Assembly: GCA_964601305.1 (NCBI GenBank)
Contig: CAZRMW010000001.1
Location: 34,376 to 98,375, forward strand
Direction: 5' to 3'
DNA from: an uncultured Candidatus Saccharibacteria bacterium
Lineage (GTDB): Bacteria > Patescibacteriota > Minisyncoccia > JAHISW01 > Tagabacteraceae
Length of the DNA: 64,000 nt
In this document: positions 1 to 64,000 of the stretch, one piece after another
Numbering within the stretch: the stretch's first letter is position 1
How the letters are laid out: each line of letters starts with the position of its first letter
Notes under the pieces: generated by a model
What the model saw: only the letters and a program-made list of their open reading frames with translations
Databases searched by the model: none
What the model was told of the DNA's origin: nothing
Translations under genes and position numbers: made by a program

Positions 1-629
1 CCCTGCGTCAAGGGTTTTTCTTTTTTTCTAAACACTAAAAATTTAAAGCCTAAAAAGTTAAAAATTAAAGATATCGCCGTAGCACAAACTTTGGCAATAT
101 TAAGCCAGCGTTCTGGAGATAAATTAAATAGTGGATCTACACAAGTAGTAAGAAAAATTACTATCCCACTGTTTATAAAAATACCTATTATCACTACAAC
201 AACAAAAGTAAAAAAGTCGCTATAATCTACTTTTTGCCCAGGCTCTCTTTTGTGCGCAAACACCCAAAACTTATTCCAAAAATAACTATTAGTAGCAGCT
301 AGCGTAAATCCAGGAATATTTACTCCTCCAACCAAAACTCCTGTAGTAAGTCCGCTAAACATACTCAAAAGATTGAGCACTCCAAAATCTATAGATGTAT
401 TTAAAAAACCAACAACAACAAATTTAGCAAACTGATATATCACAGGTAGCCATTTACTAAGCACCTTCCCCAGCCATAAACCAAAAACCCACAAAACGGG
501 AATCACAAACGGAAGTCCGTATACAACAATCCCGTCTTCTATACTCATGTTTTTTAAAGATGGCAAAAGAAAAACGCCTGTTATAAAACCTGCAATTATT
601 GCCACCTTGTAGTCTTTTTTATTACTCAT
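1..629 (-). CDS. GtrA-family membrane protein (polysaccharide-synthesis flippase-associated), 5' complete, runs off window start
   Basis: Reverse-strand translation from ATG at 629: MSNKKDYKVAIIAGF...VVVGFLNTSIDFGVLNLL...NSYFWNKFWVF, the typical GtrA hydrophobic signature. Not in ORF track because it leaves the window. Confidence 0.55.
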   Translation of the reverse strand, partial: MSNKKDYKVAIIAGFITGVFLLPSLKNMSIEDGIVVYGLPFVIPVLWVFGLWLGKVLSKWLPVIYQFAKFVVVGFLNTSIDFGVLNLLSMFSGLTTGVLVGGVNIPGFTLAATNSYFWNKFWVFAHKREPGQKVDYSDFFTFVVVVIIGIFINSGIVIFLTTCVDPLFNLSPERWLNIAKVCATAISLIFNFLGFKFLVFRKKEKPLTQ

Positions 630-716
630 ACCACCTAAGTATAGCAAAATTTTTCAAAATTTAATATAATTATTAACAGATAAAAACAAAATGTTTTTTG
701 AAAAGGAGGTGCTTCC

Positions 717-1355
717 ATGTATTGGGGTCTATCGTTTAATGATATTGCAGTGTGTTGGGTTATACTTATTGCATTTGCATATACAACGTTCCTTCTCAGT
801 ATGTGGCAGATGAGGCAAGAAAGAGCTTCTTTTAAAAAAATAAAAAAGACAAGAAAAATTCCTTTGAAAGAAATTGAGAAACTTTTTACAGTGACAAGAA
901 AAGAAAAAAAAGACATAGAAAGTGTTGTGTGGGGTTGGGTAAATATTTTTAATCCTACACAAAAAGAGCTTGAAAAAATTATAAATTTTCTAAATATCCG
1001 CATTTACGATAATTATATAAAAGCTACCGAGGCAGACCAACTAGTTGATGATCAACTTAAAAAAGCTGCGACTGTGTTTAAGGAAAGATTAGATATTGCT
1101 GAAGAAAAGAAAAAAGATGCTCTGGAAAAAATAAAAGCTGACTATGAAGCTGCCATAAAAAAAGCTGGTGCAGACAGGGCGCTAGCTACAAAAAGAACCT
1201 TTAGAAACCGAGATTTAAGAATAGATCGAGCAAACGAATTTATAACCCGCACCAAAAAAGAAGTTCGTAATCTGCAGAAAAATACCCGTGCGCACACAAA
1301 ATCAAAAATCATTCTCAAAAAAGCAAAACAAATAATTCTTACAGAAACCTCCTAA
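717..1355 (+). CDS. hypothetical protein, N-terminal TM helix plus lysine-rich coiled-coil region
   Basis: 212-aa ORF; near-perfect SD AAAGGAGGTG 6 nt upstream of ATG 717; terminator hairpin follows. Confidence 0.5.
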   Translation: MYWGLSFNDIAVCWVILIAFAYTTFLLSMWQMRQERASFKKIKKTRKIPLKEIEKLFTVTRKEKKDIESVVWGWVNIFNPTQKELEKIINFLNIRIYDNYIKATEADQLVDDQLKKAATVFKERLDIAEEKKKDALEKIKADYEAAIKKAGADRALATKRTFRNRDLRIDRANEFITRTKKEVRNLQKNTRAHTKSKIILKKAKQIILTETS

Positions 1356-1361
1356 AAATAC

Positions 1362-1396
1362 AAAAAGCCCTCGGTTTTACCGATGGGCTTTTATTG
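1362..1396. terminator. bidirectional rho-independent terminator hairpin
   Basis: AAAAAGCCCTCGGTtttACCGATGGGCTTTTATT: GC stem flanked by an A-run and a T-run, between convergent genes. Confidence 0.55.
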
Positions 1397-1969
1397 TTTT
1401 GTCATTTTTGTTGAGTCCATATTTTCCAAAAGATGCCTTATTTCTTCAGGGCTATTTTTATCTACACCCACAATTCCTTTTTGTAAATTTATCTCGGCAT
1501 TTCTCCTCTCCATAGCTTTGTCTGCTATTTCTCTTTTTATAAAAACCGGGCACTCTTTTTTGGAATCTAAAGAAGTCTTCATAGCCAAAACAACGGCATC
1601 TCCAGCTTCTACCCCAAAAATCATCGTTTTTTTTCTAAAAAACAAGAAACGATTTTTTTGTTTAATATATACAAGCGCTCCTAGAGGACCTGATTCTTGA
1701 TTCATCTCTACAATTTCTATTTTTTCTATGCTCATATTTGTTTTCTTCAGAAAATTAAATAAAAATCGATGACAAAACGGAACCTCTGGAGGATCGTCAG
1801 ACATTTCGCTTGCTATAAAATCAAAAGCTTTATTTGAAATGGGTATGGCAAGCGACATACCCTCTGGTAAAATGTCTACAAAAAGTAAAACTATATTAAG
1901 TTCAGGAGGAACAACAAGTTTGTTTGCTTTCAAAAAATCTATTCCGTACATTTTACCTCCTTTTTTCAA
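1391..1969 (-). CDS. hypothetical protein
   Basis: 192-aa ORF, no recognisable motif; co-oriented with the 2047..2397 ORF. Confidence 0.4.
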   Translation of the reverse strand: MKKGGKMYGIDFLKANKLVVPPELNIVLLFVDILPEGMSLAIPISNKAFDFIASEMSDDPPEVPFCHRFLFNFLKKTNMSIEKIEIVEMNQESGPLGALVYIKQKNRFLFFRKKTMIFGVEAGDAVVLAMKTSLDSKKECPVFIKREIADKAMERRNAEINLQKGIVGVDKNSPEEIRHLLENMDSTKMTKQ

Positions 1970-2046
1970 ATTTACTCGCCTTAGGAGAGAATTTTGTATC
2001 TATTCCAACTCCAAATATTTTCTACACCAATATTTACGCAAATTTT

Positions 2047-2397
2047 TTATAAATCCAAAAGAGTTGGTGTTGGAAAGTTTATTACAAAATCTTCAAAGGG
2101 AAGTTCTACTCCCTCCAAAACTCCAACACGAGACTTTATACTAAAAGACCTTCTTACAGTCCCTTTTAATTTAACAACCACTACATCCCCTTCAGCAAGA
2201 CCGCCAAAAAGATCGTCGTTTCTGTCGGTTAAACATAAATATTTAGGAGAGTCAATTGCTCTCAGTAATATTTTACAAACCAAATGAAAACTTCCCGAAA
2301 CCTCTATTGGTCTCACAAAAATATTCACTACTCTCCATCGTCCCTTCAAAAACCTTACGAATTCTTCTTTATTTATTGTTCTTTCCTTGTTTCCCAT
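2047..2397 (-). CDS. hypothetical protein
   Basis: 116-aa ORF immediately upstream of 1391..1969 on the same strand. Confidence 0.35.
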   Translation of the reverse strand: MGNKERTINKEEFVRFLKGRWRVVNIFVRPIEVSGSFHLVCKILLRAIDSPKYLCLTDRNDDLFGGLAEGDVVVVKLKGTVRRSFSIKSRVGVLEGVELPFEDFVINFPTPTLLDL

Positions 2398-2649
2398 GTA
2401 TCGTCTCCCTTCTGTTAGAAACAGATAAATTTCAAGCTTCAGGTTAATTTATTTCTCCTCACAAACTAACATTCACCTCTAGTTATGTCAACAAAACATA
2501 ATATATCTTCGGCTATAGCATTAAATATATTATGTTTTTAAATTTGCTTTGTTGAACTAGTTTTGCTATTCTTTTCTCTAGACTAAAGTAAATTTTAAAA
2601 ACAATTTAAAAGCCCTAACCCTTTCAGGTCAGGCAAGGAGGGTCTAAAA

Positions 2650-2973
2650 TTGGAAAATCTTTATACCACAAACCCTGGAGATCATTTAGTAATTAATGTA
2701 ATCAGTATTGGGACATTTATTGGAGAAGTTGTACAAACAAGTCCATTGATAGTAAAAGCTGAAGAAACAGGTCCTCTTTCAAATATGAGAAAAGGAGCAG
2801 AATTTAAAGTTCTTGCAAATCTTTCTTCTAAAATTCAAGACCCTGTTCAATCCAAAATACTTTTAGAAAAAGCAAAGAAAGATGGCAAACCCTATTATTC
2901 TAGTCTTTGGAGCCTCGGAGTTTTCACTGGTGTTTTTGAAGAAATACTGTTTATCCCGAAGTTTGAAAAATAA
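2650..2973 (+). CDS. hypothetical protein (TTG start)
   Basis: 107-aa ORF; SD AAGGAGGG 8-9 nt upstream of TTG at 2650; followed by a palindromic terminator. Confidence 0.35.
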   Translation: MENLYTTNPGDHLVINVISIGTFIGEVVQTSPLIVKAEETGPLSNMRKGAEFKVLANLSSKIQDPVQSKILLEKAKKDGKPYYSSLWSLGVFTGVFEEILFIPKFEK

Positions 2974-2992
2974 AGTGCCCAAAAAATTTACA

Positions 2993-3030
2993 ACACTCCA
3001 ACATTCTCAAGAATGTTGGAGTGTTTTTTT
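2993..3030. terminator. 32-bp palindrome ACACTCCAACATTCT..AGAATGTTGGAGTGT plus T-run; member of a repeated palindrome family (see 7401..7434)
   Basis: Perfect inverted repeat between convergent genes, followed by TTTTTTT. Confidence 0.6.
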
Positions 3031-3042
3031 ATGCAAAATAAG

Positions 3043-6000
3043 CTAAAACAACCCCTCCGGCGATGTGGTAGCTGTGTTTTCTATCCATTCAATAAGAGTT
3101 GCGGTGATAGCCGAAAGACCATCTCCAAGTACGCCGAGTAAATTGTTTTCAAAAGTAACATTACTTAAACTCGTCGTAGAATTTTCTACTACAACAGCTG
3201 CCTTCGTACCCCACGGCCCACTGTAGTTATGCTCTTCAAATCTCGCATTTTCTATACTCACATTTTCAGAATTTACAGCACGAATCCCATGAGGATAATT
3301 ATTTTTAAATAAAGCATTTGCTATCTGCGCTGTAGACCCTTCTAGCAAAATACCCGCTTTGTCTCTTCCTCCAGACATTACGCTCCCCGCATACTTCATA
3401 GTAAATCCACTTGCCACAAGAGATCCAGTTTCGGAAATATTTATCCCAGCAAACTGCCCAGCTTGAGGCATCGTAGATGTTTCATCGTTGTTAGAATCCC
3501 CACTTATCTCATCGTCATAAATACTTGTAAAAATTATGTCACTCGGATTCTGTCCATCTATTACAAAATTTCCGTTTACATTTAATGTTTTCTCTCCACC
3601 CTTTATTACCACTCCGTTTTCAATAGTTAATTGCGAAGATTCTACTACCGTCGGAGTCTCATATCCATTTAAATAATAAGGTATATCATTTGATTTTAAA
3701 GTTTTTGTTGAATTAGTATTAGTTAAATTTCCCCAAATATTAATGGAGTTGGGATTGTTATTTGACCCACTGTTTCCAGAAAAACTTCCCAGCTCTCCCG
3801 AGGAATAAATTGCACCTCCAGAATTAGAAGTAAAAGTATTGTTATTTGCGATTGTATTTGAATTGCTTAAATAAAGTCCTCTTAAATTTTCTAAAAAAGT
3901 ATTATTGTTTATTGTCGGCTCTCCATTTTCTGTGTATACACCATCAGCCTCATTGCCCTCAAAAACAGAGTTTGCAATTTGCGAATTAGAATTTTTTAAT
4001 CTCAAACCATAAACTTTTGAATATTTAAAACTGGAATTAGATACAGATATTTCTGGCCCCCAAGAGACAAGCAATGATTTATCAAAAGAGTTGTTATAAT
4101 ATTTTCCACCATAGCTAAAATTAGTATATTCAAAAATAGATCCATTTTCTGCATTTTCGTTTATGCAAATACCAAACCAATCTCCAGGATTAGGATTTTC
4201 TTGAGCACTCGTAAAAGCTATTGGCTCACTCTCTGTGCCTTGTGCCAAGATTTTTCCCAGAATATTAAACCCCGAATCTCCATTAAACTTAATTTCAACT
4301 CCAGGCTCTACGGTTAATAAAACTCCACTTTCAACAACTGCGTTTATATTGTCCACCAACACTGGATTGTTTAGTCTTCTTATTGTTAAATTTCTATCTA
4401 TATTTTTATTTATAGTTAGTATGCTATTTACACTATTTGCAAATTTCGGAGTACCTTTGTTTCCTAAAAAATCATTGTTTGTGTACCAGTTTTCTGTATC
4501 GTATCTTTCCATTGTATATTTATCTGTATCTCCTGCAGGCCACGCCCCCTCTGGTGTACTATCTATTGTTGTAGTAGCTGTCGAAGTAGCTTGCACCAAA
4601 ACTAATCTCTCTCCACTATTACTAAGCCCATTTCCAAAAGACCCTATATAATCTGCTTCCACATCTGGCACTGAGGTATCGTCCGTTCTTTCTATCAAAT
4701 AATACTCGCCCGACCCAAGAGTACCTGACAAATTTATATATGGTCCGTTGTCTGTTTCTGAAAAAAGTACCCAGCCATCCAAATCTATTCCGTTTTCTGT
4801 ATTATTAAAAAGTTCTATCCATTCATCGTAAGCCGAGTTGTCCGTACCCGCCCATGCGATTTCGTTTATTAAAATCGAATGCTCTGCAAAAACTTCTTCA
4901 GGTGTTTCAGGTGTCGTGCTTGCTGTTTCTGGTGTAGTCGTAGCAACTTCTGAAGTTGAATCTTCCTCTGGAAGTTCAACCTCGCTAATTGAGTCGTCTT
5001 CTATAACAGGCGCCTCCTGAGGATTGTTTGGGGAAGAAACACTTTTTGTTGCAACAACTATCGAGGTCGAACCTCTATAGCGAGGTTCAACCTCACTAAT
5101 TAAGTTGTTGTCTTTTGTGTCCGCCATTGTTTCCACAACTGCAAAAACAGCAGAAACCGCAGTATATTCTTTTTCCTGTTTTTGTGTAGCCCTTTGATTT
5201 GCTTGTTTTTCATCTTTTTCAAAGGTTGAATCTTTATCTTGAAAATTTAGCTTTGAAGTTGTACTTCCTTCAGGAAGTCCAACTTCGTTAATTAAATCAT
5301 TCGTTTGATCTTTTTTTTCTTTGTCAAAAACATCTTTAATTTTGTTGCCAACATTTTTTATTGCTCCCCAAAACCTTGAGCCACTACCCGGTAAAAAATC
5401 TTCTGCAATTGTTATGAGCGCTGTTTTAGGCACAGGCGGTTTTTCTAGTAACGATTCGTCGTTTCGAGCCTTCTCTACTTCTTGAAAGAATAAATTAATT
5501 GCCCCTGCCACGGATATGACTGCCTCACGAGATAAACGGTTCCAGTAGCCCTGGAGGATCGGTTTGTAATCTTCATTGTCGTCCTCCAACTCATACTCTG
5601 CCAACTTCTTTTCACCGTCTTTGTCCCATACCTCCTTTGTTCTTGCCAATTTAAAATAACTTCCATCTTTATCAACACCAAAGCCATATTCATCTCCATC
5701 TATTATTTCTGGCTTATTATACCTTTCATAGCCCTCGCCATTTGCAGTATCTTTACTTAAAAAATAATTATTAGAATAATTTGCTAAATAATCAAAATAT
5801 TCTTCTATGCTCTCAAGAGAAGCTGGCTCATAACTATTTAAGCTATCCGCAATTTTAAAATTTTCTATATTAAATTGTTTTGAAAAATTTTCAAGGGGGC
5901 TATCTCCAGGGTGTGGGTCATTTCTGGTGTGTTCTGGCACGGCCATATCTTCTAGTAAATGCAGAGTAAATCCAAGAGTATAAAACGCGTCTTTTTCATT

Positions 6001-6444
6001 TCCCTTTACGTACTCATAAATTGCTTTTTTCCATGCTTTGTTTCCTTTTGGCATATGAGTATTCATTTGTAGGCCTTGGCTTGTAGCCCACTGCTTTGCT
6101 GTGTTAAGTCCCCTATCCCCAAAAAGGCCTTCGTTGTAAACTGGATCATAAAAATGGTGCATCCATCTTGGTGGAGTGTCTTCGTCTATGGCCCCTTCTA
6201 TTATCCACTCTTTTTGTTTGTCTGTAATACTTCTCTCAAAATTAATATTATAAAAATTTATAGCTTCGTTTGTAAGTGCTGGATGAGTAGTTTTATCGTC
6301 CCAACTAAAAACAGTCTGAGCCCCAAAGCCCAAACTGCTTAAGTAAAACACAAATATTAAAATAAAATTTATTTTTCTGTTCATCCCACTAGAAATTTTC
6401 TTTTTCATGTTTTTAATTTTTTTATTTCTATTAGAGTAATTCAT
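3043..6444 (-). CDS. large secreted multidomain protein: signal peptide, Zn-dependent phospholipase C / S1-P1 nuclease-like domain, lamin-tail domain, right-handed beta-helix repeats
   Basis: N-terminal basic/hydrophobic signal peptide. WDDKTTHPALTNEAI, HHFYDPV and LHLLEDMAVPEHT match the Zn-PLC signature (W-x-x-E/D-x-H, HFYDP, LH-x-x-D). INEIAWAGTDNSAYDEWIELFN is a lamin-tail-domain signature. N-rich repeats (NNNTFLENLRGLYLSNSNTIANNNTFTSNSGG) are pectate-lyase-like beta-helix. Confidence 0.8.
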   Translation of the reverse strand: MNYSNRNKKIKNMKKKISSGMNRKINFILIFVFYLSSLGFGAQTVFSWDDKTTHPALTNEAINFYNINFERSITDKQKEWIIEGAIDEDTPPRWMHHFYDPVYNEGLFGDRGLNTAKQWATSQGLQMNTHMPKGNKAWKKAIYEYVKGNEKDAFYTLGFTLHLLEDMAVPEHTRNDPHPGDSPLENFSKQFNIENFKIADSLNSYEPASLESIEEYFDYLANYSNNYFLSKDTANGEGYERYNKPEIIDGDEYGFGVDKDGSYFKLARTKEVWDKDGEKKLAEYELEDDNEDYKPILQGYWNRLSREAVISVAGAINLFFQEVEKARNDESLLEKPPVPKTALITIAEDFLPGSGSRFWGAIKNVGNKIKDVFDKEKKDQTNDLINEVGLPEGSTTSKLNFQDKDSTFEKDEKQANQRATQKQEKEYTAVSAVFAVVETMADTKDNNLISEVEPRYRGSTSIVVATKSVSSPNNPQEAPVIEDDSISEVELPEEDSTSEVATTTPETASTTPETPEEVFAEHSILINEIAWAGTDNSAYDEWIELFNNTENGIDLDGWVLFSETDNGPYINLSGTLGSGEYYLIERTDDTSVPDVEADYIGSFGNGLSNSGERLVLVQATSTATTTIDSTPEGAWPAGDTDKYTMERYDTENWYTNNDFLGNKGTPKFANSVNSILTINKNIDRNLTIRRLNNPVLVDNINAVVESGVLLTVEPGVEIKFNGDSGFNILGKILAQGTESEPIAFTSAQENPNPGDWFGICINENAENGSIFEYTNFSYGGKYYNNSFDKSLLVSWGPEISVSNSSFKYSKVYGLRLKNSNSQIANSVFEGNEADGVYTENGEPTINNNTFLENLRGLYLSNSNTIANNNTFTSNSGGAIYSSGELGSFSGNSGSNNNPNSINIWGNLTNTNSTKTLKSNDIPYYLNGYETPTVVESSQLTIENGVVIKGGEKTLNVNGNFVIDGQNPSDIIFTSIYDDEISGDSNNDETSTMPQAGQFAGINISETGSLVASGFTMKYAGSVMSGGRDKAGILLEGSTAQIANALFKNNYPHGIRAVNSENVSIENARFEEHNYSGPWGTKAAVVVENSTTSLSNVTFENNLLGVLGDGLSAITATLIEWIENTATTSPEGLF

Positions 6445-6468
6445 TTTTAATTTCTAACGGGACAGGTT

Positions 6469-6948
6469 TTAAATTTCTTCTATTTTCCAATTACCTGATG
6501 GGTAAAGAATAAAATCGACAGCGATCGGTTTATAAAATGAAAAATAGTCATCAATTACATTAGGTTCTTTGTTTGTTCTCAACACTTCATTCAATAACCC
6601 TAATAGATCAGGTAATTTTTTTGCTTTATTTAAATATTCCTTCCACTCCTCCTGCTTCTCAATTACAAAATACTTACTCGCCCGCTCAAAGTCCCCCTCC
6701 TCAACAGCGCTTATAAACATTTCCAAAGTTTCCTGTGGTGTTTTCCCTCCTATTTTATCTGCTTCCATTGCTTCCTGTTTTTCTTTTGCCTCCCTATCCA
6801 TTTGTTCTACAAAATCCTTCATATCCTTTCTCATTTTCCATACATCATACCTAACCAATCCAACTTCCAAAACAACAATCAAAGTCAAAATTATCGCAAT
6901 TGCCCAAAAAATTTTATGTGTTTTTGTTTTTATAAATATATCTTTCAT
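6469..6948 (-). CDS. hypothetical membrane-anchored protein
   Basis: 159 aa, single N-terminal TM; SD GGAGG upstream; probably co-transcribed with 3043..6444. Confidence 0.45.
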   Translation of the reverse strand: MKDIFIKTKTHKIFWAIAIILTLIVVLEVGLVRYDVWKMRKDMKDFVEQMDREAKEKQEAMEADKIGGKTPQETLEMFISAVEEGDFERASKYFVIEKQEEWKEYLNKAKKLPDLLGLLNEVLRTNKEPNVIDDYFSFYKPIAVDFILYPSGNWKIEEI

Positions 6949-7096
6949 AAATCTTGTCCGCCTCCGGCGGATTAATTAATAAAAACCTAGCAAGTATTAA
7001 CACAGTATGTCAACACCCGTCACTAATAATTTTATATTTCAATGTTCTAACCATTCCTCACACCCCACACAAAACATTCTAACATTCTATAGAATA

Positions 7097-7375
7097 TTAG
7101 AATGTTTTTATAAACTTCACAAATTTTTTACCATAAGGAGAAAGAAAATGCTCCACAGACCTACCTTTGTATTTTTTGTTTACAAGTCCAGCGAGCGTCA
7201 AACGCCTAGAATGCTGAGAGGCTGTTTTCATATGGCAATTAAGTTCATCTGAAATTTGATCTACCGTGATCCCTTCATTTTTATGAACCAAAAGCAATAT
7301 ATCAATCCTCCAATGATTAGCAGCGCCTTTAAAATGTCTTTCTAGTTGTTTTGATGTTTTTACTCTATTTTTCAT
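7097..7375 (-). CDS. winged-HTH transcriptional regulator (ArsR/SmtB-like)
   Basis: 92 aa; HTH segment ITVDQISDELNCHMKTASQHSRRLTLAGLV; flanked on both sides by related palindromes. Confidence 0.6.
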   Translation of the reverse strand: MKNRVKTSKQLERHFKGAANHWRIDILLLVHKNEGITVDQISDELNCHMKTASQHSRRLTLAGLVNKKYKGRSVEHFLSPYGKKFVKFIKTF

Positions 7376-7400
7376 GTTTTCATCCTACCACATCATATAA

Positions 7401-7434
7401 AATACTCCAACATTCTATAGAATGTTGGAGTATT
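7401..7434. promoter_or_regulatory. perfect 34-bp palindrome AATACTCCAACATTCTA|TAGAATGTTGGAGTATT, 26 nt upstream of the ArsR-like gene (candidate operator and/or terminator of the upstream gene)
   Basis: Perfect inverted repeat; near-identical to 2993..3024, with a degenerate nested copy at 7074..7106 overlapping the regulator stop codon. Confidence 0.45.
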
Positions 7435-7500
7435 TTAATTTGTTTAATCTGCGAAAAACAAAAAGCCGGTGGTAAAACCACCGACCCTATAATATATTTT

Positions 7501-8148
7501 TTAAAGTAAATTTGCCTTTCTCATCCACCAAAATTTGTTTTTATTGAAGTTCTCTGCCTCAAGATTATAAAACCCCATAGCAACATCCATCTCGTCGTCT
7601 ATAACATCTTTCTGAAAAGAAGGTACCCGATCGGTATCTACAAGTTTTTTTAAACTCAAATATTCCCACTTGTTATGTTTGCATTGGTTTTTAGAATCTT
7701 TTAAATTTTCTATTCTTCCTTCTATTTTCCAAGAAAAAACTCCTAAAAACTCCCACCATTCTTTTTTATTTTTTACTATCAAGTAGCCACACCACACTCC
7801 TAAAAAGTTCCAAAAAACATCTGAAATACTCACCATATTGTCAATTGTAACCTCTTTCAGAAAAGAAGTTATTATCATAAGAACAACGCCCATCAAAACA
7901 GAGATTTTCAATCCATAGCTAAATCTTTTAAATAAAATAAAGAAAAAAGTTACTCCCAAAAAACAAGTCAAAAAATGGACTACAAAATTTAATGACTTTA
8001 ATAAGTATAAATCTTCTTTTGAAAAAGATATGTTTAAAATCCAGTCTTTAAAAACAAAAAAAGAAACAACGACTAAAAATACTCCACAAAAAAGAAAAAT
8101 TATTAACTCATTCAAACTTCTCTCGTTTTCTATTTCTTCCATTTTCAA
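7501..8148 (-). CDS. polytopic membrane protein, unknown function
   Basis: 215 aa with about 4 hydrophobic helices and a cytoplasmic C-terminal tail. Confidence 0.45.
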   Translation of the reverse strand: MKMEEIENERSLNELIIFLFCGVFLVVVSFFVFKDWILNISFSKEDLYLLKSLNFVVHFLTCFLGVTFFFILFKRFSYGLKISVLMGVVLMIITSFLKEVTIDNMVSISDVFWNFLGVWCGYLIVKNKKEWWEFLGVFSWKIEGRIENLKDSKNQCKHNKWEYLSLKKLVDTDRVPSFQKDVIDDEMDVAMGFYNLEAENFNKNKFWWMRKANLL

Positions 8149-8160
8149 AGACCTTTTTTG

Positions 8161-8346
8161 TTATGGTGTTCCTGGGTGAGTTTTTTTAAATTCCAAATAT
8201 CCTTGAAAACCCAAATCTTCTATCATTCTTCTTCTTATTTTCCTTTTAGAATCCCAAACAAAATACCACATAACTAGACCGGCTCCTACCAAACAAAATA
8301 AAAATTCAAAAATTTGACCCAAAATACTTTCTGTTCCTGTGACCAT
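8161..8346 (-). CDS. small membrane protein
   Basis: 61 aa, one TM helix. Confidence 0.3.
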   Translation of the reverse strand: MVTGTESILGQIFEFLFCLVGAGLVMWYFVWDSKRKIRRRMIEDLGFQGYLEFKKTHPGTP

Positions 8347-8431
8347 ATATTCTCCTTTTTTTTCAAGCTACTAGAATCTAAACAAAAAATAGCACACAAT
8401 ATGCTATTTGTCTACGAAAAAAATTTTACAT

Positions 8432-9184
8432 CTATTTCTCGTACTCTCTACGGGTATTCCACCAAGCACAGTGTTCGCAATCTTTTCCAGAAGCCGGCAT
8501 CTCGCCACTCTCCAAGCATTTTTTGATTTCAAAAAGTTTTGGCTCCACCCAAGAGTCGTTGCCCTCATAAGGAATAAGCACTACATCAAATTCTATTTTT
8601 TTATCAAAAGATTTTTCGTCAGCCCGGCCCGTGCAATATACAAAATAACTAGTATCTGAAACTTTTAGCCCATTTTGCCTAAGAAGCCATTGGTACACTT
8701 CCATTTGTTTTTTGTAGCCCTCGTGCCATTTACCAGCAAGCTCTTTTACAGGCTCCGCCTTCGCGGTTGCTTTGTAGTCTACTACTATATACTCCCCGTT
8801 TTCATTTATCCAAAGGTCGTCTATGGCCCCAGACACAGTAAGCCCCGTAGGTTCATGCTTATACTCTACCCCTTCAAAGTTTTCTCGCCATGTATTTATT
8901 TTTTCGTGCTGTGCTGGTTTTACCTTGAGCTCGTATTCTTTCTGAAGTGGGTGCTGTGTGTTTTCTGCTCTATGAATATCAAACTCTTGTTTAAGCTGAT
9001 AGTCCACTGCACTATTTAAAAGAAAGGCTGGCAACGGCACTCTTTTTGTGCCAAGTTTATTGTCTATATAGAAACAGCGTGGGCACCCACAAAACAAGTC
9101 GATTTTAGATCGACTAAGCCTCCACTTGTCTCCACCGTAATTCCACATGGCACTTCTTTTAGAGTTGTATCCGTAATTTGTCAT
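8432..9184 (-). CDS. PD-(D/E)xK nuclease, Cas4/RecB-like (DUF83-type) with Cys clusters
   Basis: Motifs IDDLWINENGEYIVVDYKAT (D...E-x-K) and QMEVYQWLL (QxxxY), with N-terminal CGCPRC and C-terminal CEHCAW cysteines as in Cas4 Fe-S nucleases; no cas genes or CRISPR array nearby. Confidence 0.6.
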   Translation of the reverse strand: MTNYGYNSKRSAMWNYGGDKWRLSRSKIDLFCGCPRCFYIDNKLGTKRVPLPAFLLNSAVDYQLKQEFDIHRAENTQHPLQKEYELKVKPAQHEKINTWRENFEGVEYKHEPTGLTVSGAIDDLWINENGEYIVVDYKATAKAEPVKELAGKWHEGYKKQMEVYQWLLRQNGLKVSDTSYFVYCTGRADEKSFDKKIEFDVVLIPYEGNDSWVEPKLFEIKKCLESGEMPASGKDCEHCAWWNTRREYEK

Positions 9185-9211
9185 GAAGGCATTATAGCAT
9201 AAAAAGTACTT

Positions 9212-9415
9212 TTACCCTCGTTTTCTAGGCACAATTAGAATAGCGATGAAATAAGCAAGTATTCCTGGTAAAAACCCTGAAAGAGCCATTAAAAACAATA
9301 CAACAACTCTCAAGACTGTAGGATCTATATCAAAATACTCTCCTAATCCCCCGAGTATACCCGCAAAAACTCTGTTATCCTCACTTCTATAAAGTTTTTT
9401 ATTTCTTACTGTCAT
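9212..9415 (-). CDS. PspC-domain protein
   Basis: RSEDNRVFAGILGGLGEYFDIDPTVLRVVVL matches the PspC motif, followed by a TM helix. Confidence 0.7.
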   Translation of the reverse strand: MTVRNKKLYRSEDNRVFAGILGGLGEYFDIDPTVLRVVVLFLMALSGFLPGILAYFIAILIVPRKRG

Positions 9416-9438
9416 ATATATAGTATATAATAAAACAT

Positions 9439-10647
9439 ATGAGTTTTCTATCTTCTACAAAATATTTTGACGGGAAAATTTCTCACGGCTTTGTGTCTCT
9501 TTATACAAGCAAAACCATCACAATGATATCTGGGGGTCTTTTGGGATTGTTCCTGCCGATATTTATTTACAACCTTTTAGGACAAAACTTTCAAAAGACG
9601 ATGTTGTTCTATGGAGCTGGCTATTTTTTATATGCAATTTCTTTGTTTTTGTTTGTAAGATTTTTAAATAAATTTGGTTTTAGAAGAGCTCTTCGAGCAA
9701 GCACATTTTTGGGTGCTCTCTATTTCACATTTTTTTATTTTATAGACGAAACTAACTATTCTTATTTTCTTCCTGCTATAATTGTTGTTATAACCTTATA
9801 TAGACTCAGTTATTGGCTCCCTTACCAGGTAGATTTTGCAAAATTTACAAGCAAAAAAAACAGAGGCAAGCAAATAAGCGCAATGAAAGCAACAAGAGAA
9901 GCTATTGGAATTTTTATCCCCCTGATTGCTGGGTTGGTAATAAAAAACTTTGGCTTTGACATACTTTTTATAGTAGCAATAATTCTTTATTTAGTTTCTT
10001 ATATCCCCTACCTTACTATTCCTCGCACAAAAGAAAGATATATGTGGAACTATAAACAAACTTTAGAAAATTTAATTTCTAAAAAAAACAGAAAACAACT
10101 TATAGCCTTTATGTCCGACGGTGCAGAAACTGCCATCTCTGCAATAGTTTGGCCTATTTTTATATTTCAAGTTTTAAAGGGTGATTTCCTAAAACTTGGT
10201 GCTCTTTCAACTTTAATAATTGCTGTTACCATGTTTTTGCAACTTATGATAGGAAAAAAATTAGACAAAACTGGTCACAAAAATAAAATACTAAAATTTG
10301 GGAGTATGTTTTCCTCTATAAGTTGGGTCATAAAAATATTTGTAGTTTCGGCTTTTCATGTTTTTGTTATTGGCGCATTTCACAACATAATGAGAATATT
10401 TACGCGAATTCCTTTCGATTCTCTTACATACGAAATAGCGGCCGACGAAGGCCACTATGTAGATGAGTTTACTGTACTTCACGAAATAGCAGTATCTACA
10501 GGCAGAGTGCTAATGGTAATTTTTGCAATAATTATCTCCTTATTTTACCCAATTCAATATGTGTTTATCATTGCTGCAGTTTCAGCTATTTTCCTAAATC
10601 TTCTTCGCCCTCATCTTGCTGATGAGTCTTTAAGTACTTCTGTCTAA
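9439..10647 (+). CDS. polytopic membrane transporter (MFS-like)
   Basis: 402 aa, about 10-12 TM helices; 3' end overlaps the convergent 10586..13027 gene. Confidence 0.5.
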   Translation: MSFLSSTKYFDGKISHGFVSLYTSKTITMISGGLLGLFLPIFIYNLLGQNFQKTMLFYGAGYFLYAISLFLFVRFLNKFGFRRALRASTFLGALYFTFFYFIDETNYSYFLPAIIVVITLYRLSYWLPYQVDFAKFTSKKNRGKQISAMKATREAIGIFIPLIAGLVIKNFGFDILFIVAIILYLVSYIPYLTIPRTKERYMWNYKQTLENLISKKNRKQLIAFMSDGAETAISAIVWPIFIFQVLKGDFLKLGALSTLIIAVTMFLQLMIGKKLDKTGHKNKILKFGSMFSSISWVIKIFVVSAFHVFVIGAFHNIMRIFTRIPFDSLTYEIAADEGHYVDEFTVLHEIAVSTGRVLMVIFAIIISLFYPIQYVFIIAAVSAIFLNLLRPHLADESLSTSV

Positions 10648-13027
10648 TCTCTGACTCCACTTCGCTGGCTGGTCTACCATATTTTATAGCTGACAATTCT
10701 TTCACCTTGCTTGCCACCTGAGAACTAGTTTCTTCAGGAGGAATTGTTTGTATATTAAAAGGCTTTGTAGATTCGCCACCAACTAAAAGTTTTAGATACG
10801 CATTGTAGTTTGGTATGTTTGTTAAGTCTTCTCTTTCAAAAACCGGCTCAAACATTTTTGCTAAAAATTCTGCATCTTCTTCTCCCACTCTAAATACAGC
10901 AAGTGATCCAACGTTTCCAAAAACAGCTTTTTTTATTTCTTCGTCTAGCTGGCCAATAAATTGGTGTGCAATAGTAAGATCTAGTCGATACTTTCTTGCT
11001 TCAGACAAAATCATAGCAATAGAGTTTGTGGTAATATTTTGAAATTCGTCTATGTAGAAGTAAAAATCTTTTCTTGTGCTTTCTGGTATATCTACGCGCG
11101 ACATTGCTGCCATAAAAATTTTGCCCACAAGAAGCATACCCAAAAGATTTGCGTTTAATTCTCCAAGTCGGCCTTTGGATAGGTTTATTAGTAAAATTTT
11201 ACCATCATCCATTATTTCTCTGAAGTTGAGCGATGTGTTTTCTTGCGCTAAAATTGGCCTCATTATTTCGTTGCTTAAAAATGTATCGAATTTGCTGGTG
11301 ATATAAGGAACAATATTTGCAAGAGCTGCTTCTCCGCCAGCTTTCCCCGCAGTTTCTTTCCAAAAATTATTTACTACCGGATTGTTACTTTTTGAAAGTT
11401 TTAGTTCACGATAATCTTCATCTGTTAACACTCTGGAAATTTCTAAAAGTGTGTTACCGCTCTCTGGATCTTCCATCACAAGGAGTGTGGCGTTTCTAAA
11501 ATATTGCTCAAACATAGGGCCACCCGCCACAGACATATCGTAAAGTTTATCAAAAATCTCTAAAAGTTCGTTTACTATAAAAGTTTTCTGCTCCGGATTC
11601 TTTTTGTCGTACTCAAGCATATTTAATCCAAAAGGTCTTCTTGTGTCTGCAGGATTGAAATATACTACATCTTCCCATCTTTCTTCAGGAATTTGACCTA
11701 AAACATCTTCGAGGTCAGAACCGTGTGGATCTATAAAACACACGCCATGCCCTGCTTTTATATCTTGAAGAACCATATTTTTAAGAAGGGCAGACTTACC
11801 AGTACCAGTCTGACCAATTGTATAAAAATGCCTTCGCCTATCGTCTTCTGAAAAATGTATGTCTGTTTCTTTTCCTCTGAAGAAATTTTTTCCAAGTACA
11901 ACGCCTTTTTGTTGTAAACTTACAGGAGGCTCTGTATTTCTTGTTTTTGAAAGTTTTACTTTTGGAGCAGAAAGACCATAGGAAGGAAAATGAAAAATAC
12001 TTGTAAGCTCTTCTGTGTTTAAATGAAGAGATTCTTTTTCATTAAACAATCTAAAAGAAAAATTATGGAAAAAGTTTTTTAACACAGATCCCTTTAAATC
12101 GTTTGCAACAAAAGCATTGCCCATTACAGAAGAATATTGAGAAAAAGCGCTTTTAACTTGGTTTAAAATACTTTGTGATCGTTCTGTAGTTTGTGAAGAA
12201 ACAACTAGCCGAATATTTGCCCTCATTATTGGCTTCGCAATTTTTTTATTTAAAAAACTTAAAATTTCTGTATTTGCTTCTCTTTCCATAGAAGAAAGCG
12301 CAGACACACCATCTTTGTTTGAATGAATAGTACCCCCCGTGGCCACTTTAAGAAACGAATGTTGCAAACTTTCCCCACCTTTTAAAGCAGATTTTACTGG
12401 CTCTCCAGAATTAATGAGGTTAATAGATTTTTGTACACTTTTTTTAAAATTTGTTTCTTGGGGATCTATTATTATTTGAAGAGAGGCTCCTTCTTTATCT
12501 CTTTCTAAATCAGAAAAAGTGTTCACTACCACTTCAAGTGGGCTTGTTTCTAATTCTTCGTATGTTTTTATTGGCAACACATCGCTAGTTTTTAGTTTTA
12601 GTGTGGCCCCTGCGTTTGGCGCGCCATATTTAAAAATATTATAATCCGCTTTTTCTTCGCGAATTTCTGCTGTTGGGAAAACGGCACGGACTTGATTTTG
12701 AAAAACAGAAATTTTGTCTCTCGGTACAGCCACATAAAAATTAATCTCATTTTCTGTAGACGGAGAAACTATTTCTAGAGAAAAATAAGAACCTAAGTTT
12801 AGCATTCCCATATAAAACTGTTCCATTTTAGAAACAAGCTCTTTGAAAGGCTTTTCTTCTTTTTGGCTTCTTGGGAAACTGACTTCGTACAAAGAAAGAT
12901 CGAGCGCATGCCTTAGATCAGAATCTCTTTTTTGCCTCAAAACAAAAAACAAAAGAAGTCCTATTAAAATAAAAAATAGAGGAAGTATAACAAAAGGACT
13001 AAACAAAAGATCTAATGATTTTGACAT
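10586..13027 (-). CDS. VirD4/TraG/TraD-like type IV coupling-protein-family ATPase with N-terminal TM anchor and about 400-aa unknown N-domain
   Basis: Walker A IGQTGTGKS followed by CFIDPHGSD; C-terminal ARKYRLDLTIAHQFIGQL...VFGNVGSLAVFRV matches the TraG-D_C (TraM-recognition) region; TM helix near the N-terminus. Confidence 0.7.
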   Translation of the reverse strand: MSKSLDLLFSPFVILPLFFILIGLLLFFVLRQKRDSDLRHALDLSLYEVSFPRSQKEEKPFKELVSKMEQFYMGMLNLGSYFSLEIVSPSTENEINFYVAVPRDKISVFQNQVRAVFPTAEIREEKADYNIFKYGAPNAGATLKLKTSDVLPIKTYEELETSPLEVVVNTFSDLERDKEGASLQIIIDPQETNFKKSVQKSINLINSGEPVKSALKGGESLQHSFLKVATGGTIHSNKDGVSALSSMEREANTEILSFLNKKIAKPIMRANIRLVVSSQTTERSQSILNQVKSAFSQYSSVMGNAFVANDLKGSVLKNFFHNFSFRLFNEKESLHLNTEELTSIFHFPSYGLSAPKVKLSKTRNTEPPVSLQQKGVVLGKNFFRGKETDIHFSEDDRRRHFYTIGQTGTGKSALLKNMVLQDIKAGHGVCFIDPHGSDLEDVLGQIPEERWEDVVYFNPADTRRPFGLNMLEYDKKNPEQKTFIVNELLEIFDKLYDMSVAGGPMFEQYFRNATLLVMEDPESGNTLLEISRVLTDEDYRELKLSKSNNPVVNNFWKETAGKAGGEAALANIVPYITSKFDTFLSNEIMRPILAQENTSLNFREIMDDGKILLINLSKGRLGELNANLLGMLLVGKIFMAAMSRVDIPESTRKDFYFYIDEFQNITTNSIAMILSEARKYRLDLTIAHQFIGQLDEEIKKAVFGNVGSLAVFRVGEEDAEFLAKMFEPVFEREDLTNIPNYNAYLKLLVGGESTKPFNIQTIPPEETSSQVASKVKELSAIKYGRPASEVESEIRQKYLKTHQQDEGEEDLGK

Positions 13028-13393
13028 TTACTTTATTTGTTGAGTGGAAAATTCCTGAACCAAGCGATCGTGAAAAGCATCGTCTATTGCAGGATCTAAG
13101 TTCTTAGAAACTTTTGCAGCATTTACGATTCCCTTCTGTTCTGCAAACTTAAAAAGATTATCTACCGCTTTTTGCACTTCTCCTTGAGCAGGGTCTATTA
13201 TCGCCTTTTCTACACTTTTCAAATCTTCCCCCGAAATCAAATTTTCTTTAGAATAAATTTGTTCTGGCTTAAGCTGAACGTGCTCGCCTACTATTTCTCG
13301 AGTCTGCTCTGGACTGCTTTCAACTTTTTCCCTAAGACCTTGCCACTCCTGTTGCGGACTAATTTTCTGTTCAAATTGTTGTTCATTTGTCAT
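13028..13393 (-). CDS. hypothetical acidic protein, translationally coupled to the VirD4-like ATPase gene
   Basis: 121-aa ORF; its stop abuts the start of 10586..13027 (13028/13027). Confidence 0.45.
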   Translation of the reverse strand: MTNEQQFEQKISPQQEWQGLREKVESSPEQTREIVGEHVQLKPEQIYSKENLISGEDLKSVEKAIIDPAQGEVQKAVDNLFKFAEQKGIVNAAKVSKNLDPAIDDAFHDRLVQEFSTQQIK

Positions 13394-13440
13394 AAGCTTA
13401 TTATATCACAAATTCAAACACTTTTGGTATATCTACACCA

Positions 13441-13467
13441 AAATAACGGAGTTGAACTCCGTTATTT
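13441..13467. terminator. palindromic hairpin AAATAACGGAGTTGAACTCCGTTATTT (repeated at 17431..17458)
   Basis: Perfect inverted repeat plus T-run downstream of the 13477..14673 gene; second copy 4 kb away. Confidence 0.5.
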
Positions 13468-13476
13468 TCTGTTATT

Positions 13477-14673
13477 TTATTTTCTACCTCTCTTAAACGC
13501 TTTTATAAAGACATCTTCTATTATATCAAAATCTTCTATCCCCAAAGAAACTCTCAAGAGATACGGATCTATTCCTATTCTCTTCTTTTTTATTTCAGAG
13601 ACTTGCGCGTGTGTCATGTAAAAAGGGTTACAAAACATAGTATCTGTGCACCCTAAGCTTACAGCAAAAGCAATACCGCTTTTTATCAAAGAATTTACAA
13701 ATTTTTCCAAGTCTACACTTTTATTGTTTAAAACAAAAGATACGACACCCCCAAAAGCAAAATCTTCAGAAACATGCAGGCTTCCAACACAAGAAGGATT
13801 CCTTACTCTCAAAGCTTCAACCATAGAATACTCAGCCTCTTCTGAAAAAGGTAGGTTTAATCTTCCTGGATAAAAAACTTTTTCTACTTCTCCTGTTTTT
13901 ACTTTTTTTTCTATAAAATTTGCAAACAAAAGTGCGTTTATACCATGCCTTTCCATTCGTAAATTAAAAGTCTCAAGCCCTCTCATTAATAAAGTGCAGT
14001 AATCTGGAGACAAAATTCCACCCAAAGCAGTTCTCATTTCTCTTATTTTTTCGAAATACCCCTCATCATTTGTAGCAACAATCCCAGCCAACAAATCACC
14101 ATGCCCGTTTAAATACTTTGACGCACTTTCAACAACAATATCTATGCCGTGTAATATCGGTATCTGAAAGAAAGGTGTAGCAAAAGTATTGTCTATTATA
14201 CTTATGCTCCCTGTTTTTTTTGACACTTTGGCAATACCAGATAAATTAACCATCTCAAGGCAAGGATTATTTGGACTTTCTGTAAAAACAAATTTAGGAG
14301 TATTTGTATGAATTGCCCTTTCAAATTCTTTCACACCTCGTCTTAAAACTGTTGTTCCAAGGTTGGGTAAATTTTCTGAAAAGAATTTATCTGAACCACC
14401 ATACAAAACATCTCCTACCAAACAAACATCTCCAGTTCTAGAAAAAGCTAAAATCGTAGATATAATAGCAGCCATACCTGAAGAAAAAACCAAAGCATAT
14501 TTTGCACCCTCAAGTTCTGCTATCTTTTTCTCTGCTTCAACAAAACTTGGGTTATTCACTCTTGTGTAGGCAAATCCCTCTTTTTCCCCAAAAAAAACAT
14601 CTCTAGCTTCTTTTAAAGAACTAAAGCCAAAAGCACTTGTTCTAGAAATATCGGGCCTGTGATTTTTATTCAT
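13477..14673 (-). CDS. Cys/Met-metabolism PLP-dependent enzyme (cystathionine gamma-synthase / methionine gamma-lyase family)
   Basis: 398 aa; VVESASKYLNGHGDLLAGIV matches the S-x-T/S-K-y-x-x-G-H PLP-lysine motif of this family. Confidence 0.75.
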   Translation of the reverse strand: MNKNHRPDISRTSAFGFSSLKEARDVFFGEKEGFAYTRVNNPSFVEAEKKIAELEGAKYALVFSSGMAAIISTILAFSRTGDVCLVGDVLYGGSDKFFSENLPNLGTTVLRRGVKEFERAIHTNTPKFVFTESPNNPCLEMVNLSGIAKVSKKTGSISIIDNTFATPFFQIPILHGIDIVVESASKYLNGHGDLLAGIVATNDEGYFEKIREMRTALGGILSPDYCTLLMRGLETFNLRMERHGINALLFANFIEKKVKTGEVEKVFYPGRLNLPFSEEAEYSMVEALRVRNPSCVGSLHVSEDFAFGGVVSFVLNNKSVDLEKFVNSLIKSGIAFAVSLGCTDTMFCNPFYMTHAQVSEIKKKRIGIDPYLLRVSLGIEDFDIIEDVFIKAFKRGRK

Positions 14674-14733
14674 CTTTTCCTCCTATTTAGTTATCAAGGT
14701 TTATATAGATATGTTATAATAAATAACATAAAA

Positions 14734-16575
14734 ATGGTAGAGAAAGTATCAAAACAAATCGCAGTTATTATGCTTGGAACAATGTTTCTACTATTGTTTT
14801 TTTCCGCATGGGGAGATTCTGCCACAATGGACGAATTGGCGCACATCCCTGCTGGATACTCATATCTTTCAGAGCAAGACTTTCGTATAAACCCTGAGCA
14901 CCCCCCACTTATAAAAGATTTGTCTGCTATTCCATTAATGTTTCTAAATCTCAATTTTCCTACTGACGATCCATCATGGACAGTGGCTATAAACGGACAG
15001 TGGGACTTGGGGCGAATATTTATTTACGAATCTGGCAACGATGCAGACCAAATAATATTTTGGTCTCGCCTACCAATAATGCTTTTAGCAATCCTGTTTG
15101 GATGGATGTTTTTCAAATGGATACGCGGACTTTATGGCGACAAAGTTGCACTTCTTGCTCTTTTCTTTTTTGTATCTTCACCTACATTTTTAGCGCATTC
15201 TAGATATGTTACCACGGACTTGGCTGCAGCATTTGGATTTTTCATTGGATTAGCCTCGTTTATAAATTTTATCCGGAGAGATACAAAAAAAGATTTGATC
15301 ATTGCTGGAATAGCTTTTGGGGTAGCTCAACTATTAAAATTTTCTTTAGTAATACTTGTTCCTATATATATTATTTTGGGCATACTTTGGGTTTTCCTAA
15401 AAAATTATGAAAATTTTGCTTTTGGCAAATTCATAAAAGAATCTCTTGTAATAGGTGGGAAAATAATTCTTATTGGATTAATTGGGTTAGCAATAGTGTG
15501 GCCTACATATGTATACCACACTTGGAATTATCCCATGGAAAGACAAGTTTCGGATATGTCTCATATCTTAAACACTTTTAGAGTTAAAATAATTTCCAAT
15601 TCTGTAATATGGATGGCGAGCATGCCAAGCCTCCGCGCACTTGGAGAGTACTTATTTGGTATTTTGATGGTTATGCAAAGAGCAGCAGGAGGAAATAATG
15701 TCTTTCTTCTTGGAGAAGTTGCAAACAAAGGTTGGCCAATTTATTTTCCTCTTCTTTATTTACTAAAAGAACATTTAGCTTTAAATATTCTGGCTTTAAT
15801 TTCTATGCTATTTGGCCTAAACAACATCAGAAAAAGCAAGGATAAAAATTTAAAAACTTTTTTTGCATGGCTAAAAGATAATTTTGCTCTCACTACTAGT
15901 TTTATTTTTATTGCTATTTATTGGGCTCAAGCAATTACTAGTCCGCTAAATATTGGAGTACGGCATGTGCTACCAACTTTTCCATTTATTTATTTATTAA
16001 TATCCAGACAAACCATACGCTGGGTGAAAGGTTATTCCTTGGAAACTCCTTCAGATTTTTTGGGCGCACTAAAAAGTTTTTACAGAAACTATTTAAGGCC
16101 ACTTAAAAGGGGTCTTTGTTTGATATTGCTTTTGTCGTGGATGGCTATAGCTACGCTCATTACATATCCACACTATCTTTCTTATTACAACGAGCTTGGT
16201 GGTGGCACCTGGAATGGATACAAAATAGCCGTAGACTCAAACTACGATTGGGGGCAAGACTTGAAAAGACTTGTAGCTTTTTTTGAAACTGTTCCTGAAA
16301 GTGAAAAACAAAATGGAATAGCTATAGATTATTTTGGAGGTGGAAATCCCCACTATTATTTTGGAGACCAAGCAAAGATTTGGCACTCAAATACAGGTAG
16401 TCCTATAGACCATGGAATTACTTGGTTTGCAGTATCTGCTACATTTTTTCAAGAATCTCGAGCAGTGCCAGTAAAAGGTTTTATTCGTTTACCCGAAGAT
16501 ACATTTAGCTGGCTAGGAGACAAAAAACCCGTCGCCCGCGCAGGCACTTCTATATTTATATACAAATTTGAGTAA
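14734..16575 (+). CDS. GT-C fold glycosyltransferase, PMT/ArnT-like (GT39/GT83 family)
   Basis: ATMDELAH (DE motif of PMT/ArnT) in the first periplasmic loop, more than 10 TM helices, C-terminal soluble domain. ATG 14734 preferred over GTG 14659 (track start), which overlaps the upstream gene. Confidence 0.65.
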   Translation: MVEKVSKQIAVIMLGTMFLLLFFSAWGDSATMDELAHIPAGYSYLSEQDFRINPEHPPLIKDLSAIPLMFLNLNFPTDDPSWTVAINGQWDLGRIFIYESGNDADQIIFWSRLPIMLLAILFGWMFFKWIRGLYGDKVALLALFFFVSSPTFLAHSRYVTTDLAAAFGFFIGLASFINFIRRDTKKDLIIAGIAFGVAQLLKFSLVILVPIYIILGILWVFLKNYENFAFGKFIKESLVIGGKIILIGLIGLAIVWPTYVYHTWNYPMERQVSDMSHILNTFRVKIISNSVIWMASMPSLRALGEYLFGILMVMQRAAGGNNVFLLGEVANKGWPIYFPLLYLLKEHLALNILALISMLFGLNNIRKSKDKNLKTFFAWLKDNFALTTSFIFIAIYWAQAITSPLNIGVRHVLPTFPFIYLLISRQTIRWVKGYSLETPSDFLGALKSFYRNYLRPLKRGLCLILLLSWMAIATLITYPHYLSYYNELGGGTWNGYKIAVDSNYDWGQDLKRLVAFFETVPESEKQNGIAIDYFGGGNPHYYFGDQAKIWHSNTGSPIDHGITWFAVSATFFQESRAVPVKGFIRLPEDTFSWLGDKKPVARAGTSIFIYKFE

Positions 16576-16582
16576 TATTCGC

Positions 16583-16661
16583 CTAATATGGTGAAAATCA
16601 CCCGAGATTTCACCATATTAAACAAAAAATCGCCAGTTGAGCTTAGCCCAACTGGCGATTT
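16583..16661. repeat. conserved 54-nt hairpin repeat (ATATGGTGAAAATCACC..GAGATTTCACCATAT) followed by terminator hairpin; second copy at 17468..17548
   Basis: 54-nt stretch almost identical at both loci; each lies 3' of a small-membrane-protein gene, followed by a GC hairpin plus T-run. Confidence 0.5.
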
Positions 16662-16665
16662 AATT

Positions 16666-17034
16666 TTATTGTATTTTTCTCCTGTAAAGAATGGAAAAAA
16701 AGATTGAATAACCGAAGAACACCCCAGACATAACCCAAGCAAACAAAAATCCAATACTATCTACGGGTCGAGGAAAAATAAAGCCCAAAAAAAGAAACAC
16801 AATACCAACCACTAAGGTATACGACGCCTGCCAAAACCAATCGTCAAGTTTTGCTTTTTTGTCCTCATTCAAATCACCTACTCTTATTTCTCTAAACTTA
16901 AACTTGTCTTCCACAGCACCCTCCTTTTGTGTTTTTATTAAAATTTCAATTCCCATGCTATAGTAAAGCATCTGTCCCCTTTTCCCACACATCACACAGA
17001 CAGGGCCTGTGCATATAAGTAAACAAGTATACAA
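16666..17034 (-). CDS. small membrane protein (possibly the C-terminal half of a frameshifted gene with 16958..17275)
   Basis: 122-aa ORF with 2-3 TM helices; overlaps 16958..17275 by 77 nt in another frame; Cys-rich N-terminus CTGPVCVMCG. Confidence 0.4.
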   Translation of the reverse strand: MYTCLLICTGPVCVMCGKRGQMLYYSMGIEILIKTQKEGAVEDKFKFREIRVGDLNEDKKAKLDDWFWQASYTLVVGIVFLFLGFIFPRPVDSIGFLFAWVMSGVFFGYSIFFSILYRRKIQ

Positions 17035-17275
17035 GCGAAAGAAAAAATGGAATAAAAGTAAAAATCAAAAAAAATGAACTATAACTATTAAAAAATAAGA
17101 AAAAAAGATCTACTAACAAAAAAATAAAACCAATAAAAAAAGAAAAAACTCCATTTGTTAATGCACTTAAATATTGGGTATCAATTTGCCTTATTTTTTC
17201 ATCTTTCAAATAATCAAAACTAAATTCTTTGAAAGAAAAATTTTTTCTTGCTTTTAACAATTTTTGGTAAAACAC
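16958..17275 (-). CDS. small membrane protein, paralog of 17556..17906
   Basis: N-terminus KLLKARKNFSFKEFSFDYLKDEKI resembles KILKYNKFRDFGLEDFNKEEAGI of 17556..17906; conserved upstream promoter repeat. Confidence 0.4.
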   Translation of the reverse strand: MFYQKLLKARKNFSFKEFSFDYLKDEKIRQIDTQYLSALTNGVFSFFIGFIFLLVDLFFLFFNSYSSFFLIFTFIPFFLSLVYLFTYMHRPCLCDVWEKGTDALL

Positions 17276-17320
17276 AATGAACCTCCTTAGTTGTTAGTTT
17301 ATTTTTATTTTTCAAAATAC

Positions 17321-17395
17321 ACTTCCCTTTTTGTAGTTTTCTCTAAATTTTATACCACAAATTGTTTTTCAACACAATGGTAACCTATCTAGTGC
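17321..17395 (-). promoter_or_regulatory. conserved promoter repeat (minus strand: -35 TTGTGT, 17-nt spacer, TGG-TATAAAAT extended -10)
   Basis: About 70-nt repeat nearly identical to 17922..17998, containing TATACCACAAATT on the plus strand (reverse complement AATTTGTGGTATAAAAT). Confidence 0.45.
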
Positions 17396-17430
17396 TATAG
17401 CAGATGTCGTGTTCCATTTTTAAAATAACA

Positions 17431-17548
17431 AAATAACGGAGTTCAACTCCGTTATTTTAAATATTAGCTAATATGGTGAAAATCACCAGAGATTTCACCA
17501 TATTAAACAAAAAACCGCCAGGCCTTTTCAGGTTCTGGTGGTTTAAAT
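17431..17548. repeat. composite of three hairpins: AAATAACGGAGTTCAACTCCGTTATTT palindrome, conserved 54-nt ATATGGTGAAA hairpin, and terminator
   Basis: Repeat copies of 13441..13467 and 16583..16636; T-runs on both strands. Confidence 0.45.
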
Positions 17549-17555
17549 TTATCTG

Positions 17556-17906
17556 TTATTTTTTCTTGGGGCAAAAATGACAAGTTTCTGCACCTCTTTT
17601 TACTTCCCCTTCGCAAGTAGTACATATCTTTACTTTTTTGTTTTGATCTTTGACTGTATACCTCAAATAACATCCTACAAAAAAAAGAAAAATCGAGAAA
17701 ACAAGATTGGTGATACTTATCGCCCATATTACCCGCATACTAAAATCTTGTAGGAATAAAAATCCACTTCCCACACATACATACAAATACACAGCCACGA
17801 GAATTCGAAATATGCCAGCCTCTTCTTTGTTAAAATCTTCAAGCCCAAAATCCCTGAATTTATTATATTTCAAAATCTTCTTTCCTATTAATTCTGGCAT
17901 TAGCAT
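17556..17906 (-). CDS. small membrane protein with C-terminal Zn-ribbon (CTTCEGEV...CHFC)
   Basis: 116 aa, 2 TM helices, four C-terminal Cys in CxxC...CxxC arrangement. Confidence 0.5.
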   Translation of the reverse strand: MLMPELIGKKILKYNKFRDFGLEDFNKEEAGIFRILVAVYLYVCVGSGFLFLQDFSMRVIWAISITNLVFSIFLFFVGCYLRYTVKDQNKKVKICTTCEGEVKRGAETCHFCPKKK

Positions 17907-17921
17907 AGTACCCCCTTTTTC

Positions 17922-17998
17922 CCAATTTTTTGTATTTTTAAATTCTCTAAATTTTATACCACAAATTATTTTGAATTACAATGGTAACCTATCCACTG
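17922..17998 (-). promoter_or_regulatory. conserved promoter repeat (minus strand: TTGTAA, 17 nt, TGG-TATAAAAT)
   Basis: Sigma70-like -35/-10 with extended -10; duplicate of 17321..17395. Confidence 0.45.
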
Positions 17999-18099
17999 CT
18001 ATCGCTTTAAATAGGTTCCATTTTCTATCCTCTCAATTTCTCACGCTTGTCCGCCTTTGGAGGAATCGTAGTATTTAGAGAGAATAGAAAAAATTAAAT

Positions 18100-18141
18100 A
18101 ATCACACAACTGTGGCTATAACTTGAGTTGTGTGATTTTTG
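18100..18141. terminator. hairpin AATCACACAACT...AGTTGTGTGATT plus T-run
   Basis: 12-bp perfect stem downstream of capA. Confidence 0.5.
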
Positions 18142-18179
18142 TTAAAATCAGCGAGACTAGCGAGGTTCAACCTCACTAG

Positions 18180-19199
18180 TTAATTTGTTAACTCCGGCTG
18201 ATAAAACTTATTTAATTTTGTTTTTAATTGTTTTACTGCAACTATTTCATTGTCTAACAAATACACCTTTAAAACTAATCCCCGCATAGTCTCCTCTGAA
18301 AAATTTTGATCGAAGATAAAATTACCCAAACTATACGCTATCACCCCTCCATTATAACTTTCTATTTCTTGCACAACATGCGGATGGTGCCCTACTACTA
18401 TCTTCGCCCCATTATCTATTGCTGTCCTAGCTAAATATTTTTGTCTTTCATTAGATTTGTTTTTATATTCCTCACCAAAATGAAAAGACACAACAAGAAC
18501 ATCTACACCTCTACTTGCACGCTTTATAATATCTTCAAAATTATTTTTTATAGATAAAATTCCTGAACTATCAGCACCCGCCAAAAACCAATCCGCCCCT
18601 ACATCAGAAAACCCAACAAAACCAATTTTAACTCCGTCTCTTTCTAATATTTTTACAGCACTAGCATCTTCAAAATCCATCCCTCCTCCAACAGGCAAGA
18701 TCCCTTTGTTTTTTAACCTAAAAATATTTTCCTCAAACGCTTCCTTCCCCCAATCTGCAATATGGTTATTAGCAACAGACAGCACATCGAACCCAGCTTC
18801 ATAAAGTACATTGAGCACATCCGGATTAAACTTAAAAGAATAGACACTTCCAACATCTTTACCCGCAAGAGAAATTGGTCCCTCTAGATTTCCAAAAGCA
18901 ATGTCGGCCTCTTTTAAAAAATCAACATTGTTAAAAAGAAAAGAAAAATCACCATTAAAATTTTTAGATATTGACTCTTCTACTCCCCTGCTAAGCATAA
19001 TATCACCAACAAAAACAAGTTCCACACTTTTTGTGTTTTTAAGAGTAGCGGTATTGTTTTTGTTTGAAAAATAAAAAAACGAAGACGAACCAGACACCCT
19101 ATTAAAATCACCTAAAAAATAAAAAACACTCATTGGAACAAAAAAACCCAACAACAACACAAAAGCCCCCCAAACTATTTCTTTATTTTTTATTTCCAT
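18180..19199 (-). CDS. CapA-family metallophosphoesterase (poly-gamma-glutamate/capsule biosynthesis-type)
   Basis: VGDIMLSRGV, LSVANNHIADWG and GHHPHVVQ metallophosphatase motifs typical of CapA/PGA_cap; N-terminal TM. Confidence 0.8.
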   Translation of the reverse strand: MEIKNKEIVWGAFVLLLGFFVPMSVFYFLGDFNRVSGSSSFFYFSNKNNTATLKNTKSVELVFVGDIMLSRGVEESISKNFNGDFSFLFNNVDFLKEADIAFGNLEGPISLAGKDVGSVYSFKFNPDVLNVLYEAGFDVLSVANNHIADWGKEAFEENIFRLKNKGILPVGGGMDFEDASAVKILERDGVKIGFVGFSDVGADWFLAGADSSGILSIKNNFEDIIKRASRGVDVLVVSFHFGEEYKNKSNERQKYLARTAIDNGAKIVVGHHPHVVQEIESYNGGVIAYSLGNFIFDQNFSEETMRGLVLKVYLLDNEIVAVKQLKTKLNKFYQPELTN

Positions 19200-19975
19200 T
19201 TAAAAAATACTTTTTTACCGAACCTTAAATCTATGTACTCAAAATCTTTAGAGTTTTTTTCAGACAACTCTTCCCAAAACAAACTAAAATTATTAAACAA
19301 ATAATCCACGTCGTCTTTTATATTTATGGTGATATACCATCCTTCCTCTAAATAAAACTTGCAAACATTATTGTCTTCTAAATAAATTTCTTTTATAGAA
19401 AAACTATCTTCTAGCTTATTTTTAAATTCTAAAATTTTATTAAAATCTTCTTCATTCATTATAAATTTTCCCTTGCTTATTTCACTGCTTCTTTTATCCA
19501 TAAATTTTATTAAAACACCAGAAGAAAAAATAGGAGCTCTTTCATAAGCAAGCCCGCTTTTGTCCACAAAAAAACAATCCTCATCACAAAAAACTGCCAC
19601 AGGCTCTCTTTCTTTTGCAAAAATTAAAATACTAGACAACGAGGTTCTTTCTATTTCTAGTGTTTCAATGTTCGTAAATTTTGAAAGCAAACCATCTTTT
19701 ACTTCCTCCACTTGAAAAGAAAAGATTCTATTTTTAGGCACTACACCAAAAAATTTGCTAGATAAAATTCTATCTATTTCATACCCCAAAATCTCTTTTT
19801 GTTTTGAAGAGGAAGTTTCTATGGCAACATCTTTGATCTTCAAATCTTCTATAAAAAAGAGTGACCAGAAGATACCAACAGCAACAAAAATCAAAACAAC
19901 AAAAAAAAGAATCCAGCGCAAAAAAGCCCTTTTTCTTTTTTTATGCCTTACAGACGAAAGAATGTTTTTAGGCAT
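19190..19975 (-). CDS. FtsQ/DivIB-like cell-division protein (TM plus POTRA-like)
   Basis: Basic cytoplasmic N-terminus, single TM, then IKDVAIETSS...: POTRA-like start; overlaps capA start by 10 nt. Confidence 0.5.
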   Translation of the reverse strand: MPKNILSSVRHKKRKRAFLRWILFFVVLIFVAVGIFWSLFFIEDLKIKDVAIETSSSKQKEILGYEIDRILSSKFFGVVPKNRIFSFQVEEVKDGLLSKFTNIETLEIERTSLSSILIFAKEREPVAVFCDEDCFFVDKSGLAYERAPIFSSGVLIKFMDKRSSEISKGKFIMNEEDFNKILEFKNKLEDSFSIKEIYLEDNNVCKFYLEEGWYITINIKDDVDYLFNNFSLFWEELSEKNSKDFEYIDLRFGKKVFFKWK

Positions 19976-21236
19976 TTGAAATTGTTTCTTTTCCTAAATA
20001 TTTTTGCAAAGCTTCGGGTATTTTTATAGAGCCGTCTTGCTGTTGATTGTTTTCTAATAACGAAATCAAAATTCTCGGAGTTGCTATTACCGTATTATTT
20101 AAAGAGTGAGCAAAAAAAATCTTTCCATCTTTTGTTTTGTATCTTGTGTTTAGTCGTCTTGTTTGAAAATCATGAAAATAAGAAGAAGAGTGAGTTTCGC
20201 CATATGCTTTTTTGCTGGGTATCCAACCTTCTATATCGTATTTTTTTACCTGGCCTTGCCCTAAGTCTCCACCACAATTTACAACAACCCTAAAAGGTAT
20301 GCCGAGTTTTCTCATAAATTTTTCTGAATTGTTAGTAATTTCTTCATGCCATTTTACAGACTCTTGGTGATCGGCTTTGCACAAAATTACTTGCTCTACT
20401 TTCATAAACTCGTGAAGTCTATATAGTCCCTTTGTGTCTTTTCCGTGGCTTCCTGCTTCTCTTCTAAAACACGGTGAAAATGCTACGTATTTTTTTGGCA
20501 ACTCTTCTTCCTTCAAAATTTCATCAGCATGATACCCCATCATTGGCACTTCTGCTGTGCCAGCCAAAAACAATTCGTCCTGAGTTTGGTAAATTTCGTC
20601 TTTGCCGTGCGGTAGCCAGCCTGTTCCCTTAAAACTATCTTCACGCGTCATAGATGGTGCTAAAAACGGCACAAATCCTTCTTCAACCATATGCTCAAAA
20701 GCCAGTTGCCAAACAGCAAGCGCCAAAAGCGCCCCTTCGTTTTTTAAAAAATAACCGCGAAATCCAGACACCTTTGTTCCTCTTTCAAAATCCACTAAAT
20801 CCAAATCTTTCATAAGTTCCATATGATCTTTTGGTTCAAAATTGAAAACTGGAAGCTCTCCCCATTTTCTTATTTCTTTATTATCTGCGTCTGTTTCCCC
20901 TTCTGGCACAGATGGATCCGGAATGTTTGGCACATTTAGCATCATAGCTTTCCACTTTTCCATAACATCTTTCAATTCTTTTTCTATTTGAGCAAGCCTG
21001 TCTTTTAAAACTTTCATCTCGTTTATAAGTCTTTGCCTTTCGTCTTCGTCTTTTGTTTTAGAAATTTTGTCTGTAGATTCGTTTTGCTCAGCCCTAAGCT
21101 TTTCAGTATCTTGAATAAGCCTTCGGCGAATATCGTCTAGTTCTAAGAGTTTATTTACATCAAAATCGATGTGCTTTTTTATAGCAGCATCTTTAATTAA
21201 GGTCTTGTGTTCTCTAATAAATTTAATATCTAACAT
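19968..21236 (-). CDS. serS: seryl-tRNA synthetase
   Basis: N-terminal coiled coil, class II motifs (FRREAGSHGKDTKGLYRLHEF, GETHSSS). Start placed at MLDIKFIREH (21236): the 16 upstream codons of the track ORF lie inside a repeat element. Confidence 0.9.
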   Translation of the reverse strand: MLDIKFIREHKTLIKDAAIKKHIDFDVNKLLELDDIRRRLIQDTEKLRAEQNESTDKISKTKDEDERQRLINEMKVLKDRLAQIEKELKDVMEKWKAMMLNVPNIPDPSVPEGETDADNKEIRKWGELPVFNFEPKDHMELMKDLDLVDFERGTKVSGFRGYFLKNEGALLALAVWQLAFEHMVEEGFVPFLAPSMTREDSFKGTGWLPHGKDEIYQTQDELFLAGTAEVPMMGYHADEILKEEELPKKYVAFSPCFRREAGSHGKDTKGLYRLHEFMKVEQVILCKADHQESVKWHEEITNNSEKFMRKLGIPFRVVVNCGGDLGQGQVKKYDIEGWIPSKKAYGETHSSSYFHDFQTRRLNTRYKTKDGKIFFAHSLNNTVIATPRILISLLENNQQQDGSIKIPEALQKYLGKETISNA

Positions 21237-21263
21237 TAGCTTTATATTACCAAAACCCCCACT

Positions 21264-21301
21264 TTTTGCAAAATAAAAAGCCACCCTGTCGCTAGAGCGG
21301 C
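21264..21301. repeat. 40-bp direct repeat TTTTTGCAAAATAAAAAGCCACCCTGTCGCYAGAGYGGC (second copy 22342..22381), terminator-like
   Basis: About 38/40 identical copies flanking a 1.1-kb segment containing one gene. Confidence 0.55.
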
Positions 21302-21336
21302 TTTTTAAATACTAAGTACGCAGAAAGTATGATTGT

Positions 21337-22002
21337 CTACTTTAAATTTAAGTATTTTTTATATACGCCAGCAAGATGGTCCTCTCCGCTCCAACCTACT
21401 TTGTTTTTCCATTCTTCTGTCCACCCAGAATCGTACACCCCATGTACTACATTTTCAAAATATTCTTTGAATGCATAAAGATTTAAAGCACAACCAAAAA
21501 CATCACCCAAAGGATATCCAAGAAATATACCCATAGCTAAGTGGAATTCTTCACCACTTCTTGCACCTTTAGCTATCTTAAAAAATTCTTCCAAAATTTT
21601 CTGAGAGAAACCAATTGCTAAAGAAACCAAACCGTCCATTGTTCTTTTTTCTTTTGTCTTAATGCTCATTTTTCTCAGAAATTCTCTCTGGTAAAGAGTA
21701 GAACTAGAAGAAGAAAAATACGTAATTGGTTTACAATAAGCCACGGCAAGTGCAGATTGATAAGGCAAAATTGTTTTTTCCCATTCCAAATCTACACTAT
21801 CACTTATTATTTCTTTGTCTTTTTTACCAATCTGTCTTGTGTTAGGACAATTTTTGTTAACATAATCAAATAAACCATCAATACTTTCCCAGCTCAAATA
21901 ATCTAGAGTAATTAAGTTTTTTTGTTTTTGCGATAGTTGTTCAAAATATTCCGTGGGTTTTATGCCAAAGTTCCATGGCTGATTTTCAGAAAATCTTATC
22001 AT
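21337..22002 (-). CDS. hypothetical protein
   Basis: 221-aa ORF with no recognisable motif; bracketed by the 40-bp direct repeats. Confidence 0.45.
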   Translation of the reverse strand: MIRFSENQPWNFGIKPTEYFEQLSQKQKNLITLDYLSWESIDGLFDYVNKNCPNTRQIGKKDKEIISDSVDLEWEKTILPYQSALAVAYCKPITYFSSSSSTLYQREFLRKMSIKTKEKRTMDGLVSLAIGFSQKILEEFFKIAKGARSGEEFHLAMGIFLGYPLGDVFGCALNLYAFKEYFENVVHGVYDSGWTEEWKNKVGWSGEDHLAGVYKKYLNLK

Positions 22003-22399
22003 TTTTCATTCCTTTTTGTGTTGTTATGTTGTGAAAGTCCGAATAGCTTCCATAAAAAAACTACCATTAAAATATATATTTTGTCAAATTACTGTACTAG
22101 AAGGGTACATAAATAACACTTATCGCTACACCGAAGACCGTCTTCGATGTAAATTACATAGACACCATTTCTTTTATTTTCATCAAATCAGCCACAGACC
22201 AACTTTTTAAAAATTTTTCATACTCTCTTTTGCTTTTAAATTGATCTAAAATAATATCTGTTCCAGAAAGTATCCAATCTTCATAATCTTTGTATAGAAA
22301 ATGTTTGATTCTACATCGACATCGGGTGTCGACGCAAGTGGTTTTTGCAAAATAAAAAGCCACCCTGTCGCCAGAGTGGCCATATAAACCAAAAACTTA

Positions 22400-23110
22400 C
22401 TATATACACATTCCTGCAAATCTTATGGATATATAGTTTGCGGTTTCGGCTAAAAGCATCGTTAGATATCTTTGAACAAAAACGGCATTCATCTCGAAAA
22501 AAACTTTTTTAGGATTTAAATCAAGACAATAAAAATACAAACAATATCTATCGCCTTCTTTTCTCACCAAACAATAAAGCATTGGGACAGAATTTTCTTC
22601 AAAAATGTTTTCCCCTATTCCCATACTTTTTAAATTCATACAAAACAAAGCCTCTTCTTCCCCAAAAAGAATTGGTTTAAAACCGAGTTTATAAAAAAAA
22701 TCCCCTGTTTTCAAAATAGATTCTTCAAAAATCTGACCGAAAAAATGATAAGCGAGACGCACATTGCCATCCAAAAGAATTTGAAGTTTTTTAGAATAAA
22801 TCAAGTTTAAATCATCTGTTACTGTTCGAAGAATGTTTGGAGATTCTTCCATACTTCTTCCAAGCAAAAATAATGCAATTTCTGTACCTGTGTTAGCAAG
22901 GTTTCTCTTGATTCTTGCTGTCATCCAAAAACCTTCTTCAGGCAACAAAAATATGTGTCCGGTTCTAATTTTAAAAATTTCTTCCATCCGCTCACCCACA
23001 TATCCTTTTGAGGAACCTGCAGTACCAGCTATCACAGACATCGGCATCCTATATACAAAACCTTCTTCTACCTCTTCTGCTCCCTTCAAATTAATCGGCT
23101 CCAACATCAT
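22400..23110 (-). CDS. hypothetical protein
   Basis: 236-aa ORF, no recognisable motif. Confidence 0.45.
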   Translation of the reverse strand: MMLEPINLKGAEEVEEGFVYRMPMSVIAGTAGSSKGYVGERMEEIFKIRTGHIFLLPEEGFWMTARIKRNLANTGTEIALFLLGRSMEESPNILRTVTDDLNLIYSKKLQILLDGNVRLAYHFFGQIFEESILKTGDFFYKLGFKPILFGEEEALFCMNLKSMGIGENIFEENSVPMLYCLVRKEGDRYCLYFYCLDLNPKKVFFEMNAVFVQRYLTMLLAETANYISIRFAGMCI

Positions 23111-23211
23111 TTCAACTCCTTTTTGCCCCGCTCAGCAGGTGTGTTTCGGGTTTATTTCAATGTTCTTAACTTTACATTTTTTAACACATAAAACAAATTA
23201 AGGCAAGGGCT

Positions 23212-24324
23212 TTGACAAAAGTTTTTAGTTGCATACAATATAATGCAATGTCTACTGAACATATTTTTGCAAATGCACTAAACCAATCTCTTCAAATTGG
23301 CCCTGCCAGCCTTAATAAAATAAAAAAATATTTTGGAAGTTTTGAAAATGGCTGGAAAGCTCCAATAAGTACACTACTAAAAATTACAGAACTAAAAAAA
23401 CTAGACGAATTTAGAGGAGAAATAGACCCAGAGAAAGAAATGGAAATTTTAGAAAAAGAGGGAGTGCAAGTTTTATTAAAAGAAGATTTACCAAAAAATC
23501 TGCAAGAAATTTTTACCCCTCCAGAAGTGCTATATATAAAAGGTAGCTTGCCTGCTTCGCCGGCAGGCGGGCCAAAAGAAACACTCCCCCACCTAGCTGT
23601 GGTTGGTCCTAGAAAATTTTCTTCTTATGGTAAAGAGGCTTGCGAAAAAATAGTTAGTGAGCTAAAAGACTATAGCGCAGTAATAGTAAGTGGGCTCGCG
23701 CTGGGTATAGATACTATTGCACACAAAACAGCCTTAGAAAACAACATGCAAACCATTGCAGTTTTGGGTAGCGGCTTTAATGATAATGTTTTATTCCCAC
23801 AACAAAACAAAAAACTAGCAAACAAAATTATAGAAAACGGAGGTTGTCTAATTTCAGAGTATCCTCTAGATATGAGGGCTGCGCCCTACACATTTCCGCA
23901 AAGAAATAGAATAGCCGCAGGGCTTTGTGAGGGCACACTTGTTGTAGAAGCACCACAAAAAAGTGGGGCTCTTATTACCGCAAATTTGGCACTAGAAAAC
24001 AACCGAGAAGTTTTTGCTATCCCAGGAGGAATTTTTCAAGCAAACTCTAAGGGCACAAATAATTTAATAAAACAAGGCGCCACGCCTATTACAAATGCAG
24101 AAGATATATTAAATTCTCTGGGGGTTGAATTAAAAATAAAAAGTGATAGTATCGATTTATCTCAAGAGGAAAAAGAAATTATTTCTTTAATTTATGAACC
24201 GCTTGCTCGAGATGAACTTATAAGAAACTCCAAAATGCCACCTCAGGAAATTAATCCACTCTTAATTCAAATGGAAATAAAAGGTATTATAAAAGAGATT
24301 GATGGCAAAATTTACCCCGCCTAA
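23212..24324 (+). CDS. dprA: DNA processing protein A (DprA/Smf), Rossmann domain plus C-terminal wHTH-like
   Basis: LAVVGPRKFSSYGKEA...VSGLALGIDTIAHKTAL...EYPLDMRAAPYTFPQRNRIAAGL...EAPQKSGALITA: canonical DprA motifs. TTG start at 23212 (alternative ATG 23248); conserved dprA-topA adjacency. Confidence 0.85.
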   Translation: MTKVFSCIQYNAMSTEHIFANALNQSLQIGPASLNKIKKYFGSFENGWKAPISTLLKITELKKLDEFRGEIDPEKEMEILEKEGVQVLLKEDLPKNLQEIFTPPEVLYIKGSLPASPAGGPKETLPHLAVVGPRKFSSYGKEACEKIVSELKDYSAVIVSGLALGIDTIAHKTALENNMQTIAVLGSGFNDNVLFPQQNKKLANKIIENGGCLISEYPLDMRAAPYTFPQRNRIAAGLCEGTLVVEAPQKSGALITANLALENNREVFAIPGGIFQANSKGTNNLIKQGATPITNAEDILNSLGVELKIKSDSIDLSQEEKEIISLIYEPLARDELIRNSKMPPQEINPLLIQMEIKGIIKEIDGKIYPA

Positions 24325-24330
24325 AAATTT

Positions 24331-26391
24331 ATGACAAAATTAGTTATCGTAGAGTCTCCCACCAAAGCAAAAACTATTACTCGCTTTTTAGGGAAAGAAT
24401 ACAAAATAGAATCAAGCTACGGACATATGAGGGATCTTCCAAAAGGAGATCTGGGTGTTGATGTAGAAAAAAATTTCAAACCAAGATATGTAATCCCAAA
24501 AAAAGCACAGAAAAATGTAAACGCATTAAAAAAGATAGCCGGCAAGGCAGATTCAATTATACTTGCCACCGATGAAGACCGCGAAGGAGAAGCTATTGCC
24601 TGGCACCTAATGCACGCCTTAGATATTAAAAAAAACAAAATTCCTACAGAAAGAATTGCTTTTCATGAAATTACTAAAACAGCTATAGACGAGGCTCTCA
24701 AAAATCCTCGAGAAATAGATTTAGATCTTGTAGATGCACAGCAAGCTCGAAGAATTTTAGACAGGCTTGTGGGCTACAAACTCTCCCCTTTCCTTTGGAA
24801 AAAACTTATGCGAGGTCTTTCTGCTGGACGTGTTCAGTCTGTGGCGCTCAGGCTCATAATAGATCGCGAGGAAGAAATAAGAAAATTCATCCCCCAAGAC
24901 TATTGGTCTATACATTCTATTATAGATTCTTCAAAAGGAAGTTTCTCTGCAGATCTTTTTAAAATAAAAGGTAAATCTATACCAAAGCCAGGAATAACAG
25001 AAAAAAGTGAAGTTGAAAAAATAATAAAAGAAGCTAAGGAAAACGATTGGAAAATAGAGAGTATAGAAAAAAAAGAAAGAGAGCAACAACCCAAGCCACC
25101 ATTTAAAACAAGTACCCTACAGCAAGACGCTTGGCAAAAACTACACTTTTCGGCCAAAAAAACTATGGTTGTAGCCCAACAACTCTATGAAGGAATAAAG
25201 CTAGAAAAAGGAAGAACTGGACTTATAACATATATGAGAACAGACTCTTTTAACATATCTCCTATTGCTCTTTCTTCGGCAAAAGATTATTTAAAAAATA
25301 ATTTAGGAGACAAATACACACTAAAAACTCCGAGGGTCTTTAAAACAAAAAAGAAAGGGGCTCAAGAAGCACACGAAGCAATTCGTCCTGCGGACCCCAA
25401 AATAGAGCCAAATACGATAAAAAACAACCTTACAAACGATCAATACAAGCTATACAACTTAATTTGGTCTAGGTTTATGGCAACACAAATGCCAAATGCA
25501 ATTTTTGATAAAACAACTATTGATATAAAAACCGGGGATTATTTATTTAGAGCAAAAGGGTCTACGCTAAAGTTTGATGGTTTTTTAAAGATATACCAAT
25601 TAAATATCGAGGAAAAAATACTCCCCTCTCTTTCGGAAAGCGATGATATTACTTTAAAAGAAATAAAGTTCGAAGCACATCAAACTCAGCCACCCCCTAG
25701 ATATGGAGATGCATCTTTGGTGAAAGCTTTGGAACAATACGAAATCGGTCGCCCTTCTACTTACGCTCAAATAATCTCTACAATAGAAGCTAGAAACTAT
25801 GTTGAAAAAAATGAAGCCAAAAAATTTGTCCCTACTGAAATAGGAGAAAAAGTAAACAAACTTTTAGTTGAACATTTTCCAAACATAGTTGACACTAATT
25901 TTACAGCCAAACTTGAAGAAGAACTGGACGAAATTGCAGAAGGAAAAACAAAATACATTCCTGTTGTAAAAAACTTCTACGAACCCTTCGCAAAAAACTT
26001 AGAAGAAAAATACGAAACAGTTGAAAAAGAAGATCTTACAGAAGAAACGGACGAAGTTTGTGAAAAATGTGGCAAACAAATGCTCATTAAACACGGAAGG
26101 TTTGGTAAATTTATGGCTTGCTCTGGATTTCCAGATTGTAAAACTACGAAGTCTCTTTCTGCAAAAGAACTAAATATTAAATGCCCTTTATGTTCAAAGG
26201 GAGATGTTATTGAAAGAAGAACAAAACGTAAACGACTATTTTATGGTTGTTCCGGCTGGCCAACTTGTGATTTTGCTACTTGGCAATTGCCAACCGGCAA
26301 GCTGTGCCCAGAATGCAAAAAACCACTCGTGAAGCTCAAGAGTGGCATTAAATGCTCAAACAAAGAGTGTGATTATAAAGAAGAGAAATAA
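24331..26391 (+). CDS. topA: DNA topoisomerase I with C-terminal Zn-ribbons
   Basis: TOPRIM N-terminus (LVIVESPTKAKTI, DEDREGEAIAWH) and active-site region (YMRTDS); C-terminal CEKCG...C and CPLC...C ribbons. Confidence 0.9.
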   Translation: MTKLVIVESPTKAKTITRFLGKEYKIESSYGHMRDLPKGDLGVDVEKNFKPRYVIPKKAQKNVNALKKIAGKADSIILATDEDREGEAIAWHLMHALDIKKNKIPTERIAFHEITKTAIDEALKNPREIDLDLVDAQQARRILDRLVGYKLSPFLWKKLMRGLSAGRVQSVALRLIIDREEEIRKFIPQDYWSIHSIIDSSKGSFSADLFKIKGKSIPKPGITEKSEVEKIIKEAKENDWKIESIEKKEREQQPKPPFKTSTLQQDAWQKLHFSAKKTMVVAQQLYEGIKLEKGRTGLITYMRTDSFNISPIALSSAKDYLKNNLGDKYTLKTPRVFKTKKKGAQEAHEAIRPADPKIEPNTIKNNLTNDQYKLYNLIWSRFMATQMPNAIFDKTTIDIKTGDYLFRAKGSTLKFDGFLKIYQLNIEEKILPSLSESDDITLKEIKFEAHQTQPPPRYGDASLVKALEQYEIGRPSTYAQIISTIEARNYVEKNEAKKFVPTEIGEKVNKLLVEHFPNIVDTNFTAKLEEELDEIAEGKTKYIPVVKNFYEPFAKNLEEKYETVEKEDLTEETDEVCEKCGKQMLIKHGRFGKFMACSGFPDCKTTKSLSAKELNIKCPLCSKGDVIERRTKRKRLFYGCSGWPTCDFATWQLPTGKLCPECKKPLVKLKSGIKCSNKECDYKEEK

Positions 26392-26501
26392 AATTCTAAT
26401 AATAAAATATCTAAAAATTTTTGTCGTCAACGTTTACATATTCCCGCGATAGCGGATATACGTTAACGTTAATATAAACTTTGTAAATATAACTAGGCAA
26501 A

Positions 26502-27611
26502 TTAAAGAGTAAATTTATCTAACCAGCTTTTCATACTAGATTCTTCTGTTCTAACAATTGTAGGAATATCATCTACTTTTTCTTCATTCTCTTTTATCTC
26601 GTCTCCCACCTTTTCCTTTTCTTGCTCTGGTTCTTGCTCGGAACTTAGACTGTCTTTTTCTTGAGGTTGAACCTCCTTTGGCGGTTCAACCTCGCTAATT
26701 GAATCCGTCGTCGTTAGAATCTCTTCAATCTCCCCTGTTTCTTGAGGCACAGTACCTTCAGCAACAACAGCAGCACCTACTTTCATTAAAAAGTTTTTTA
26801 GATCATCCTCAGAGAAAAACTCCATAGAAATTTTTTTAACAGGTCCCTTTTTCTCAACAGAAACTCTTGTTCCCAGAGCATCTGAAAGTTTTCTTTCCAA
26901 ATTGCCTGCTTCTGGATCTTCTCTTCTCTCCAACTTTATTTTAGCCTTAGTTTTATTTTTAAGAATTTCACGCGCGAGATGCTCTGTAGCCCTCACATTC
27001 ATTTTTCTAAAAATAATTTCTTTGTATAATTCTTTCTGATCATCTTCGTGCTTTATTAAACTTAAAAGTGGCCTCGTGTGCCCTTCTCTAATAAGCCCTG
27101 CTTTTAGCCCTTCTTGCATATCTTCCGGCAAGCTCAAAAGTCGAATAGTGTTTGAAACAAATTCTCTACTCTTACCTACTTTTAGGCCAACTTCATGATG
27201 GCGCATTTTAAAATTGTCCACCAATTGCTTAAAAGCTACAGCTCTTTCTATTGGACTTAAGTCTTCTCTTTGTATATTTTCTATTAAAGCAAGTTCTAAT
27301 TTTACTTGATCTGAAGGTTCTTCTCTAATAATTACTGGCACTTGAGTAAGCCCCGCAATTTGAGACGCACGCCACCTTCTTTCTCCTGCAATAATTTCAT
27401 ATTCTATTATAGTGCCTGTTGGCACTTCTTTTTCTCGACGGATAACTACAAGTGGCTGCAAAACGCCGTATTGCCGAATAGATTCTGAAAGCTCGTTTAG
27501 CTTGTCTTCATTAAAAATACTACGAGGCTGAAAAGTATTTGGCTTTATTTTGTCTACTTCAACAAAAAAAACCCCGCTTTCTTTTCTTATTCTTGGAAGT
27601 TCGTTGTTCAT
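26502..27611 (-). CDS. parB: ParB/Spo0J partition protein with acidic low-complexity C-terminal tail
   Basis: GERRWRASQIAGLTQVPVIIRE ParB box; start at MNNELP (27611); tail region contains an inserted palindromic element (TDSISEVEPPKEVQPQ). Confidence 0.85.
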   Translation of the reverse strand: MNNELPRIRKESGVFFVEVDKIKPNTFQPRSIFNEDKLNELSESIRQYGVLQPLVVIRREKEVPTGTIIEYEIIAGERRWRASQIAGLTQVPVIIREEPSDQVKLELALIENIQREDLSPIERAVAFKQLVDNFKMRHHEVGLKVGKSREFVSNTIRLLSLPEDMQEGLKAGLIREGHTRPLLSLIKHEDDQKELYKEIIFRKMNVRATEHLAREILKNKTKAKIKLERREDPEAGNLERKLSDALGTRVSVEKKGPVKKISMEFFSEDDLKNFLMKVGAAVVAEGTVPQETGEIEEILTTTDSISEVEPPKEVQPQEKDSLSSEQEPEQEKEKVGDEIKENEEKVDDIPTIVRTEESSMKSWLDKFTL

Positions 27612-27667
27612 TGATTTTATTATACAAAAATTGACCAAACGAGGCAAATTTTATATTATAAATTTAG

Positions 27668-27749
27668 GCCGTCGTGGCGGAACTGGCATACGCGCACGAC
27701 TCAAAATCGTGTGAGGCAACTCATGTGGGTTCGACTCCCACCGACGGCA
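27668..27749 (+). tRNA. tRNA-Leu (anticodon CAA)
   Basis: Acceptor GCCGTCG/CGACGGC, anticodon arm CACGA-CTCAAAA-TCGTG, long variable arm (type II), T-arm GTGGG-TTCGACT-CCCAC, discriminator A; no encoded CCA. Confidence 0.75.
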
Positions 27750-27756
27750 CAAAACT

Positions 27757-27789
27757 AAACGCCTCAGTGTACTGAGGCGTTTGATTTTT
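27757..27789. terminator. bidirectional terminator AAACGCCTCAGTgtACTGAGGCGTTT plus T-run
   Basis: 11-bp stem between tRNA-Leu (+) and the convergent aminotransferase gene (-). Confidence 0.55.
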
Positions 27790-27793
27790 ATCT

Positions 27794-29185
27794 TTATTTA
27801 TCTATTTCATTTAAAACATTTTCAAAAATTTGAATCTGTTCTTTTAGTTTTTTTGCCGATATAATAATCGGTGGGCAAAAACGAATTACTTTTTTACCAC
27901 ACGGAGCAAGAAGAAGCGAAAGGTTTTTTTGTTTTTTAGCTAAGTTTATTACTGCATTTCTCACACTCGTGTCAAAAAATTCCATGCCAATCATCAATCC
28001 TTTGCCACGAATTGCCCACACTGTGTCCGGATGTTTTGCTACTATTTTTCGAAGAAGTACAAGCGCGTATTCGCCCATTTTTTGCGCGTTTTTAGTTTCG
28101 TCCACTGCTTCTTCAATTACCTCTAAATTAGCATGCACTGCCGCAGCTGGAATGGGAGAAGCATGCATACTTCCCGAATGCATCCCCGGCTCCAAATAGT
28201 TAAATTTTTCTTTGTTTGCGACAACGGCAGATATAGGCAGACCTGCACCCAAAGATTTTGAGAGAAGAATCATATCCGGCTCTATACCAAAGTGCTCACA
28301 GCCAAACATTTTTCCTGTACGCCCAAGCCCAGTTTGAATTTCATCTGCAATTATATATATTCCCTTCTCTCTCAAATAATTTACAAGATACACCAACCCA
28401 TCTTTATCTGGCACATTTATACCCCCTTCCCCTTGAATTGGTTCAAAGAAAAAACCAATAAACGGTGGGTGGTGACGAAGATTTAAAAAATAATCAACCT
28501 CGTCTTTAATTTGTTTCTTGGTAATATTTCCAGTTGGTAAAGTTAATCTTGCAACGCTACAGCTAGACGAAGCTCCCCACAAATGCACTGCTTTTGAATT
28601 AGACAACATTTGCGCCTCTCCATGCCTGCCATGAAAAGCCTTTCTAAATGCAAAAAAAGAAAAATTAAACATGTCATTGTGTTTTATAGAAAGAATTTTT
28701 TGTTTCCGTAATTTTTCAAGCTCCTCTGTGCTACACAGACCCCTGCTTCTCAAGTAAGAAATCCTTTGGATTTTTGCCGATACATTAACCGCCAAAGATC
28801 CTGAAGCTTCAAACATAACAAGCTTTTCAAAAGGCATTATTCTGTCGGTCAATTTTATCAATTTTTTTGCAAGCTCCACACGAGAAATTGTTGCCCAACT
28901 TCTTTTATCTTCTTTTTTTCTTATTCTTACGCTGTATGGCCAATCTGCAGAAATTACAGAAGTTAAAGCATCTGTCATAGCTTTTAGATAATATCTAACT
29001 TTTTTATGACAAAGCCCAGTATTATTTAAAGAGATTTGCGAAGTAGCATCTGTAAAAAGATTACCCTCAATGTCTTGAAAAGAACTCCCTGCTCCCCCTA
29101 CAATTACCGGCCCCTTATCGTCTACTGTTGTTGGAAATAAATACTTTTTTTCTTCGTCCATATACTTCTGAGTTTTTGTTTTCAT
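27794..29185 (-). CDS. class-III (aspartate aminotransferase superfamily) PLP aminotransferase with extended N-terminal region
   Basis: IIADEIQTGLGRTGKMFGCEHFGIEPDMILLSKSLGAGLPISAV matches the class III aminotransferase PLP-lysine region; SD GGAG upstream. Confidence 0.7.
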   Translation of the reverse strand: MKTKTQKYMDEEKKYLFPTTVDDKGPVIVGGAGSSFQDIEGNLFTDATSQISLNNTGLCHKKVRYYLKAMTDALTSVISADWPYSVRIRKKEDKRSWATISRVELAKKLIKLTDRIMPFEKLVMFEASGSLAVNVSAKIQRISYLRSRGLCSTEELEKLRKQKILSIKHNDMFNFSFFAFRKAFHGRHGEAQMLSNSKAVHLWGASSSCSVARLTLPTGNITKKQIKDEVDYFLNLRHHPPFIGFFFEPIQGEGGINVPDKDGLVYLVNYLREKGIYIIADEIQTGLGRTGKMFGCEHFGIEPDMILLSKSLGAGLPISAVVANKEKFNYLEPGMHSGSMHASPIPAAAVHANLEVIEEAVDETKNAQKMGEYALVLLRKIVAKHPDTVWAIRGKGLMIGMEFFDTSVRNAVINLAKKQKNLSLLLAPCGKKVIRFCPPIIISAKKLKEQIQIFENVLNEIDK

Positions 29186-29204
29186 TTTTGTCTCCGCTTT
29201 TCAA

Positions 29205-29251
29205 GGTTTATTCTATACTTCTTGTACCACAAATAATGTTGTATTACAATG
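29205..29251 (-). promoter_or_regulatory. third copy of the conserved promoter motif (TACCACAAATAATGTTGTATTACAATG on plus strand), upstream of the aminotransferase gene
   Basis: Reverse complement gives TTGTAA - 17 nt - TGGTACAAG / TATAGAAT; shares the ATTATTTGTGGTA spacer with 17922..17998. Confidence 0.4.
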
Positions 29252-29311
29252 AAATCAGAAGCTTGAAAGCCACGCCGTAACCTACAGATGCAGTTGGGCA
29301 GGGAGGGAAAA

Positions 29312-29629
29312 ATGATAAGAAAAGAACTTTCAAAATTTGAAAAAACAATAGCAAATCTCTGTATTTGGAGCCTAAGAAAACATGATTTTTTAGTTTTTTG
29401 GGTAGGAACAATGTCTGGGTTCATAGGAAGTGCTTTAATTTTTCTGCTATTTATAGACAAAATGACTACAACAATTGGAATCTTAGGTATCAGTTTTTTG
29501 CTCTTGATCCTTTTTTTAATTCTCGCAAGATGGAAATATTTAAATAAAATAAAAGATTACCCCGAAGCAAAAGAAGCTTATGAGGCCATGTTGGAACTAA
29601 TAAAAAAAAGAGGATATATAAAAAAATAA
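29312..29629 (+). CDS. small membrane protein
   Basis: About 105 aa with 2 TM helices; start ambiguous (track 29288). Confidence 0.4.
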   Translation: MIRKELSKFEKTIANLCIWSLRKHDFLVFWVGTMSGFIGSALIFLLFIDKMTTTIGILGISFLLLILFLILARWKYLNKIKDYPEAKEAYEAMLELIKKRGYIKK

Positions 29630-29660
29630 AAAGCCCTTGCCTTATTGGCAAAGGGTTTTT
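29629..29660. terminator. terminator hairpin AAGCCCTTGCC-ttatt-GGCAAAGGG plus T-run
   Basis: GC stem plus TTTTT immediately after the stop of 29312..29629. Confidence 0.5.
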
Positions 29661-29674
29661 ATTATACAAATACA

Positions 29675-31750
29675 ATGAAATATTATATTTTTACATTTGG
29701 GTGTGGCGCCAACCACGCTGACAGTGAAAGAATCGCCAGAAAATTGAAAGCCCTCGGCCACAAAAAAGCAGTTTCTTCCAAAGAGGCTAGTTTAATAGTG
29801 CTCAATGCCTGCTCTGTTAGAAAATCTGCTATAGATAGAGTTTATGGCAAAGTAAAAAATCTAAAAAACAAGCAAATTATACTAGCAGGCTGTCTCCTTG
29901 ATTCAGATAGAAAAAAATTAGAAAAAAAAGTAAAAGCTATTTGGCATCCAGACGAATATTTCGATTTATCCCCCATAAACGAAACTTCTTTTCGTGCGCT
30001 TATACCAATCACAAAAGGTTGTAATAATTTTTGTTCGTACTGTGCTGTGCCCTACACACGAGGAAAAGAAAAATCTCGCCCAGCAAAAGACATAATCAAT
30101 GAAATTAAAGAATTAATAAAAAATAATTATAAAGAAATATGGCTGTTGGGACAAAATGTAAATAGCTATAAATCTGGGAAAACAAATTTTCCAAAACTTC
30201 TTCAGAAAATAAACAAGATTGAAGGTAATTTTTGGATAAAATTTACTTCCCCTCACCCAAAGGATTTCTCCAACGAATTAATACAAACTATAAAAAAATG
30301 TGAAAAGGTTACCAACTACATAAACCTGCCTGTTCAATCTGGGGACAATGAAATTTTGAAGAAAATGAATCGAAAATATACACGCCAGCACTACATTAAG
30401 CTTGTAAACAAAATTAAAAAAGCTATTCCAGATGTAGCAATTTCTACAGATACTATCGTAGGATTCCCTGGAGAAACACGCACTCAATTTAAAAACACTC
30501 TAGATTTGTACAAAAAAATTAAATTCGATATGGCTTTTATTTCACAATACTCCCCTCGCACAGGCACCGTATCCGCACGAACTATGAAAGACAACATAAA
30601 ACACATAAAAAAAGAAAAGCGCGACAAAGAGCTTACAAAAGTATTAGCCAAATATTCGCTCGAGAAAAATAAAAAATTAGTTGGGCAAACTATAAAAGTT
30701 TTAATTGACTCACAAAAAGACACTAATTTTTTTGGCCGCACAGAAGGCAACAAAATAGTTAAAATAAATAAAACTGATTCTATAAGTATAGGAAAATTTG
30801 TAGATATAAAAATAACAAAAGCTACCTCTTGGAAGCTGGAGGGAGAAATCGCTCCTACAAAAATTATAGTAGTTTTGGGCCCCACAAGCTCTGGAAAAAG
30901 CGACTTAGCTGTAGATATAGCTCTTCAATTCCCTTCTGAAATTATTTCTGCAGATTCTAGGCAAGTTTATAAACACATACCTATCGGTACAGGGGCTATA
31001 ACCAAAAAAGAAATGAAGGGTATTTCCCATCATTTGCTAGGTTTTGTAAATCCCAAAAAAACATATACTGCAATAGATTTTAAAAAAGATGCAGAAAAAG
31101 CTATAAAAGAAATTCTAAACAAAAACAAAATACCAATAATATGTGGTGGCACAGGGTTTTATATACAAACACTTTTAAGTGGCAATAATTTACCAAAAGT
31201 AAAACCAAACTGGCCTCTTAGAAAAAAAATGGAGAAAAAAACAGCAGGCCAACTTTTTAAACAACTTCAAAAGCTCGACCCCAAACGCGCTAAAAACATA
31301 GATTCAAAAAACAAGCGGCGTTTAATTCGTGCTATCGAGATTGCTATCAAATTAACGAAGTCGGACTTCGATAGTTCACTACCGAAATCCGACTTCAATA
31401 GTTGGGATGTGCTGTATTTAGGTATAGAAAGAAAAAGTGGTAATTTAGAAAAACTTATCAGAAAAAGAATTTTGGGACTTATAAAAAGAGGGCTTTTGGC
31501 AGAAGTAAAAAATTTAAGAAAGAAAAAAGTCTCCTGGAAAAGAATAGACGAACTAGGTTTTGAGTATAAATACCCAGCTCAATATATCCGCGAAGAAATA
31601 AATAAAGAAGAAATGGTAGAAAAAATACTTACAGGAAATAATAAGTACGCAAAAAGACAGATGACTTGGTTTTTAAAATATACCCCAAAGACAATTTGGG
31701 TAAAAAATTCTAAGGAAGCTATGAAATTATCTAAAAAATTTTTAGACTAA
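29675..31750 (+). CDS. miaB-miaA: fusion protein: MiaB-like radical-SAM methylthiotransferase (MTTase-N, radical SAM, TRAM) fused to MiaA tRNA dimethylallyltransferase
   Basis: Start MKYYIFTFGCGANHADSE (MTTase N-terminus Cys), LNACSVR, AGC, CNNFCSYCAVP radical SAM, TRAM region; then IIVVLGPTSSGKSDLAVDIAL (P-loop), ISADSRQVYKHIPIGT, HHLLGF = MiaA. Single continuous 692-aa ORF. Confidence 0.8.
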   Translation: MKYYIFTFGCGANHADSERIARKLKALGHKKAVSSKEASLIVLNACSVRKSAIDRVYGKVKNLKNKQIILAGCLLDSDRKKLEKKVKAIWHPDEYFDLSPINETSFRALIPITKGCNNFCSYCAVPYTRGKEKSRPAKDIINEIKELIKNNYKEIWLLGQNVNSYKSGKTNFPKLLQKINKIEGNFWIKFTSPHPKDFSNELIQTIKKCEKVTNYINLPVQSGDNEILKKMNRKYTRQHYIKLVNKIKKAIPDVAISTDTIVGFPGETRTQFKNTLDLYKKIKFDMAFISQYSPRTGTVSARTMKDNIKHIKKEKRDKELTKVLAKYSLEKNKKLVGQTIKVLIDSQKDTNFFGRTEGNKIVKINKTDSISIGKFVDIKITKATSWKLEGEIAPTKIIVVLGPTSSGKSDLAVDIALQFPSEIISADSRQVYKHIPIGTGAITKKEMKGISHHLLGFVNPKKTYTAIDFKKDAEKAIKEILNKNKIPIICGGTGFYIQTLLSGNNLPKVKPNWPLRKKMEKKTAGQLFKQLQKLDPKRAKNIDSKNKRRLIRAIEIAIKLTKSDFDSSLPKSDFNSWDVLYLGIERKSGNLEKLIRKRILGLIKRGLLAEVKNLRKKKVSWKRIDELGFEYKYPAQYIREEINKEEMVEKILTGNNKYAKRQMTWFLKYTPKTIWVKNSKEAMKLSKKFLD

Positions 31751-32877
31751 TTATAAACAGGTACACTATTTGCGATTTGATATGCTTCTATCTTCAGACT
31801 CTTTCCGTTGTTGTAGTAATTATTAAAATCACTCCCCTCTTTTGAGCCAATATTTACAATAGCATTTGATAAATTTTGCACTGCTTGATTAAACAAGTCT
31901 GCTGATTCTACTATATTATTTACCGTAGTCTGATAAGTATATGGAGTTCTATTTTCATACAAATCTGTAGCTCCTTCTTTAGCGTCGTTAAATAAATCTC
32001 TAGCACGGCTTACAAAAGTAAAAGCAGCGACATCGTTTGATTTGTCTATTTCAGAAATTGCAGAGTTTAAATGATCGTTTCCATCTTTTAGCATACCTAC
32101 ATATATTTGCATCTCGTTGCTTAGTTTTTCTAGTTTTTCCATTTCTGCTTGCCTCTCAAGCTCTTCTGCCCTCCTTTGCTCAGCTTCTATTTGTGCTTGA
32201 GTTTCGTTTATTTTGTTTTGAGATTGTTGCAATAAAGTTTGTGTAGACTGTAAGGCTTCTTCAGTTTGTTTTTTTTGTGAAGATGTTTGTTGGAGTGCAG
32301 ATTCTATTTGGGACTTAGACCTCTCTACCTGCTCCCTTTTTGTTTCTTCTTTTTTTATTGCCTGCCTTAAATTATTTATTTTATAAGAAACTTCTTCCTC
32401 AAAAGAACTAATTAAATCTTTCGACTGACCATACAAAAGCACTGCTTCCTCGTAAAACTTAAACTCTTCATTTAAAACTGCTTCGCTGTTTTTTAATAAA
32501 ACTTCAACACTAATCCAATCTTCTTTCTCTGCTGCTTCTTTTGCTCTTAAAAAATTCTCTTCGGCAATAAAAAGTTTTTTAACACTTTCTATTTTTATTT
32601 CAACCTCATTGTTTTCTGAATTTTTTTCTTTTAGTTTGTCGTAAAGGACGAGAGCTGCTGAATAATTACCACTAGAGGTTTCCTCTAATGCTTCTTCTGT
32701 AAGCTTTTTTTCTACATATCTATTAACTAAATTGTTAGCCAATGCCACTCCTGAAAACAAGCAAAACACGACAAAAGAAGCTAATAAAACTTTTTTGTTC
32801 ATTTTTAACTTTAAATTTGGCCTGAATCTAAGCTTTGAAGTTTTTTTTGTTTCTTTTGGTTTTATGTCGTCCATCAT
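31747..32877 (-). CDS. membrane-anchored coiled-coil protein
   Basis: 376 aa; N-terminal TM then long Q/E/K-rich coiled coil. Confidence 0.5.
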   Translation of the reverse strand: MMDDIKPKETKKTSKLRFRPNLKLKMNKKVLLASFVVFCLFSGVALANNLVNRYVEKKLTEEALEETSSGNYSAALVLYDKLKEKNSENNEVEIKIESVKKLFIAEENFLRAKEAAEKEDWISVEVLLKNSEAVLNEEFKFYEEAVLLYGQSKDLISSFEEEVSYKINNLRQAIKKEETKREQVERSKSQIESALQQTSSQKKQTEEALQSTQTLLQQSQNKINETQAQIEAEQRRAEELERQAEMEKLEKLSNEMQIYVGMLKDGNDHLNSAISEIDKSNDVAAFTFVSRARDLFNDAKEGATDLYENRTPYTYQTTVNNIVESADLFNQAVQNLSNAIVNIGSKEGSDFNNYYNNGKSLKIEAYQIANSVPVYN

Positions 32878-32936
32878 TACTTTTATTATAGCTTCCTAGC
32901 CACATTTAGGACAAGTAAAGTGTGTGAATAAACTTA

Positions 32937-33407
32937 CTACATCACAGAAAATTTTTTATTTTTCAAATCAACTAGATGTAGGCCAAACAAATTTGTATTT
33001 AATTTTTTAAATCCAAGTTTTTGATACAAAATATTAGCCCCCTTTCTTTCAGAACTAGAGCCACTTGTTAAATATACGGATCTCACTTTTCTTTTTTTTG
33101 CTTCTTTCAACAATACTTTCATAAGTTTTTTACCAATTCCCTGGTGTCGATAATCTTTGTCAACAAATACGTCATCTATCATTGCTTTCTTGCAAACATA
33201 TATTTCCACAAAATGTATAGAAGCTGTGCCTACAATTTTCTCTTCATCAAAAGCTCCAAAAGAAATAAAATCTCCGTCCAAAATTCTCTTGATATCTATC
33301 TCTGACAAGCTCTTAGCATTTTTAGTAAGTTGCTTCATCAAGCTATTTAAAGACTTAATAAACTCTTCGTTTATATCTTTCTTTTTTATTTGTCTTATTT
33401 TTACCAT
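32937..33407 (-). CDS. GNAT-family N-acetyltransferase
   Basis: RHQGIGKKLMKVLLKEAKKRK (acetyl-CoA binding R/Q-x-x-G-x-G/A motif) and YLTSG...NILYQKLGF. Confidence 0.7.
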   Translation of the reverse strand: MVKIRQIKKKDINEEFIKSLNSLMKQLTKNAKSLSEIDIKRILDGDFISFGAFDEEKIVGTASIHFVEIYVCKKAMIDDVFVDKDYRHQGIGKKLMKVLLKEAKKRKVRSVYLTSGSSSERKGANILYQKLGFKKLNTNLFGLHLVDLKNKKFSVM

Positions 33408-33467
33408 ATAAAATATAGTGAACTAAATACTAAGTTTATTTCATGATACTCTAAAAAACCTGTGTTT

Positions 33468-33647
33468 TTACTTCTTCCAGTCTTCTAAAATTATTCTGCT
33501 TCCAACTTTTCGGACTTTTATTTTTTGTCTTTCTCGCCATTTCAACTCACGCACAATTTCAATAGGTAAAGTTAGCCCCATACTTCGTCCCCCACCCATT
33601 CTTGTTAATTTCCTCAAATTTTTCTCTTTTAATTTTCGTCTTGCCAT
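33468..33647 (-). CDS. AbrB/MazE/SpoVT-fold small DNA-binding protein (59 aa; not in ORF track)
   Basis: MARRKLKEKNLRKLTRMGGGRSMGLTLPIEIVRELKWRERQKIKVRKVGSRIILEDWKK: swapped-hairpin pattern (G-x-x-x-T-L/I-P-x-E-I-R-x-x-L); 60 nt upstream of the GNAT gene. Confidence 0.5.
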   Translation of the reverse strand: MARRKLKEKNLRKLTRMGGGRSMGLTLPIEIVRELKWRERQKIKVRKVGSRIILEDWKK

Positions 33648-33668
33648 ATTTTGAGTATATCATACCTG

Positions 33669-33748
33669 CTACTGAATTAAATACTGAATTAATTCAGTAG
33701 CAAGAAAAAAGTACAAAACACCGCGACCGCTACATTTTGTACTTTTTT
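33669..33748. terminator. two consecutive hairpins (CTACTGAATTAA..TTAATTCAGTAG; AAAAAAGTACAAAA..TTTTGTACTTTTTT)
   Basis: Perfect stems with A/T runs downstream of tRNA-Trp / element A on the minus strand. Confidence 0.5.
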
Positions 33749-33876
33749 ATTTCGAGCACGGGATGAGGGAATCGGTCACAAATCACTAAGTATATTTCTT
33801 CGCTACGCTCGAAATCTACAAAGTGTTCGCGACCCCGCCTCCTTCACTTCGTTCAGTCCGGCATTCGATTCCCTCC
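33747..33876. repeat. partial duplicate of the tRNA-Trp 3' end (TTTCGAGCACGGGATGAGGGAATCGG) fused to a GC-rich about 100-nt element bounded by inverted T-arm-like repeats
   Basis: 25-nt identity with the 3' end plus trailer of tRNA-Trp 190 bp away, in direct orientation; junction GG|TCACAAATC; element ends GGCATTCGATTCCCTCC (inverse of GAGGGAATCG). Confidence 0.45.
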
Positions 33877-33933
33877 TTTTTCTGAACTTACAAAACAAAA
33901 AACATGGCATTTAGCCATCTTTTTTGTTTCGAG

Positions 33934-34004
33934 CACGGGATGAGGGAATCGAACCCCCGACCGCGGTTTTGGAGACCGCTATTATACCACTTAACTAATC
34001 CCGC
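33934..34004 (-). tRNA. tRNA-Trp (anticodon CCA)
   Basis: Acceptor GCGGGAT/ATCCCGT (G1-U72), anticodon arm GCGGT-CTCCAAA-ACCGC, T-arm GGGGG-TTCGATT-CCCTC, discriminator G. Confidence 0.65.
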
Positions 34005-34074
34005 TTTTGTTTTTCTGGTTATACTGATAGTATAACAGAAGATAAAAATTTTCTACAGAAAAGGATCTTTAAAA

Positions 34075-34422
34075 ATGAACGAAAAAAATTTTGAAAGATA
34101 TTGTCCAAAATGCAACAAAAAAGCTGAAAAGTGCAATCAATCCATTTTTAGAGTAATTAGCTGGTTCAGCACAGTAAAAAGAATTGATATAATCTATTTT
34201 CTTTGCAGTAATTGTCGATTAGTTTATATAGACAAAAGTATTGTTTTAAAAATTATAAGTGATTTTAGAAGATCTTTGAGAAAAGACCAGAGAAAGAAAC
34301 TTTCCCACCTAGAGACGTACCAGAGAATTTTAAAAACACTAGAAAAAGATATTTCAGAATTTAGAGTAAATCGTCTTGGATATAGAAAAGTAGATCGTTT
34401 CAACAAAAAGCCTAGCAAATGA
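34075..34422 (+). CDS. hypothetical Cys-rich (Zn-ribbon-like) basic protein
   Basis: 115-aa ORF with CPKC...C and CSNC; opposite strand to its neighbours. Confidence 0.3.
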   Translation: MNEKNFERYCPKCNKKAEKCNQSIFRVISWFSTVKRIDIIYFLCSNCRLVYIDKSIVLKIISDFRRSLRKDQRKKLSHLETYQRILKTLEKDISEFRVNRLGYRKVDRFNKKPSK

Positions 34423-34435
34423 TTGCCAGGGCTTT

Positions 34436-34597
34436 TTATTTTTTTTTGCCTTCTTTGTGTGGCGTACGCTTCTTACACCACTTGCAAAACTTACTGAACT
34501 CTATTTTACGCTCAACTTTTTTCTTGTTTTTGCGGGTCCAGTAATTGATTCTTTTACATTCTCCGCAAAGTAGTTTAATTAGTTTGTCTTGGCTCAT
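34436..34597 (-). CDS. rpmG: 50S ribosomal protein L33 (Zn-ribbon type); missed by ORF track (53 aa)
   Basis: MSQDKLIKLLCGECKRINYWTRKNKKKVERKIEFSKFCKWCKKRTPHKEGKKK: C-x-x-C...NY-x-T-x-KNKK...C-x-x-C...H-K-E pattern of L33. Confidence 0.8.
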   Translation of the reverse strand: MSQDKLIKLLCGECKRINYWTRKNKKKVERKIEFSKFCKWCKKRTPHKEGKKK

Positions 34598-34633
34598 AGG
34601 GAATAATATATATCAAGACAGCCAAAAAAGCAA

Positions 34634-34856
34634 CGGTGGGGAGGGATTCGGTCACAAGTCTGCCTGTATAGAGGGATTCGGCCGCTCTCGTGGATCTCGT
34701 TTCGTGCTACGCACTCGCTGCGATCTCACTCCCTCGGCCCCCACTCGGGCTGTCGTCCGCCCAAGGCGGACTCGCTTCACCAGCCCTCGGTTCGAATCCT
34801 TCCTCACTGCAAAACAGTAAAGCCTCAATGCTTCGCATTGAGACTAAACTGTTTTG
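34634..34856 (-). other. GC-rich structured element B (about 220 nt) between tRNA-Tyr and rpmG, beginning with a partial duplicate of the tRNA-Tyr 3' end; homologous to element A
   Basis: GGGGAGGGATTCGG|TCACAAGTC shares the junction motif with 33762..33785; internal GC-rich stems (GTCCGCCCAAGGCGGAC); ends with sense T-arm-like GGTTCGAATCC; GC content far above its surroundings. Confidence 0.4.
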
Positions 34857-34941
34857 TGCATGGGGAGGGATTCGAACCCCCGTAGTCCGTTAGGACGACA
34901 GTTTTACAGACTGTTGCATTTAGCCACTCTGCCACCCATGC
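34857..34941 (-). tRNA. tRNA-Tyr (anticodon GUA), long variable arm
   Basis: Acceptor GCATGGG/CCCATGC, anticodon arm ACAGT-CTGTAAA-ACTGT, variable arm GTCC-TAAC-GGAC, T-arm GGGGG-TTCGAAT-CCCTC, discriminator A. Confidence 0.75.
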
Positions 34942-34944
34942 AAA

Positions 34945-37608
34945 TTACGCTACTTTCACTTTATTTTTAGTTCTCTTTTTGGGTTTCTTTTTAGAAACAC
35001 CCTCTACTGCCAGCTCGTTATTCTTTACTTTTACACTCACCAAATCGCCTTTAGATATATTATCAGAAATAATTAGTTCGGCAACTGTATTTAAAATTTT
35101 GTTTTGAATTAGTCGCTTCAAAGGTCTCGCTCCATATTGTGGACTAAAACCTTGTTGCGCCAAAAGAAACAAAGCATCGTTTGATATTTTAAATCCAATA
35201 TCTTTCACCTTTAGTCTGTCTACAACTTCTTCTATTTGAATTTTAACAATTTCTTTCAAGTCGCCTGTTGTAAGTCTGTTGAAAATAACCACCTCGTCTA
35301 GTCTGTTTATAAATTCCGGTCTAAAACGAGTCTCTAATGCTCTATTAATTTTTTCCTTCAGAGATTGTTCTTGAGCTTTTTGTGTTGAACCAGTAGAAAA
35401 ACCGATTTGAGAAATTTTTCTCACATATTCAGAGCCTACATTTGATGTCATTATAAGAATTGTGTTTTTGAAGTTTACATGCCTCCCTTTTGCATCTGTA
35501 AGTCGTCCATTGTCTAAAATCTGAAGCATTATATTAAACACCTCTGGATGAGCTTTTTCTATTTCGTCAAAAAGAACTACAGAGTATGGCCTATGCCTAA
35601 TTGTCTCGGTAAGTTGTCCGCCCTCTTCATGCCCTACATAGCCCGGAGGAGAACCCATCATTTTAGAAACCGCGTGCTTCTCCATATATTCAGACATATC
35701 CACTCTAATAAGCGCCTTTTCGTCGTTGAACATAAATTTGGCAAGAGTTTTTGCTAACTCCGTTTTACCAATACCTGTTTGCCCCAAAAACATAAATGAA
35801 CCAATAGGTTTTTCCATATCTGAAATACCAGCTCTCGATCTACGTATAGCTTGAGCAATCTTTTTAATTGCCTCGTCTTGCCCTATTACTTTCTTTCTTA
35901 GAGTCTCTTCAATCTTAAGTAGTTTTTTAGCTTCAGTCTCAAGCATTTTATTTACAGGAATACCTGTCCACCTAGAAACAACATCAGCTATTTCTTCTTC
36001 TGTAATCTCTTCTTTAAGAACTTTTCTTGAAATCTGTAATTTCTTAAGTCTTGTTTCTTGTTTTCTAAGCTCTTCTTCAGCTTCTGGAATATTGCCATAG
36101 CGAATCTCTGCAACTCTAGTAAGATTACCCCTCCTCTCCTCATTGTCGGCCTCAAGACGCATTGTTTCTAATTCGCTTTTTAGTTGTCTTATTTGCAAAA
36201 TTGTTTCTTTTTCGTTTTTCCACTTAAGCTCTGTTGAAGAAACCTGTTCTTTTAGGTCATCTATTTCTTTGTTTATTTTTTTAATTTTTGTTTTGGCTTT
36301 GCTGTCGCTTTTTAAAGCTTCTTTTTCAATTTCCAAATTTCTTATTTTTTTATAAGTAATTTCTAAATCTTTAGGCATACTATCTAGCTCCAATCTAAGA
36401 GCAGATGAAGATTCGTCTATCAAATCTATCGCTTTATCCGGCAAAAACCTATCTGTGATATACCTACTTGAAAGATGTACCGCAGATTTTATAGCAGGGT
36501 CAGTAATACGAACACCATGGTGAAGTTCGTACTTTTCTTTTATGCCTCTTAAAATTGCTATTGTATCTTCTTGAGAAGGCTCTTCTACATAAATCGGCTG
36601 AAATCTTCTCGTAAGCGCTGGATCTTTTTCTATGTATTTTTGGTATTCTTTTAATGTAGTAGCTCCAACAGCTCGAAGCTCCCCTCTTGCCAAAGCTGGT
36701 TTTAACAAATTAGAAGCATCTATGGCGCCCTCTGCTCCACCTGCACCAATAATAGTGTGAAGCTCGTCTATAAAAAGAATCACTTTGCCTTTTGCTCTTT
36801 CTATTTCTCTCATCAACATTTTAAGCCTGTCTTCAAATTCTCCACGATATTTTGTGCCTGCTACTAAAGACCCAATATCTAAAGATATTACTTCTTTGTC
36901 TTTTAAAGAATCTGGCACCTCGCCTTGGGCAATTCTTTGACTAAGACCTTCTACTACAGCTGTTTTCCCGACTCCGGCCTCACCAATAAGCACTGGGTTA
37001 TTTTTTGTTCTTCTAGATAAAATTTGCATTATTCGCCTTATTTCTTCCTCCCTGCCTATTACTGGATCTAGTTTGTCTTCCCTCGCCATTTTAGTAAGAT
37101 TTCTGGAATATTTTTCTAAAATCTTGAGCTTGCTTTTTTCTGTGGCATCATGAACTTTTTGATCACCGCTAATATTTTTTAAAACATTTAAAATACTTTC
37201 TTTCTCTACACGATGCTTTAGTAAAATTTCTTTCGCTTTAGACTGAACTTCTGAAAGACCCAAAAGCAAATGCTCTGTTGATATAAAATTATTTCCAACA
37301 GTTTTTGCCACTTTGAAAGACGCTTCAATAACCCTACCTAAATCTGGGGTAAGGTATACTTGCTGAATAGGCATCACCACTCCTCCTCCACTTGATTCGT
37401 CAAGTTCGTCTAGTATAGAATCTGTTAGAAAATTAATGTCTATTTCTAATTTATCAAAAATTGAAAACACTACGCTATCATCCTGAAGCACTAGTGCAGC
37501 TAAAAGATGAAGCGTGTCGATCTGAGTTTGACCCCGCTCCATAGCTAGTTCATGTGCTCTTCTAATTGCTTCTTGAGCTTTCGCTGTAAAATTCGAAAAT
37601 GGTAACAT
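34945..37608 (-). CDS. clpB: ClpB disaggregase (two AAA+ modules plus middle coiled coil)
   Basis: N-domain, NBD1 Walker A GEAGVGKT, long M-domain coiled coil, NBD2 [12 protein letters not shown]; 887 aa. Confidence 0.9.
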
Positions 37609-37620
37609 AACGCTATTACT

Positions 37621-38883
37621 CTACAAGTTTTTTGGTCTTTCGTCAAGTTTTATGGCTACATTCACCTCCTCTCCGTCTCGTAAAATTTTAATAGGAATTT
37701 CTTGCCCAACACGAGAATTATTTATAAGTTCACTCAAAATATTGTCTTTATTTAATTTTTTTCCATTAAACTCTAAAACAATATCTCCTTCTTTTAATCC
37801 TGCTTTTTCTGCTGGACTATCCTTCATTATAGCTGATTGTCCGTCCATCCCTCTTTCTAAAACTACTCCTTCTCCCTCCTCAACCAAATTGTATCTAACT
37901 CCCAAATAAGCAAAACGAACTTCTCCAAACTCTCTCACATCTGCCAAATTTTTCTTAGTTATATTTATAGGCAATGCAAAACCAACATTTTCTGCTTCTT
38001 GAGCTACTGCAGTATTTATGCCAACAACTTGCCCGTTTAAATTCAAAAGTGGCCCACCAGAGTTTCCATGATTTATAGCTGAATCGGTTTGGATAATTTT
38101 TTGCAGTGGCACAATTTCCCCAGTAGAACTTTGGGCTGCAATCTCTCTGTTTAATCCTGATATTATTCCAACAGAAACAGAATTTTGAAACTTTCCCAAA
38201 GTATTTCCAATAGCAACTACTGTTTGACCAGCTTTTATTTTATCTGAATTTGCAAAAGGGATATAATTAAATTTTTTATCTTTGTCTTCTTCAGGCCTGT
38301 CTGCCGGCGAGGCAGGCAAAACAACTTTTAGTATCGCTATATCTTGATATTGATCTCTGGCTAAAACATCTACAGAAAGTTTATCTCCATTTTTTAATAT
38401 AATTGAATACCTTGCGTCTTTATCAGCTACCACATGTTTGTTTGTTAATAAATATCCGTCGTTTGAAACAAAAAACCCAGTGGCAGTAGATACTTCTACG
38501 GCTTCTGTGCCATTTTGCCTATATTGTGGTACTTGTATTTCTGGAAAAAAACTATACGGATTTATGAAATATTTTTCTATTACTGGAATGTCTTTTGTGG
38601 CTACAACACTAACAACTGCAGGGGAGTATTTTTCTACCAAATTCACCACCAAGTCTTCCTGACTAACAGCGCTCAAAACATTTGCTTGTCCAATATTAAC
38701 ATTACCAGTACTACCAGGGGAAACAGTTTCTATCGTTTTTTCTATAACCTTACTTACAGTTTGAGTAATCGGAGAAGGAGCCTGTGTAACTAAAGTAGCA
38801 GTAACTATGCCTGTAAAAACAGAGGTTACAAAGGTAACTAAAAGAACCAATAATATAAATTGTGGTCTTGTAAGATCTTCCAT
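37621..38883 (-). CDS. HtrA/DegP-family serine protease with C-terminal PDZ, N-terminal TM anchor
   Basis: GNSGGPLLNLNGQVVGINTA (catalytic Ser), TNKHVV (His region), PDZ segment GLKEGDIVLEFNG. Confidence 0.85.
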   Translation of the reverse strand: MEDLTRPQFILLVLLVTFVTSVFTGIVTATLVTQAPSPITQTVSKVIEKTIETVSPGSTGNVNIGQANVLSAVSQEDLVVNLVEKYSPAVVSVVATKDIPVIEKYFINPYSFFPEIQVPQYRQNGTEAVEVSTATGFFVSNDGYLLTNKHVVADKDARYSIILKNGDKLSVDVLARDQYQDIAILKVVLPASPADRPEEDKDKKFNYIPFANSDKIKAGQTVVAIGNTLGKFQNSVSVGIISGLNREIAAQSSTGEIVPLQKIIQTDSAINHGNSGGPLLNLNGQVVGINTAVAQEAENVGFALPINITKKNLADVREFGEVRFAYLGVRYNLVEEGEGVVLERGMDGQSAIMKDSPAEKAGLKEGDIVLEFNGKKLNKDNILSELINNSRVGQEIPIKILRDGEEVNVAIKLDERPKNL

Positions 38884-38892
38884 GTGTTTTAA

Positions 38893-39336
38893 TTATACCT
38901 CTTTTTCTTCTTTTTTTAAATTCTCTATTACTTTTTTGAAAGCCTGATCAGCTAAAACAGAACAATGTACTTTTATTGCCGGAAGTCCGCCCAGTTCTTT
39001 TATAATATCTTGGGGTGTAATTTTTAGCGCTTCGTCTATCGTTTTCCCCTTAACCATTTCTGAAAAAACGGAAGTAGAAGCAATGGCCGTAGCACACCCA
39101 AAAGTCCGCCATTTTAAATCTTTTATTTTAGATTGCTTGCCCTGCCCGGCGGGGTCCAGTTTCACCCACATTTTCATTACATCACCACAAGCTGGAGAGC
39201 CAACTTCTCCCACAGCATCAAACTCCCCTTCTTTAGGGTCTTTGAGTAAAACATTTTTAGGATTGAAAAAATGATCTTTTACCTTGTCAGAATAAAACCA
39301 TTCTTGATCTTCTTTTTTTATATCTGCTTTTGTCAT
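38893..39336 (-). CDS. NifU/IscU-type Fe-S cluster scaffold
   Basis: SPACGDVM, TFGCATAIAS conserved cysteines; start at MTKADIKK (39336). Confidence 0.8.
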   Translation of the reverse strand: MTKADIKKEDQEWFYSDKVKDHFFNPKNVLLKDPKEGEFDAVGEVGSPACGDVMKMWVKLDPAGQGKQSKIKDLKWRTFGCATAIASTSVFSEMVKGKTIDEALKITPQDIIKELGGLPAIKVHCSVLADQAFKKVIENLKKEEKEV

Positions 39337-39507
39337 TTTATTTATGTTTATTAATTCAAAAAACAATATTAAATTTTAAAAATTTATCGCAGGCTGAGCG
39401 GGCATGGTTTTTTCTGAAAGAAAAAGAGCGAAGCCGAGATATAAGCAAATTTTTCACGCTGGGAAAAATATTGCGTTTTTTAAAATTTAGATATTGGTTT
39501 TTAGAAA

Positions 39508-40725
39508 TTATCTCACAGAAGAAATTCCTTTTAATTTTAAAATAATATCTGGCAAAATTTTTAATACATAGTCTACTTCTTTTTTTGTAGTCTCTTTGCC
39601 CATCGTAAATCTAAGCGAACCATGAGCATATTCATGTCCCATACCAATCGCACGTATCACGTGTGAAGGCTCCAAACTATCCGAAGTACACGCCGAGCCC
39701 GTAGAGCAAGCCACGCCCTTAGCATCAAGATATAGCACCATTGCTTCTCCCTCCACACCACGTACAGATATATTTACATTATTAGGAAGCCTATCTTCTC
39801 TTGAACCATTTAAAACACTGTTTGGTATCGTTTTTAATAATTTATCTATAAAATAATCCCTAATTCCAATAAGTCTTTTTGATTCTTTTTCTTTATTTTT
39901 TTGAACTAATTCAAGCGCTTCTCCAAAACCCACAATTCCAGATACATTTTCCGTACCAGACCTTAAGCCCATTTCTTGCCCACCGCCTACGACCATCGGA
40001 TCTATTTTAATTCCTCTTTTTTTATAGAGCATTCCTACACCCTTTGGCCCATATATTTTAGAACCATTTAAAGTCATTAAGTCTACACCCAATTTCAAAA
40101 CATTTAGATCCAAATAAGCCGGTGCTTGCACAGCATCTGTATGTATCAGTGGAGTTTGCAGGTTGTAGGTTGTAGGTTGTAGGCTTTTTTTGAAATTTCT
40201 GATTATTTTTGCGATTTCACGAATTGGCTGTATAGCACCAATTTCATTGTTTGCATACATTATAGAAACCAAAACAGTCTCTTTTCTTAAAGATTCCTTT
40301 AATTGTTTCAAATCTACAATGCCATTTTTATCTACATTTAAATAAGTAATTTCCCAGCCACTTTTTTCTAATCTTTCACAAGCATGAAGCACAGCGTGAT
40401 GCTCTATTTTTGACGTAATAATATGCTTGACACCCTCTCTGTTGGAAGTCGGACTTCCAACAGAATTGGCTATGCCGAAAATTGCTAAATTATCACTCTC
40501 TGTGCCACCGCCAGTAAAAATAATCTCGTCTGAATGGGCGTTTATTGTCTGTGCCACTTTTAATCTAGCCTCCGAAATTGCTTTTTTGGCTTCCCTGCCT
40601 TCTTCATAAATAGAAGATGGATTGCCAAAAACATCGCTAAAAAACGACTCCATTGCTTTTTTAACTTTTGGATCTAAATATGTGGTAGCTGAATGATCTA
40701 AATATATCCTTTTATCTTTATTCAT
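39508..40725 (-). CDS. iscS: cysteine desulfurase (class V aminotransferase, IscS/NifS)
   Basis: YLDHSATT, LNGSKIYGPKGVGMLY (PLP-Lys), SGSACTS (catalytic Cys loop); start at MNKDKRIY (40725). The upstream 33 codons of the track ORF are a repeat element. Confidence 0.85.
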   Translation of the reverse strand: MNKDKRIYLDHSATTYLDPKVKKAMESFFSDVFGNPSSIYEEGREAKKAISEARLKVAQTINAHSDEIIFTGGGTESDNLAIFGIANSVGSPTSNREGVKHIITSKIEHHAVLHACERLEKSGWEITYLNVDKNGIVDLKQLKESLRKETVLVSIMYANNEIGAIQPIREIAKIIRNFKKSLQPTTYNLQTPLIHTDAVQAPAYLDLNVLKLGVDLMTLNGSKIYGPKGVGMLYKKRGIKIDPMVVGGGQEMGLRSGTENVSGIVGFGEALELVQKNKEKESKRLIGIRDYFIDKLLKTIPNSVLNGSREDRLPNNVNISVRGVEGEAMVLYLDAKGVACSTGSACTSDSLEPSHVIRAIGMGHEYAHGSLRFTMGKETTKKEVDYVLKILPDIILKLKGISSVR

Positions 40726-40761
40726 AAAAAAATTATACGATTTTTTTGCATTATTGGCAAA

Positions 40762-40790
40762 CAAAAAAGCCCTGTGCAAGCAGAGCTTTT
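40762..40790. terminator. hairpin AAAAAAGC-cctgtgcaagcag-AGCTTTTT
   Basis: A/T-flanked stem between iscS start region and the end of the thioredoxin-fold gene. Confidence 0.35.
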
Positions 40791-40816
40791 TGAGTAAGTT
40801 TGAGCGAGGTCCAACC

Positions 40817-41410
40817 TCACTCATTTAAAATTTTGTCGATTAGAGCGGCCGTTTTATCGACAGTTTTAACCGGATTATTATAAAAATTATACCGCACAAC
40901 CCCCTTTTTGTCGACAATGACAAGGTGGGGCCAACCTCCTAACCCATACGAAGCTGTCGCCTTTATAACTCCAGACCCATGTTGTTTTTTGCTAACAATC
41001 AAGACCGTCGATAAAAAAGGTCCAAACTTTGTCTTAAACCCTTCAAACTCTTGAGGGTTTTTTGATGTCCACGGCACGCCCACAACTTTCACATCCTCGC
41101 GCGACTCATACTTTTCCGCCAGTTTATTCAGAACTTTGACCTGCTCACGGCAGAGAGGCGCACCAGGTCACCAGAAAGCCAAAACAGTAACACTCCCTTT
41201 AGAAAACTCGGAGAATTTCACATTGTCTCCGGTATCAATATTGGTTGCCGTAAAATCCGGCGCCATTTTGTCCACTGCGGAATTTGTTTCAACAACAACC
41301 ACCGGAGTGTCCTCTTCCACGGAAGTATTGAAGGCACCTGCTGTGCCAACAAAAAGAAGTGAGAAAATCGCCATCGCCAGAATCGTTAGAGTTAAAAGTC
41401 TCGTTTTCAT
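40817..41410 (-). pseudogene. disrupted thioredoxin-fold (TlpA/AhpC-TSA-like) secreted protein gene, GC-rich
   Basis: N-terminal part (signal peptide ...APDFTATNIDTGDNVKFSEFSKGSVTVLAFW) stops at an in-frame TGA exactly where the redox motif is expected (FW-TGA-PGAPLCREQ). C-terminal part (VKVVGVPW...GWPHLVIVDKKGVV) is in another ORF. GC content clearly above its neighbours. Confidence 0.5.
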
Positions 41411-41470
41411 CGCTCTTCTCCTTGTATTGTTTAGGTTTTGTAAAATAAATCTCTATCCCTAGATAAGCAT

Positions 41471-42121
41471 TTAAAAATACTCTTGTAAATAGCACTTTCT
41501 ATGAACATCCAAAATACCATTTTTCTTTATTGCTTCGTAATGTTTTTTTGTACCATATCCTTTGTGGCAGTCGAAACAATATTCTGGATAAATTTTGTGT
41601 AGTTTTTTCATTTTTCTATCTCTTTTTACTTTCGCCATTATTGAAGCAGCAGAAATAATAGAAATTTTTTCATCTCCCTTTATAACTGTTTTTTGATTAT
41701 AATGTTTCGGCGCCTTTAACCCTCCGTCTAATAAAACTAAACAATTTTGCGTCGACATCGGGTGTCGATGTAGATGTAGTTTTCGCAAAGCGTGATTTAA
41801 TGCTAGTTTTGTAGCTTTTTGTATACCAATTTTGTCTATAACTTTTGGACCCACCATTGCCACGCTATAGCTAAAATTATTTTTTATTATTTCAAACCAA
41901 TCTTCTCTTTTTTTTTCAGAAAGCTTTTTAGAGTCTTTTATACCTTTCAAAAATTGAAAATTGAGTTTTGAAAATTTATTGAAAATTGAAAATTGAAAAT
42001 TAGAAATTGTTGTTGCAACAGCAGCAACTGCCACCGGTCCGGCCAGTGGCCCTCTCCCCGCCTCGTCTATTCCAACAATAATGCATTCTTTTTTATCCTT
42101 CATATTCTTCATTAACTTCAT
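41471..42121 (-). CDS. rnhB: ribonuclease HII
   Basis: GIDEAGRGPLAGPV, DSKKLS, ASIMAK motifs; contains two apparent in-frame DNA-repeat insertions. Confidence 0.85.
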   Translation of the reverse strand: MKLMKNMKDKKECIIVGIDEAGRGPLAGPVAVAAVATTISNFQFSIFNKFSKLNFQFLKGIKDSKKLSEKKREDWFEIIKNNFSYSVAMVGPKVIDKIGIQKATKLALNHALRKLHLHRHPMSTQNCLVLLDGGLKAPKHYNQKTVIKGDEKISIISAASIMAKVKRDRKMKKLHKIYPEYCFDCHKGYGTKKHYEAIKKNGILDVHRKCYLQEYF

Positions 42122-42262
42122 ATTACCATTTTAGATAAATTATCCAAAAATCATCGACCGCATAAAATTGGATAGTTTTTAAAAACAAAAACATCATACA
42201 TCCTTGGCGATAGCACTAGATATATGATGTTTAAGATAGACAAAACAAAACAGAAAAAAGCA

Positions 42263-42308
42263 GAGCCCTCGTAAGAGGGCTCTTTTTGTTTTGTTCCGCT
42301 GGAGCGGA
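42263..42308. terminator. two GC hairpins (AGAGCCCTCgtaaGAGGGCTCT with A/T flanks; GTTCCGCTGGAGCGGAAC)
   Basis: Perfect stems immediately 3' of the GC-rich minus-strand gene. Confidence 0.5.
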
Positions 42309-42315
42309 ACAGTGA

Positions 42316-42696
42316 TCAACATCCGTTGCGTGCAACCGGTCGGTAGACGGCGATATTCCGCAGAGATCCGATGGCGTCCATGTAAGACCAATGCCGGGAT
42401 CTGACGATGTCGTATAAATTGAGTTTACGGGTGGCGCTGGCAATGTTCATCCGGAACTTTCCATTATAGTAGATGACGGCAGTGGCCAGCAGAGCAAGGG
42501 TGAAGATGGCAGCCGCGACGACCACGATCAGTGGCAGCGCCGGTCCGAAGGTTATGGTGGTAAGACTCGAAAAACTTTTCAGCATGGTGCCGATGACGCC
42601 GACGCTCGCAGTGGCCGATGCCGTCATCGCCGTGATGGTAACTCCAACTACGAGGGCAACAATGAGCCCTATGAGAAATACGGCAAATCTGTTCAT
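42316..42696 (-). CDS. GC-rich small membrane protein (2-3 TM), likely horizontally acquired
   Basis: 126-aa ORF; Ala/Val/Thr-rich TM helices; region 42190..42720 much GC-richer than the flanks. Confidence 0.5.
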   Translation of the reverse strand: MNRFAVFLIGLIVALVVGVTITAMTASATASVGVIGTMLKSFSSLTTITFGPALPLIVVVAAAIFTLALLATAVIYYNGKFRMNIASATRKLNLYDIVRSRHWSYMDAIGSLRNIAVYRPVARNGC

Positions 42697-42847
42697 AACA
42701 TCCTCCTTTTGTGCCTATTTAAAGGCTTTTTGTGGGAAAATCCCGTTTCAAACTTATATTTGGTTTTTAAACCTGATATTTAGTATACTCTTATACAAAA
42801 CATTGTCAACCCCGTCATTCGACGAGGCGAAGCCTCTTTGTGGATAA

Positions 42848-44608
42848 TTATTTGAGCTTCTCTATCTCTTTGCTAAGATATTTCTTCATTTTTACTACAG
42901 TGCTTTTCAACCCTTTTAGAGAATTATTTATCATTTCTTTGTCTTCAGATTTAAATTTTTGTTTTTTCAAACTCTTTTCTAAATCTTCCATATCGTTTTC
43001 CATAAGTTTGCTCAGTTTTTTTATATCTCTTCCAACAATTATTTTATATGCGCTCCTTTTCTCTTTTTCAGAAACATAATACCAAGCCACAAAAGATCCA
43101 ACAGAAGAAAAAATTAAAACTAAAATAATAACTATCTCAAACCACCCGAAATCCACAACACCCAAAGAAATTATTGTTTTTGCTGTAATTTTAAAAGATA
43201 TTGGCTCTGTATTGTAGCTTACGCCACCCCTATCGTCTCTTGATGAAATCAAAAACTTATATTCTCCCCCCTGAAACGGCTCTTCTATTACAACTTCCCA
43301 ATTGCCAACCTTATTGCTCTCTGAAAAAGTAGTAAAAATTATCTGATCATCTTTTAAAATCTTTACATCCACAAACCCATTTGGAACAGCCTTTCCAGAA
43401 GCAAACAAAAACTCGCCTCCAGAAACTTTTTTTGTTATAAAATCTACTACCGGTTTTTCAAGAGGAATTATTTCAAACTTAATGTCATCTTCCACGCTGT
43501 TTCCTGCCTTATCGAAAACACGCACCACTAAATCGTGCTCCCCTGGAGATTGAGGAGGCAACAACAAAAACTCATCTGTAGATTCTACCGCCTCTTTTCC
43601 ATCAATAAAAATCAAAGCGTGAGAATAACCAGAAAGACTATCTTGTGTTTTAAACTCTATCTCGGGGACAGGATTGTCGCTAACAAACGAACTGATTTGC
43701 GTTTCAAAAGGGAGAGGTGAAGTTGTGTCTATGGCAATTTTATAATGAGTCACCTCTCCCCAACCTTTATTGTTTTTAAATTGTACATGTACATAGTGTA
43801 TTCCTTCACTCAAAACTCCTATATTTTTACCTGTAAAAAGTTCTTCTTCGGAAGTGGTAGGCTCTGACGACACTTTTGCGTTTACCTCTACTGCAACTTT
43901 TATTACATCTTCAGGAACATCCCACAAAACTATTGTATTTCCTTGGTGGTTGTACCATTTCCCATGCTCAGGATAAAAAGGAACTCTAACAACCGGAGCC
44001 TCGGGCGCATCTACTGCTTTTACAGCTACTCGTTCAACTCTTTGCGGAAGCTCTTCTTTTTCAACCTCTTGCGGAACAAAAGGGATTTCAGCTTCTATAG
44101 TTTTTGCGCCAATTTTTATTTTTGTGCCTGCCATTTCAGAAAGCACATTTGTGCCTTTTCCATCGTTTGCAGTAACCACAGATTCATCAAAAGAAATGTT
44201 TGCAACACCAGTACCAACAACCTTGAAGTTTATTCTAACAATTTGAAGTGCCCCACCAGAGACACCCTTTGCAGTGCCCCCGATAAAACTTACTCGCCCC
44301 AGCTCATTGTTTATTTCTGGTTCGTCTATCCAAAAATTAAAAACAGAACTATTTTTATCTGTACTAACAACCTCTAAAATATTGTTCGAAAAATTTACTG
44401 TAGACTGAACCGCATTTATAAAAACATCGCTTGTATCTACTTTTACATCTACAGAAAATTCCTGTCCACGCGCAAAAGTCTTCCCTTCTGGAAGCAAATA
44501 AAGAGTAGATGCATTAGCAGAAGGCGCAAACGCCAGAATAAAGAATAAAGAATAAAGAATAAAGTTGCTTAACTTTAAAATATTCATAATTCGTGATTCA
44601 TAATTCAT
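42848..44608 (-). CDS. type-I membrane-anchored surface protein with N-terminal cohesin-like domain and Ig-like middle region
   Basis: Signal peptide; GQEFSVDVKVDTSDVFINAVQSTVNFSNNILEVVS...VRINFKVVGTGVANISF resembles cohesin; C-terminal TM plus basic tail; N-terminus paralogous to 58607..59602. Confidence 0.55.
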   Translation of the reverse strand: MNYESRIMNILKLSNFILYSLFFILAFAPSANASTLYLLPEGKTFARGQEFSVDVKVDTSDVFINAVQSTVNFSNNILEVVSTDKNSSVFNFWIDEPEINNELGRVSFIGGTAKGVSGGALQIVRINFKVVGTGVANISFDESVVTANDGKGTNVLSEMAGTKIKIGAKTIEAEIPFVPQEVEKEELPQRVERVAVKAVDAPEAPVVRVPFYPEHGKWYNHQGNTIVLWDVPEDVIKVAVEVNAKVSSEPTTSEEELFTGKNIGVLSEGIHYVHVQFKNNKGWGEVTHYKIAIDTTSPLPFETQISSFVSDNPVPEIEFKTQDSLSGYSHALIFIDGKEAVESTDEFLLLPPQSPGEHDLVVRVFDKAGNSVEDDIKFEIIPLEKPVVDFITKKVSGGEFLFASGKAVPNGFVDVKILKDDQIIFTTFSESNKVGNWEVVIEEPFQGGEYKFLISSRDDRGGVSYNTEPISFKITAKTIISLGVVDFGWFEIVIILVLIFSSVGSFVAWYYVSEKEKRSAYKIIVGRDIKKLSKLMENDMEDLEKSLKKQKFKSEDKEMINNSLKGLKSTVVKMKKYLSKEIEKLK

Positions 44609-44626
44609 AATTCTTTTGTATTAAAA

Positions 44627-46099
44627 TTAAATTTTTATGTTTTTTAAAAATATACTAAAATCTATAATATCTATTTTACCATTACCGTCTAAATCTATTT
44701 CTCTTCTAAGCGATTTTTCTTTAGACCCCCATCTAAACAAAAACATACTCCAATCTACAACATTTATAGAATTGTCTTTGTTAAAATCTGCTTTAGGAAA
44801 ACTTAGAGACGACACTCTAAAAGAACGCGGAAAAGAAAAACCACTATCTTTTCCTTCTTTGTTTGTTTGACCAACACGAACTTGAAAATCCCCTGCCCCC
44901 AAATTGCTTGGATTTAAAATAAATTCATAATAACCATTATTATTAGCTTTTGTTTCTTCTTTTATTATATCACCTACCTCTATTTTTACTGCACTTCCTG
45001 CTGTGGAATACCCAAATATTTTTATATTTTTGTCTAGTGTAAAAATACCGTTACCAAAATTTATTGTTGGTGGGAAAAGGATATCTCTAGCTACTAAACT
45101 TTTTTCAGAATTAAAATCTACATTAAATGACATTGACCCAGTTTTTTGTCCCATTTTATCTATAGCCCTAATACTAAAAAAGTATCTGCCTGTAAGAAAA
45201 GCTGTGTAAGATATATTAAACTCTCCGCTACTTGATATATTGTATGTACTAAGTGGTACATTTCTATATACATCGCTAACATCATCTCTAAATAAAACCT
45301 CCACTTCGCTTCTTGGAAAAGCTTTGCCAGAAAAAAGAACTCTTGTGGGAGCCACCCCTCCACCCGTAGGAGTAGATATGCTTGGTTGCCCACCAGATCC
45401 ATTTGTGACTGTAGTAGCCTCACTTGGCACATTAGATAAACTTGAAGTGTTTGGAACTTCGTCGGATACTTTAATAGCAAAGTAATAAGTAGTATTTGCA
45501 CTAAGCCCGGAAACTGTCATACTCTCAGAGCTTCCCGCCACACTTGGTGTGGGCTCTCCTGTGACCTGTGTTGCATTATTAAAATCTGTGTCGTTTGTGA
45601 TGTTTGAGGTTGAATAACGAACATCGTAAGTTGTGGTAGTTCCCGAACCAGCGTCATCGCCTGGTGCTGTCCACGAGAGATTTATGGAAGTTTGGGTAGC
45701 CCCTAAAGCGGTTAAATTATTCACCGCCGACGGTGCTGTAGTATCAGAAGGCGGAGTTGTATATGTAAAACCACCAACTAAAGTTCCCGATTTACCATCT
45801 GATGTACGAGTATAAACAACATCCTGTGCCCCAGCTGTGCCACTAGGAGTTGTCGCTGTCATCTCTGTGCTACTTACAATAATAAGATTTGTTACTGACC
45901 CCCCACCAATAGTCAGCGTTCCTGCTGCAAAACCTGTCCCACCGATAGTTACATCGATCCCTCCCGCCGTTGAACCAGAAGTGGGAGAAATAGAATTAAC
46001 ACTTGGTGCTGGTGCAGCAAAGACACTCCCTGTACTTAAAAAATAGAGGAATAAAAAAACTACTAAAAATTTTAATGAGTGCCCACAAAAATATCTCAT
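44627..46099 (-). CDS. secreted protein with IPT/TIG, fibronectin-III-like and C-terminal dockerin-like domains
   Basis: Signal peptide; GGIDVTIGGTGF (IPT); TSINLSWTAPGDDAGSGTTTTYDVRY (FN3); DFNKDNSINVVDWSMF...DLDGNGKIDIIDFSIF (paired dockerin Ca-binding repeats). Confidence 0.6.
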   Translation of the reverse strand: MRYFCGHSLKFLVVFLFLYFLSTGSVFAAPAPSVNSISPTSGSTAGGIDVTIGGTGFAAGTLTIGGGSVTNLIIVSSTEMTATTPSGTAGAQDVVYTRTSDGKSGTLVGGFTYTTPPSDTTAPSAVNNLTALGATQTSINLSWTAPGDDAGSGTTTTYDVRYSTSNITNDTDFNNATQVTGEPTPSVAGSSESMTVSGLSANTTYYFAIKVSDEVPNTSSLSNVPSEATTVTNGSGGQPSISTPTGGGVAPTRVLFSGKAFPRSEVEVLFRDDVSDVYRNVPLSTYNISSSGEFNISYTAFLTGRYFFSIRAIDKMGQKTGSMSFNVDFNSEKSLVARDILFPPTINFGNGIFTLDKNIKIFGYSTAGSAVKIEVGDIIKEETKANNNGYYEFILNPSNLGAGDFQVRVGQTNKEGKDSGFSFPRSFRVSSLSFPKADFNKDNSINVVDWSMFLFRWGSKEKSLRREIDLDGNGKIDIIDFSIFLKNIKI

Positions 46100-46109
46100 T
46101 TAAACAAAT

Positions 46110-46601
46110 TTATTTTTTCCTTTTTTTCTTTTTTGGTTTAACTTCTTTTTTTGTCTCTTCTTCAGATTCTTTTTCTTCTGCCATTCCCTCTATTTTTTCT
46201 GGCGCTCCACTGTTGCCAGGCCTGCTTTCGTCTCCAAAAAAATCTTTTACTTTATCTACGATTTCAGACACAGCATGTTGAGATTTTACTATGTAGTCGT
46301 GTGCGCCAAGCCTCAACCCCTTTTTAATATCATCGTCACTCCCAAGCATTGTGAGAATCATCACAGGAATTTTTTTGGTATTTGGATCTTTTTTAATATC
46401 TTTAAGTACATCAAACCCGTGTAGCTCTGGCAAAATAAGATCAAGTAAAACTAAATCTGGTTTTTTAGATTGCACCAATTTCAGGCCTTTTTCACCATCA
46501 TAAGCTTGATCCACTCCATAATTAGCTTCTTTTAGCTCTTCTTTTATGACTTTTGACAACACTTTGTCGTCTTCTATTAAAACTATTTTTGTTTTCTCCA
46601 T
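46110..46601 (-). CDS. stand-alone response-regulator receiver domain with Lys-rich tail
   Basis: KIVLIEDD...LLDLILP...(phospho-acceptor D)...KIPVMILT...GAHDYIVK: CheY-like REC motifs. Confidence 0.75.
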   Translation of the reverse strand: MEKTKIVLIEDDKVLSKVIKEELKEANYGVDQAYDGEKGLKLVQSKKPDLVLLDLILPELHGFDVLKDIKKDPNTKKIPVMILTMLGSDDDIKKGLRLGAHDYIVKSQHAVSEIVDKVKDFFGDESRPGNSGAPEKIEGMAEEKESEEETKKEVKPKKKKRKK

Positions 46602-46662
46602 TTTATTTATGTCGTTTAACTAATATTATTATTCTAACAAAAAAAATGCTTATTCTCTAGTT

Positions 46663-48603
46663 TTACGCCAAACCCTTTTCACCCCCTACTTTTTTAGATT
46701 TTAACGGAAGTTCGACAAAAAAAGTAGAACCCTTTCCTTCCTCTGATTCAAACCATATTTTACCTCCCAAAAGATTTACTGCCTGTTTTACAATATAAAG
46801 CCCCAACCCTGTACCGTCTGTTTTTACTGTTATTGCATTATCTCCCCTAATAAATTTTCCAAAAATAGTTGATTGATTTTCTTTAGGAATACCAATACCA
46901 GTATCTGCTACTTTAAAGAGGAACTTTTCCCCTTTCTGTTCCAAATATACTTTCACTTCTCCACCAGCGGGAGTATATTCTATAGCATTTGAAATTATAG
47001 ATTGAGTAATATTTCTTATAGCATTTCTATCTGCGCTTATCTCTAGGCTTTTAGGATGCTTCTCAAAAGTCATTTTTATATTCTTTTTTTCACATATTGG
47101 TGTACACTCTAAAAAATAACTCTCTAAATAACTCACCAAATCAATTTTTTCTGGATTTATAGAAATCCTCCCCTCTTCTATTCTAGAAACATTCAATAGG
47201 TCATTTACAAGCAGGGTGAGTCTGTTTGTTGAAAGACGGATGTCTTCCATATACCCCCTGTCTTTTTTGGGAAGTTTTGATTTTTTAAGCATTCTTTCTG
47301 CCACCCACTGAATACCCGTAAGAGGTGTTCTCAATTGGTGAGAGGCTACAGAAACAAACTCACTTTTCATTTTTTCTATTTCTTTTTCCTTTGTAATATC
47401 TCTTTCAATACCAACAAAAAATACAACTTCATTTTTAGTATTTAAAACAGGTGAAATACTTGCATAAGCAGTATACTCTTGGCCATTTTTTCTTTTGTTT
47501 TTTATTTCTCCTTCAAAAACTTTCTTTTTTTTCTTAACTTCATTCCACATTTTTTCATAAAACTCCTGCCCCATTAGTCCCCCCCAATTTTCCTTTGTGC
47601 CTACTTTTTTTCCTAATATTTCTTTTGAAGAAAACCCAGTAATTTTCTTTACTGCTTTGTTAGCATAGATAACTGACCCATCAATATCAGTTATTACTAT
47701 ATGATCTGAAGCATTATCAACAGCCAATTTAAACTTTATTAAATCATTAGCTAATTTCCCTGATTTTTTTCTTTCCTCGTCTACGTCCTCTAGAACATTT
47801 AAAACTGCTTTCTGTTGACCTTCCAGGTCTTTTTGTTTTTTTCTTATTTCACTTGTTTGCTCTTTGACCCTTTTGTTTATTTCACTTCTGCTTTTTTTTA
47901 TGGCAACCACTGCCTTATCAAAAGATCTAGAAAGATCTCCTATTTCATTTTTCTCTTCTGTATCAACTTTATAATCAAGATTACCTTTTTCTATAACACT
48001 AATCCCCTCTTGAAATTTTCTAATAGGTTTTAAAACAACTCTAATAACAAGCCAAACACCAACCGCTACAATCAAAAGAAAAGAAAAGATAGACAAAACA
48101 AAAACTACAACCAACATTCTCCCTAAATTACCGACTTCGTTGCTTTTATCACTGCTTAAACCAGAGGCACCTAACGCTATTTTTTGTGATAAGAGAAGTA
48201 TTTGGCTGGTTAATCTATTTTCCAATTCAATATTTAAAGTGCCTCCATTTTTATGTAAAGCGAGAATTTTTTCAAAAATAACACCCATGTCTTTGTGCTT
48301 TTTACGCAACGATCTTGTCAATTCAACTTTTTCAAAATCTTCAAAAACTTCTTTTTCTAGAAGAATTAAAATGTTTTTATGTTTAGTTTTCCATTGTTGT
48401 TCAGCCCGCTTTTCCTGATAAAGTAAAAAATCTCCAAGGACAATATCTAAATCAAAAACTTCTTTAAATATTTCATCTGCAACCCTCCCTTTCGCAACTT
48501 CTCTTATTAGTTTGTTTGTCATTAAAAAAAGTATCGCACTAATCACCAAAGTTAAAACAATTGTAATTATGGTGAAAGTTTTTAATATTTTTTTTATTGT
48601 CAT
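46663..48603 (-). CDS. sensor histidine kinase (TM, HAMP, PAS, HisKA, HATPase)
   Basis: H-box FVSVASHQLRTPLTGI; N-box/G-boxes ISNAIEYTP, DTGIGIP, GTGLGLYIVK. Confidence 0.85.
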   Translation of the reverse strand: MTIKKILKTFTIITIVLTLVISAILFLMTNKLIREVAKGRVADEIFKEVFDLDIVLGDFLLYQEKRAEQQWKTKHKNILILLEKEVFEDFEKVELTRSLRKKHKDMGVIFEKILALHKNGGTLNIELENRLTSQILLLSQKIALGASGLSSDKSNEVGNLGRMLVVVFVLSIFSFLLIVAVGVWLVIRVVLKPIRKFQEGISVIEKGNLDYKVDTEEKNEIGDLSRSFDKAVVAIKKSRSEINKRVKEQTSEIRKKQKDLEGQQKAVLNVLEDVDEERKKSGKLANDLIKFKLAVDNASDHIVITDIDGSVIYANKAVKKITGFSSKEILGKKVGTKENWGGLMGQEFYEKMWNEVKKKKKVFEGEIKNKRKNGQEYTAYASISPVLNTKNEVVFFVGIERDITKEKEIEKMKSEFVSVASHQLRTPLTGIQWVAERMLKKSKLPKKDRGYMEDIRLSTNRLTLLVNDLLNVSRIEEGRISINPEKIDLVSYLESYFLECTPICEKKNIKMTFEKHPKSLEISADRNAIRNITQSIISNAIEYTPAGGEVKVYLEQKGEKFLFKVADTGIGIPKENQSTIFGKFIRGDNAITVKTDGTGLGLYIVKQAVNLLGGKIWFESEEGKGSTFFVELPLKSKKVGGEKGLA

Positions 48604-49611
48604 TTATCTTATTATACTAATTGCTTTTGGCTTAACATTTTCTAGAGCTTCAAAATAAATATAATCCAAATAATTTGGAACCTGCACACTTTCGGTTAGG
48701 TTGTTTTTAATAGCCCACCTTGCCTCGTCCTCTAAAGTGAGGATTAAAGACTGTTCAAGAGAAATCTCAAACTCAAAATCATCCCAAAGAGAAGCTATAG
48801 AATCTTCGTCTAGTATTAGTCTTTTTGCAACTATATTTTGTGATTCTTTTTTGTTATTTTTTATAAATTCAGTGGCTTCGTCTATAGCTTTCATAAATTT
48901 TTTGAGAATTTCAGTATTTCTCTTTGCAAAATCTTTCATGACCATAAAATTAAATGTTTCCATATAAACATCAGAGCTTGGTAACCTAATAGCATCACCT
49001 TCAGACAACTTCTGGGTATTATAAGCGTGCGGCTCCCAAATAACGACAGCGTCAACTTCCCCTTTGTTTAAAGATTTCGGTAAATCTGCCGGACTAATAT
49101 CAAGCACTTCTACATCAGAATCCAACATACCCCTTAAGACCAAAAAAGAGGATAGAAAAAATTGCCCCGTAGTACTCGCTGGTGTGCCTATTTTTTTTCC
49201 TTTTAAATCTAATGCGCTACTTATTCCTTTATCTTTTCGCGCAATTACTTTTACATCTTCATAAGAATGAACAAATGTAGAAAATATATAAAAATCTTGC
49301 CTATCAAAACTATTAAACATTATAGGAGTTGGAGCGACAGTTGATATGTCAACTCCACCTTCTAGCATATTAACAAAACTTAAACGCCCTGATTCAAATT
49401 CTTTTATTGCCACATCTAGTCCGTGTTTTAGAAAATATCCCTTATTTTCGGCTATCCACACTGCTGATGGTAAAATACTAGATTCAACACCCAAAACTAT
49501 TTTTTGAGGTGGCTCTATATGTTTTTTGGAAGTACTCAAATAAAAATAATAAAAAATAGCTCCAAATAAAAAACCTAATACAATTATGCTTGCTATTATT
49601 TTTTTAGCCAT
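48604..49611 (-). CDS. periplasmic solute-binding protein, NMT1/SsuA/TauA-like
   Basis: N-terminal anchor; KIVLGVESSILPSAVWIAENKGYF...GGVDISTVAPTP family pattern; adjacent to the HK. Confidence 0.6.
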   Translation of the reverse strand: MAKKIIASIIVLGFLFGAIFYYFYLSTSKKHIEPPQKIVLGVESSILPSAVWIAENKGYFLKHGLDVAIKEFESGRLSFVNMLEGGVDISTVAPTPIMFNSFDRQDFYIFSTFVHSYEDVKVIARKDKGISSALDLKGKKIGTPASTTGQFFLSSFLVLRGMLDSDVEVLDISPADLPKSLNKGEVDAVVIWEPHAYNTQKLSEGDAIRLPSSDVYMETFNFMVMKDFAKRNTEILKKFMKAIDEATEFIKNNKKESQNIVAKRLILDEDSIASLWDDFEFEISLEQSLILTLEDEARWAIKNNLTESVQVPNYLDYIYFEALENVKPKAISIIR

Positions 49612-50449
49612 TTTGTTTTTTTTGTCCGCCTTTAGCAGAAATTTGTTTTTTAAGCTCTATCATTTTAAGCTCCCTGCCTACCATTAATTTATTAACTCGT
49701 TCTAATTGCTCCATTTTTTGTTTTAACTTTGTTTCTGCTAATTTTCTATCTGTAATATCTCTACCTTCTGGTATTAAATAAATAATTTCTCCTTTTTTGT
49801 TTTTTGCTGGATTTATTGAAAAGTCAATATAGTGCAAAACGCCTTTTTTGTCTTTGTGCGTAGCTTCAAAACGAACAAACTCTCCTTTTGCAGATTTTTT
49901 TACACCTTCTTTAACTTCATTTTGTAATTTTTTTGAGTGAGTCCACCATGGAAGCATCCAAAAATATTTACCAATTAGTTCAGACTCTCCCTTTTCCACC
50001 ATTGAAAAAGCTGCCTTGTTGGCAAACAAAAGTTTTCCCTCAAGCGAAAGAATGCCTATTAGCTGAAAACTTTGATCTAAAATAGCCCTTAATTCTTCCT
50101 TGCTTTTCCTCAAAGCTTTTTCTTTGTTTTTTTCTTCTGTTGTGTCCCAAAAAACACCTAATACCCCCTCTGCTTTTCCGTTTTTGCCTAAGACTGGTGT
50201 TTTTATGGTGTGCACCCACGACTTTTTACCATCAACAACATAATCTTCTTCTATATCCTCCGTGTTCTTAGATTTCATAATTCTCTTGTCGTCATCGCAA
50301 TATTTATCAGCCAACTTTTTAGGATAAAGATCATAGTCAGATTTGCCTACCATGTCTTTAGAGTTCAACTTAAAATCTTTGGCGTAATTTTCATTACACC
50401 AAACATAAATACAATTTTTATCTTTTTGAAAAATTTTCTTGACTGACAT
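49604..50449 (-). CDS. PAS-domain signalling protein (two PAS-like modules plus C-terminal coiled coil)
   Basis: PAS-like cores around WVHTIKTPVLGKNGKAEGVLGVFWDTTE and VRFEATHKDKKGVLHYIDFSINPAKNKKGEIIYLIPEGRDITDRK. Confidence 0.55.
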   Translation of the reverse strand: MSVKKIFQKDKNCIYVWCNENYAKDFKLNSKDMVGKSDYDLYPKKLADKYCDDDKRIMKSKNTEDIEEDYVVDGKKSWVHTIKTPVLGKNGKAEGVLGVFWDTTEEKNKEKALRKSKEELRAILDQSFQLIGILSLEGKLLFANKAAFSMVEKGESELIGKYFWMLPWWTHSKKLQNEVKEGVKKSAKGEFVRFEATHKDKKGVLHYIDFSINPAKNKKGEIIYLIPEGRDITDRKLAETKLKQKMEQLERVNKLMVGRELKMIELKKQISAKGGQKKQNG

Positions 50450-50477
50450 AAAAATACACCTTTATTATACCAAAAAA

Positions 50478-51524
50478 TCAGGAAAGAAAATAATTATCAA
50501 CAGCAAATTTAAACTGCTGGACAAACAACTCTTTGAAAAATCTTAAATTATTTTGTTCATAAAACAAAATCATTGCTTTTTTATAATCTCCCTCATCTAC
50601 ACTTCTAAAAGATAAGGGGCAAATATTGTAAGCTAAAAGAATAGCATCTCCCAAAAGCCGACTTGTTCTTTTGTTCCCATCCTCAAATGGTTGTATGTAA
50701 GAAACCATTAGGATCAAAACCAATGCCTTCTCAAACGGATTTTTTGAAGAATTAATCAATTTAATTGTTTTCTCTACAACTTCTTCTATCTGATATTTGT
50801 TGTCTAACGGCCTATATCTTGTTCCAATAATACCAACTGGCAATTCTCTTATTCCTTGCTTAATACCCAAGTCTTCTACAATCAACTTTTGTATATTTTC
50901 AATTTTTCTTAAGTTTATCTTTTTAAAATCTTCCTTGTTTTCTATAATGTAGTCCAATGCTTTCTTGTGATTTAAAATCATAATGGCTTCTTCTTTCTTG
51001 TGCCCCTCAGCTTCTTTGTTTTCTTTAATTAAAATTTCTGTATCAAGCAAAGAGTAAGTGTTTCCTTCAATTTGTGAAGATTTCCAACTCAATTCAATAG
51101 ACAATCTCTCAAACTCTTTTTTCAAAATTGTGTCTGACAATTTTTTTATTCTTCCTCTATAATCATTATTTAGTTTCTCTAATTCTTCGCTTTCTTTTTT
51201 TGAAAACAAATTTTTTAGGTTTTTAAATATATCAAAATTGAAACGCCTAAAAAGAATATCTCTTTCATCTGGTGAAATATCAAAATACTTTTCTGTATCT
51301 ATATATTGCAATAATTCGTTTGTGGCACTATCAAAGTAGCGAACACTCCTTCCACGACCTTCTTTTTTTATTAAATTCTCACCAAGAAGCTCTTCTAAAT
51401 CCCTCACCACGGTAATACGCGAAACGTCATCAAGATACTCCACAATTTGTTTATTGCTTGTGCCATTATTACTCTTGATAAAATCTAGAATTTTTAATTG
51501 TCGCTCTTCTAATTGTTTCATCAT
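50478..51524 (-). CDS. Fic-family protein with N-terminal winged HTH
   Basis: Fic motif HPFEDGNKRTSRLL (HPFx[DE]GNGR); N-terminal HTH LKILDFIKSNNGTSNKQIVEYL. Confidence 0.8.
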   Translation of the reverse strand: MMKQLEERQLKILDFIKSNNGTSNKQIVEYLDDVSRITVVRDLEELLGENLIKKEGRGRSVRYFDSATNELLQYIDTEKYFDISPDERDILFRRFNFDIFKNLKNLFSKKESEELEKLNNDYRGRIKKLSDTILKKEFERLSIELSWKSSQIEGNTYSLLDTEILIKENKEAEGHKKEEAIMILNHKKALDYIIENKEDFKKINLRKIENIQKLIVEDLGIKQGIRELPVGIIGTRYRPLDNKYQIEEVVEKTIKLINSSKNPFEKALVLILMVSYIQPFEDGNKRTSRLLGDAILLAYNICPLSFRSVDEGDYKKAMILFYEQNNLRFFKELFVQQFKFAVDNYFLS

Positions 51525-51653
51525 AATACCCTTAATTGTATCATTTTAAGCCAAAAAATGAAACAATTAGAAGCTATTCACCTAAAACTCGCCTGGTTTT
51601 AGGTGAATAGCCCTAAATATACCTCAAAATACTATCTAAAAAAACTAAGTGTT

Positions 51654-52145
51654 TTACGTTCTTCTTTTTAAAAGCATTAAATTGGTTATTACTAATCCAG
51701 CTACGAACAAAACAACTCCAAGAAGTACGAAAAAGTATAATTTCAATTGCGCGCTTTTGCCTCCTACTACTTGAAAACTTGCAGAAACCTCCTCCATTAA
51801 GTCTTCATAGTCGCTAATTTTTACATTTATAATATGTAGCCCGCCCTTAGCTATTTCTGGAATTACAATGTAGTCCATAAAAGATGCTTGAGTTTCTATG
51901 GCTTTTAAAAATTTTGCTTGAGCAATAATTTCTCCATCTTTGGTTAGAATTTCATAATTTAATCTTAAATCTTTTCTTCGAGGATTTTCCGGATATTTAA
52001 TTTCTAATTCAAAATAAAATCTCTCACCAGCCACAACATCTGTATATTTTTCTGGCACATGCACCTGAATACTTAAAGCATGCGCAGAAGAAGCCACACC
52101 AAACAAAAACGATACCACTAAAATTGTTTTTATTATTCTACCCAT
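51654..52145 (-). CDS. secreted/membrane-anchored hypothetical protein
   Basis: Signal peptide and C-terminal TM. Confidence 0.4.
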   Translation of the reverse strand: MGRIIKTILVVSFLFGVASSAHALSIQVHVPEKYTDVVAGERFYFELEIKYPENPRRKDLRLNYEILTKDGEIIAQAKFLKAIETQASFMDYIVIPEIAKGGLHIINVKISDYEDLMEEVSASFQVVGGKSAQLKLYFFVLLGVVLFVAGLVITNLMLLKRRT

Positions 52146-52632
52146 TACCTTTATTATCTATTTTTTTAGGAGAAGTATCAATCAAGAAACTAACAATAAA
52201 GAAATAATATAAAATAGTCGCTCCAAAAACTGATATTATGTTTAAAAAATCAAAATAATCACCAAAAAATAAATTTAAGCCTGACTCAAACAAAATTATA
52301 CCAATTACAAAAATAGGGATTCCAAAAAACAATTTTTTATTTATAAAACTCCAAACCCTGATAGAATTTACAATAAAAAGAAGGAGTTGCCCTGTATTCA
52401 TTAGCATTAAAATATTCATAATTATTCCACGCTCTATCCCAACAAAAACTCTATAGTTATCGAGTACGACAAAAATGGTAATAGAAACAGTTAAAATCAA
52501 GTACAAAAACAGTCCTTTTTTAAACTTATCTTTTCTTCGGAAATATTCTCCCACCAAAACACCTACCAAAATAACCAAAAGGATATATTGAACAAAATAA
52601 TTCGTCAAAGCTAGAATCTTAATTATCTCCAT
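52138..52632 (-). CDS. polytopic small membrane protein
   Basis: 164 aa, 4-5 TM helices; overlapping-operon arrangement. Confidence 0.4.
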   Translation of the reverse strand: MEIIKILALTNYFVQYILLVILVGVLVGEYFRRKDKFKKGLFLYLILTVSITIFVVLDNYRVFVGIERGIIMNILMLMNTGQLLLFIVNSIRVWSFINKKLFFGIPIFVIGIILFESGLNLFFGDYFDFLNIISVFGATILYYFFIVSFLIDTSPKKIDNKGNG

Positions 52633-52876
52633 AGTGTTTCAAATTTAAAAATATCCAAAGAAATAATATTGCCCACCCAAACTCAACAATAAACCATATT
52701 TTTTGATCAAAAAAATCATAAAAACCAAGCCCAGTATTTAAACAAAGCAAAACCCCTGAAACAAAAAATGGTAATATTAAAACTATTTTTCTTTTTGTTA
52801 ACATTAGATTTGTAGACAACCACAAAAGAAAAACTGCAACAATCAAAGGTGGAGTCAAAAATAATACATTTATCAT
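52619..52876 (-). CDS. small membrane protein
   Basis: 85 aa, 2-3 TM helices. Confidence 0.3.
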   Translation of the reverse strand: MINVLFLTPPLIVAVFLLWLSTNLMLTKRKIVLILPFFVSGVLLCLNTGLGFYDFFDQKIWFIVEFGWAILFLWIFLNLKHYGDN

Positions 52877-52885
52877 AATATCGTT

Positions 52886-54733
52886 TTATTTTAAAGCGTT
52901 TTTAAACCCTAAAAATACAAACACGAGGCCAACAAGGCCAGTAACAACTCCTGGCACCCAATAAACATCTAGAATGGCGCCGTGAACAAAAATATACACC
53001 CCCAAGAAAAACCACACGAGCCTATCTATAATTAAAAATATCGAACCAATTATAACAAAATTTCTAGAAGCCCGTTTTTTCAATTTAAAACCATACCCAA
53101 AAAGAACAAATAAAATTACTGTAGTTAGTAAAATAGAAATATTGTTGTAAAAAATAGTACTAATTTTTGCTTCTCCAAAAGGCATCGACAAAAAGAAATA
53201 GCTTGTTGTAAAAACTAAAGCAAATAGAAAATAATATCTTAGTTTTAAATTAGCAAGAAATTTCTTTGTTTTAGGATATTTTTTAATTTTTGTTTTTCTA
53301 ATTTTTTTATTAAAAAAGACCCCAACAAACATTCCTAAAACAGTAATGACCAAAACACCAATCAAAGAAATAATAATTTTCCCTTTTAAAAATTTCTTTA
53401 ATGGATCGTCTATCGCCTCCTTTTTTTCAATTTCTGTAATTAAGCACCAGCTTGGATCTAAAATAATTTCATGAATACCAACAACCTCGTCCCCCTTGTA
53501 ATTTAAAAATTCACCTGTTGGATCGTGTCCAATACGTTTTTTGCTTTCAGACATACCAAAACATCTTTCTGTATTTTCACTCTCAATTACTTGAATCATA
53601 ATATCAAAATTCTCCAATCTTAACGGACTTATTAACAATAAACTTTTATTAACAAGATAACTTTCTTTAGTTTCACTAAAACTGTCTTTATCTTCGGCTA
53701 CAATTTCAAAAATTTTTTTCATTTGGTTTACTATGGCAACGTAACCCAAAAATTTATCTTTGTTGTAAATAGGAGCCATAATAGAAAATTTTGGGAAAAT
53801 GTATCCATAGCTTCCAATAAAAGGGCCGTAAAAAGAAATCTCCTTACTTTTTTTGACATCAAAATAATTTTTTGAAAGTCCATGACCCAAATTAACTTCC
53901 CACCCTAAATTCTCTCCAAAAGGCCCGTGTTCATCAGTCATATAAGAAACATATCCATCTTTAGAAATTAAAAGAATGTTGTGGTAATCTTTCTTTTTAC
54001 TAAAATTTTCTAAATATTCCGATTTCTCTTTAATTTTTTTATAATCATCAACATAAGCAGTAACAGAAATACCTAATTCAAAATCATCTGCTGTTTTTAC
54101 AGAAAGAGGAATAAACTTGCCATATTTTTTTCTTACTTTTTTCGATAACTCCTTCCATCTATAAAAACCTTGATTGGCTTCTTTCGTTTTTTTTACTTCT
54201 TCTATATATCCTATAAGTTCAGGAAAATATTTTTCAATATTCACCCCAATAATAGAACTATATTTATGAAAATAAATAGCAAAGTCATTAATATCGTATA
54301 TTGCACTATATCCATCTTTACCCACTGGCTGTACAGCAATTTTTTGAAATTCACTACTCTCTTGCAAATCTTCCAAAGACATCTTTGGGTGCATTTTAAG
54401 GTAATTCTCAACTTCTTTTGTGATAATCCTCGATTTTTCTTTAACATCTTTTTCAATTATAGCTTTCTCAAAAGTTAAGTTTTTCTTCAATAATTTTTTT
54501 ACTTCGTCTGATTTCTGTAGTATTTCAAGGTCATTTTTCATTTCAGATAAATAATTTTCAATCTTTTTTGTTTTTTCTTCAGAAATTTCAAGCAACATAT
54601 TGTGTGCTTCCAAAGTCAGCCTATTCTTTTCCTCTTTATATTGAAAAAACAAAAACAAGCCCGCAACACACAGACCTATCGCAAAAAACACTGCAATATT
54701 TTTTATTTTTTTATATATGTTTCTGTCTGTCAT
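52886..54733 (-). CDS. membrane protein with large extracytoplasmic (sensor/Cache-like) domain and C-terminal 5-TM module
   Basis: N-terminal TM, about 430-aa extracellular region, then 5 hydrophobic helices. Confidence 0.45.
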   Translation of the reverse strand: MTDRNIYKKIKNIAVFFAIGLCVAGLFLFFQYKEEKNRLTLEAHNMLLEISEEKTKKIENYLSEMKNDLEILQKSDEVKKLLKKNLTFEKAIIEKDVKEKSRIITKEVENYLKMHPKMSLEDLQESSEFQKIAVQPVGKDGYSAIYDINDFAIYFHKYSSIIGVNIEKYFPELIGYIEEVKKTKEANQGFYRWKELSKKVRKKYGKFIPLSVKTADDFELGISVTAYVDDYKKIKEKSEYLENFSKKKDYHNILLISKDGYVSYMTDEHGPFGENLGWEVNLGHGLSKNYFDVKKSKEISFYGPFIGSYGYIFPKFSIMAPIYNKDKFLGYVAIVNQMKKIFEIVAEDKDSFSETKESYLVNKSLLLISPLRLENFDIMIQVIESENTERCFGMSESKKRIGHDPTGEFLNYKGDEVVGIHEIILDPSWCLITEIEKKEAIDDPLKKFLKGKIIISLIGVLVITVLGMFVGVFFNKKIRKTKIKKYPKTKKFLANLKLRYYFLFALVFTTSYFFLSMPFGEAKISTIFYNNISILLTTVILFVLFGYGFKLKKRASRNFVIIGSIFLIIDRLVWFFLGVYIFVHGAILDVYWVPGVVTGLVGLVFVFLGFKNALK

Positions 54734-55839
54734 TTATCTTTTGTCAGATCCTTCCACAAATCTTCTTGTAATTTTCTGATGTTTTCAGGTTGATCATAGT
54801 CAGAATAATACTCAAGCCGTTTCATTGTATTCTTGTCGATATTAGCAAATTCTTTATACACACTGTCTTGCTCAAGCATTCTTTTTGATTTTAAGTTAGG
54901 ACTCATATAATTATATTTGGCAGCTAATTTAGCGCCGACACCAGCATCGAGAATATAATTTATAAACATCTCTGCTGTGTATTTCGATTTCGTTCCTTTC
55001 GGAATAACCATATTATCTGCCCAAATAGCTCCGCCTTCTTTAGGAATGATATATTTAATGCCAGGATTCTTCTCAACAATCTCATGTGCATGTCCACTCA
55101 TAAAAATAGCAAGCCATATATCTTCTGAGATTATTTTTTCTTGAATATCTACAAACCCATAAAAATCCCAATTCATATCATGGAAATTAATAAAATTTTC
55201 AATAGTTTGTATGTCCCGACGTGTCATTGGAACAATTGGACTTCCAATATATTTTGATATCGGACCAAAAAAATCTTCAGGAGTTTTAAAAAATCCAATT
55301 TTATCCTCATAATCTAACTTCCACAAGACATCCCAACTATCTGTGTTTTTGGGGACATATTTTGTATTAACAAAAAGCCCTGTTGTACCAGAAAGATACG
55401 GAAAAGAATATTTGTTTTTTAAATCATAATGCTTATTTAAAAATTGAGGATCAAGATTTCCGCGGTTTGGAATATTTTTTTTGTTTAACTTTAAAAACAA
55501 ATTCTCTTTTAGCATTTTTTTTAAATACGCATCACTCAAAATAAGTAGATCGAACTTTTTTTTCGTTTCGTTTTCTTTAATTTTTTTATGCATTTCACTA
55601 GCATCATAATATTCGTACAGATTTACTTTAACGCCATATTTTTTTTCAAAACCATCCAAAATATCTTGAGAAATATAATGTTCCCAATTGTAAATATCTA
55701 GTTCGTGAGCAAGTGTTTCTTCTGTCTTTGACAACCCCAACAAGAGCCAAACCGCTACACCACACACAACAAGTACGATTATTATTAAAAATAATATTAA
55801 TTTTTTATTTTTTTTATTCATCCCATGGATATTCTTCAA
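54730..55839 (-). CDS. membrane-anchored solute-binding protein, PotD/PotF-like (polyamine-type)
   Basis: N-terminal TM anchor; overall SBP type-2 pattern (..LYEYYDASEM..FDLLILSDAY..GAIWADNMVIPKG..). Confidence 0.5.
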   Translation of the reverse strand: MKNIHGMNKKNKKLILFLIIIVLVVCGVAVWLLLGLSKTEETLAHELDIYNWEHYISQDILDGFEKKYGVKVNLYEYYDASEMHKKIKENETKKKFDLLILSDAYLKKMLKENLFLKLNKKNIPNRGNLDPQFLNKHYDLKNKYSFPYLSGTTGLFVNTKYVPKNTDSWDVLWKLDYEDKIGFFKTPEDFFGPISKYIGSPIVPMTRRDIQTIENFINFHDMNWDFYGFVDIQEKIISEDIWLAIFMSGHAHEIVEKNPGIKYIIPKEGGAIWADNMVIPKGTKSKYTAEMFINYILDAGVGAKLAAKYNYMSPNLKSKRMLEQDSVYKEFANIDKNTMKRLEYYSDYDQPENIRKLQEDLWKDLTKDK

Positions 55840-56884
55840 TCACCATTGAATTAATCAAAATAGTGCTCGAAATATCTTCCTTTTCAATGTCTAGTTTTTT
55901 TAACCTAGCTAAATTAATCATCGGTACTTTTTTGTCGGTTGGCTTAAATTTAAAACTTGATGGTCTTTTGCCCTTAATTAAAATTTCATAACCAAGCTCT
56001 GCTGCATCAGCACCCATCCCTTGGTTAGAAATCATTACTCCGCAAGTTTGCCCCGTAGTAATTACAGTCACCCAAAGACCAAGATCTGGCAAATTACTAT
56101 TTTCGGCAATCCATTTTCCAAAAATTTTATTACCAACATTGTTCCCTCTCCTATCGACAAATCTTGATAATGGTGTAAACACAAAAGCATCTGTTTTATC
56201 TTGATAATACAAGACCTTATTTTGAAAATCTTCATAAAATTCTTGTTTTTCTATTGCAATTACTTCCATACCAAAAGTTTTACTTCTCTCGCTTATTCTT
56301 TCCATTACACCATCCCACTGTTTGGTCGGCTCTGCAAAAACAACCAGTTTTTTTACATAAGGAAATAATTGCTGTAAAAGCTCTAAAGACTCATCCACAA
56401 ACTCTCTTTCTAAAACTCCTGCAACATTTTTTGCTTTGTCGTAATTATAAACCTCTGGCTCTCTATTTACCCCTGTGAAAACAACTGGAATATCCGAATT
56501 AAGATAATACGATTCTATCACATATTCTTGCGCAGTATCGTCTGTGGCAAAAATCAAATCTGGTTGCCATTTGTCTATCATTTGTTTGGCTAGTTCTGCC
56601 TGTTCTAATTTCCACTCCTCTTTTTCGTTTCTTACGGTGTCCATGTCTAGTCGCATTGTTTCAATTTCTATCCCCTCCTTTTTCCAAAATCCCAAAAAGC
56701 CTTCCAAATACCCCTCAACTACCATTGGGGGGGCAACGGAATGGTAACTGTTTAACAAAAAAATCTTAATCGGTTCCTCCCCTCTAAATTTGTATGGGCT
56801 ACGAAAAATATAGTAAGAAGAAATTAAGACAACCATCATTAAAACTACACCCCCTAAATAAATTAACTTTTTTTTATCTTTCAT
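55814..56884 (-). CDS. membrane-anchored periplasmic-binding-protein type I (ABC_sub_bind-like) protein
   Basis: N-terminal TM; IKIFLLNSYHS...DLIFATDDTA...VVFTGV pattern of sugar-binding-fold PBPs. Confidence 0.45.
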   Translation of the reverse strand: MKDKKKLIYLGGVVLMMVVLISSYYIFRSPYKFRGEEPIKIFLLNSYHSVAPPMVVEGYLEGFLGFWKKEGIEIETMRLDMDTVRNEKEEWKLEQAELAKQMIDKWQPDLIFATDDTAQEYVIESYYLNSDIPVVFTGVNREPEVYNYDKAKNVAGVLEREFVDESLELLQQLFPYVKKLVVFAEPTKQWDGVMERISERSKTFGMEVIAIEKQEFYEDFQNKVLYYQDKTDAFVFTPLSRFVDRRGNNVGNKIFGKWIAENSNLPDLGLWVTVITTGQTCGVMISNQGMGADAAELGYEILIKGKRPSSFKFKPTDKKVPMINLARLKKLDIEKEDISSTILINSMVIEEYPWDE

Positions 56885-56885
56885 A

Positions 56886-58019
56886 TTATTTACATTTTTT
56901 AGAAATTAATAAACATATCAAACCAATTATAGAAAAAATAACAAACAGACAAAATACAAAAAACAATAAAAATCTTTTCTCCAAATTACCAATGGTTTTA
57001 CTAATATAATTATCCTCAGAAACATTCACTAAAACCCAATAAAAATCTTTTTCTGGGCTTTTGCCAAAAACTTTCTCAAAACCTCTGTAAATTTCAAAAC
57101 TTCCTTCCGAAGGATGTATGTGTCTATAAGTAAATATTGAGTTTTTATCTCTCAATTGCCTTTTTTGGTAGTCAAACAATATTTTTTCAGAAATATCTGG
57201 ATAATCATCTAAAAAATTGTCGCCACTACCTGTAAGATTTCCAAACTCCTTTGACTCATCAGGGTGTGTGATATAATAACCATCTTGGTTGACTAAAAAA
57301 GTTAACTCTCCACCCCCTTGGAAAGATCTAATATCTTCTAAAAAATAATCAGCATAAACATTTGCTACCATAATCCCAGCACGCTTGTTGTTTTTATCAA
57401 AAACGGTAGTTGCATACGTTAAAATAGGAATGTAATCCACAAATTCTTGAGTGCCACGATTTTCAAGCTCGCCATCTTTTGTACTTAAATCTATTTCAGA
57501 TATAAGAACTTCTCCTTCCTCTAATTTTATAGCTTCACCAAAATAGTACTGTCCCCTTCTGTTTTGGAGTTCGTTTTTTGTAATTATTTTATATTGACCA
57601 TTTAGTTTGAGGGTAGCCGTACGACTAATCTCAACTTTAACCACCTCATCACCATACTCATCAACATAAAACAGTTGATAATATGCAGGGTTCTCTTTTA
57701 TAAATCTTAGAAGATCAGATTCTAATTCTTTTTCAAAAGATTTCTTTTCTTGAACTTTTGTTTCTCTTATCAGATTGTTCAAACTAGAAAGTCCACTCAA
57801 AAATAAAATATCGTTTGCCGCTGTTCCCGGAAAACTGTTTATTTCAACAAAAAGAGTCTCTATGCGTCGGCTAATCGTGTCTACAGCATTAGCTGTGTAG
57901 TTTTTTGAGTTTTCTTTTAAATTGAAATAGTCTCTTGCAGCCAATAAACACAAAAAAGACAAAAGAATTAGGCAAATTAAACCTGCAACAAATTTTTTAT
58001 TGAGTAATCTGGTTAGCAT
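56886..58019 (-). CDS. bitopic membrane protein with extracytoplasmic sensor-like domain
   Basis: N-terminal and C-terminal TM helices flanking about 300-aa domain. Confidence 0.4.
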   Translation of the reverse strand: MLTRLLNKKFVAGLICLILLSFLCLLAARDYFNLKENSKNYTANAVDTISRRIETLFVEINSFPGTAANDILFLSGLSSLNNLIRETKVQEKKSFEKELESDLLRFIKENPAYYQLFYVDEYGDEVVKVEISRTATLKLNGQYKIITKNELQNRRGQYYFGEAIKLEEGEVLISEIDLSTKDGELENRGTQEFVDYIPILTYATTVFDKNNKRAGIMVANVYADYFLEDIRSFQGGGELTFLVNQDGYYITHPDESKEFGNLTGSGDNFLDDYPDISEKILFDYQKRQLRDKNSIFTYRHIHPSEGSFEIYRGFEKVFGKSPEKDFYWVLVNVSEDNYISKTIGNLEKRFLLFFVFCLFVIFSIIGLICLLISKKCK

Positions 58020-58626
58020 AATTTTTTGTCTCTTTGCTTAAATAAAGATACCCTCCAACAATAGACACTAACAATATCCCCAAAACCAACCAGACATAAA
58101 CTATTTTGTTTTTTGAAATTTCAAAATCTTGCCTAAACTCATCTAAAACATCTACATTGTACAAAGTTTGTAATTCAAGAGTATATTTTCCAGACGGAAA
58201 TTTTAAGTTATTAAAATTTTTAGTAAAAACCCTCTCGGTTTCCACCACTAAATAATCTTGTTCCATATGGATTTCTTTTCCAGAACTATCCAAAATACTA
58301 AATAATAAATTCACTGGTGTTGGCTCTGTACCAAAACTTGTAAATATAACTCTGACCGACAAATCCTCGATACTATCAACTGTCTTGTCGTCAGTTTCAA
58401 AATTAATGTCAAATAAATATTTGGTTGAGTCTTTTTTTTCTAAAGCAATTTCCACACGACCTTCTTCTGTTTTACGCTTTTTTACAATTTCGATGCCCCC
58501 ATTGTCGTGTTTTATATTTGGATAAAAACCTATCACTAGCAAAATAGACACAAAAGACACTAGTAGCAATGGCAACGAAAAAACAAAAAACTTTTTTAAC
58601 ACATTCTCACTTTTTCTTCGTTCCAT
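57997..58626 (-). CDS. surface protein carrying the conserved 'LFDIN...TLYNV' module plus C-terminal TM anchor
   Basis: Module shared with 58607..59602 and 60424..61614. Confidence 0.5.
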   Translation of the reverse strand: MERRKSENVLKKFFVFSLPLLLVSFVSILLVIGFYPNIKHDNGGIEIVKKRKTEEGRVEIALEKKDSTKYLFDINFETDDKTVDSIEDLSVRVIFTSFGTEPTPVNLLFSILDSSGKEIHMEQDYLVVETERVFTKNFNNLKFPSGKYTLELQTLYNVDVLDEFRQDFEISKNKIVYVWLVLGILLVSIVGGYLYLSKETKNYANQITQ

Positions 58627-59602
58627 TGTTTCTTTTTATGTTCCAAAAGTACAAACTCGCAACGACTATAAAAATCAAAACAAGCAAAACATAGACATAC
58701 CAAGTTTCTACTATTTTCCTCTTCTCAATAATTTCAAAACTAACCTTAAACTCGTCTTCTACATTCACATTGTAAAGTGTTTTTACAACAAGCGTATATC
58801 TACCTAACGGCAAATCAAGATCCTTAAACCTTTCTATCAAAACTCCTTCGGTTTCTACCACTATTTGATCCTTTTGGCTATGAACTATTTCTCCGGTTTT
58901 ATTTACAATATTAAATGTTAAATCAACGGGAGTTGGCACTCTTCCAAAACTTATAAATATTACTCTCGAAATCAAATCTTTTATGTTAGTTATTGATACT
59001 TTGTCTATTTCAAGATTGATATCAAAAAGTTGTTCTGGTATTTCTTCTGTCTCTGTCTCTGCAGTTTCTGCTGGAGCTTCAGCCCTCACAACAGGCACTA
59101 TTGTAACATAAGTTTGTACAGATTTTTTATCATAAACATTGTTATTTTGGATATCCAAAACAAAAGTACTGCCATCTACTTCTATAATTCCTTCTCCAGT
59201 TTTTTTAGCTCTAAAAGTAGCCGTGCCAAAAGCAGTGCCAGAAGAAACGCCCCTTGGGTAGCCCCCCGTTTTTATTAAAATCCCTTCATTATTATTTATA
59301 AGATCATATCCTGGTTGTTTTAAAGAGACCCAACTATCATTCATTTTGAAAGAGTTGACTTCTAAAAGATCTGGCGGGTAATTTAACTCTATTTTTGTCG
59401 TATAGTTGTTCACTCCAGCTGGGTTTATGCCGACCATAAGCTCAAATTGCTCTCCTTCAACAACATTTATATTTACTGGACTTAAAAAAACAGAAGTATC
59501 GGCTAATACGTCTGGAATTAAGAACAAAGTATAAAGAATTAAGCAGACAACAACAAAAGACGTCCGCAAAAAAACATTCTTAATTCGTGATTCATAAATC
59601 AT
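58607..59602 (-). CDS. cohesin-like domain protein with conserved C-terminal module and TM anchor
   Basis: N-terminus MIYESRIKN paralogous to 42848..44608; cohesin-like GEQFELMVGINPAGVNNYTTKIELNYPPDLLEV; C-terminal IPEQLFDINLEID module. Confidence 0.5.
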   Translation of the reverse strand: MIYESRIKNVFLRTSFVVVCLILYTLFLIPDVLADTSVFLSPVNINVVEGEQFELMVGINPAGVNNYTTKIELNYPPDLLEVNSFKMNDSWVSLKQPGYDLINNNEGILIKTGGYPRGVSSGTAFGTATFRAKKTGEGIIEVDGSTFVLDIQNNNVYDKKSVQTYVTIVPVVRAEAPAETAETETEEIPEQLFDINLEIDKVSITNIKDLISRVIFISFGRVPTPVDLTFNIVNKTGEIVHSQKDQIVVETEGVLIERFKDLDLPLGRYTLVVKTLYNVNVEDEFKVSFEIIEKRKIVETWYVYVLLVLIFIVVASLYFWNIKRNNGTKKK

Positions 59603-59614
59603 AATTCTTTTTTA

Positions 59615-60094
59615 CTAATTTTGATTATTAACTACCACAGGCCCTACATTTACAATAATGTCTCTCTCTGGACTGTACAAAATTGCTTGTTGTTTTTGTA
59701 GATAAATTAACACCTTATCGCCATCAATTGAGCCATGATAAAACGGTTGCTCATTTATAAGTGTCTGTGCGTCTACGATAGTAGCCACACTAGGCAACTC
59801 GTTTTCTGGTAAAACAAAATGTTCTCTCACTTGTTTTACAACCTTTTCAATTTCCTCTTGTTGTTGTTTTTGTTTTTCTACTTCAATTTTTTCTGCAGAA
59901 GTTTCGGTGGCACCAGTAAAGGTAAGGTAAGCGCAAACAAAACCAAAAACAGCCAATATTAGCAGGAGAATAAAAACAACTTTTTTCTTTTTACCATTAG
60001 AATCAGGTTTTCCTGAAAATTGTTCTTGTAATTCTTGATCATTAAATTCCCTTAATTCTTCTATTTCTTTTTCTCCTTTTGTTTTTCTAGGCAT
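59615..60094 (-). CDS. membrane-anchored protein with 'QPFY...SPERDIIVNVGPV' domain
   Basis: Paralogous C-terminal domain to the middle region of 62218..62997. Confidence 0.45.
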   Translation of the reverse strand: MPRKTKGEKEIEELREFNDQELQEQFSGKPDSNGKKKKVVFILLLILAVFGFVCAYLTFTGATETSAEKIEVEKQKQQQEEIEKVVKQVREHFVLPENELPSVATIVDAQTLINEQPFYHGSIDGDKVLIYLQKQQAILYSPERDIIVNVGPVVVNNQN

Positions 60095-60423
60095 AATAAA
60101 AATACAGCTAAACCTTCTAATAATAAAAATTAGATAGATTTAACTGCGCAAAGTTATAAACTGTTCAATTGTTACCGTAATTATACACCGTTCACATCTA
60201 TTTGCAAACCATGCAAGAAGTATTTATTTAAAATCTTTTATAGCAATAGTCTTCCCTCTTGATTTTACTACCACCCTTTGTTTTTCTCTGAACTTTAATT
60301 TTTTGATAATCTCAATAGGCAAAGTTGCCGTCATACTACTACATTTTAACTTCCAGTACTCAGCTTTCAGACTTAACCAAATATTTTTGTCTGTCTACTG
60401 ACGGCTGGTAGCTGTTTACTTAT

Positions 60424-61614
60424 TTACGAATTTTCTTTTTGTTTTCTTCTTTTCGACAAGACAACAATAAATCTTGTAGCAACTACCAAAAGTGTTATAA
60501 ATATAATCCAAAACCAAATAGTCTTGAAAAACGACTTCTTTTCTTCTTTTATTTCAAAATCTTGCCTAAACTCATCAAATACACCTACATTATAAAGTGT
60601 GTACAGCACAAGTGTGTATTTGCCAACAGGAAGCTCTTCGGCCATCTCAAACGTTTTTCGTTTAATTGCTTCTGTTTCTACAATAATATCAACATCTTCT
60701 CCTTCGTCTCTGTACACCTCTTTCCCTTCTTCGTCCAAGATAACAAAAGTTAAATCTACAGGAGTTGGCACTCTTCCAAAACTAATAAATACAACTCTAG
60801 CAACTAAATCTTTTATGCTAGATATTGCAGAGTTGTCTATTTCTAAATTAATATCAAAAAGTTGTTCGGGAATTATTTCTTCTTTTTTACATCTTTTATC
60901 CAATTCTCCTCTTGTTGCCTCGTCTAAAAAACCTTCTCCTGCCCCAAGATATTTCTCTTGAAATTTAATAATCGCTTCCTTGGTGGCATTTCCAAAACTC
61001 CCCGTAACATTTTTTGTAAACACTCCCTCATCCTCTAAACACAATTGAAGATATGCGACATCTTTGTTTCTATTTCCCTCTATTAACTCCTGATTAAAAG
61101 AATGCTCTATTGGAACAGATTTGGGAATTTTAAACGGATACCACGCTTCTTTGGCGCGACTAAGTATATTTTTTGGATTAGCTTCATAGCTAAGAGTTAA
61201 TATTTTATCAAACCACTCAACATTCACTGTTTTGTCGGTCAGTGTTTCAAATGAAATAGAAAATAATTCTCCTGTACCAGAAAACCCTTTTGGAACACCA
61301 CCAACGAAAGAAATAGTATTACCAACGATTTTGGGCTCTTCAACCCACAGGTTCAAAATAGAATTATCTTTTGAAACTGAAACAACCTTCAAGTCTTTAG
61401 CAGGAAATCTAATAGACCCCTCCACAACACTAACTTTTCTCCCTCTCGTGTCCACCATGGCACGTGCTTCTATTCGTTGCCCTGCACTATAAGTTTCACT
61501 TCTTCCGGGTATTTCTGCGGGAGAAATATATAAATCAGCTCGAGCAAAAACTAGAAATGGGAAAAACCCTAGAAGTACTAAAAACAAATATTTGATTTTA
61601 TTAAATTTTTTCAT
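60424..61614 (-). CDS. cohesin-like plus peptidoglycan-binding-like domain protein with conserved C-terminal module and TM anchor
   Basis: Signal peptide; cohesin-like ...NSILNLWVEEPKIVGNTISFVGGVPKGFSGTGELFSISF; PG_binding_1-like VTGSFGNATKEAIIKFQEKYLGAGEGFLDEATRGEL; C-terminal IPEQLFDINLEID...TLYNVGVFDEFRQDFEI plus TM. Confidence 0.5.
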   Translation of the reverse strand: MKKFNKIKYLFLVLLGFFPFLVFARADLYISPAEIPGRSETYSAGQRIEARAMVDTRGRKVSVVEGSIRFPAKDLKVVSVSKDNSILNLWVEEPKIVGNTISFVGGVPKGFSGTGELFSISFETLTDKTVNVEWFDKILTLSYEANPKNILSRAKEAWYPFKIPKSVPIEHSFNQELIEGNRNKDVAYLQLCLEDEGVFTKNVTGSFGNATKEAIIKFQEKYLGAGEGFLDEATRGELDKRCKKEEIIPEQLFDINLEIDNSAISSIKDLVARVVFISFGRVPTPVDLTFVILDEEGKEVYRDEGEDVDIIVETEAIKRKTFEMAEELPVGKYTLVLYTLYNVGVFDEFRQDFEIKEEKKSFFKTIWFWIIFITLLVVATRFIVVLSKRRKQKENS

Positions 61615-61634
61615 AATATTATTTAAATTTTAAC

Positions 61635-61671
61635 CAGCCTGCCCCGTGAGAATCAAAGATTCTTTTACGGG
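61635..61671. terminator. hairpin CAGCCTGCCCCGT..ATTCTTTT..ACGGGG overlapping the stop codon of 61665..62231; homologous copy inside the CDS at 63164..63199
   Basis: CCCCGT/ACGGGG stem; same AGCCTGCCCCGT...ATTCTTCGGGG unit occurs in-frame in the 63006.. gene. Confidence 0.45.
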
Positions 61672-62231
61672 GTCCACTCAAACACCAATACTGCAAAATC
61701 AAAAGCATCGACTACACCATCTTTGTTTATATCAACACAAGATTGAAGAGGTTTTTCTACCTTCCAATAAAAAATAAGTGTTGCAAAATCAAAAGCATCT
61801 ACATCTCCGTCAAGATTAAAATCTGCTCCATTACACTCACTTACAACACCTGCTCCTCCACCTATTATTCCACCTCCGCCCCCCCTAACAGCCGTAGCCG
61901 TTTCTTCTGCGACTGCTGTTGCCGCTGTTGCTGTAATATCGGCTATAACTTCCCCTACACCGCCTTCGTTGTTAAAGTTAGTACTGGAACTTTCCCCAGC
62001 AAGCGCCTCACCAAAAGACCCAATCATCAGATAATTACTGGATGTTGCACTCGCAACACCCCCACTATTAAAACTTGATCCTCTTATACGAAAATTTGAA
62101 CTACTTACAGTTTCTGCGCACACATGTCCATATACAAAAAAACCTCCGAAAACAGATATGCACAAAATAATAAATATATTTTTTCGCATAATTTTCACAT
62201 TCATACATATATAAAACCTATTCCTTTCCAA
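61665..62231 (-). CDS. secreted Gly/Ala-rich protein with C-terminal dockerin-like domain
   Basis: Signal peptide; ADFNLDGDVDAFDFATLIFYW...DINKDGVVDAFDFAVLVFEW = two dockerin Ca-binding repeats. Confidence 0.55.
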   Translation of the reverse strand: MERNRFYICMNVKIMRKNIFIILCISVFGGFFVYGHVCAETVSSSNFRIRGSSFNSGGVASATSSNYLMIGSFGEALAGESSSTNFNNEGGVGEVIADITATAATAVAEETATAVRGGGGGIIGGGAGVVSECNGADFNLDGDVDAFDFATLIFYWKVEKPLQSCVDINKDGVVDAFDFAVLVFEWTP

Positions 62232-62997
62232 TAATTATCACTGCGTCGGCATTGCTTGTTGCTTCCCCTTCCGGCAAGATATCTGTAGAAGAAATATTTA
62301 ATTCTTTTTCCAATCCTTCAATATCTTCTCCTGTTAAGGTTAAATTTATTAACAATGTTTCTTCATGTTCCTGCAAAGAGGCATCGGATGTATTTAAAAT
62401 TCTATAGCTACCTATAGCTTGCAAAGTATTGGCCAAGCTGTTGGCAGCCCCATTTACACCAGATCCATTTCTAATATCTAAACTTATTTTCTTTTCTTCC
62501 TTGACCAACTCACTTTGTGAGTTTAGGTTTTTTTCTTTTTGAATTGGTTTTGGTGCTTGGGATATTTGTTGGTTGTTTTGCTGTTCGTTTTGCTCATAAA
62601 CAGGGCCAACATTAACCAAAATATCCCTTTCTGGGCTGTATATAATTGCTTTATCTTTATAAATTAAAACTTTGTCTCCATTTATAGCTCCACTAAAAAA
62701 AGGTTGTTGTACCACAAGAGTTTCTGCATTTTGAACAGTCGCTAAATTTGGTTCCTCGTTGGGTAAAATGATAAACTTAGAAACCTGCTTTTTTGTTTCT
62801 TCAACCTCTTCCAGGTACAATTCTTTTTGAATTTCTGGATTAGAGAGAAGCGCTACTTGTTTTTTTGCTTCACGATAGTCTGCAAAAATCCATACAAAAC
62901 CACTTGCAAAAATTATAAATAAAGCAAACTTAAATATCCCTTTCACGCCTACTTGTCTAATTAATAATTTTGTTATATTTAAAACTTGCTTGTTCAT
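62218..62997 (-). CDS. membrane-anchored protein with QPFF...SPERDILVNVGPV domain and C-terminal LytR_C-like domain
   Basis: ISLDIRNGSGVNGAANSLANTLQAIGSYRILNTSDAS resembles LytR_C; N-terminal TM. Confidence 0.45.
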   Translation of the reverse strand: MNKQVLNITKLLIRQVGVKGIFKFALFIIFASGFVWIFADYREAKKQVALLSNPEIQKELYLEEVEETKKQVSKFIILPNEEPNLATVQNAETLVVQQPFFSGAINGDKVLIYKDKAIIYSPERDILVNVGPVYEQNEQQNNQQISQAPKPIQKEKNLNSQSELVKEEKKISLDIRNGSGVNGAANSLANTLQAIGSYRILNTSDASLQEHEETLLINLTLTGEDIEGLEKELNISSTDILPEGEATSNADAVIIIGKE

Positions 62998-63005
62998 AAT
63001 TTAAT

Positions 63006-64000
63006 TTATATTGTTTCTGGAGTTGTTGTAGAAACTGGTTCCTCAACAACATGCTCTTCGTATTCGCAACTTAGATCATCTTCTGTTGCGCTTTCATCGT
63101 GATTTAAGGCATCTGGATCCATACAGCCCAAAATCAGCTCGGGTTCTTGCTCCTGAATTAATTCAGCCTGCCCCGTTAAATCCGTAGGATTCTTCGGGGT
63201 ATTTAATTCAGTAGCAGTAGTCGTGGAGGTCGTTCCTTCAATTAACGAAGTTGGACTTCCCACATCCTGCGGTGTGTGAACTCCAACTTCAACAATTCTT
63301 GTTGTTGTCCCTACATTCCCCGCTTGATCTTCAGCAATAAAAGTAATTACATAAGTAGTTGTGCTAGAAGTATCTAAGCTTAATTCGTTCGGATACATCT
63401 CTTCTCCACCATCAATGCTTACTTTATACCCAAGGTTGTCGTTTACATTGTCTGTTACTGTTGCCCCCATATCGCTATATGTGCTACCTACTTCTATTTT
63501 TGCAGGGTTATTTCCAAGGAGAATTATGATTGGAGACTCAACGTCAACACTGTCTGTATTTTCATTGATTATTGATTCATTAGATATTGATTGATCATTG
63601 ATTGTTGAAGATTGATCATTTTTAAGCATTCCCTTCAACTCTGCCAATTCCTCTTTATTCAAACAAACTTCTCCACCCTCTTCCCCAATACATATTTCTT
63701 CTCTAGCCAAAATTCTATTAGCTACAAAAGCTCCGTTTAATTCTTGATTTGTTATAAATTCTTCCACTGATCCACCAAGAGAAAGCGAGTTTAATTCATT
63801 TTGAAGAACTTCTATCATCTCCTGTTGCTCTTTTATAGCCTCTAAGTTAAGGGCTGTTAATTTTTGATAATCTATCATCTTATATCCTTGCATATCCTCA
63901 TAAACCAATTCTGGGAAAAGCACTTCCACTTCCTGGGCAATCAAACCTGTTTGGCGACCATCCCCTAAAAATTCTGTGTGAGAATTTGTTTTATCCCATT
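63006..64000 (-). CDS. surface protein (5' end outside window) containing a phage tail-fibre/endosialidase-type intramolecular chaperone (peptidase S74-like) segment followed by a DUF5011/Ig-like domain
   Basis: GLIAQEVEVLFPELVYEDMQGYKMIDYQKLTALNLEAIKEQQEMIEVLQNEL matches the S74 chaperone helices; PIIILLGNNPAKIEVGSTYSDMGATVTDNVNDNLGYKV...AEDQAGNVGTTTRIVEV is DUF5011-like. The reading frame stays open upstream of the track's start to the window edge. Confidence 0.5.
   Translation of the reverse strand, partial: WDKTNSHTEFLGDGRQTGLIAQEVEVLFPELVYEDMQGYKMIDYQKLTALNLEAIKEQQEMIEVLQNELNSLSLGGSVEEFITNQELNGAFVANRILAREEICIGEEGGEVCLNKEELAELKGMLKNDQSSTINDQSISNESIINENTDSVDVESPIIILLGNNPAKIEVGSTYSDMGATVTDNVNDNLGYKVSIDGGEEMYPNELSLDTSSTTTYVITFIAEDQAGNVGTTTRIVEVGVHTPQDVGSPTSLIEGTTSTTTATELNTPKNPTDLTGQAELIQEQEPELILGCMDPDALNHDESATEDDLSCEYEEHVVEEPVSTTTPETI

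Follow-up and report, generated by a model that had tools for sequence, protein, structure and literature searches.

The window analysed here, i.e. the whole 64-kb stretch, lies on a contig of ~200 kb from a bacterium of the CPR/Patescibacteria and contains, among others, the genes for a 1133-aa beta-helix/LTD surface protein, a Cys/Met-metabolism protein, CapA, ParB, a MiaB-MiaA fusion, IscS and a giant Ig-like surface protein. Dispersed over these genes and the spaces between them is a family of short palindromes (Table 1), each unit being a hairpin whose 13-nt top, GARGTY-S-RACYTC, is conserved and whose lower stem, of 5–10 bp, is variable with compensating changes, its sequence differing between genomes and its complementarity being kept. 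The units measure 21–35 nt and the inverted doublets 44–64 nt; there are 14 clear units at 10–11 loci in the 64 kb and ~4 more that are decayed. The consensus AATTARCGARGTTGRACYTC, with at most three mismatches allowed, is matched 12 times, as compared with 0.06 matches expected by chance (100 shuffles, none of which reached 12), and a covariance model recovers 14 units in the window at E < 0.05. The foot of the hairpin is genome-specific—AATTARC in the window genome, CAACTATC in the relative L071 and ATCTTAC in the relatives L072 and L073, TGTGG being a further foot sequence seen among the hairpins—and none of these four feet contains the tetranucleotide GTAG or CGTC at the palindrome end. 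Concerning the density, it is ~0.2 units per kb, with no unit of this family in the 22-kb stretch between 41 and 63 kb and none in 11.5 kb of extra flank beyond the window.

Table 1 Palindromic units and transposase-related features of the window
Position	Strand	Feature	Context
4952..4995	-	Inverted doublet, second unit decayed	In the 1133-aa beta-helix/LTD surface protein; reads DDSISEVELPEEDSTSEV
5053..5104	-	Best-preserved inverted doublet, AATTAGTGAGGTTGAACCTC-GCTATA-GAGGTTCGACCTCGATAGTT	In the same 1133-aa surface protein; reads LISEVEPRYRGSTSIV
5255..5298	-	Inverted doublet	In the 1133-aa beta-helix/LTD surface protein; reads LINEVGLPEGSTTS
13438..13470	.	Single full palindrome AAAATAACGGAGTTGAACTCCGTTATTTT, terminator-like	Directly 3' of the Cys/Met-metabolism gene; covariance model 37.6 bits
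17428..17460	.	Single full palindrome AAAATAACGGAGTTCAACTCCGTTATTTT, terminator-like	Intergenic; covariance model 39.8 bits
18152..18184	-	Single hairpin AACTAGTGAGGTTGAACCTCGCTAGT	capA 3' end; capA stop codon (TAA) provided by the AATTAA foot
22163..22315	-	Type-B RAYT-like transposase remnant, C-terminal	tblastn, 51 aa, 55% identity
22314..22334	.	Type-B hairpin CATCGACATCGGGTGTCGACG	Abuts the type-B transposase remnant
26653..26703	-	Inverted doublet	Hypervariable acidic C-terminal tail of ParB; reads SISEVEPPKEVQPQ
31347..31406	+	Inverted doublet	Variable loop, MiaA part of the MiaB-MiaA fusion; reads TKSDFDSSLPKSDFNS
40435..40467	.	Single perfect palindrome TCTGTTGGAAGTCGGACTTCCAACAGA	Inside iscS; insert VGSPTS, 5-6 residues, low-confidence loop
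40796..40828	-	Single hairpin	Overlaps the TGA stop of ORF 40817-41092
41750-41770		Type-B hairpin, second window copy	
63237..63300	+	Inverted doublet	In the giant Ig-like surface protein gene (minus strand); reads VEVGVHTPQDVGSPTSLIE

The copies listed in the original prediction all exist, at or within a few bases of where it had placed them, and the peptides quoted there (LISEVEP, SISEVEPPKEVQPQ, LINEVGLP, SPTSLIE and KLTKSDFDSSLPKSDFNS) are correct. It had overlooked, on the other hand, the decayed second units at 4952-4964, 5255-5267 and 63278-63290, the iscS copy at 40435-40467 and the copies at 13438-13470 and 17428-17460. The two copies regarded as non-coding, 3' of capA and 5' of iscS, are present, but both overlap stop codons; the latter (40796..40828) lies within the annotated N-terminal extension of iscS, an extension that the homologues do not have.

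Inverted doublets occupy six loci of the window, the rest being single, and they all represent one dimer type, the unit with the centre G preceding that with the centre C in 6/6 cases; beyond the window, doublets are found in the loci L007, L057 and L069. Perfect arms adjoin decayed partners within the doublets, the covariance model matching positions 4961-4993 (E = 0.0016) of the first doublet and both 5072-5104 and 5053-5085 of the best-preserved one. Seven of the 11 loci are inside reading frames and the others at gene ends. The in-gene copies are read in three registers—xEVxP, KSDF and GSPTS—with five window units (4971, 5082, 5274, 26663 and 26681) giving xEVxP or xEVxL in one register, within acidic or proline-rich linkers; in the 1133-aa surface protein, the inserts are in a charged linker. 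In this genome of 34% G+C, the rare codons AGG, CTC and GAC fall exactly where the pairing of the arms needs them. A G+C-containing stem followed by a T-run at the 3' end of a gene, as in an intrinsic terminator, is seen at 13440-13468 and 17429-17459, and not in the in-gene copies.

The hairpin is under selection for pairing, at the level of the nucleic acid. In a set of 35 copies, the flanks of which had not been used in their selection, 79% of the stem cells are paired versus 28–43% with the partners slid, and cells with a double change number 100 versus 42 in shuffles, the observed value being reached by 0 of 500 shuffles. The compensatory arm variants noticed originally are real, and the notion of a dispersed palindromic family, present in frame in unrelated genes as well as between genes, and selected at the nucleic-acid level rather than as a protein motif, is supported. 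With G.T and A.C mismatches in balance (29 vs 22; 9 vs 10 on the mRNA strand), there is no sign of a constraint on the RNA of one strand. Searching the window against Rfam at the gathering threshold yielded only three tRNAs, so that no known RNA family covers the hairpin. A resemblance to the tRNA T-arm and to the CIRCE operator was dropped, both the loop length and the sequence being different; parS, matS and other symmetric protein sites were rejected, the lower stem varying freely and yet remaining complementary.

The comparison of orthologues demonstrates that the small in-frame inserts are real and that their sites differ in presence and absence. In IscS, the insert adds 5–6 residues as compared with the solved IscS structures and forms a coil (pLDDT < 50) that links a helix to a strand. 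This loop is filled in four lineages, one of them (L069) having a perfect inverted doublet, and empty in at least nine, the closest homologues being among the empty ones and more distant homologues among the filled. The net insert at the IscS site is 18 nt for the single and 30 nt for the doublet, both shorter than the element. As to the MiaA loop, the window and L057 have a doublet there in the KSDF register and L061 a single unit in the EVRP register, so that different frames are used. Both the MiaA loop and the capA 3' end are occupied, with compensatory changes, in genomes sharing ~72% ParB identity; in the relative L058/L071, the hairpin at the same capA place is found between capA and a transposase gene. 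Overall, the inserts are located in loops or disordered linkers. It should be noted that no insertion polymorphism was seen among strains, in which the copies compared are identical and the contigs 99.6–100% identical; from the nearest relatives, with only ~70% protein identity, no target-site rule or element boundaries could be derived. That these two loops, in MiaA and in IscS, have long remained filled could also be due to a function of the hairpin for the host.

Scanning whole collections with the motif—the GTDB representatives and the JGI contigs—revealed 15 and 41 loci, respectively, mostly with single copies, and because ~35 exact matches are expected by chance in the genome contig collection, only the CPR matches with extended palindromes are meaningful. 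The hairpin top is common to very different CPR lineages. Viral contigs gave 0 and 1 motif match, so the element is not phage-borne.

In related Patescibacteria, the same hairpin clusters at a gene for a ~235-aa Y1/HUH transposase, with one copy just 5', one just 3' and one or two inside the reading frame. This link was reached in two independent ways, i.e. from loci selected by the motif alone (the 41 metagenome loci) and from loci selected by the protein alone (L071, L072 and L073; 62 kb in total). Among the former, a Y1_Tnp gene is present in L025, in L027/L030/L031 (one sequence) and in L048; the matched motif is 8–35 bp from the gene start in L025 and L027/L030/L031, and in L048 a related hairpin is ~50 bp from the gene start, the matched motif itself being ~6.5 kb off. 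In the latter three loci, 12 of the 14 covariance-model matches are situated within 160 bp of the transposase gene, with hairpins 15–40 bp 5' and 2–15 bp 3' of it and the inside copy at a fixed site. The idea that a mobilising gene is lacking is not supported, a RAYT-type Y1 transposase flanked by this very hairpin being present in related genomes.

The protein—referred to here as type A—matches the Pfam family Y1_Tnp (PF01797) with 28–30 bits, the gathering cut-off being 23, and exhibits the HUH motif and the catalytic tyrosine, the motifs NH(Y/F)HLL and Y(I/V/L)HLNP being present. Its sole NCBIfam match is the REP-associated tyrosine transposase NF047646, at 33–40 bits and below the cut-off of 80, and it is a distant clade relative to that family. 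The transposase profile found nearly nothing in the PDB by sequence (E 0.26) and only the fold search was informative: with a protein model of pLDDT 70, the best PDB match was 4ER8 (E 1e-4), the E. coli RAYT bound to its REP hairpin, followed by the TnpA of IS608 and ISDra2. About half of 120 transposase homologues contain EV[EQGK][PL] at one fixed position. There is also a second subtype, type B, the intact gene of which in L057 is flanked, in inverted orientation, by a different hairpin, CCATCGAC-N7-GTCGATGG; a type-B gene with its own distinct hairpin fits the enzyme-substrate pairing typical of REP/RAYT systems. The type-B hairpins of the window belong to the family flanking the L057 gene, and the type-B remnant is the sole transposase trace in the window and its 11.5-kb flank. 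Neither a type-A gene nor a remnant of one was detected in the 64 kb, using the profile against the six-frame translation, or in that flank.

Based on the above results, the palindrome is most likely the REP element that belongs to a family of IS200-like (RAYT-type) tyrosine transposases in ultra-small CPR bacteria. We consider it probable that it represents the REP-type hairpin of a REP/REPIN-RAYT-like system with the Patescibacteria clade of IS200-like transposases as its partner, the single units together with the head-to-head inverted doublets corresponding to the REPIN arrangement. Judging from the solved RAYT and IS608 complexes, the transposase would bind the folded hairpin on single-stranded DNA and cut and rejoin beside its foot, so that hairpins or doublets would be copied to new sites. 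Where the inserted length is divisible by three and the site is a surface loop, a disordered linker or a gene end, the insertion would survive selection and be translated as xEVxP, KSDF or GSPTS; it would be tolerated because most frames of the core have no stop codon and the unit is short. The copies at gene ends may act as terminators or provide a stop codon. The enzyme that mobilises the hairpins would be this transposase, and the window genome presumably has, or recently had, a transposase copy of its own.

A more far-reaching view, which is offered tentatively and is rather doubtful, is that a large RAYT-like clade of Patescibacteria carries its own target hairpin in the reading frame, at two fixed positions and in about half of 120 members, which may suggest self-recognition, either as autoregulation or as a gene within the mobile unit; the hairpins would then actively seed loop peptides in housekeeping enzymes and giant surface proteins. 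If so, a REP system would be a source of protein variation in minimal genomes. No description of a hairpin within a RAYT's own reading frame was found in the literature.

The features of the copies allow other explanations to be weighed. Two copies resemble intrinsic terminators, several stand exactly at gene ends, the MiaA loop and the capA 3' end remain occupied at ~72% ParB identity with compensatory changes, and distant CPR lineages share the hairpin top; all this might be expected if the hairpins were immobile host regulatory structures (terminators, mRNA stabilisers or protein-binding sites) kept by selection, with the transposase-like gene merely using the same hairpin for its own regulation. 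Such a role is unlikely, however, considering that the copies in essential genes have no T-runs and termination there would be harmful, that more distant homologues have the IscS loop filled and the closest ones do not, that three relatives have nearly all their copies at the transposase gene and not at other gene ends, and that the second transposase subtype possesses its own distinct flanking hairpin. It is quite improbable, too, that the units spread or are renewed without transposition, i.e. through gene conversion or template switching among the existing copies, the complementarity of the arms being preserved by quasi-palindrome correction. The short net inserts in IscS (18 and 30 nt) would agree with such remodelling in situ, as would the perfect arms beside decayed partners in the doublets, but a source copy and a delivery step would still be required, and the same 13-nt top at unrelated sites and the flanking Y1 gene in several lineages would be left unexplained.

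A DNA uptake signal for natural transformation, which had been put forward as the alternative, is very improbable: a density of ~0.2 per kb, with a 22-kb stretch and an 11.5-kb flank free of copies, is not that of a signal recurring about once per kb, the copies of the relatives cluster at one gene, both arms are present on every copy so that the palindrome itself and not an asymmetric core is the unit, and the same top in very different lineages would provide no discrimination of self-DNA. This holds although known uptake sequences also occur within genes in several frames and act as terminators in inverted pairs, and although dprA belongs to the conserved neighbourhood. Hardly any probability can be given either to an ordinary conserved peptide motif or low-complexity repeat with the DNA similarity as its by-product. 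Five window units do read xEVxP or xEVxL in one register, and EV[EQGK][PL] recurs at its fixed position in the transposase homologues; yet the same DNA is used in three registers and also outside genes, the MiaA loop contains KSDF in two genomes and EVRP in a third, and the rare codons AGG, CTC and GAC are placed where they keep the arms paired. The doublets might, finally, have arisen from the transposase gene by an internal deletion that brought its site 1 and site 2 together, but the shared lower stem accounts for the peptide similarity.

Genomes of the CPR/Patescibacteria are small and gene-dense and are usually described as repeat-poor. A REP-RAYT-like system would provide them with a concrete enzyme-substrate pair for an enzyme family whose thousands of members carry no annotation beyond 'transposase', and would account for unusual short insertions and artefacts of annotation in conserved genes, among them the N-terminal extension of iscS and the stop codon of capA. 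It would also mean that translated REPs, a rare phenomenon, occur in a further phylum, and the hairpin within the transposase's own frame could inform on how these domesticated transposases are controlled.

With regard to the REP/REPIN-RAYT systems of Proteobacteria (E. coli, Pseudomonas), the likeness comprises the short many-copy imperfect palindrome present both singly and in head-to-head inverted pairs, the hairpin on either side of the transposase gene—here in relatives—with transposase subtypes pairing with different hairpins, the Y1/HUH fold having 4ER8 as the best match, and the persistence at orthologous sites. The differences are that here the GTAG/CGTC tag is absent, the protein (~235 aa) has a long C-terminal extension and does not reach the NCBI RAYT cut-off, one or two hairpins are at fixed positions inside the transposase frame, most window loci are in genes rather than extragenic, and the hairpin top is common to distant CPR lineages, classical REPs being usually lineage-specific.

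As for the ends of the IS200/IS605 elements (IS608, ISDra2), they similarly have subterminal hairpins that a Y1 HUH transposase recognises in single-stranded DNA, but the hairpins described here are scattered at a great distance from the gene, which is apparently of low copy number; this is the pattern of REP/RAYT and not of a multi-copy IS. The DUS of Neisseria and the USS of Pasteurellaceae occur at roughly one copy per kb across the genome and have an asymmetric core; they resemble the present family in being over-represented short sequences, found in genes in several frames and with terminators formed by inverted pairs, and differ from it in density, distribution and the palindromic unit, no link to uptake having been found. 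The RPE-1 elements are ~100–150 bp long and are known from Rickettsia only. The analogy with them drawn in the original prediction stands for the selfish-looking palindromic DNA that unrelated proteins tolerate as peptide insertions in frame; it does not extend to membership in the RPE family, the size and sequence being different, with units of 21–35 nt and doublets of 44–64 nt in a Patescibacteria host and an associated Y1 transposase family.

No report of such elements in CPR was found in the literature, as had been supposed, but the claim of novelty has to be tempered because intragenic REPs, dimers included, were already described in 2013, namely GTAG REPs in Opitutus terrae and CGTC REPs (RPE-4, RPE-6) in Rickettsia conorii (Di Nocera et al. 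2013, PMC3733652). More than half of the in-gene REP inserts of that study were dimers, the inserts were judged tolerated and not functional, and the CGTC REPs had no dedicated transposase. The family from the window shares with them the small units and dimers in frame in known genes, and differs in the sequence class, in the phylum and in that a candidate transposase has been identified. In-frame REPs are uncommon but known before; the family is best read as a REP/REPIN-RAYT-like system new to the CPR.

The consensus put forward in the original prediction, AATTARCGARGTTGRACYTC, is matched 12 times in the window with up to three mismatches vs 0.06 times from dinucleotide shuffles, the window being AT-rich (G+C ~34%) with a GC skew negative throughout; the coordinates and peptides that had been assigned to the copies all proved correct on rechecking the window sequence. 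The core is the 13-nt palindrome GARGTY-N-RACYTC, present in 12 exact matches with several adjoining relatives carrying one or two mismatches. A covariance model recognizes 14 units at 10 loci in the window (E < 0.05), and about four more decayed units are seen by eye. Orientation and display of the copies with their flanks told singles and doublets apart (see the table).

Single and doublet copies of the hairpin family in the window
Layout	Position
doublet	4952-4995
doublet	5053-5104
doublet	5255-5298
doublet	26653-26703
doublet	31347-31406
doublet	63237-63300
single	13438-13470
single	17428-17460
single	18152-18184
single	40435-40467
single	40796-40828

All six doublets share one layout: a unit with the foot (the stem base) AATTA(R)(Y) is separated by a 5-18-nt spacer from a second unit, after which comes GATAGTT, AATAGTT or a decayed form thereof. 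In each of the six, the first unit has G at its centre and the second has C, so that the two are inverted copies of a single dimer type. Full units in relatives are perfect palindromes 29-35 nt long, e.g. CCAACTATCGAGGTTGAACCTCGATAGTTGG. The foot varies by genome—AATTARC in the window, CAACTATC in the related locus L071 and ATCTTAC in L072/L073—and the top is common, recurring in Saccharibacteria-labelled contigs with 29-54% G+C.

Pairing of the arms was evaluated on 35 aligned units, taken from the window or from loci picked by protein homology, so that the flanks were unselected; the selection required the upper five pairs and left the lower ten free. Standard pairs occupy 79% of the stem cells, compared with 28-43% when the partners are slid, and double changes are seen in 100 cells vs 42 in shuffles, none of the 500 shuffles reaching the observed value. 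The repeat is a real feature with good support. On neither strand do G.T and A.C mismatches differ in frequency (29 vs 22 in total; 9 vs 10 for the mRNA-sense strand). Nothing in these small numbers therefore speaks for a constraint acting on a single RNA strand, and the balance is consistent with a palindrome at the DNA level.

The host genes identified by Pfam encode a 1133-aa beta-helix/LTD surface protein (whose charged linker carries three doublets), ParB, a MiaB-MiaA fusion, an Ig-like surface protein (the window holding the 3' part of a gene for at least 1841 aa), IscS and CapA. The same DNA is translated in three registers, yielding xEVxP or xEVxL, KSDF, and GS(P/T)TS. When the codons are worked through by hand, most frames of the core prove to be open. 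The centre-G form flanked by T and A (GTTGAAC) yields TGA in one register, and the copies read in that register all carry a central C on the coding strand. A foot of AATTAA or AATTAG brings a stop codon in one frame, and the stop codon of capA is the TAA of a hairpin foot. The copy at 40796-40828 includes the TGA stop of the ORF 40817-41092 and lies where the annotated IscS is extended at its N-terminus by ~36 residues (of the deposited 438 aa; window 40711-40824), an extension absent from all homologues and modelled at low confidence. Translation probably starts at the Met of MNKDKRIYLDH, which would place this hairpin in the 5' leader. As for the fusion, MiaB (radical SAM methylthiotransferase) and MiaA (IPP transferase) form one 701-aa reading frame (29645-31750), kept in three related genomes (630-678 aa).

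Orthologous sites were compared for signs of insertion. The MiaA loop between RRLIRAIEI and DVLYLGI holds the doublet TKSDFDSSLPKSDFNS in the window, the doublet SKSDFDAISKSDF in L057, the single GAGGTCCGACCTC, translated as GEVRPP, in L061, and a decayed trace, PKFNF, in L058. One site thus carries one DNA palindrome in differing frames and with compensated arms; what is selected or renewed here is the DNA, not a protein motif. The window IscS has 5-6 additional residues (VGSPTS) in comparison with a solved cysteine desulfurase, modelled as coil (pLDDT <50) linking a helix to a strand. This loop is filled in four of the 22 homologues (GSPTS in the window, GSPTSHSKCGKSDF in P0127, SLRTSHNKRAKSNF in P0129 and GGRTSH in P0140) and empty in at least nine, the three most similar ones among them; the DNA of P0127 (L069) contains a perfect inverted doublet, GTGGGAAGTCCGACTTCCCAC ... 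GTGGGAAGTCGGACTTCCCAC. Divergence is too high for exact insert boundaries or a target site to be defined. The ParB doublet is located in a hypervariable acidic tail differing in length among all homologues, which would be compatible with insertion, permissive rather than diagnostic. In ParB of this lineage (26502-27647), the long tail follows the dimerisation region and closes with a conserved W-x-x-x-F-(S/T)-(I/L/V) C-terminus.

A second variable loop of IscS, LQPTTYNLQ, is encoded by a heptanucleotide array (TTGTAGG x4, 95% match; 40156-40183), where one unit more or fewer would change the reading frame; other CPR IscS proteins have LQATSYKLQ at the same place and close homologues are without the segment. 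Further 7-nt tandem arrays are found at 41950-42009 and 44535-44613 (AAAATTG x9, AGAATAA x4.3, ATTCATA x4.6), and heptamer repeats seem unusually common in the window.

In syntenic loci of the nearest relatives, which carry Patescibacteria or Tagabacteria labels and share 72-74% identity in ParB, a Pfam Y1_Tnp gene adjoins capA or dprA. This gene is linked to the hairpin by two independent routes. By motif, tblastn finds it in five of 41 metagenome loci chosen by DNA motif alone: the matched motif is 8-35 bp from the gene in L025 and in L027/L030/L031 (one sequence), and L048 has a related hairpin ~50 bp upstream of the gene start, with the matched motif ~6.5 kb off. By protein, a search followed by the choice of three long contigs (62 kb together) gave 12 of 14 model matches within 160 bp of the transposase gene. 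In the recurrent layout, one hairpin precedes the start by 15-40 bp and another follows the stop at 2-15 bp, and the gene itself holds one at a fixed site ~180 nt in, at times together with a second. Three more family hairpins lie within 70 bp just 3' of the gene in L072 (10805-10873), whose 585-kb contig also has a second paralogue (L048).

The encoded protein, type-A, scores 28-30 bits against Pfam Y1_Tnp (gathering score 23), and its sole NCBIfam match is the REP-associated tyrosine transposase model, at 33-40 bits, below the cut-off of 80. It conserves the HUH-type motif NH(Y/F)HLL and the tyrosine motif Y(I/V/L)HLNP. The top PDB match of its AlphaFold model (pLDDT 70) is 4ER8, the E. coli REP-associated transposase with bound REP hairpin, the IS608 and ISDra2 transposases being next. 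The family is large, with at least 7982 homologues at E 1e-10 (of 8000 scored candidates), those with a source name coming from Patescibacteria, Paceibacterota or Wolfebacteria. Among the 120 best homologues, EV[EQGK][PL] occurs at site 1 in 63 and site 2 has an xSTS[IL]-type peptide in 51; these are the hairpin's two translations, and the hairpin was present wherever gene DNA was examined (L025, L031, L058/L071, L072, L073). A second subtype, type-B, 28% identical to type-A, is flanked in L057 by inverted hairpins of a second, separate family, CCATCGAC-N7-GTCGATGG, the intact gene with them spanning 18020-20015; enzyme subtype thus pairs with hairpin type, as in REP/RAYT systems.

Neither a type-A gene nor a remnant of it was found in the 64-kb window, nor further hairpin copies in the 11.5 kb beyond its ends. 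The window does contain a 51-aa C-terminal type-B remnant (22163-22315; first ~184 codons deleted), abutted by a type-B hairpin at 22314-22334, with another at 41750-41770. The type-A gene of L071 has an acetyltransferase gene on one side and capA on the other and is downstream of a PMT_2 gene; the PMT_2-to-capA stretch of the window has the hairpins at 17428-17460 and 18152-18184 around a small, unrelated membrane ORF. A direct repeat of 63 nt with 87% identity (17339-17401 and 17943-18005) stands upstream of two minus-strand small membrane-protein ORFs (16958-17275 and 17556-17906), each followed by a family hairpin, and may be a duplicated promoter or leader.

Based on the above results, the best explanation of the feature is a REP/REPIN-like family of hairpins that belongs to a CPR clade of RAYT-type transposases, an unusually large share of its copies being translated; the enzyme would mobilise the hairpin, and activity in this genome may be current. 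The DNA-uptake signal offered earlier as an alternative fails on density, distribution and the palindromic unit. The likening to Rickettsia palindromic elements (RPE) was right on behaviour and wrong on membership, since architecture and enzyme link match REP/REPIN-RAYT and intragenic REPs are already known: GTAG and CGTC REPs occur in known genes, with dimers making up more than half of the inserts, and the intragenic CGTC repeats of Rickettsia conorii were equated with RPE-4 and RPE-6 (Di Nocera et al. 2013; PMC3733652). Among the publications searched, none ties REP or RAYT to CPR/Patescibacteria. Despite the likeness, the present system differs from REP/REPIN-RAYT in being without a GTAG or CGTC tag, in its distant and longer protein, in the hairpins within the transposase's own reading frame, in the mostly intragenic position of the window loci, and in a top sequence common to distant CPR lineages.

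Follow-up and report, generated by a model that had tools for sequence, protein, structure and literature searches.

A predicted secreted phospholipase C-like protein with lamin-tail and β-helix domains, and its membrane-anchored partner, in Patescibacteria

The locus

In the 64-kb window (the whole stretch of DNA analysed), the ORF at 3043..6444 on the minus strand encodes one large secreted-type protein of 1133 aa, exactly the coordinates and length given in an earlier sequence-only reading; no paralog of the gene occurs in the window. From the N- to the C-terminus the protein comprises a signal peptide, a phospholipase C (PLC)-like domain (48-335), a disordered linker (342-520), a lamin-tail domain (LTD) and a right-handed β-helix. 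A gene for a small membrane-anchored protein lies upstream on the same strand; the two form a conserved two-gene cassette, which the sequence-only reading had not contained, and a terminator-like hairpin closes the unit. The features of the locus, all on the minus strand, are:

6469..6948, minus strand: partner gene, 159 aa, DUF4878-like, membrane-anchored (synteny, ORF clustering, Pfam)
6304..6444, minus strand: signal peptide, aa 1-47 (hydropathy, conservation of residue -1, homolog N-termini)
5440..6303, minus strand: Zn-dependent PLC-like phosphodiesterase domain, aa 48-335
4888..5439, minus strand: disordered E/T/S-rich linker, aa 336-519 (pLDDT, tblastn, ortholog alignment)
5240..5295, minus strand: hairpin repeat copy 1, in-frame, LINEVGLPEGSTTSKL, aa 384-399 (dG -11.8 kcal/mol, z -6.8)
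5050..5103, minus strand: hairpin repeat copy 2, in-frame, LISEVEPRYRGSTSIV, aa 448-463 (dG -11.9 kcal/mol, z -5.9)
4940..4992, minus strand: hairpin repeat copy 3, in-frame, SISEVELPEEDSTSEVA, aa 485-501 (folding z -2.8)
4465..4887, minus strand: LTD, Ig-like β-sandwich, aa ~520-660 (Pfam LTD, Foldseek)
3046..4407, minus strand: right-handed parallel β-helix (pectin-lyase fold), aa ~680-1133, Asn-rich
2992..3025, minus strand: terminator-like hairpin, 15-bp stem, 18 nt past the stop codon

Signal peptide

The signal peptide displays a K/N-rich n-region, an h-region at residues 24-41 and a predicted cleavage site between VFS and W48. By hydropathy, residues 24-46 are the sole hydrophobic or TM-like segment of the protein, with no other TM region or anchor; this segment directly precedes W48, in line with the proposed position of the histidine-containing motifs just after a signal peptide. 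The residue at -1 to the aromatic residue 48 is A, S or G in 37/37 family members, and residue 48 itself is W in the window protein and Tyr in 36/37 relatives. The N-termini of homologs align from residue 21; judging by this alignment, M21 may be the true start codon, as an alternative to the annotated start.

The PLC-like domain and its predicted metal ligands

Residues 48-335 form an all-α core with a β-hairpin insertion (253-285) and a long C-terminal helix (291-328), and the core has the all-α PLC/P1 fold of the Zn-dependent phospholipase C/P1 nuclease superfamily. The Pfam model Zn_dep_PLPC (PF00882) matches 14 of 26 homologs at E<0.01; the window protein itself does not reach the gathering cutoff of 26.8 bits, scoring 22.6 bits as the full protein and 25.7 bits as the domain alone. 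A phmmer search of the full protein against the PDB gives no match, and none of the NCBIfam models covers the N-terminal domain.

Five metal ligands of the Bacillus cereus enzyme (PLC-Bc numbering) align with invariant residues of the family: H97 with H69, H162 with H118, D166 with D122, H172 with H128, and E185 with E146. The Zn1/Zn3 ligand set (Asp55, His69, His118, Asp122) is matched, with Asp55 equivalent by topology only to the invariant D89, located at the C-terminal end of helix 75-88; likewise, the invariant H54 at the start of helix 53-68 is the topological equivalent of the first-helix His14. W1, H14 and D55 of PLC-Bc are not alignable to the window family by sequence (hmmsearch --max), and the equivalence of the N-terminal ligands rests on topology, not on residue-level superposition. 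The column of the canonical His142 holds G in 27 and D in 8 of 37 members; an invariant HTRNDxH motif is present in the family, and the lipid-site stretch A130, F132, N134 of PLC-Bc is replaced by the invariant R174, D176 and H178. These polar residues may suit a non-lipid substrate, and the alignment makes the invariant H178 (or D176) a candidate stand-in for His142 as a Zn2 ligand. The other metal ligands and ~30 further residues are invariant, though the proteins are only 25-48% identical overall, which speaks for an active site and against a scaffold.

The sequence-only reading had named three histidine-containing motifs; HFYDP (97-101) and LHLLED (161-166) are present, however the first motif is W48-D-D-K-T-T-H54, so the W-x-x-D-x-x-H spacing was slightly wrong and is in fact W-x5-H.

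The nearest PLCs are the B. cereus PC-PLC (1ah7) and the broad-range PLC of Listeria monocytogenes (8cqm), both of Pfam PF00882; these are ~245-aa single-domain Firmicutes enzymes. Compared with PC-PLC, the window protein has W-x5-H in place of W-x12-H, and its family has Tyr as residue 1, lacks His142 at the aligned position and has the HTRNDxH motif instead; the window protein also adds the β-hairpin insertion and the long C-terminal helix, as well as ~800 aa of linker, LTD and β-helix and a dedicated membrane-protein partner. In the clostridial α-toxin (1olp, 1ca1) the C-domain is a rigid Ca-dependent PLAT/C2-like module, whereas the β-sandwich of the window protein is an LTD carried on a 180-aa disordered tether and followed by a β-helix.

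The lamin-tail domain and β-helix

The LTD scores 43.2 bits against Pfam PF00932 (cutoff 34.3), and its fold is matched by Foldseek to the lamin B1 tail (3jt0, 3umn) with a probability of 1.00 and a TM score of 0.59-0.61; profile and Ig-like β-sandwich together identify it as a lamin tail domain, which is present in 36/37 long family members. The region that follows scores 45.1 bits against Pfam Beta_helix (PF13229; cutoff 25.9) and has the right-handed parallel β-helix of the pectin-lyase fold, with an Asn content of 14% overall and 19% in the core. The LTD and N-rich β-helix had been recognized in the sequence-only reading, and with both above Pfam gathering and N at 14% the assignment is sound. 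Beta_helix is scored in 25/37 family members, and some members carry Ig-like domains; as about one third are unscored, the catalytic domain is independent of the β-helix. When compared to PL6, GH87 and tailspike depolymerases, the β-helix shows only 8-16% identity.

The linker and its hairpin repeats

The linker is rich in E (12%), T (11%) and S (9%), has a pLDDT of ~30 across 342-520, finds no tblastn match in any of 80 related loci and does not align even with that of the closest ortholog. A 22-nt consensus, TTAATTAGCGAGGTTGAACYTC, occurs in 5 copies in the 64-kb window against 0.01 expected, and three of these lie in the linker; at the DNA level the palindromes form hairpins, with folding z-scores between -2.8 and -6.9, in agreement with the earlier description of an S/T/E-rich linker carrying palindromic elements. 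The hairpin repeat is also written as the TTAATTAGYGAGGTTGAAC repeat. Outside this gene, the repeat recurs in the tail of ParB, at the N-terminal end of a class-V aminotransferase and within a surface Ig-like protein; a further copy is intergenic and comes after the PGA_cap stop codon. The repeat-encoded peptide is found in 0/181 homologs; the element is thus an in-frame hairpin repeat in several unrelated genes that is absent from orthologs, as is characteristic of Rickettsia palindromic elements (RPEs), the properties of which were reportedly set out by Ogata et al. in 2000. Like RPEs, the window repeats are short dispersed hairpin repeats of a reduced genome, are in-frame in unrelated genes and add peptides in tolerant regions; however, they measure 25-55 nt where RPEs measure about 100-150 nt, and the window shows only ~8 convincing copies in 64 kb and no associated transposase; their insertion polarity and mobility are putative. 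No transposase of the RAYT/IS200 type for the palindromes occurs in the window; one adjoins 23/80 related loci. The in-frame repeats suggest that a CPR genome here carries selfish or structural DNA of the RPE kind.

The upstream partner

In the 159-aa partner an N-terminal TM helix is followed by a charged coiled segment and then by a DUF4878-like domain of ~95 aa, which has the motifs ADxxGGKTPQETLxMFIxAVEEGDFExASKYF and YPSGNWKIEEI. A homolog of the partner is found directly upstream and on the same strand in 72/80 related loci, the gap between the two genes having a median of 57 nt; ORF clustering places it in 73/80 loci, and no neighbour other than the partner is conserved across the 80. 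The window partner scores 21.3 bits against DUF4878 (PF12870), under the gathering cutoff of 24.1; the model matches 9/23 partner homologs at E<0.01 (best E 1.4e-6), and one database homolog is named as a DUF4878 protein. A database search finds 915 standalone partner homologs of 150-190 aa, and the partner is highly conserved, with 41% mean column identity. Its profile gives insignificant matches only against the PDB, and NCBIfam has no model for it. The domain of the partner is predicted to lie on the outer side of the membrane, the side on which the enzyme would act.

Distribution of the family

The ultrasmall Patescibacteria, or CPR bacteria, account for a sizeable part of bacterial diversity. 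A profile search with the family returns 7,301 clusters, and homologs reach E 5e-90, a family relationship far beyond chance; relatives occur in at least 570 species genomes, nearly all of Patescibacteria, and usually carry the LTD and β-helix tail. The sequence-only reading, of a secreted hydrolase acting as a host-interaction effector, is supported in part, and the protein is no isolated effector. A wider taxonomic range, suggested by homologs labelled "Omnitrophota", "Legionellaceae" and "Gammaproteobacteria", was rejected, as these are short contigs or automatically labelled TPA assemblies (the Omnitrophota MAG contig is 2.1 kb and the Legionellaceae MAG contig 5.7 kb); misbinning or mislabelling is the more likely source of these labels. 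No published description of the family was found in literature searches combining PLC with Patescibacteria, CPR or LTD, and PF00882 with Parcubacteria.

Proposed function and alternatives

With moderate confidence, the protein is read as a tri-zinc phosphodiesterase that is secreted and targeted by a glycan-binding tail; among such enzymes a phospholipase C is the most probable. Following Sec export, signal peptidase would cut after S47, by which W48 would become residue 1. In a zinc-site model that follows B. cereus PLC and P1 nuclease by analogy, the free N-terminus at residue 1 would help to bind one of three zincs along with H54 and D166; the second would be held by D89, H97, H162 and D166, and the third by H172, E185 and probably the family-specific H178. 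Since catalysis would require a free N-terminus, the enzyme could not retain an N-terminal anchor. The domain is expected to hydrolyse a phosphodiester bond, the likeliest being the glycerol-phosphate bond of membrane phospholipids; such phospholipase C activity would free diacylglycerol and a phospho-headgroup from the membranes of neighbouring or host cells. The ~180-residue flexible linker joins the enzyme to the LTD and pectin-lyase-type β-helix, for which the probable role is to bind (or cut) surface glycans; in this way the enzyme would be positioned on the target envelope. The most likely role of the co-transcribed, membrane-anchored DUF4878-like partner is to dock the enzyme at the surface of the producer or to restrain it there.

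Several observations count against a phospholipase C: the Pfam PLC score lies below gathering, the His142 position is Gly or Asp, the lipid-site stretch is replaced by polar residues, and residue 1 is Tyr, not Trp, in nearly all relatives; furthermore, the best-documented neighbours of LTDs are nucleases that act extracellularly, ExeM and Xds being examples. ExeM of Shewanella and Xds of Vibrio are secreted or surface-retained phosphodiester hydrolases with an LTD and long unstructured linkers (PMC6085458, PMC6746945). The window protein shares with them the LTD, the linkers and, as proposed, the type of hydrolase; however, ExeM and Xds have an EEP catalytic domain with an OB-fold, an N-terminal LTD, no β-helix and no reported partner gene.

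A nuclease or 3'-nucleotidase of the P1/S1 kind, which would act outside the cell and degrade environmental or host nucleic acids to mononucleotides salvaged by a nucleotide-auxotrophic cell, is an unlikely alternative; surface class-I nucleases serve purine-auxotrophic trypanosomatids in this manner. The S1/P1 nucleases (5fb9, 1ak0, 3w52, 8qjl; PF02265) belong to the same superfamily, have a tri-zinc site with an N-terminal Trp, share the short spacing from W to the first His and are extracellular or surface enzymes for nucleotide salvage. At the level of profiles, the family finds PLC-Bc in the PDB at E 5e-5 and no nuclease at E<=10; hhalign assigns a probability of 95% to PLC versus 9.6% to S1 nuclease, and PF02265 has no match at E<=1 in the window protein and none among the homologs.

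The strict adjacency of enzyme and membrane protein (72/80 loci, with gaps often <60 nt) would also fit an antagonistic, membrane-lytic PLC toxin directed against the host or competitors, with the small upstream protein as its immunity protein, as in Tle/Tli-type pairs. In favour of this, the partner has a TM helix in its sequence and its domain is predicted to lie outside, on the enzyme's side of the membrane; a tailspike-like targeting domain fits this role, and secreted phospholipases of CPR bacteria have been proposed to breach host envelopes (PMC8080830, PMC11665869). Toxin-immunity pairs, however, are usually patchy, polymorphic and multi-copy, whereas here one conserved copy (no paralog in the 64 kb) is present across at least 570 species with a highly conserved partner, and neither a secretion-system marker nor a polymorphic-toxin architecture was found; a toxin is accordingly rated as quite unlikely.

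It is improbable that the protein is a phosphodiesterase of phosphate-containing envelope glycopolymers (teichoic acids, phosphoglycans) that remodels the wall of the producer or the host, with the β-helix recognizing the polysaccharide: no enzyme of the PLC/P1 superfamily is known to have such an activity, the 180-aa flexible linker makes an active site shared between domains unlikely, and Beta_helix is scored in only 25/37 members. Very little weight can be given to a surface adhesin or S-layer-like protein that lacks catalysis and keeps the PLC-like domain only as a binding module, in view of the invariant metal ligands and ~30 further residues across 25-48% identity.

Significance

Patescibacteria are without lipid and nucleotide synthesis, and no mechanism of lipid breakdown or uptake has been identified for them (PMC11665869). 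As a tentative and somewhat doubtful extension of the phospholipase C reading, the cassette may serve Parcubacteria-type Patescibacteria throughout the phylum as the machinery for taking lipid building blocks (or nucleotides) from neighbouring cells: the β-helix would latch onto host glycans in the manner of a phage tailspike, the tri-zinc enzyme would cut phospholipids, and the partner would hold or gate the enzyme or receive its products. For the Zn-PLC/P1 superfamily, the family would add a third, very large and unannotated branch, with an altered third metal site and Tyr in place of Trp at position 1. For the organisms, a secreted protein that has kept a catalytic metal-ligand set, occurs in at least 570 species and is accompanied by a fixed membrane partner is a testable candidate for how lipid- and nucleotide-dependent CPR bacteria obtain their building blocks.

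The PLC-like protein

The PLC-like protein is encoded where the sequence-only reading had placed it, and two of the three modules proposed there, the lamin-tail domain (LTD) and the beta-helix, score above their Pfam cutoffs, while Zn_dep_PLPC falls slightly under its own:

3043-6444, minus strand, ORF of 1133 aa
Beta_helix, 45.1 bits (cutoff 25.9)
LTD, 43.2 bits (cutoff 34.3)
Zn_dep_PLPC, 22.6 bits with the full-length protein and 25.7 with the domain alone (cutoff 26.8)

The only hydrophobic segment spans aa 24-46, and a C-terminal anchor is absent. The linker has the E/T/S-rich composition described for it, and the beta-helix is indeed N-rich, with 14% Asn over its entire length and 19% in the core. 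HFYDP (97-101) and LHLLED (161-166) are present as expected; the spacing of the proposed W-x-x-D-x-x-H was slightly wrong, the first motif of the domain being W48-DDKTT-H54.

By sequence comparison the domain belongs to the PLC side of the PLC/P1 superfamily, because the family profile retrieves Bacillus cereus phospholipase C (PLC-Bc) at E 5e-5 with no nuclease match at E<=10, and in hhalign PLC-Bc reaches a probability of 95% over 85 columns, S1 nuclease (sequence checked against 5fb9) one of 9.6% over 27 columns. This match to PLC-Bc agrees with the PLC/P1 fold proposed earlier and rejects an unrelated one.

When 1.84 billion cluster representatives were searched with the family profile, 7,301 clusters emerged as related at E<=1e-3, of which 1,060 reached E<=1e-30. 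Median length is 1,232 aa among the best 150, nearly all of which begin to match within about 25 residues of the N-terminus. Among 37 long representatives LTD is found in 36 and Beta_helix in 25, 17 of the latter also matching NosD; some carry additional Ig-like modules. A species scan (one genome per species) places relatives in at least 570 genomes, almost all labelled Nomura-, Azam-, Wolfe-, Yonath-, Yanofsky-, Jorgensen-, Magasanik- or Sungbacteria, Paceibacterota or 'Patescibacteria group'. An idiosyncratic effector is therefore rejected, given thousands of related clusters and this species range; the protein is a member of a major, unannotated Patescibacteria family. The closest ortholog, from a single-cell genome, shares 53% identity with the window protein in the domain and is colinear with it over the full length apart from the linker; an identical protein occurs on groundwater-type metagenome contigs (ENA, JGI). 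Comparison with L003 (one of 80 related loci) and the family consensus (A2) shows that most members have an extra Cys-containing Ig-like module between linker and LTD (EC..S.S...CL.AT.T..L.W.S); the window protein lacks it at aa ~500-520, where the third hairpin repeat and a T/E/P-rich stretch are found instead.

Predicted metal ligands

In profile alignments H97, H162, D166, H172 and E185 correspond to H69, H118, D122, H128 and E146 of PLC-Bc, and none of the five varies among 26 close relatives or among 37 long and diverse members of the family. H54, which begins helix 53-68, and D89, which ends helix 75-88, are likewise invariant; their segment lies outside the sequence alignment, and helix topology would equate them with H14 and D55 of PLC-Bc. 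In PLC-Bc and P1, residue 1 ligates zinc via its free amine. Residue 48 is aromatic (Trp in the window protein, Tyr in 36 of 37 relatives), and the position before it holds Ala, Ser or Gly in 37 of 37, as would be expected at a signal-peptidase site exposing residue 1. The exception among the ligands is the column of PLC-Bc His142, occupied by Gly or Asp in the family; H178, at another loop position within the family-invariant motif P-x-H172-T-R174-N-D176-x-H178 (175 of 182 sequences), may substitute for it.

The partner protein

The PLC-like gene is preceded by a smaller gene, and three palindromes with perfect or near-perfect stems of 18-20 bp and the core CTCCAACATTCT..AGAATGTTGGAG lie nearby:

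6469-6948, minus strand, partner ORF of 159 aa, 24 nt upstream of the PLC-like gene
2990-3027, palindrome after the large gene (2992-3025 as a terminator-like hairpin)
7071-7108, palindrome
7398-7437, palindrome

The two genes look like a single unit, because the terminator-like hairpin comes after the large gene. These palindromes, a second family in the window, are intergenic in three of three cases and look like bidirectional terminators. In 72 of 80 loci a same-strand homolog of the partner directly precedes the large gene (median gap 57 nt), and a contig end truncates at least two of the other loci; independent ORF clustering recovered the partner in 73 of the 80 and no other broadly conserved neighbour of the cassette. 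The partner has a TM helix at its N-terminus, a charged segment, and a domain of ~95 aa that is well conserved and shows the motifs ADTYGGKTPQETLxMFIxAVEKGDYELASKYF and YPSGxWKIxEI. It scores 21.3 bits against Pfam DUF4878, under the 24.1 threshold, and 9 of 23 homologs match that family; 915 standalone relatives were found, with no fusion to another domain among the matches listed.

Proposed function

The best-supported reading of the PLC-like protein is a putative Sec-exported tri-zinc phosphodiesterase. Its chemistry is most likely phospholipid head-group cleavage, because the nearest relatives by sequence and structure are phospholipases C. With its flexible tether and LTD/beta-helix tail, the enzyme would be positioned on a glycan-covered surface; it would have no N-terminal anchor of its own because a free N-terminus is needed, and the membrane-anchored partner would most plausibly dock or restrain it. 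A P1-like nuclease or nucleotidase remains a serious rival to the phospholipase C reading, because three observations disfavour a simple PLC: R174, D176 and H178, which are polar and invariant, occupy lipid-contact positions of PLC-Bc, His142 is missing at the aligned position, and LTDs are known best beside nucleases. A toxin/immunity pair is possible, but the single-copy, phylum-wide conservation of the pair fits it poorly.

Hairpin repeats

The palindromic elements proposed for the linker are borne out by repeat counts, folding and copies in other genes. A repeat that forms hairpins and has the consensus TTAATTAGYGAGGTTGAACYTC is present three times in the linker DNA, and its pattern is observed 5 times in the window (0.01 expected); its 13-nt core occurs 18 times (0.5 expected), and folding z-scores range from -2.8 to -6.9. 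Repeats with the GAGGTTGAACCTC core outside the gene, and a third hairpin family, are located as follows:

18156-18180, 26663-26702, 40801-40823 and 63240-63295, GAGGTTGAACCTC-core repeats
31353-31373 and 40438-40464, weaker candidates
13440-13468 and 17430-17458, third family AAAATAACGGAGTTGAACTCCGTTATTTT, two mutually reverse-complementary copies

The in-frame copies encode SISEVEPPKEVQPQ in the C-terminal tail of ParB, MSEVGPRS where a class-V aminotransferase begins, and IVEVGVHTPQDVGSPTSLI in a surface Ig-like protein; an intergenic copy lies immediately 3' of the PGA_cap stop codon. The encoded peptide [SN]EV[EG][LP][PR] occurs three times in the window protein and in none of 181 homologs, and we infer that the repeats arrived by insertion. 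Rickettsia palindromic elements behave similarly, although the window's repeats are far shorter. The GTTGAAC centre common to the AAAATAACGGAGTTGAACTCCGTTATTTT hairpins and the in-frame repeats hints at the same origin or the same binding protein. No RAYT-type transposase was found within the 64-kb window. In 23 of 80 loci the cassette is immediately preceded by a putative IS200/RAYT-like Y1-transposase-type ORF, recognised by its HIYNRG... motif (e.g. L003 4685-5392, minus strand); a 70-aa fragment of it gave no Pfam match.

Other features of the window

29645-31750, plus strand, 701-aa ORF with UPF0004, Radical_SAM and TRAM (MiaB-type; aa 12-402) and MiaA IPP-transferase (aa 440-676)
10586-13027, minus strand, 813-aa protein with TrwB_AAD_bind and TraG-D_C matches (type IV secretion coupling-protein domains)

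In the 701-aa ORF two enzymes that modify tRNA-A37 consecutively appear to be fused. The 813-aa ORF overlaps the end of an MFS ORF (9439-10647, plus strand) and has a PD-(D/E)XK nuclease gene (8432-9184) in its vicinity; on the opposite side of the cassette there is an ORF with a bifunctional-nuclease domain (1391-1969). A T4SS has been proposed for nucleotide or DNA uptake in Saccharibacteria (PMC11665869). Across the whole window the minus strand carries 41 of the 47 ORFs that reach 150 aa, and all 2-kb bins show a GC skew below zero; this strong asymmetry is consistent with one replichore arm with heavy co-orientation.

Significance

No paper describing the PLC-like family was found, and its members are named 'hypothetical protein' in databases; it forms a divergent branch within a known superfamily, with a new conserved architecture and a dedicated partner. 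Patescibacteria do not synthesise lipids or nucleotides, and a recent perspective considers their mechanisms of lipid breakdown and uptake unidentified and their nucleotide source unresolved (PMC11665869); for a CPR predator, a role of secreted phospholipases has been suggested from annotation alone (PMC8080830). The interest of the cassette lies in this context of lipid and nucleotide supply, a question that it opens to direct testing by simple expression and assay.

What the first reader, a model, noticed from the sequence alone, without database searches (positions are those of the whole stretch)
10586..13393. VirD4/TraG-like coupling-type ATPase with a large novel N-terminal domain, translationally coupled to a 121-aa acidic protein, without other T4SS genes in the window
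The C-terminal 400 aa carry Walker A (GQTGTGKS), CFIDPHG and the TraG-D_C signature. The first roughly 400 aa, after the TM anchor, show no recognisable domain. No VirB4, VirB6 or relaxase is seen within the window. The stop of the upstream small ORF abuts the ATPase start, which suggests a two-gene module. This may be a DNA or protein translocation device relevant to episymbiosis, or a remnant of a conjugative element.
Basis: partly seen in the sequence, partly recalled or inferred. Interest (0 to 1): 0.5.

Follow-up and report, generated by a model that had tools for sequence, protein, structure and literature searches.

The report
Orphan CPR coupling ATPase, split N-domain
This is an ordinary member of a large family of conjugation-type "coupling" motor ATPases that ultra-small CPR bacteria keep as a chromosomal gene away from any secretion genes; its "novel" front half looks like the front half of the sister motor VirB4, and the small gene in front of it is a detached piece of the same protein.

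Summary
ORFs of 121 aa (13028-13393, -) and 813 aa (10586-13027, -) abut (TAA|ATG). The larger has an N-terminal TM helix, Walker A and B motifs and weak but above-cutoff TrwB/TraG-D_C hits. No T4SS or relaxase gene lies in the window.

The interpretation needs correcting in three ways.
2. The 121-aa ORF is not an independent partner. It is the detached N-terminal domain of the same protein, fused in a sister clade of about 920-aa, TM-less forms (HMM E 4e-18).
3. It is not a conjugative remnant. More than 5,000 CPR homologues exist, and all 80 species loci examined show housekeeping synteny with no T4SS neighbours.

Full-length homologues on Bacillus and Embleya plasmids lie next to a relaxase, and a separate VirB4 is encoded nearby, so the family is a genuine T4CP subfamily. 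Orphan T4CP homologues in Patescibacteria were reported in 2025.

Most likely function: a membrane-associated translocation ATPase serving the CPR T4SS encoded elsewhere, or exapted to another role. Moderate interest.

The parts
13028..13393 (-). 121-aa acidic ORF. It is the detached N-terminal accessory domain ('DDFH' domain) of the ATPase. The conserved core is roughly aa 75-112 (nt 13058-13171): ..AEQKGIVNAAKVSKNLDPAIDDAFHDRLV..
   Evidence: An HMM built only from the first 140 aa of 49 fused (long-form) homologues hits this ORF at E 4.4e-18 (66 bits). In 80 loci it hits only the fused N-terminus or the ORF immediately upstream. Alignment A3. No PDB or Pfam relative. pI 4.86.
10586..13027 (-). 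813-aa ATPase gene: TM helix, DUF8128, then a T4CP-type motor. Its start codon abuts the stop codon of the small ORF.
   Evidence: AF2 model: mean pLDDT 85.1, pTM 0.71.
12935..13000 (-). N-terminal transmembrane helix (aa about 10-31). It is followed by RQKRD, which predicts an N-out/C-in topology with the rest of the protein in the cytoplasm.
   Evidence: 19-residue Kyte-Doolittle hydrophobicity 3.18 at aa 12. The model shows a helix at aa 11-42. The helix is present in all split-form homologues and absent from all fused forms.
11912..12925 (-). DUF8128 (PF26449) domain, aa 35-372. An alpha/beta domain with a VirB4-N-terminal-domain-like fold.
10733..11905 (-). VirB4/T4CP-class P-loop motor domain (aa about 375-765). 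It contains an all-alpha insertion at aa about 478-607 (nt 11207-11596).
11792..11815 (-). Walker A motif GQTGTGKS (aa 405-412).
   Evidence: Invariant in 59 sequences.
11045..11065 (-). Walker B motif FYFYIDE (aa 655-661).
   Evidence: D660 and E661 are invariant.
10589..10732 (-). C-terminal helical tail with an acidic end (..QQDEGEEDLGK). It overlaps the convergent MFS gene by 62 nt.
   Evidence: The Bacillus plasmid homologues have much longer acidic tails.
13400..13468 (-). Putative operon boundary. A hairpin at 13440-13468 probably terminates the upstream PLP-enzyme gene. An extended -10 element, TGaTATAAT (13408-13400), ends 6 nt before the ATG of the small ORF.
   Evidence: Sequence read directly. 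The hairpin is listed. The promoter assignment is an inference; the consensus scan did not list it because there is no -35 element.

Best explanation
The locus encodes one protein split into two translationally linked genes. It belongs to the DUF8128-type subfamily of type IV coupling proteins (T4CP, VirD4 class).

The 813-aa product is anchored in the cytoplasmic membrane by a single N-terminal helix. Its cytoplasmic part has two domains: a VirB4-N-terminal-domain-like domain (DUF8128) and a TrwB/VirB4-class P-loop motor with an all-alpha insertion. The 121-aa acidic product is the detached N-terminal accessory domain. I infer that it binds the large subunit in trans, because in the sister clade it is covalently fused.

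By homology with relaxase-adjacent coupling ATPases of monoderm (MPF-FATA-like) conjugation systems, I infer the following. The protein assembles into a ring-shaped ATPase at the membrane and uses ATP hydrolysis to hand a macromolecular substrate (DNA or protein) to a translocon. In CPR bacteria, that translocon is the chromosomal VirB3/VirB4/VirB6/pilin T4SS encoded elsewhere. The VirB4-like N-domain serves as the docking platform.

Shown here: gene structure, domain identities, the split/fusion relationship, family membership, absence of T4SS or relaxase neighbours, and vertical housekeeping-like synteny.

Inferred, not shown: oligomeric state, ATPase activity, the partner machine, the substrate, and the role of the small domain.
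For: Architecture and motifs.

DUF8128 has a VirB4-NTD-like fold. The motor belongs to the VirB4/TrwB class.

Split versus fusion:
- 71 short forms (of which about 62 have a TM helix; none has the DDFH motif) against 49 long forms with the fused DDFH domain and no TM helix.
- HMM E 4.4e-18.
- The two forms separate into two clusters on core-domain identity: 54 long against 19 short plus 1 long.

T4CP membership:
- BLASTP E 7e-49 over aa 56-764 to a Bacillus plasmid protein that lies directly upstream of a Replic_Relax relaxase, followed by TcpD/TcpE and a separate AAA_10 VirB4 (389 bits).
- The same arrangement occurs in Embleya: PrgI, a VirB4-like ATPase, the homologue, a relaxase, then NlpC/P60.
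- An N-domain-only HMM hits the two Bacillus proteins at E 5e-19 and 7e-8, and hits no VirB4.

A T4SS exists elsewhere in a related genome: GCA_000991405.1, the source of locus L065, has VirB3, VirB4 and VirB2 at genes 683-688, plus solitary T4CP calls (Table S3 of PMC12102498). The Patescibacteria T4SS is MPF-FATA-related (PMC12102498), which matches the plasmid systems where the homologues sit.
Against: - No T4SS or relaxase gene lies within 64 kb here, or within +/-10 kb in any of 80 species loci.
- VirD4-type homologues are found in 2,918 of 3,035 Patescibacteria genomes but VirB4 in only 2,417. Only 148 of 5,713 lie near virB4 (PMC12102498).
- The one genetic test available (Tn-seq in Ca. 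Southlakia epibionticum) found the T4SS essential but its t4cp homologue dispensable (as cited in PMC12102498). Wang et al. themselves reported no recognisable coupling protein in that T4SS (PMC10633639).
- Relaxases are nearly absent from the phylum (109 in 3,035 genomes), so the canonical T4CP substrate is missing.
- Fused forms lack any TM helix, so membrane association is not a family-wide property.
- The N-domain/VirB4 relationship rests on predicted structure only. A profile-versus-sequence test was uninformative.
Confidence: 0.5

Rival explanations
1. Exapted, T4SS-independent core translocase. The family descends from a conjugative T4CP, but in CPR it now works on its own or with non-T4SS partners. 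Candidate roles are nucleic-acid handling (DNA uptake, export, or chromosome/replication-associated translocation) or an envelope process.
For: - 80 of 80 loci lack T4SS neighbours. About 27 fused-form loci sit at the end of the spc ribosomal operon (SecY-Adk-Map), before Ndk. Split-form loci recur next to PMT_2/GT39-like glycosyltransferases, GtrA and DnaX.
- T4CP homologues are more widespread than VirB4 (96% against 80% of genomes) and average about two per genome.
- The Southlakia t4cp homologue is dispensable while the T4SS is essential. The authors state that exaptation cannot be ruled out.
- The CPR-specific DDFH accessory domain is absent from the plasmid homologues.
Against: - No alternative partner or substrate is indicated by any conserved neighbour. 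The synteny is with unrelated housekeeping genes and differs between the two clades, so it may be phylogenetic inertia.
- T4CP genes are often unlinked from virB4 in genuine systems.
- MAG incompleteness inflates 'VirB4 absent' calls. Several 'No' genomes still carry VirB3, VirB6 or TrsD.
Confidence: 0.33
2. A VirB4 paralogue rather than a coupling protein: a second assembly or pilin-dislocase ATPase for the VirB2-like pilus of the CPR T4SS.
For: - The two-domain plan and the length (813 aa) are reminiscent of VirB4 (a statement from general knowledge of VirB4 proteins).
Against: - Sequence models for VirB4 (PF12846, PF03135, PF19044) are not hit, whereas T4CP models are.
- The family profile finds TrwB and DotL in PDB but not VirB4.
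- The full-length plasmid homologues occupy the relaxase-adjacent T4CP slot and coexist with a separate canonical VirB4.
- The N-domain HMM does not hit those VirB4s.
- CPR genomes already have a canonical VirB4.
Confidence: 0.1
3. A decaying remnant of an integrated conjugative element.
For: It is an isolated T4CP-type gene without other transfer genes in 64 kb.
Against: - The ORF is intact and all catalytic motifs are invariant across 59 homologues at 51-69% identity.
- There are more than 5,393 homologous 90%-identity clusters.
- Chromosomal synteny is conserved in 80 species.
- GC content is 0.34-0.35, like the flanks.
- There is no integrase, relaxase or repeat boundary nearby.
- The two architectural forms fall into separate clusters, which fits vertical descent.
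Confidence: 0.02

Closest known systems
Relaxase-adjacent coupling ATPases of monoderm Tcp-like/MPF-FATA conjugation loci. Examples: the 'DUF87 domain-containing protein' WP_121549396.1 on B. subtilis plasmid NZ_CP032854.1, and WP_331738717.1 on Embleya plasmid NZ_CP108778.1.
   Same: Full-length homology (aa 56-764, 26% identity, E 7e-49) that includes both the DUF8128-type N-domain and the motor domain. Similar size (812-913 aa). Same Pfam signature (DUF87 / TrwB_AAD_bind).
   Different: - The plasmid proteins are encoded next to a Replic_Relax relaxase and the T4SS genes. The CPR gene is chromosomal and unlinked from both.
- The plasmid proteins lack the DDFH accessory domain.
- The Bacillus versions have no TM helix and carry an acidic C-terminal tail of about 170 aa.
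- None of these plasmid proteins was found to be experimentally characterised in the papers I searched.
TrwB / VirD4 / TraD type IV coupling proteins (PF10412, PF02534, PF12696; PDB 1e9r)
   Different: - From general knowledge, classical T4CPs have a short N-terminal two-helix TM domain placed directly before the motor. Here a domain of about 340 aa with a VirB4-NTD-like fold is interposed, and there is one TM helix or none.
- The sequence similarity is weak (23-35 bits).
- There is no relaxase or T4SS linkage.
VirB4 / TrwK (PDB 7o42, 8rtb; CTD 4ag5)
   Different: - No hit to VirB4 sequence models.
- The family coexists with a separate canonical VirB4, both on the plasmids and in CPR genomes.
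- The Foldseek TM-score of the N-domain match is only 0.41-0.48, so the domains have diverged considerably.
Orphan 'T4CP homologues' of Patescibacteria reported by Quinonero-Coronel et al. 2025 (PMC12102498)
   Same: Same phylum and same phenomenon: VirD4-type ATPase genes in almost every genome, far from virB4 and without relaxases.
   Different: That study used short T4CP profiles. In the text I read, it did not describe the domain architecture, the DUF8128 / VirB4-like N-domain or the split/fused accessory domain. I could not verify by accession that this family is among its calls; a gene-position estimate fits the solitary high-coverage 't4cp1' call.

Membership tests
Type IV coupling protein (VirD4/TraG/TraD/TrwB) | TrwB-class P-loop nucleotide-binding domain with intact Walker A and B motifs | tested here: met
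   [not shown]
Type IV coupling protein (VirD4/TraG/TraD/TrwB) | All-alpha domain inserted in the motor | tested here: met
   The model shows an all-helical segment at aa about 478-607, between Walker A and Walker B. The PF10412 match spans aa 390-708.
Type IV coupling protein (VirD4/TraG/TraD/TrwB) | N-terminal membrane anchor (classically two TM helices) directly preceding the motor | tested here: inconclusive
   The window protein has one TM helix, and a 340-aa domain lies between it and the motor. Fused-form relatives and the Bacillus plasmid homologues have no TM helix.
Type IV coupling protein (VirD4/TraG/TraD/TrwB) | Genetic linkage to a relaxase and/or T4SS (Mpf) genes | tested here: not met
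   There is none in the 64-kb window or in the 80 CPR loci. The feature is met for the plasmid homologues.
Type IV coupling protein (VirD4/TraG/TraD/TrwB) | Orthology-grade similarity to proteins that occupy the coupling-protein position of conjugation loci | tested here: met
   BLASTP E 7e-49 over 87% of the protein's length. The loci concerned contain a relaxase and a separate VirB4.
Type IV coupling protein (VirD4/TraG/TraD/TrwB) | Substrate (relaxosome or effector) recruitment and ATP-dependent transfer | not testable with these tools
   This needs genetics or biochemistry.
VirB4 | VirB4-type N-terminal domain | tested here: met
   [not shown]
VirB4 | Match to VirB4 sequence models (PF12846 AAA_10, PF03135 CagE_TrbE_VirB, PF19044) | tested here: not met
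   None was reported at E <= 1. Genuine plasmid VirB4s score 285-389 bits on PF12846.
VirB4 | Encoded with VirB3/PrgI and other Mpf genes, as the single VirB4-class ATPase of the system | tested here: not met
   There are no such neighbours. Related CPR genomes and the plasmids carry a separate canonical VirB4.
Pfam PF26449 (DUF8128) | Significant match to the family model | tested here: met
   A precomputed hit exists for exactly this protein and for nearly all homologues. The model is absent from the local Pfam copy.
FtsK/SpoIIIE or HerA translocases | Family-specific domains (FtsK alpha/beta/gamma; the HerA HAS barrel) and a model match above cutoff | tested here: not met
   [not shown]

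The most novel reading that the evidence does not exclude
DUF8128-type coupling proteins are an evolutionary intermediate between VirB4 and VirD4: a T4CP lineage that kept the VirB4-like N-terminal docking domain. In CPR bacteria this lineage has been domesticated into a near-universal, relaxase-independent chromosomal translocase, equipped with a CPR-specific adaptor domain that is either fused or detached. It might, for example, move host-derived nucleic acid or effectors during episymbiosis.
Probability: 0.2. Interest if true: 0.7.

Novelty: new variant of a known kind. Interest (0 to 1): 0.4.

Why it matters
CPR/Patescibacteria depend on hosts, and their T4SS is the only T4SS reported to be essential for the bacterium that carries it. 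Yet the system lacks relaxases, and its 'coupling protein' is unlinked and unexplained.

Three results here turn a vague 'orphan VirD4-like' annotation into testable hypotheses: what the N-domain docks to, whether the small domain binds in trans, and whether the motor serves the T4SS.
- The near-universal orphan ATPase is a full-length relative of relaxase-adjacent coupling proteins of Gram-positive plasmids.
- Its uncharacterised DUF8128 domain has a VirB4-like fold.
- A CPR-specific accessory domain is alternately fused to the protein or split from it.

The results also bear on how the two T4SS motor families, VirB4 and VirD4, diverged. For this particular window, however, the gene is a typical family member rather than an oddity.

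Tried and rejected
1. A local Pfam/NCBIfam scan of the N-domain and the 121-aa ORF gave nothing significant. The local Pfam copy lacks PF26449.
2. Profile searches of the small domain against PDB and Pfam found no relatives.
3. An hhalign comparison of the family alignment with a single Bacillus VirB4 sequence gave probability 1.8%, even for the motor domains, which are certainly homologous. The test is insensitive and I discarded it as evidence either way.
4. I tried to map the L065 orthologue to a Table S3 accession through the listing of cluster members, but the KKP accession was not among the four shown. Only a gene-position estimate was possible.
5. The closed Niyogibacteria genome (GCA_016432485) and OY970290 do not appear in the stored part of the paper's tables.
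6. R388 (BR000038) is not in the plasmid collection, so TrwK could not be fetched for a direct comparison.
7. The afdb50 fold library was unavailable.
8. A roughly 255-aa upstream ORF that clustered with the ATPase turned out to be methionine aminopeptidase. The link was an artefact of my naive ORF caller in locus L067.
9. I first called the Bacillus plasmids 'pLS20-type'. I rejected that after reading that the pLS20 T4CP (gene 48) has two TM helices and is not next to its relaxase. The loci are Tcp-like.
10. A literature search for 'DUF8128' returned no papers.


Full report
**Observation.** The window carries, on the minus strand, a 121-aa ORF (13028-13393) whose TAA stop is followed directly by the ATG of an 813-aa ORF (10586-13027). 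The large protein has:
- a strongly hydrophobic N-terminal helix (aa about 10-31), followed by RQKRD;
- Walker A GQTGTGKS (aa 405-412), CFIDPHG (aa 430-436) and Walker B FYFYIDE (aa 655-661).

It passes the Pfam gathering cutoffs for TrwB_AAD_bind (26.2 bits against 20.5) and, barely, TraG-D_C (22.6 against 22). NCBIfam gives only sub-threshold hits to TraD and VirD4-like models. PDB sequence searches find TrwB (E 2e-4 with the single sequence, 5e-8 with the family profile) and DotL. GC content (0.34-0.35) matches the flanks.

The rest of the window encodes housekeeping, sensor and surface proteins. Examples are SerRS, DprA, TopA, ParB, a MiaB-MiaA fusion, ClpB, HtrA, the NifU/NifS pair, RNase HII, a histidine kinase with its response regulator, solute-binding and dCache proteins, and cohesin/dockerin proteins. 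There is no VirB4, VirB6, VirB8 or relaxase gene.

**The family.** The protein has at least 5,393 homologous 90%-identity clusters. The best 120 are 50-70% identical over the full length. All but one of those that carry a name are named as Patescibacteria/CPR lineages, typically as 'type IV secretion system DNA-binding domain-containing', 'TraM recognition domain-containing' or 'DUF87' proteins; one, P0013, is labelled Candidatus Marinimicrobia. The N-terminal region is not unrecognisable. The precomputed annotation of exactly this protein lists Pfam PF26449 (DUF8128), a recent family missing from the local Pfam copy. A search with the N-domain alone against 1.84 billion cluster representatives gives 1,005 hits at E <= 1e-3. 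The domain always starts near residue 35 or near residue 145 of proteins of about 800 or about 920 aa, so the architecture is fixed.

**The 121-aa 'partner' is part of the same protein.** Homologues fall into two length classes.
- Short forms (about 786-825 aa, like this one) have the N-terminal TM helix. In the loci examined they are preceded by a separate acidic ORF of 112-156 aa.
- Long forms (880-934 aa) have no hydrophobic segment (19-residue hydrophobicity 1.6 or lower), but carry an extra N-terminal region of about 120 aa.

That extra region and the small ORFs share a conserved motif..KG[IV]xxA[VI]xVxxxLxxPHxxDxFHDxL... An HMM built only from the first 140 aa of 49 long forms hits the window's small ORF at E 4.4e-18. 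In 80 loci it hits nothing except the fused N-terminus or the ORF immediately upstream of the ATPase. On identity over the shared DUF8128-plus-motor core, the two forms fall into separate clusters (54 long; 19 short plus 1 long), which fits a single split or fusion event.

This Rosetta-stone relationship is strong evidence that the two window genes act together. It also shows that the TM helix is not a family-wide feature. The small domain has no relative in PDB or Pfam and is absent from the plasmid homologues described below, so it appears to be CPR-specific.

**What the N-domain is.** AlphaFold2 with a 59-sequence alignment gives confident models: mean pLDDT 85.1 and pTM 0.71 for the full-length protein, and pLDDT 86.3 and pTM 0.84 for aa 35-372. 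The structure comparisons of the N-domain model give:
- Foldseek, independently: eleven hits at E <= 7e-5, all of them TrwK chains, then a gap to E about 1e-2.

No RecA-like ATPase appears among the N-domain hits, so the match must lie in the VirB4 N-terminal domain. This last step is an inference, because the tool gives no residue ranges.

**Why it is nevertheless a coupling protein.** A tblastn search of 72,556 plasmids finds 354 records. Sixteen of them cover at least 80% of the query, mostly on Bacillus-group plasmids plus one Streptomyces record; an Embleya plasmid hit covers 77%. Three contexts were examined:
- In B. subtilis plasmid NZ_CP032854.1 and the 63.6-kb plasmid NZ_OX419581.1, the homologue (886 or 913 aa, annotated 'DUF87 domain-containing protein') lies immediately upstream of a Replic_Relax (PF13814) relaxase. 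After it come TcpD/TcpE-type membrane proteins, a separate VirB4 of about 850 aa (PF12846, 285-389 bits) and a large, possibly VirB6-like 'conjugal transfer protein'.
- In an Embleya linear plasmid the order is PrgI-family protein, VirB4-like ATPase, the homologue (812 aa), Replic_Relax relaxase, then NlpC/P60 hydrolase.

BLASTP between the window protein and the Bacillus protein gives E 7e-49. It aligns aa 56-764 with aa 31-719, so it runs through both DUF8128 and the motor. An HMM of the N-domain alone hits the two Bacillus proteins at E 5e-19 and 7e-8 (computed for a nominal database of 10^6 sequences), but hits none of the VirB4s.

The family is therefore the relaxase-adjacent, T4CP-position ATPase of Tcp-like/MPF-FATA monoderm conjugation systems, and it coexists with a distinct VirB4. 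These plasmids are not pLS20 itself: the pLS20 T4CP has two TM helices and is not next to its relaxase.

**Context in CPR genomes.** In all 80 species-level loci fetched, all Patescibacteria (by record title for most, by clustering for the rest; two are labelled Bdellovibrionales), the gene has only housekeeping neighbours.
- About 27 fused-form loci place it after L6-L18-S5-L15-SecY-Adk-Map and before Ndk, an MBL-fold RNase-like gene and L20/L35/IF3.
- About 10 split-form loci, including this window and the closed Niyogibacteria genome CP066691, have divergent PMT_2/GT39-like glycosyltransferases upstream. GtrA and DnaX often lie downstream.

Searches with plasmid relaxase, VirB4, PrgI and TcpE sequences find nothing in the window or in these loci. 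This pattern, the intact invariant motifs and the native GC content exclude a decaying conjugative remnant.

**What the literature already says.** Quinonero-Coronel et al. 2025 (PMC12102498) report:
- VirB4 in 2,417 of 3,035 Patescibacteria genomes, forming a clade nested in MPF-FATA;
- 5,713 VirD4-type T4CP homologues in 2,918 genomes, of which only 148 lie near virB4;
- only 109 relaxases in the whole dataset;
- that the t4cp homologue of Ca. Southlakia epibionticum was not essential although the T4SS was, so that 'exaptation cannot be ruled out'.

Their Table S3 shows that the genome behind my locus L065 has VirB3, VirB4 and VirB2 at genes 683-688, and separate T4CP calls at genes 148, 153, 596 and 712. 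The Paceibacteria genomes whose rows I read each have a solitary high-coverage 't4cp1' call. By gene position the DUF8128 gene fits the call at gene 596, but I could not confirm this by accession.

Wang et al. 2023 (PMC10633639) state that the Southlakia T4SS lacks a recognisable coupling protein and relaxase. No paper in the library mentions DUF8128. In the passages I read of these papers and of the 2025 nomenclature review, none describes a VirB4-like N-domain in T4CPs or the split accessory domain. The phenomenon (orphan T4CP-like genes in CPR) is therefore known. The architecture-level reading given here appears not to have been described.

**Mechanism.**

Shown:
- one protein is split into two abutting genes;
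- the large subunit has a predicted N-out/C-in single-pass anchor;
- a VirB4-NTD-like domain is followed by a catalytically intact VirB4/TrwB-class motor with an all-alpha insertion;
- the protein is homologous over its full length to relaxase-adjacent coupling ATPases.

Inferred:
- it forms a ring ATPase at the membrane;
- the small acidic domain binds in trans where it is covalently attached in the fused clade;
- DUF8128 acts as a docking platform, by analogy with the VirB4 NTD, which contacts VirB3 and VirB8 in the R388 structure (a statement from general knowledge of PDB 7o41 and 8rtb, not tested here);
- it delivers DNA or protein to the chromosomal MPF-FATA-like T4SS encoded elsewhere.

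I give this model about 0.5. The main rival, at about 0.33, is that the family has been exapted to a T4SS-independent role. That rival is favoured by the complete lack of linkage, the wider distribution than VirB4, the dispensability in Southlakia and the CPR-specific accessory domain. A VirB4-paralogue role gets about 0.1 and a conjugative remnant about 0.02.

**Verdict.** The sequence observation is correct. 'Coupling-type ATPase' is right. 'Novel N-terminal domain', 'separate partner protein' and 'remnant' are not. The gene is a typical member of a very large CPR family whose existence as orphan T4CP homologues was published in 2025. Three points add moderate interest: the VirB4-like fold of DUF8128, its presence in Gram-positive plasmid coupling proteins, and the fused or split CPR-specific N-terminal domain with its mutually exclusive TM helix. 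Together they make the family a variant of a known kind rather than something categorically new.

Noticed in passing
window 29645-31750 (+): A 701-aa ORF combines UPF0004, Radical_SAM and TRAM (MiaB-like methylthiotransferase) with IPPT (MiaA). It appears to be a fusion of two consecutive tRNA-A37 modification enzymes.
   Followed up: no
window 42848-46099 and 58607-63944 (-): Runs of N-terminally anchored surface proteins carry Big_13, fn3/TIG, cohesin (58607-59602), dockerin (44627-46099, 61665-62231), PG_binding and surface-Ig domains. This suggests cohesin-dockerin-type assembly on a CPR cell surface.
   Followed up: no
window 46110-58019 (-): A dense sensory block: a response regulator, a HAMP-PAS histidine kinase, a double-PAS protein, a Fic/DOC protein with an HTH (50478-51524), and several membrane-anchored solute-binding or dCache proteins.
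   Followed up: no
window 13400-13468 (-): The small ORF is preceded by a 13-bp-stem hairpin (13440-13468) and by an extended -10 element, TGaTATAAT, that ends 6 nt before its ATG. The two-gene unit may be transcribed as a leaderless mRNA. The consensus promoter scan did not list it because there is no -35 element.
   Followed up: partly
window 10586-10647: The 3' end of the ATPase gene overlaps the convergent 402-aa MFS transporter gene (9439-10647, +) by 62 nt.
   Followed up: no
L018 4405-5895 (+): A 496-aa paralogue with the motor domain only (no DUF8128) lies about 4 kb upstream of the DUF8128-type gene in a Nomurabacteria MAG. It is probably one of the other 'T4CP' calls, of which there are about two per genome in PMC12102498.
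   Followed up: partly
short-form loci such as L004, L036, L045, L050, L058, L072; window 14659-16575: A PMT_2 glycosyltransferase (about 620 aa) and a GT39-like glycosyltransferase (about 550 aa) recur upstream in divergent orientation. A GtrA-like gene and dnaX recur downstream of the split-form ATPase. The window has the PMT_2 gene but not the others. Whether this is functional or phylogenetic inertia is unknown.
   Followed up: partly
[not shown]
   Followed up: no
L088 8911-11571, L089 11749-14490: PLSDB (MOB-suite) types these Bacillus plasmids as 'non-mobilizable'. Yet they encode a Replic_Relax relaxase, a T4CP-position ATPase, TcpD/TcpE, an AAA_10 VirB4 and a possible VirB6-like protein, so they are probably conjugative plasmids that the typing missed. 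Of the 354 plasmid records with a match, 290 are typed non-mobilizable.
   Followed up: partly
window 8432-9184 (-): A 250-aa Cys-rich PD-(D/E)XK (PF12705) nuclease-like protein lies two genes downstream of the ATPase, after the MFS transporter gene and a small PspC-domain gene.
   Followed up: no
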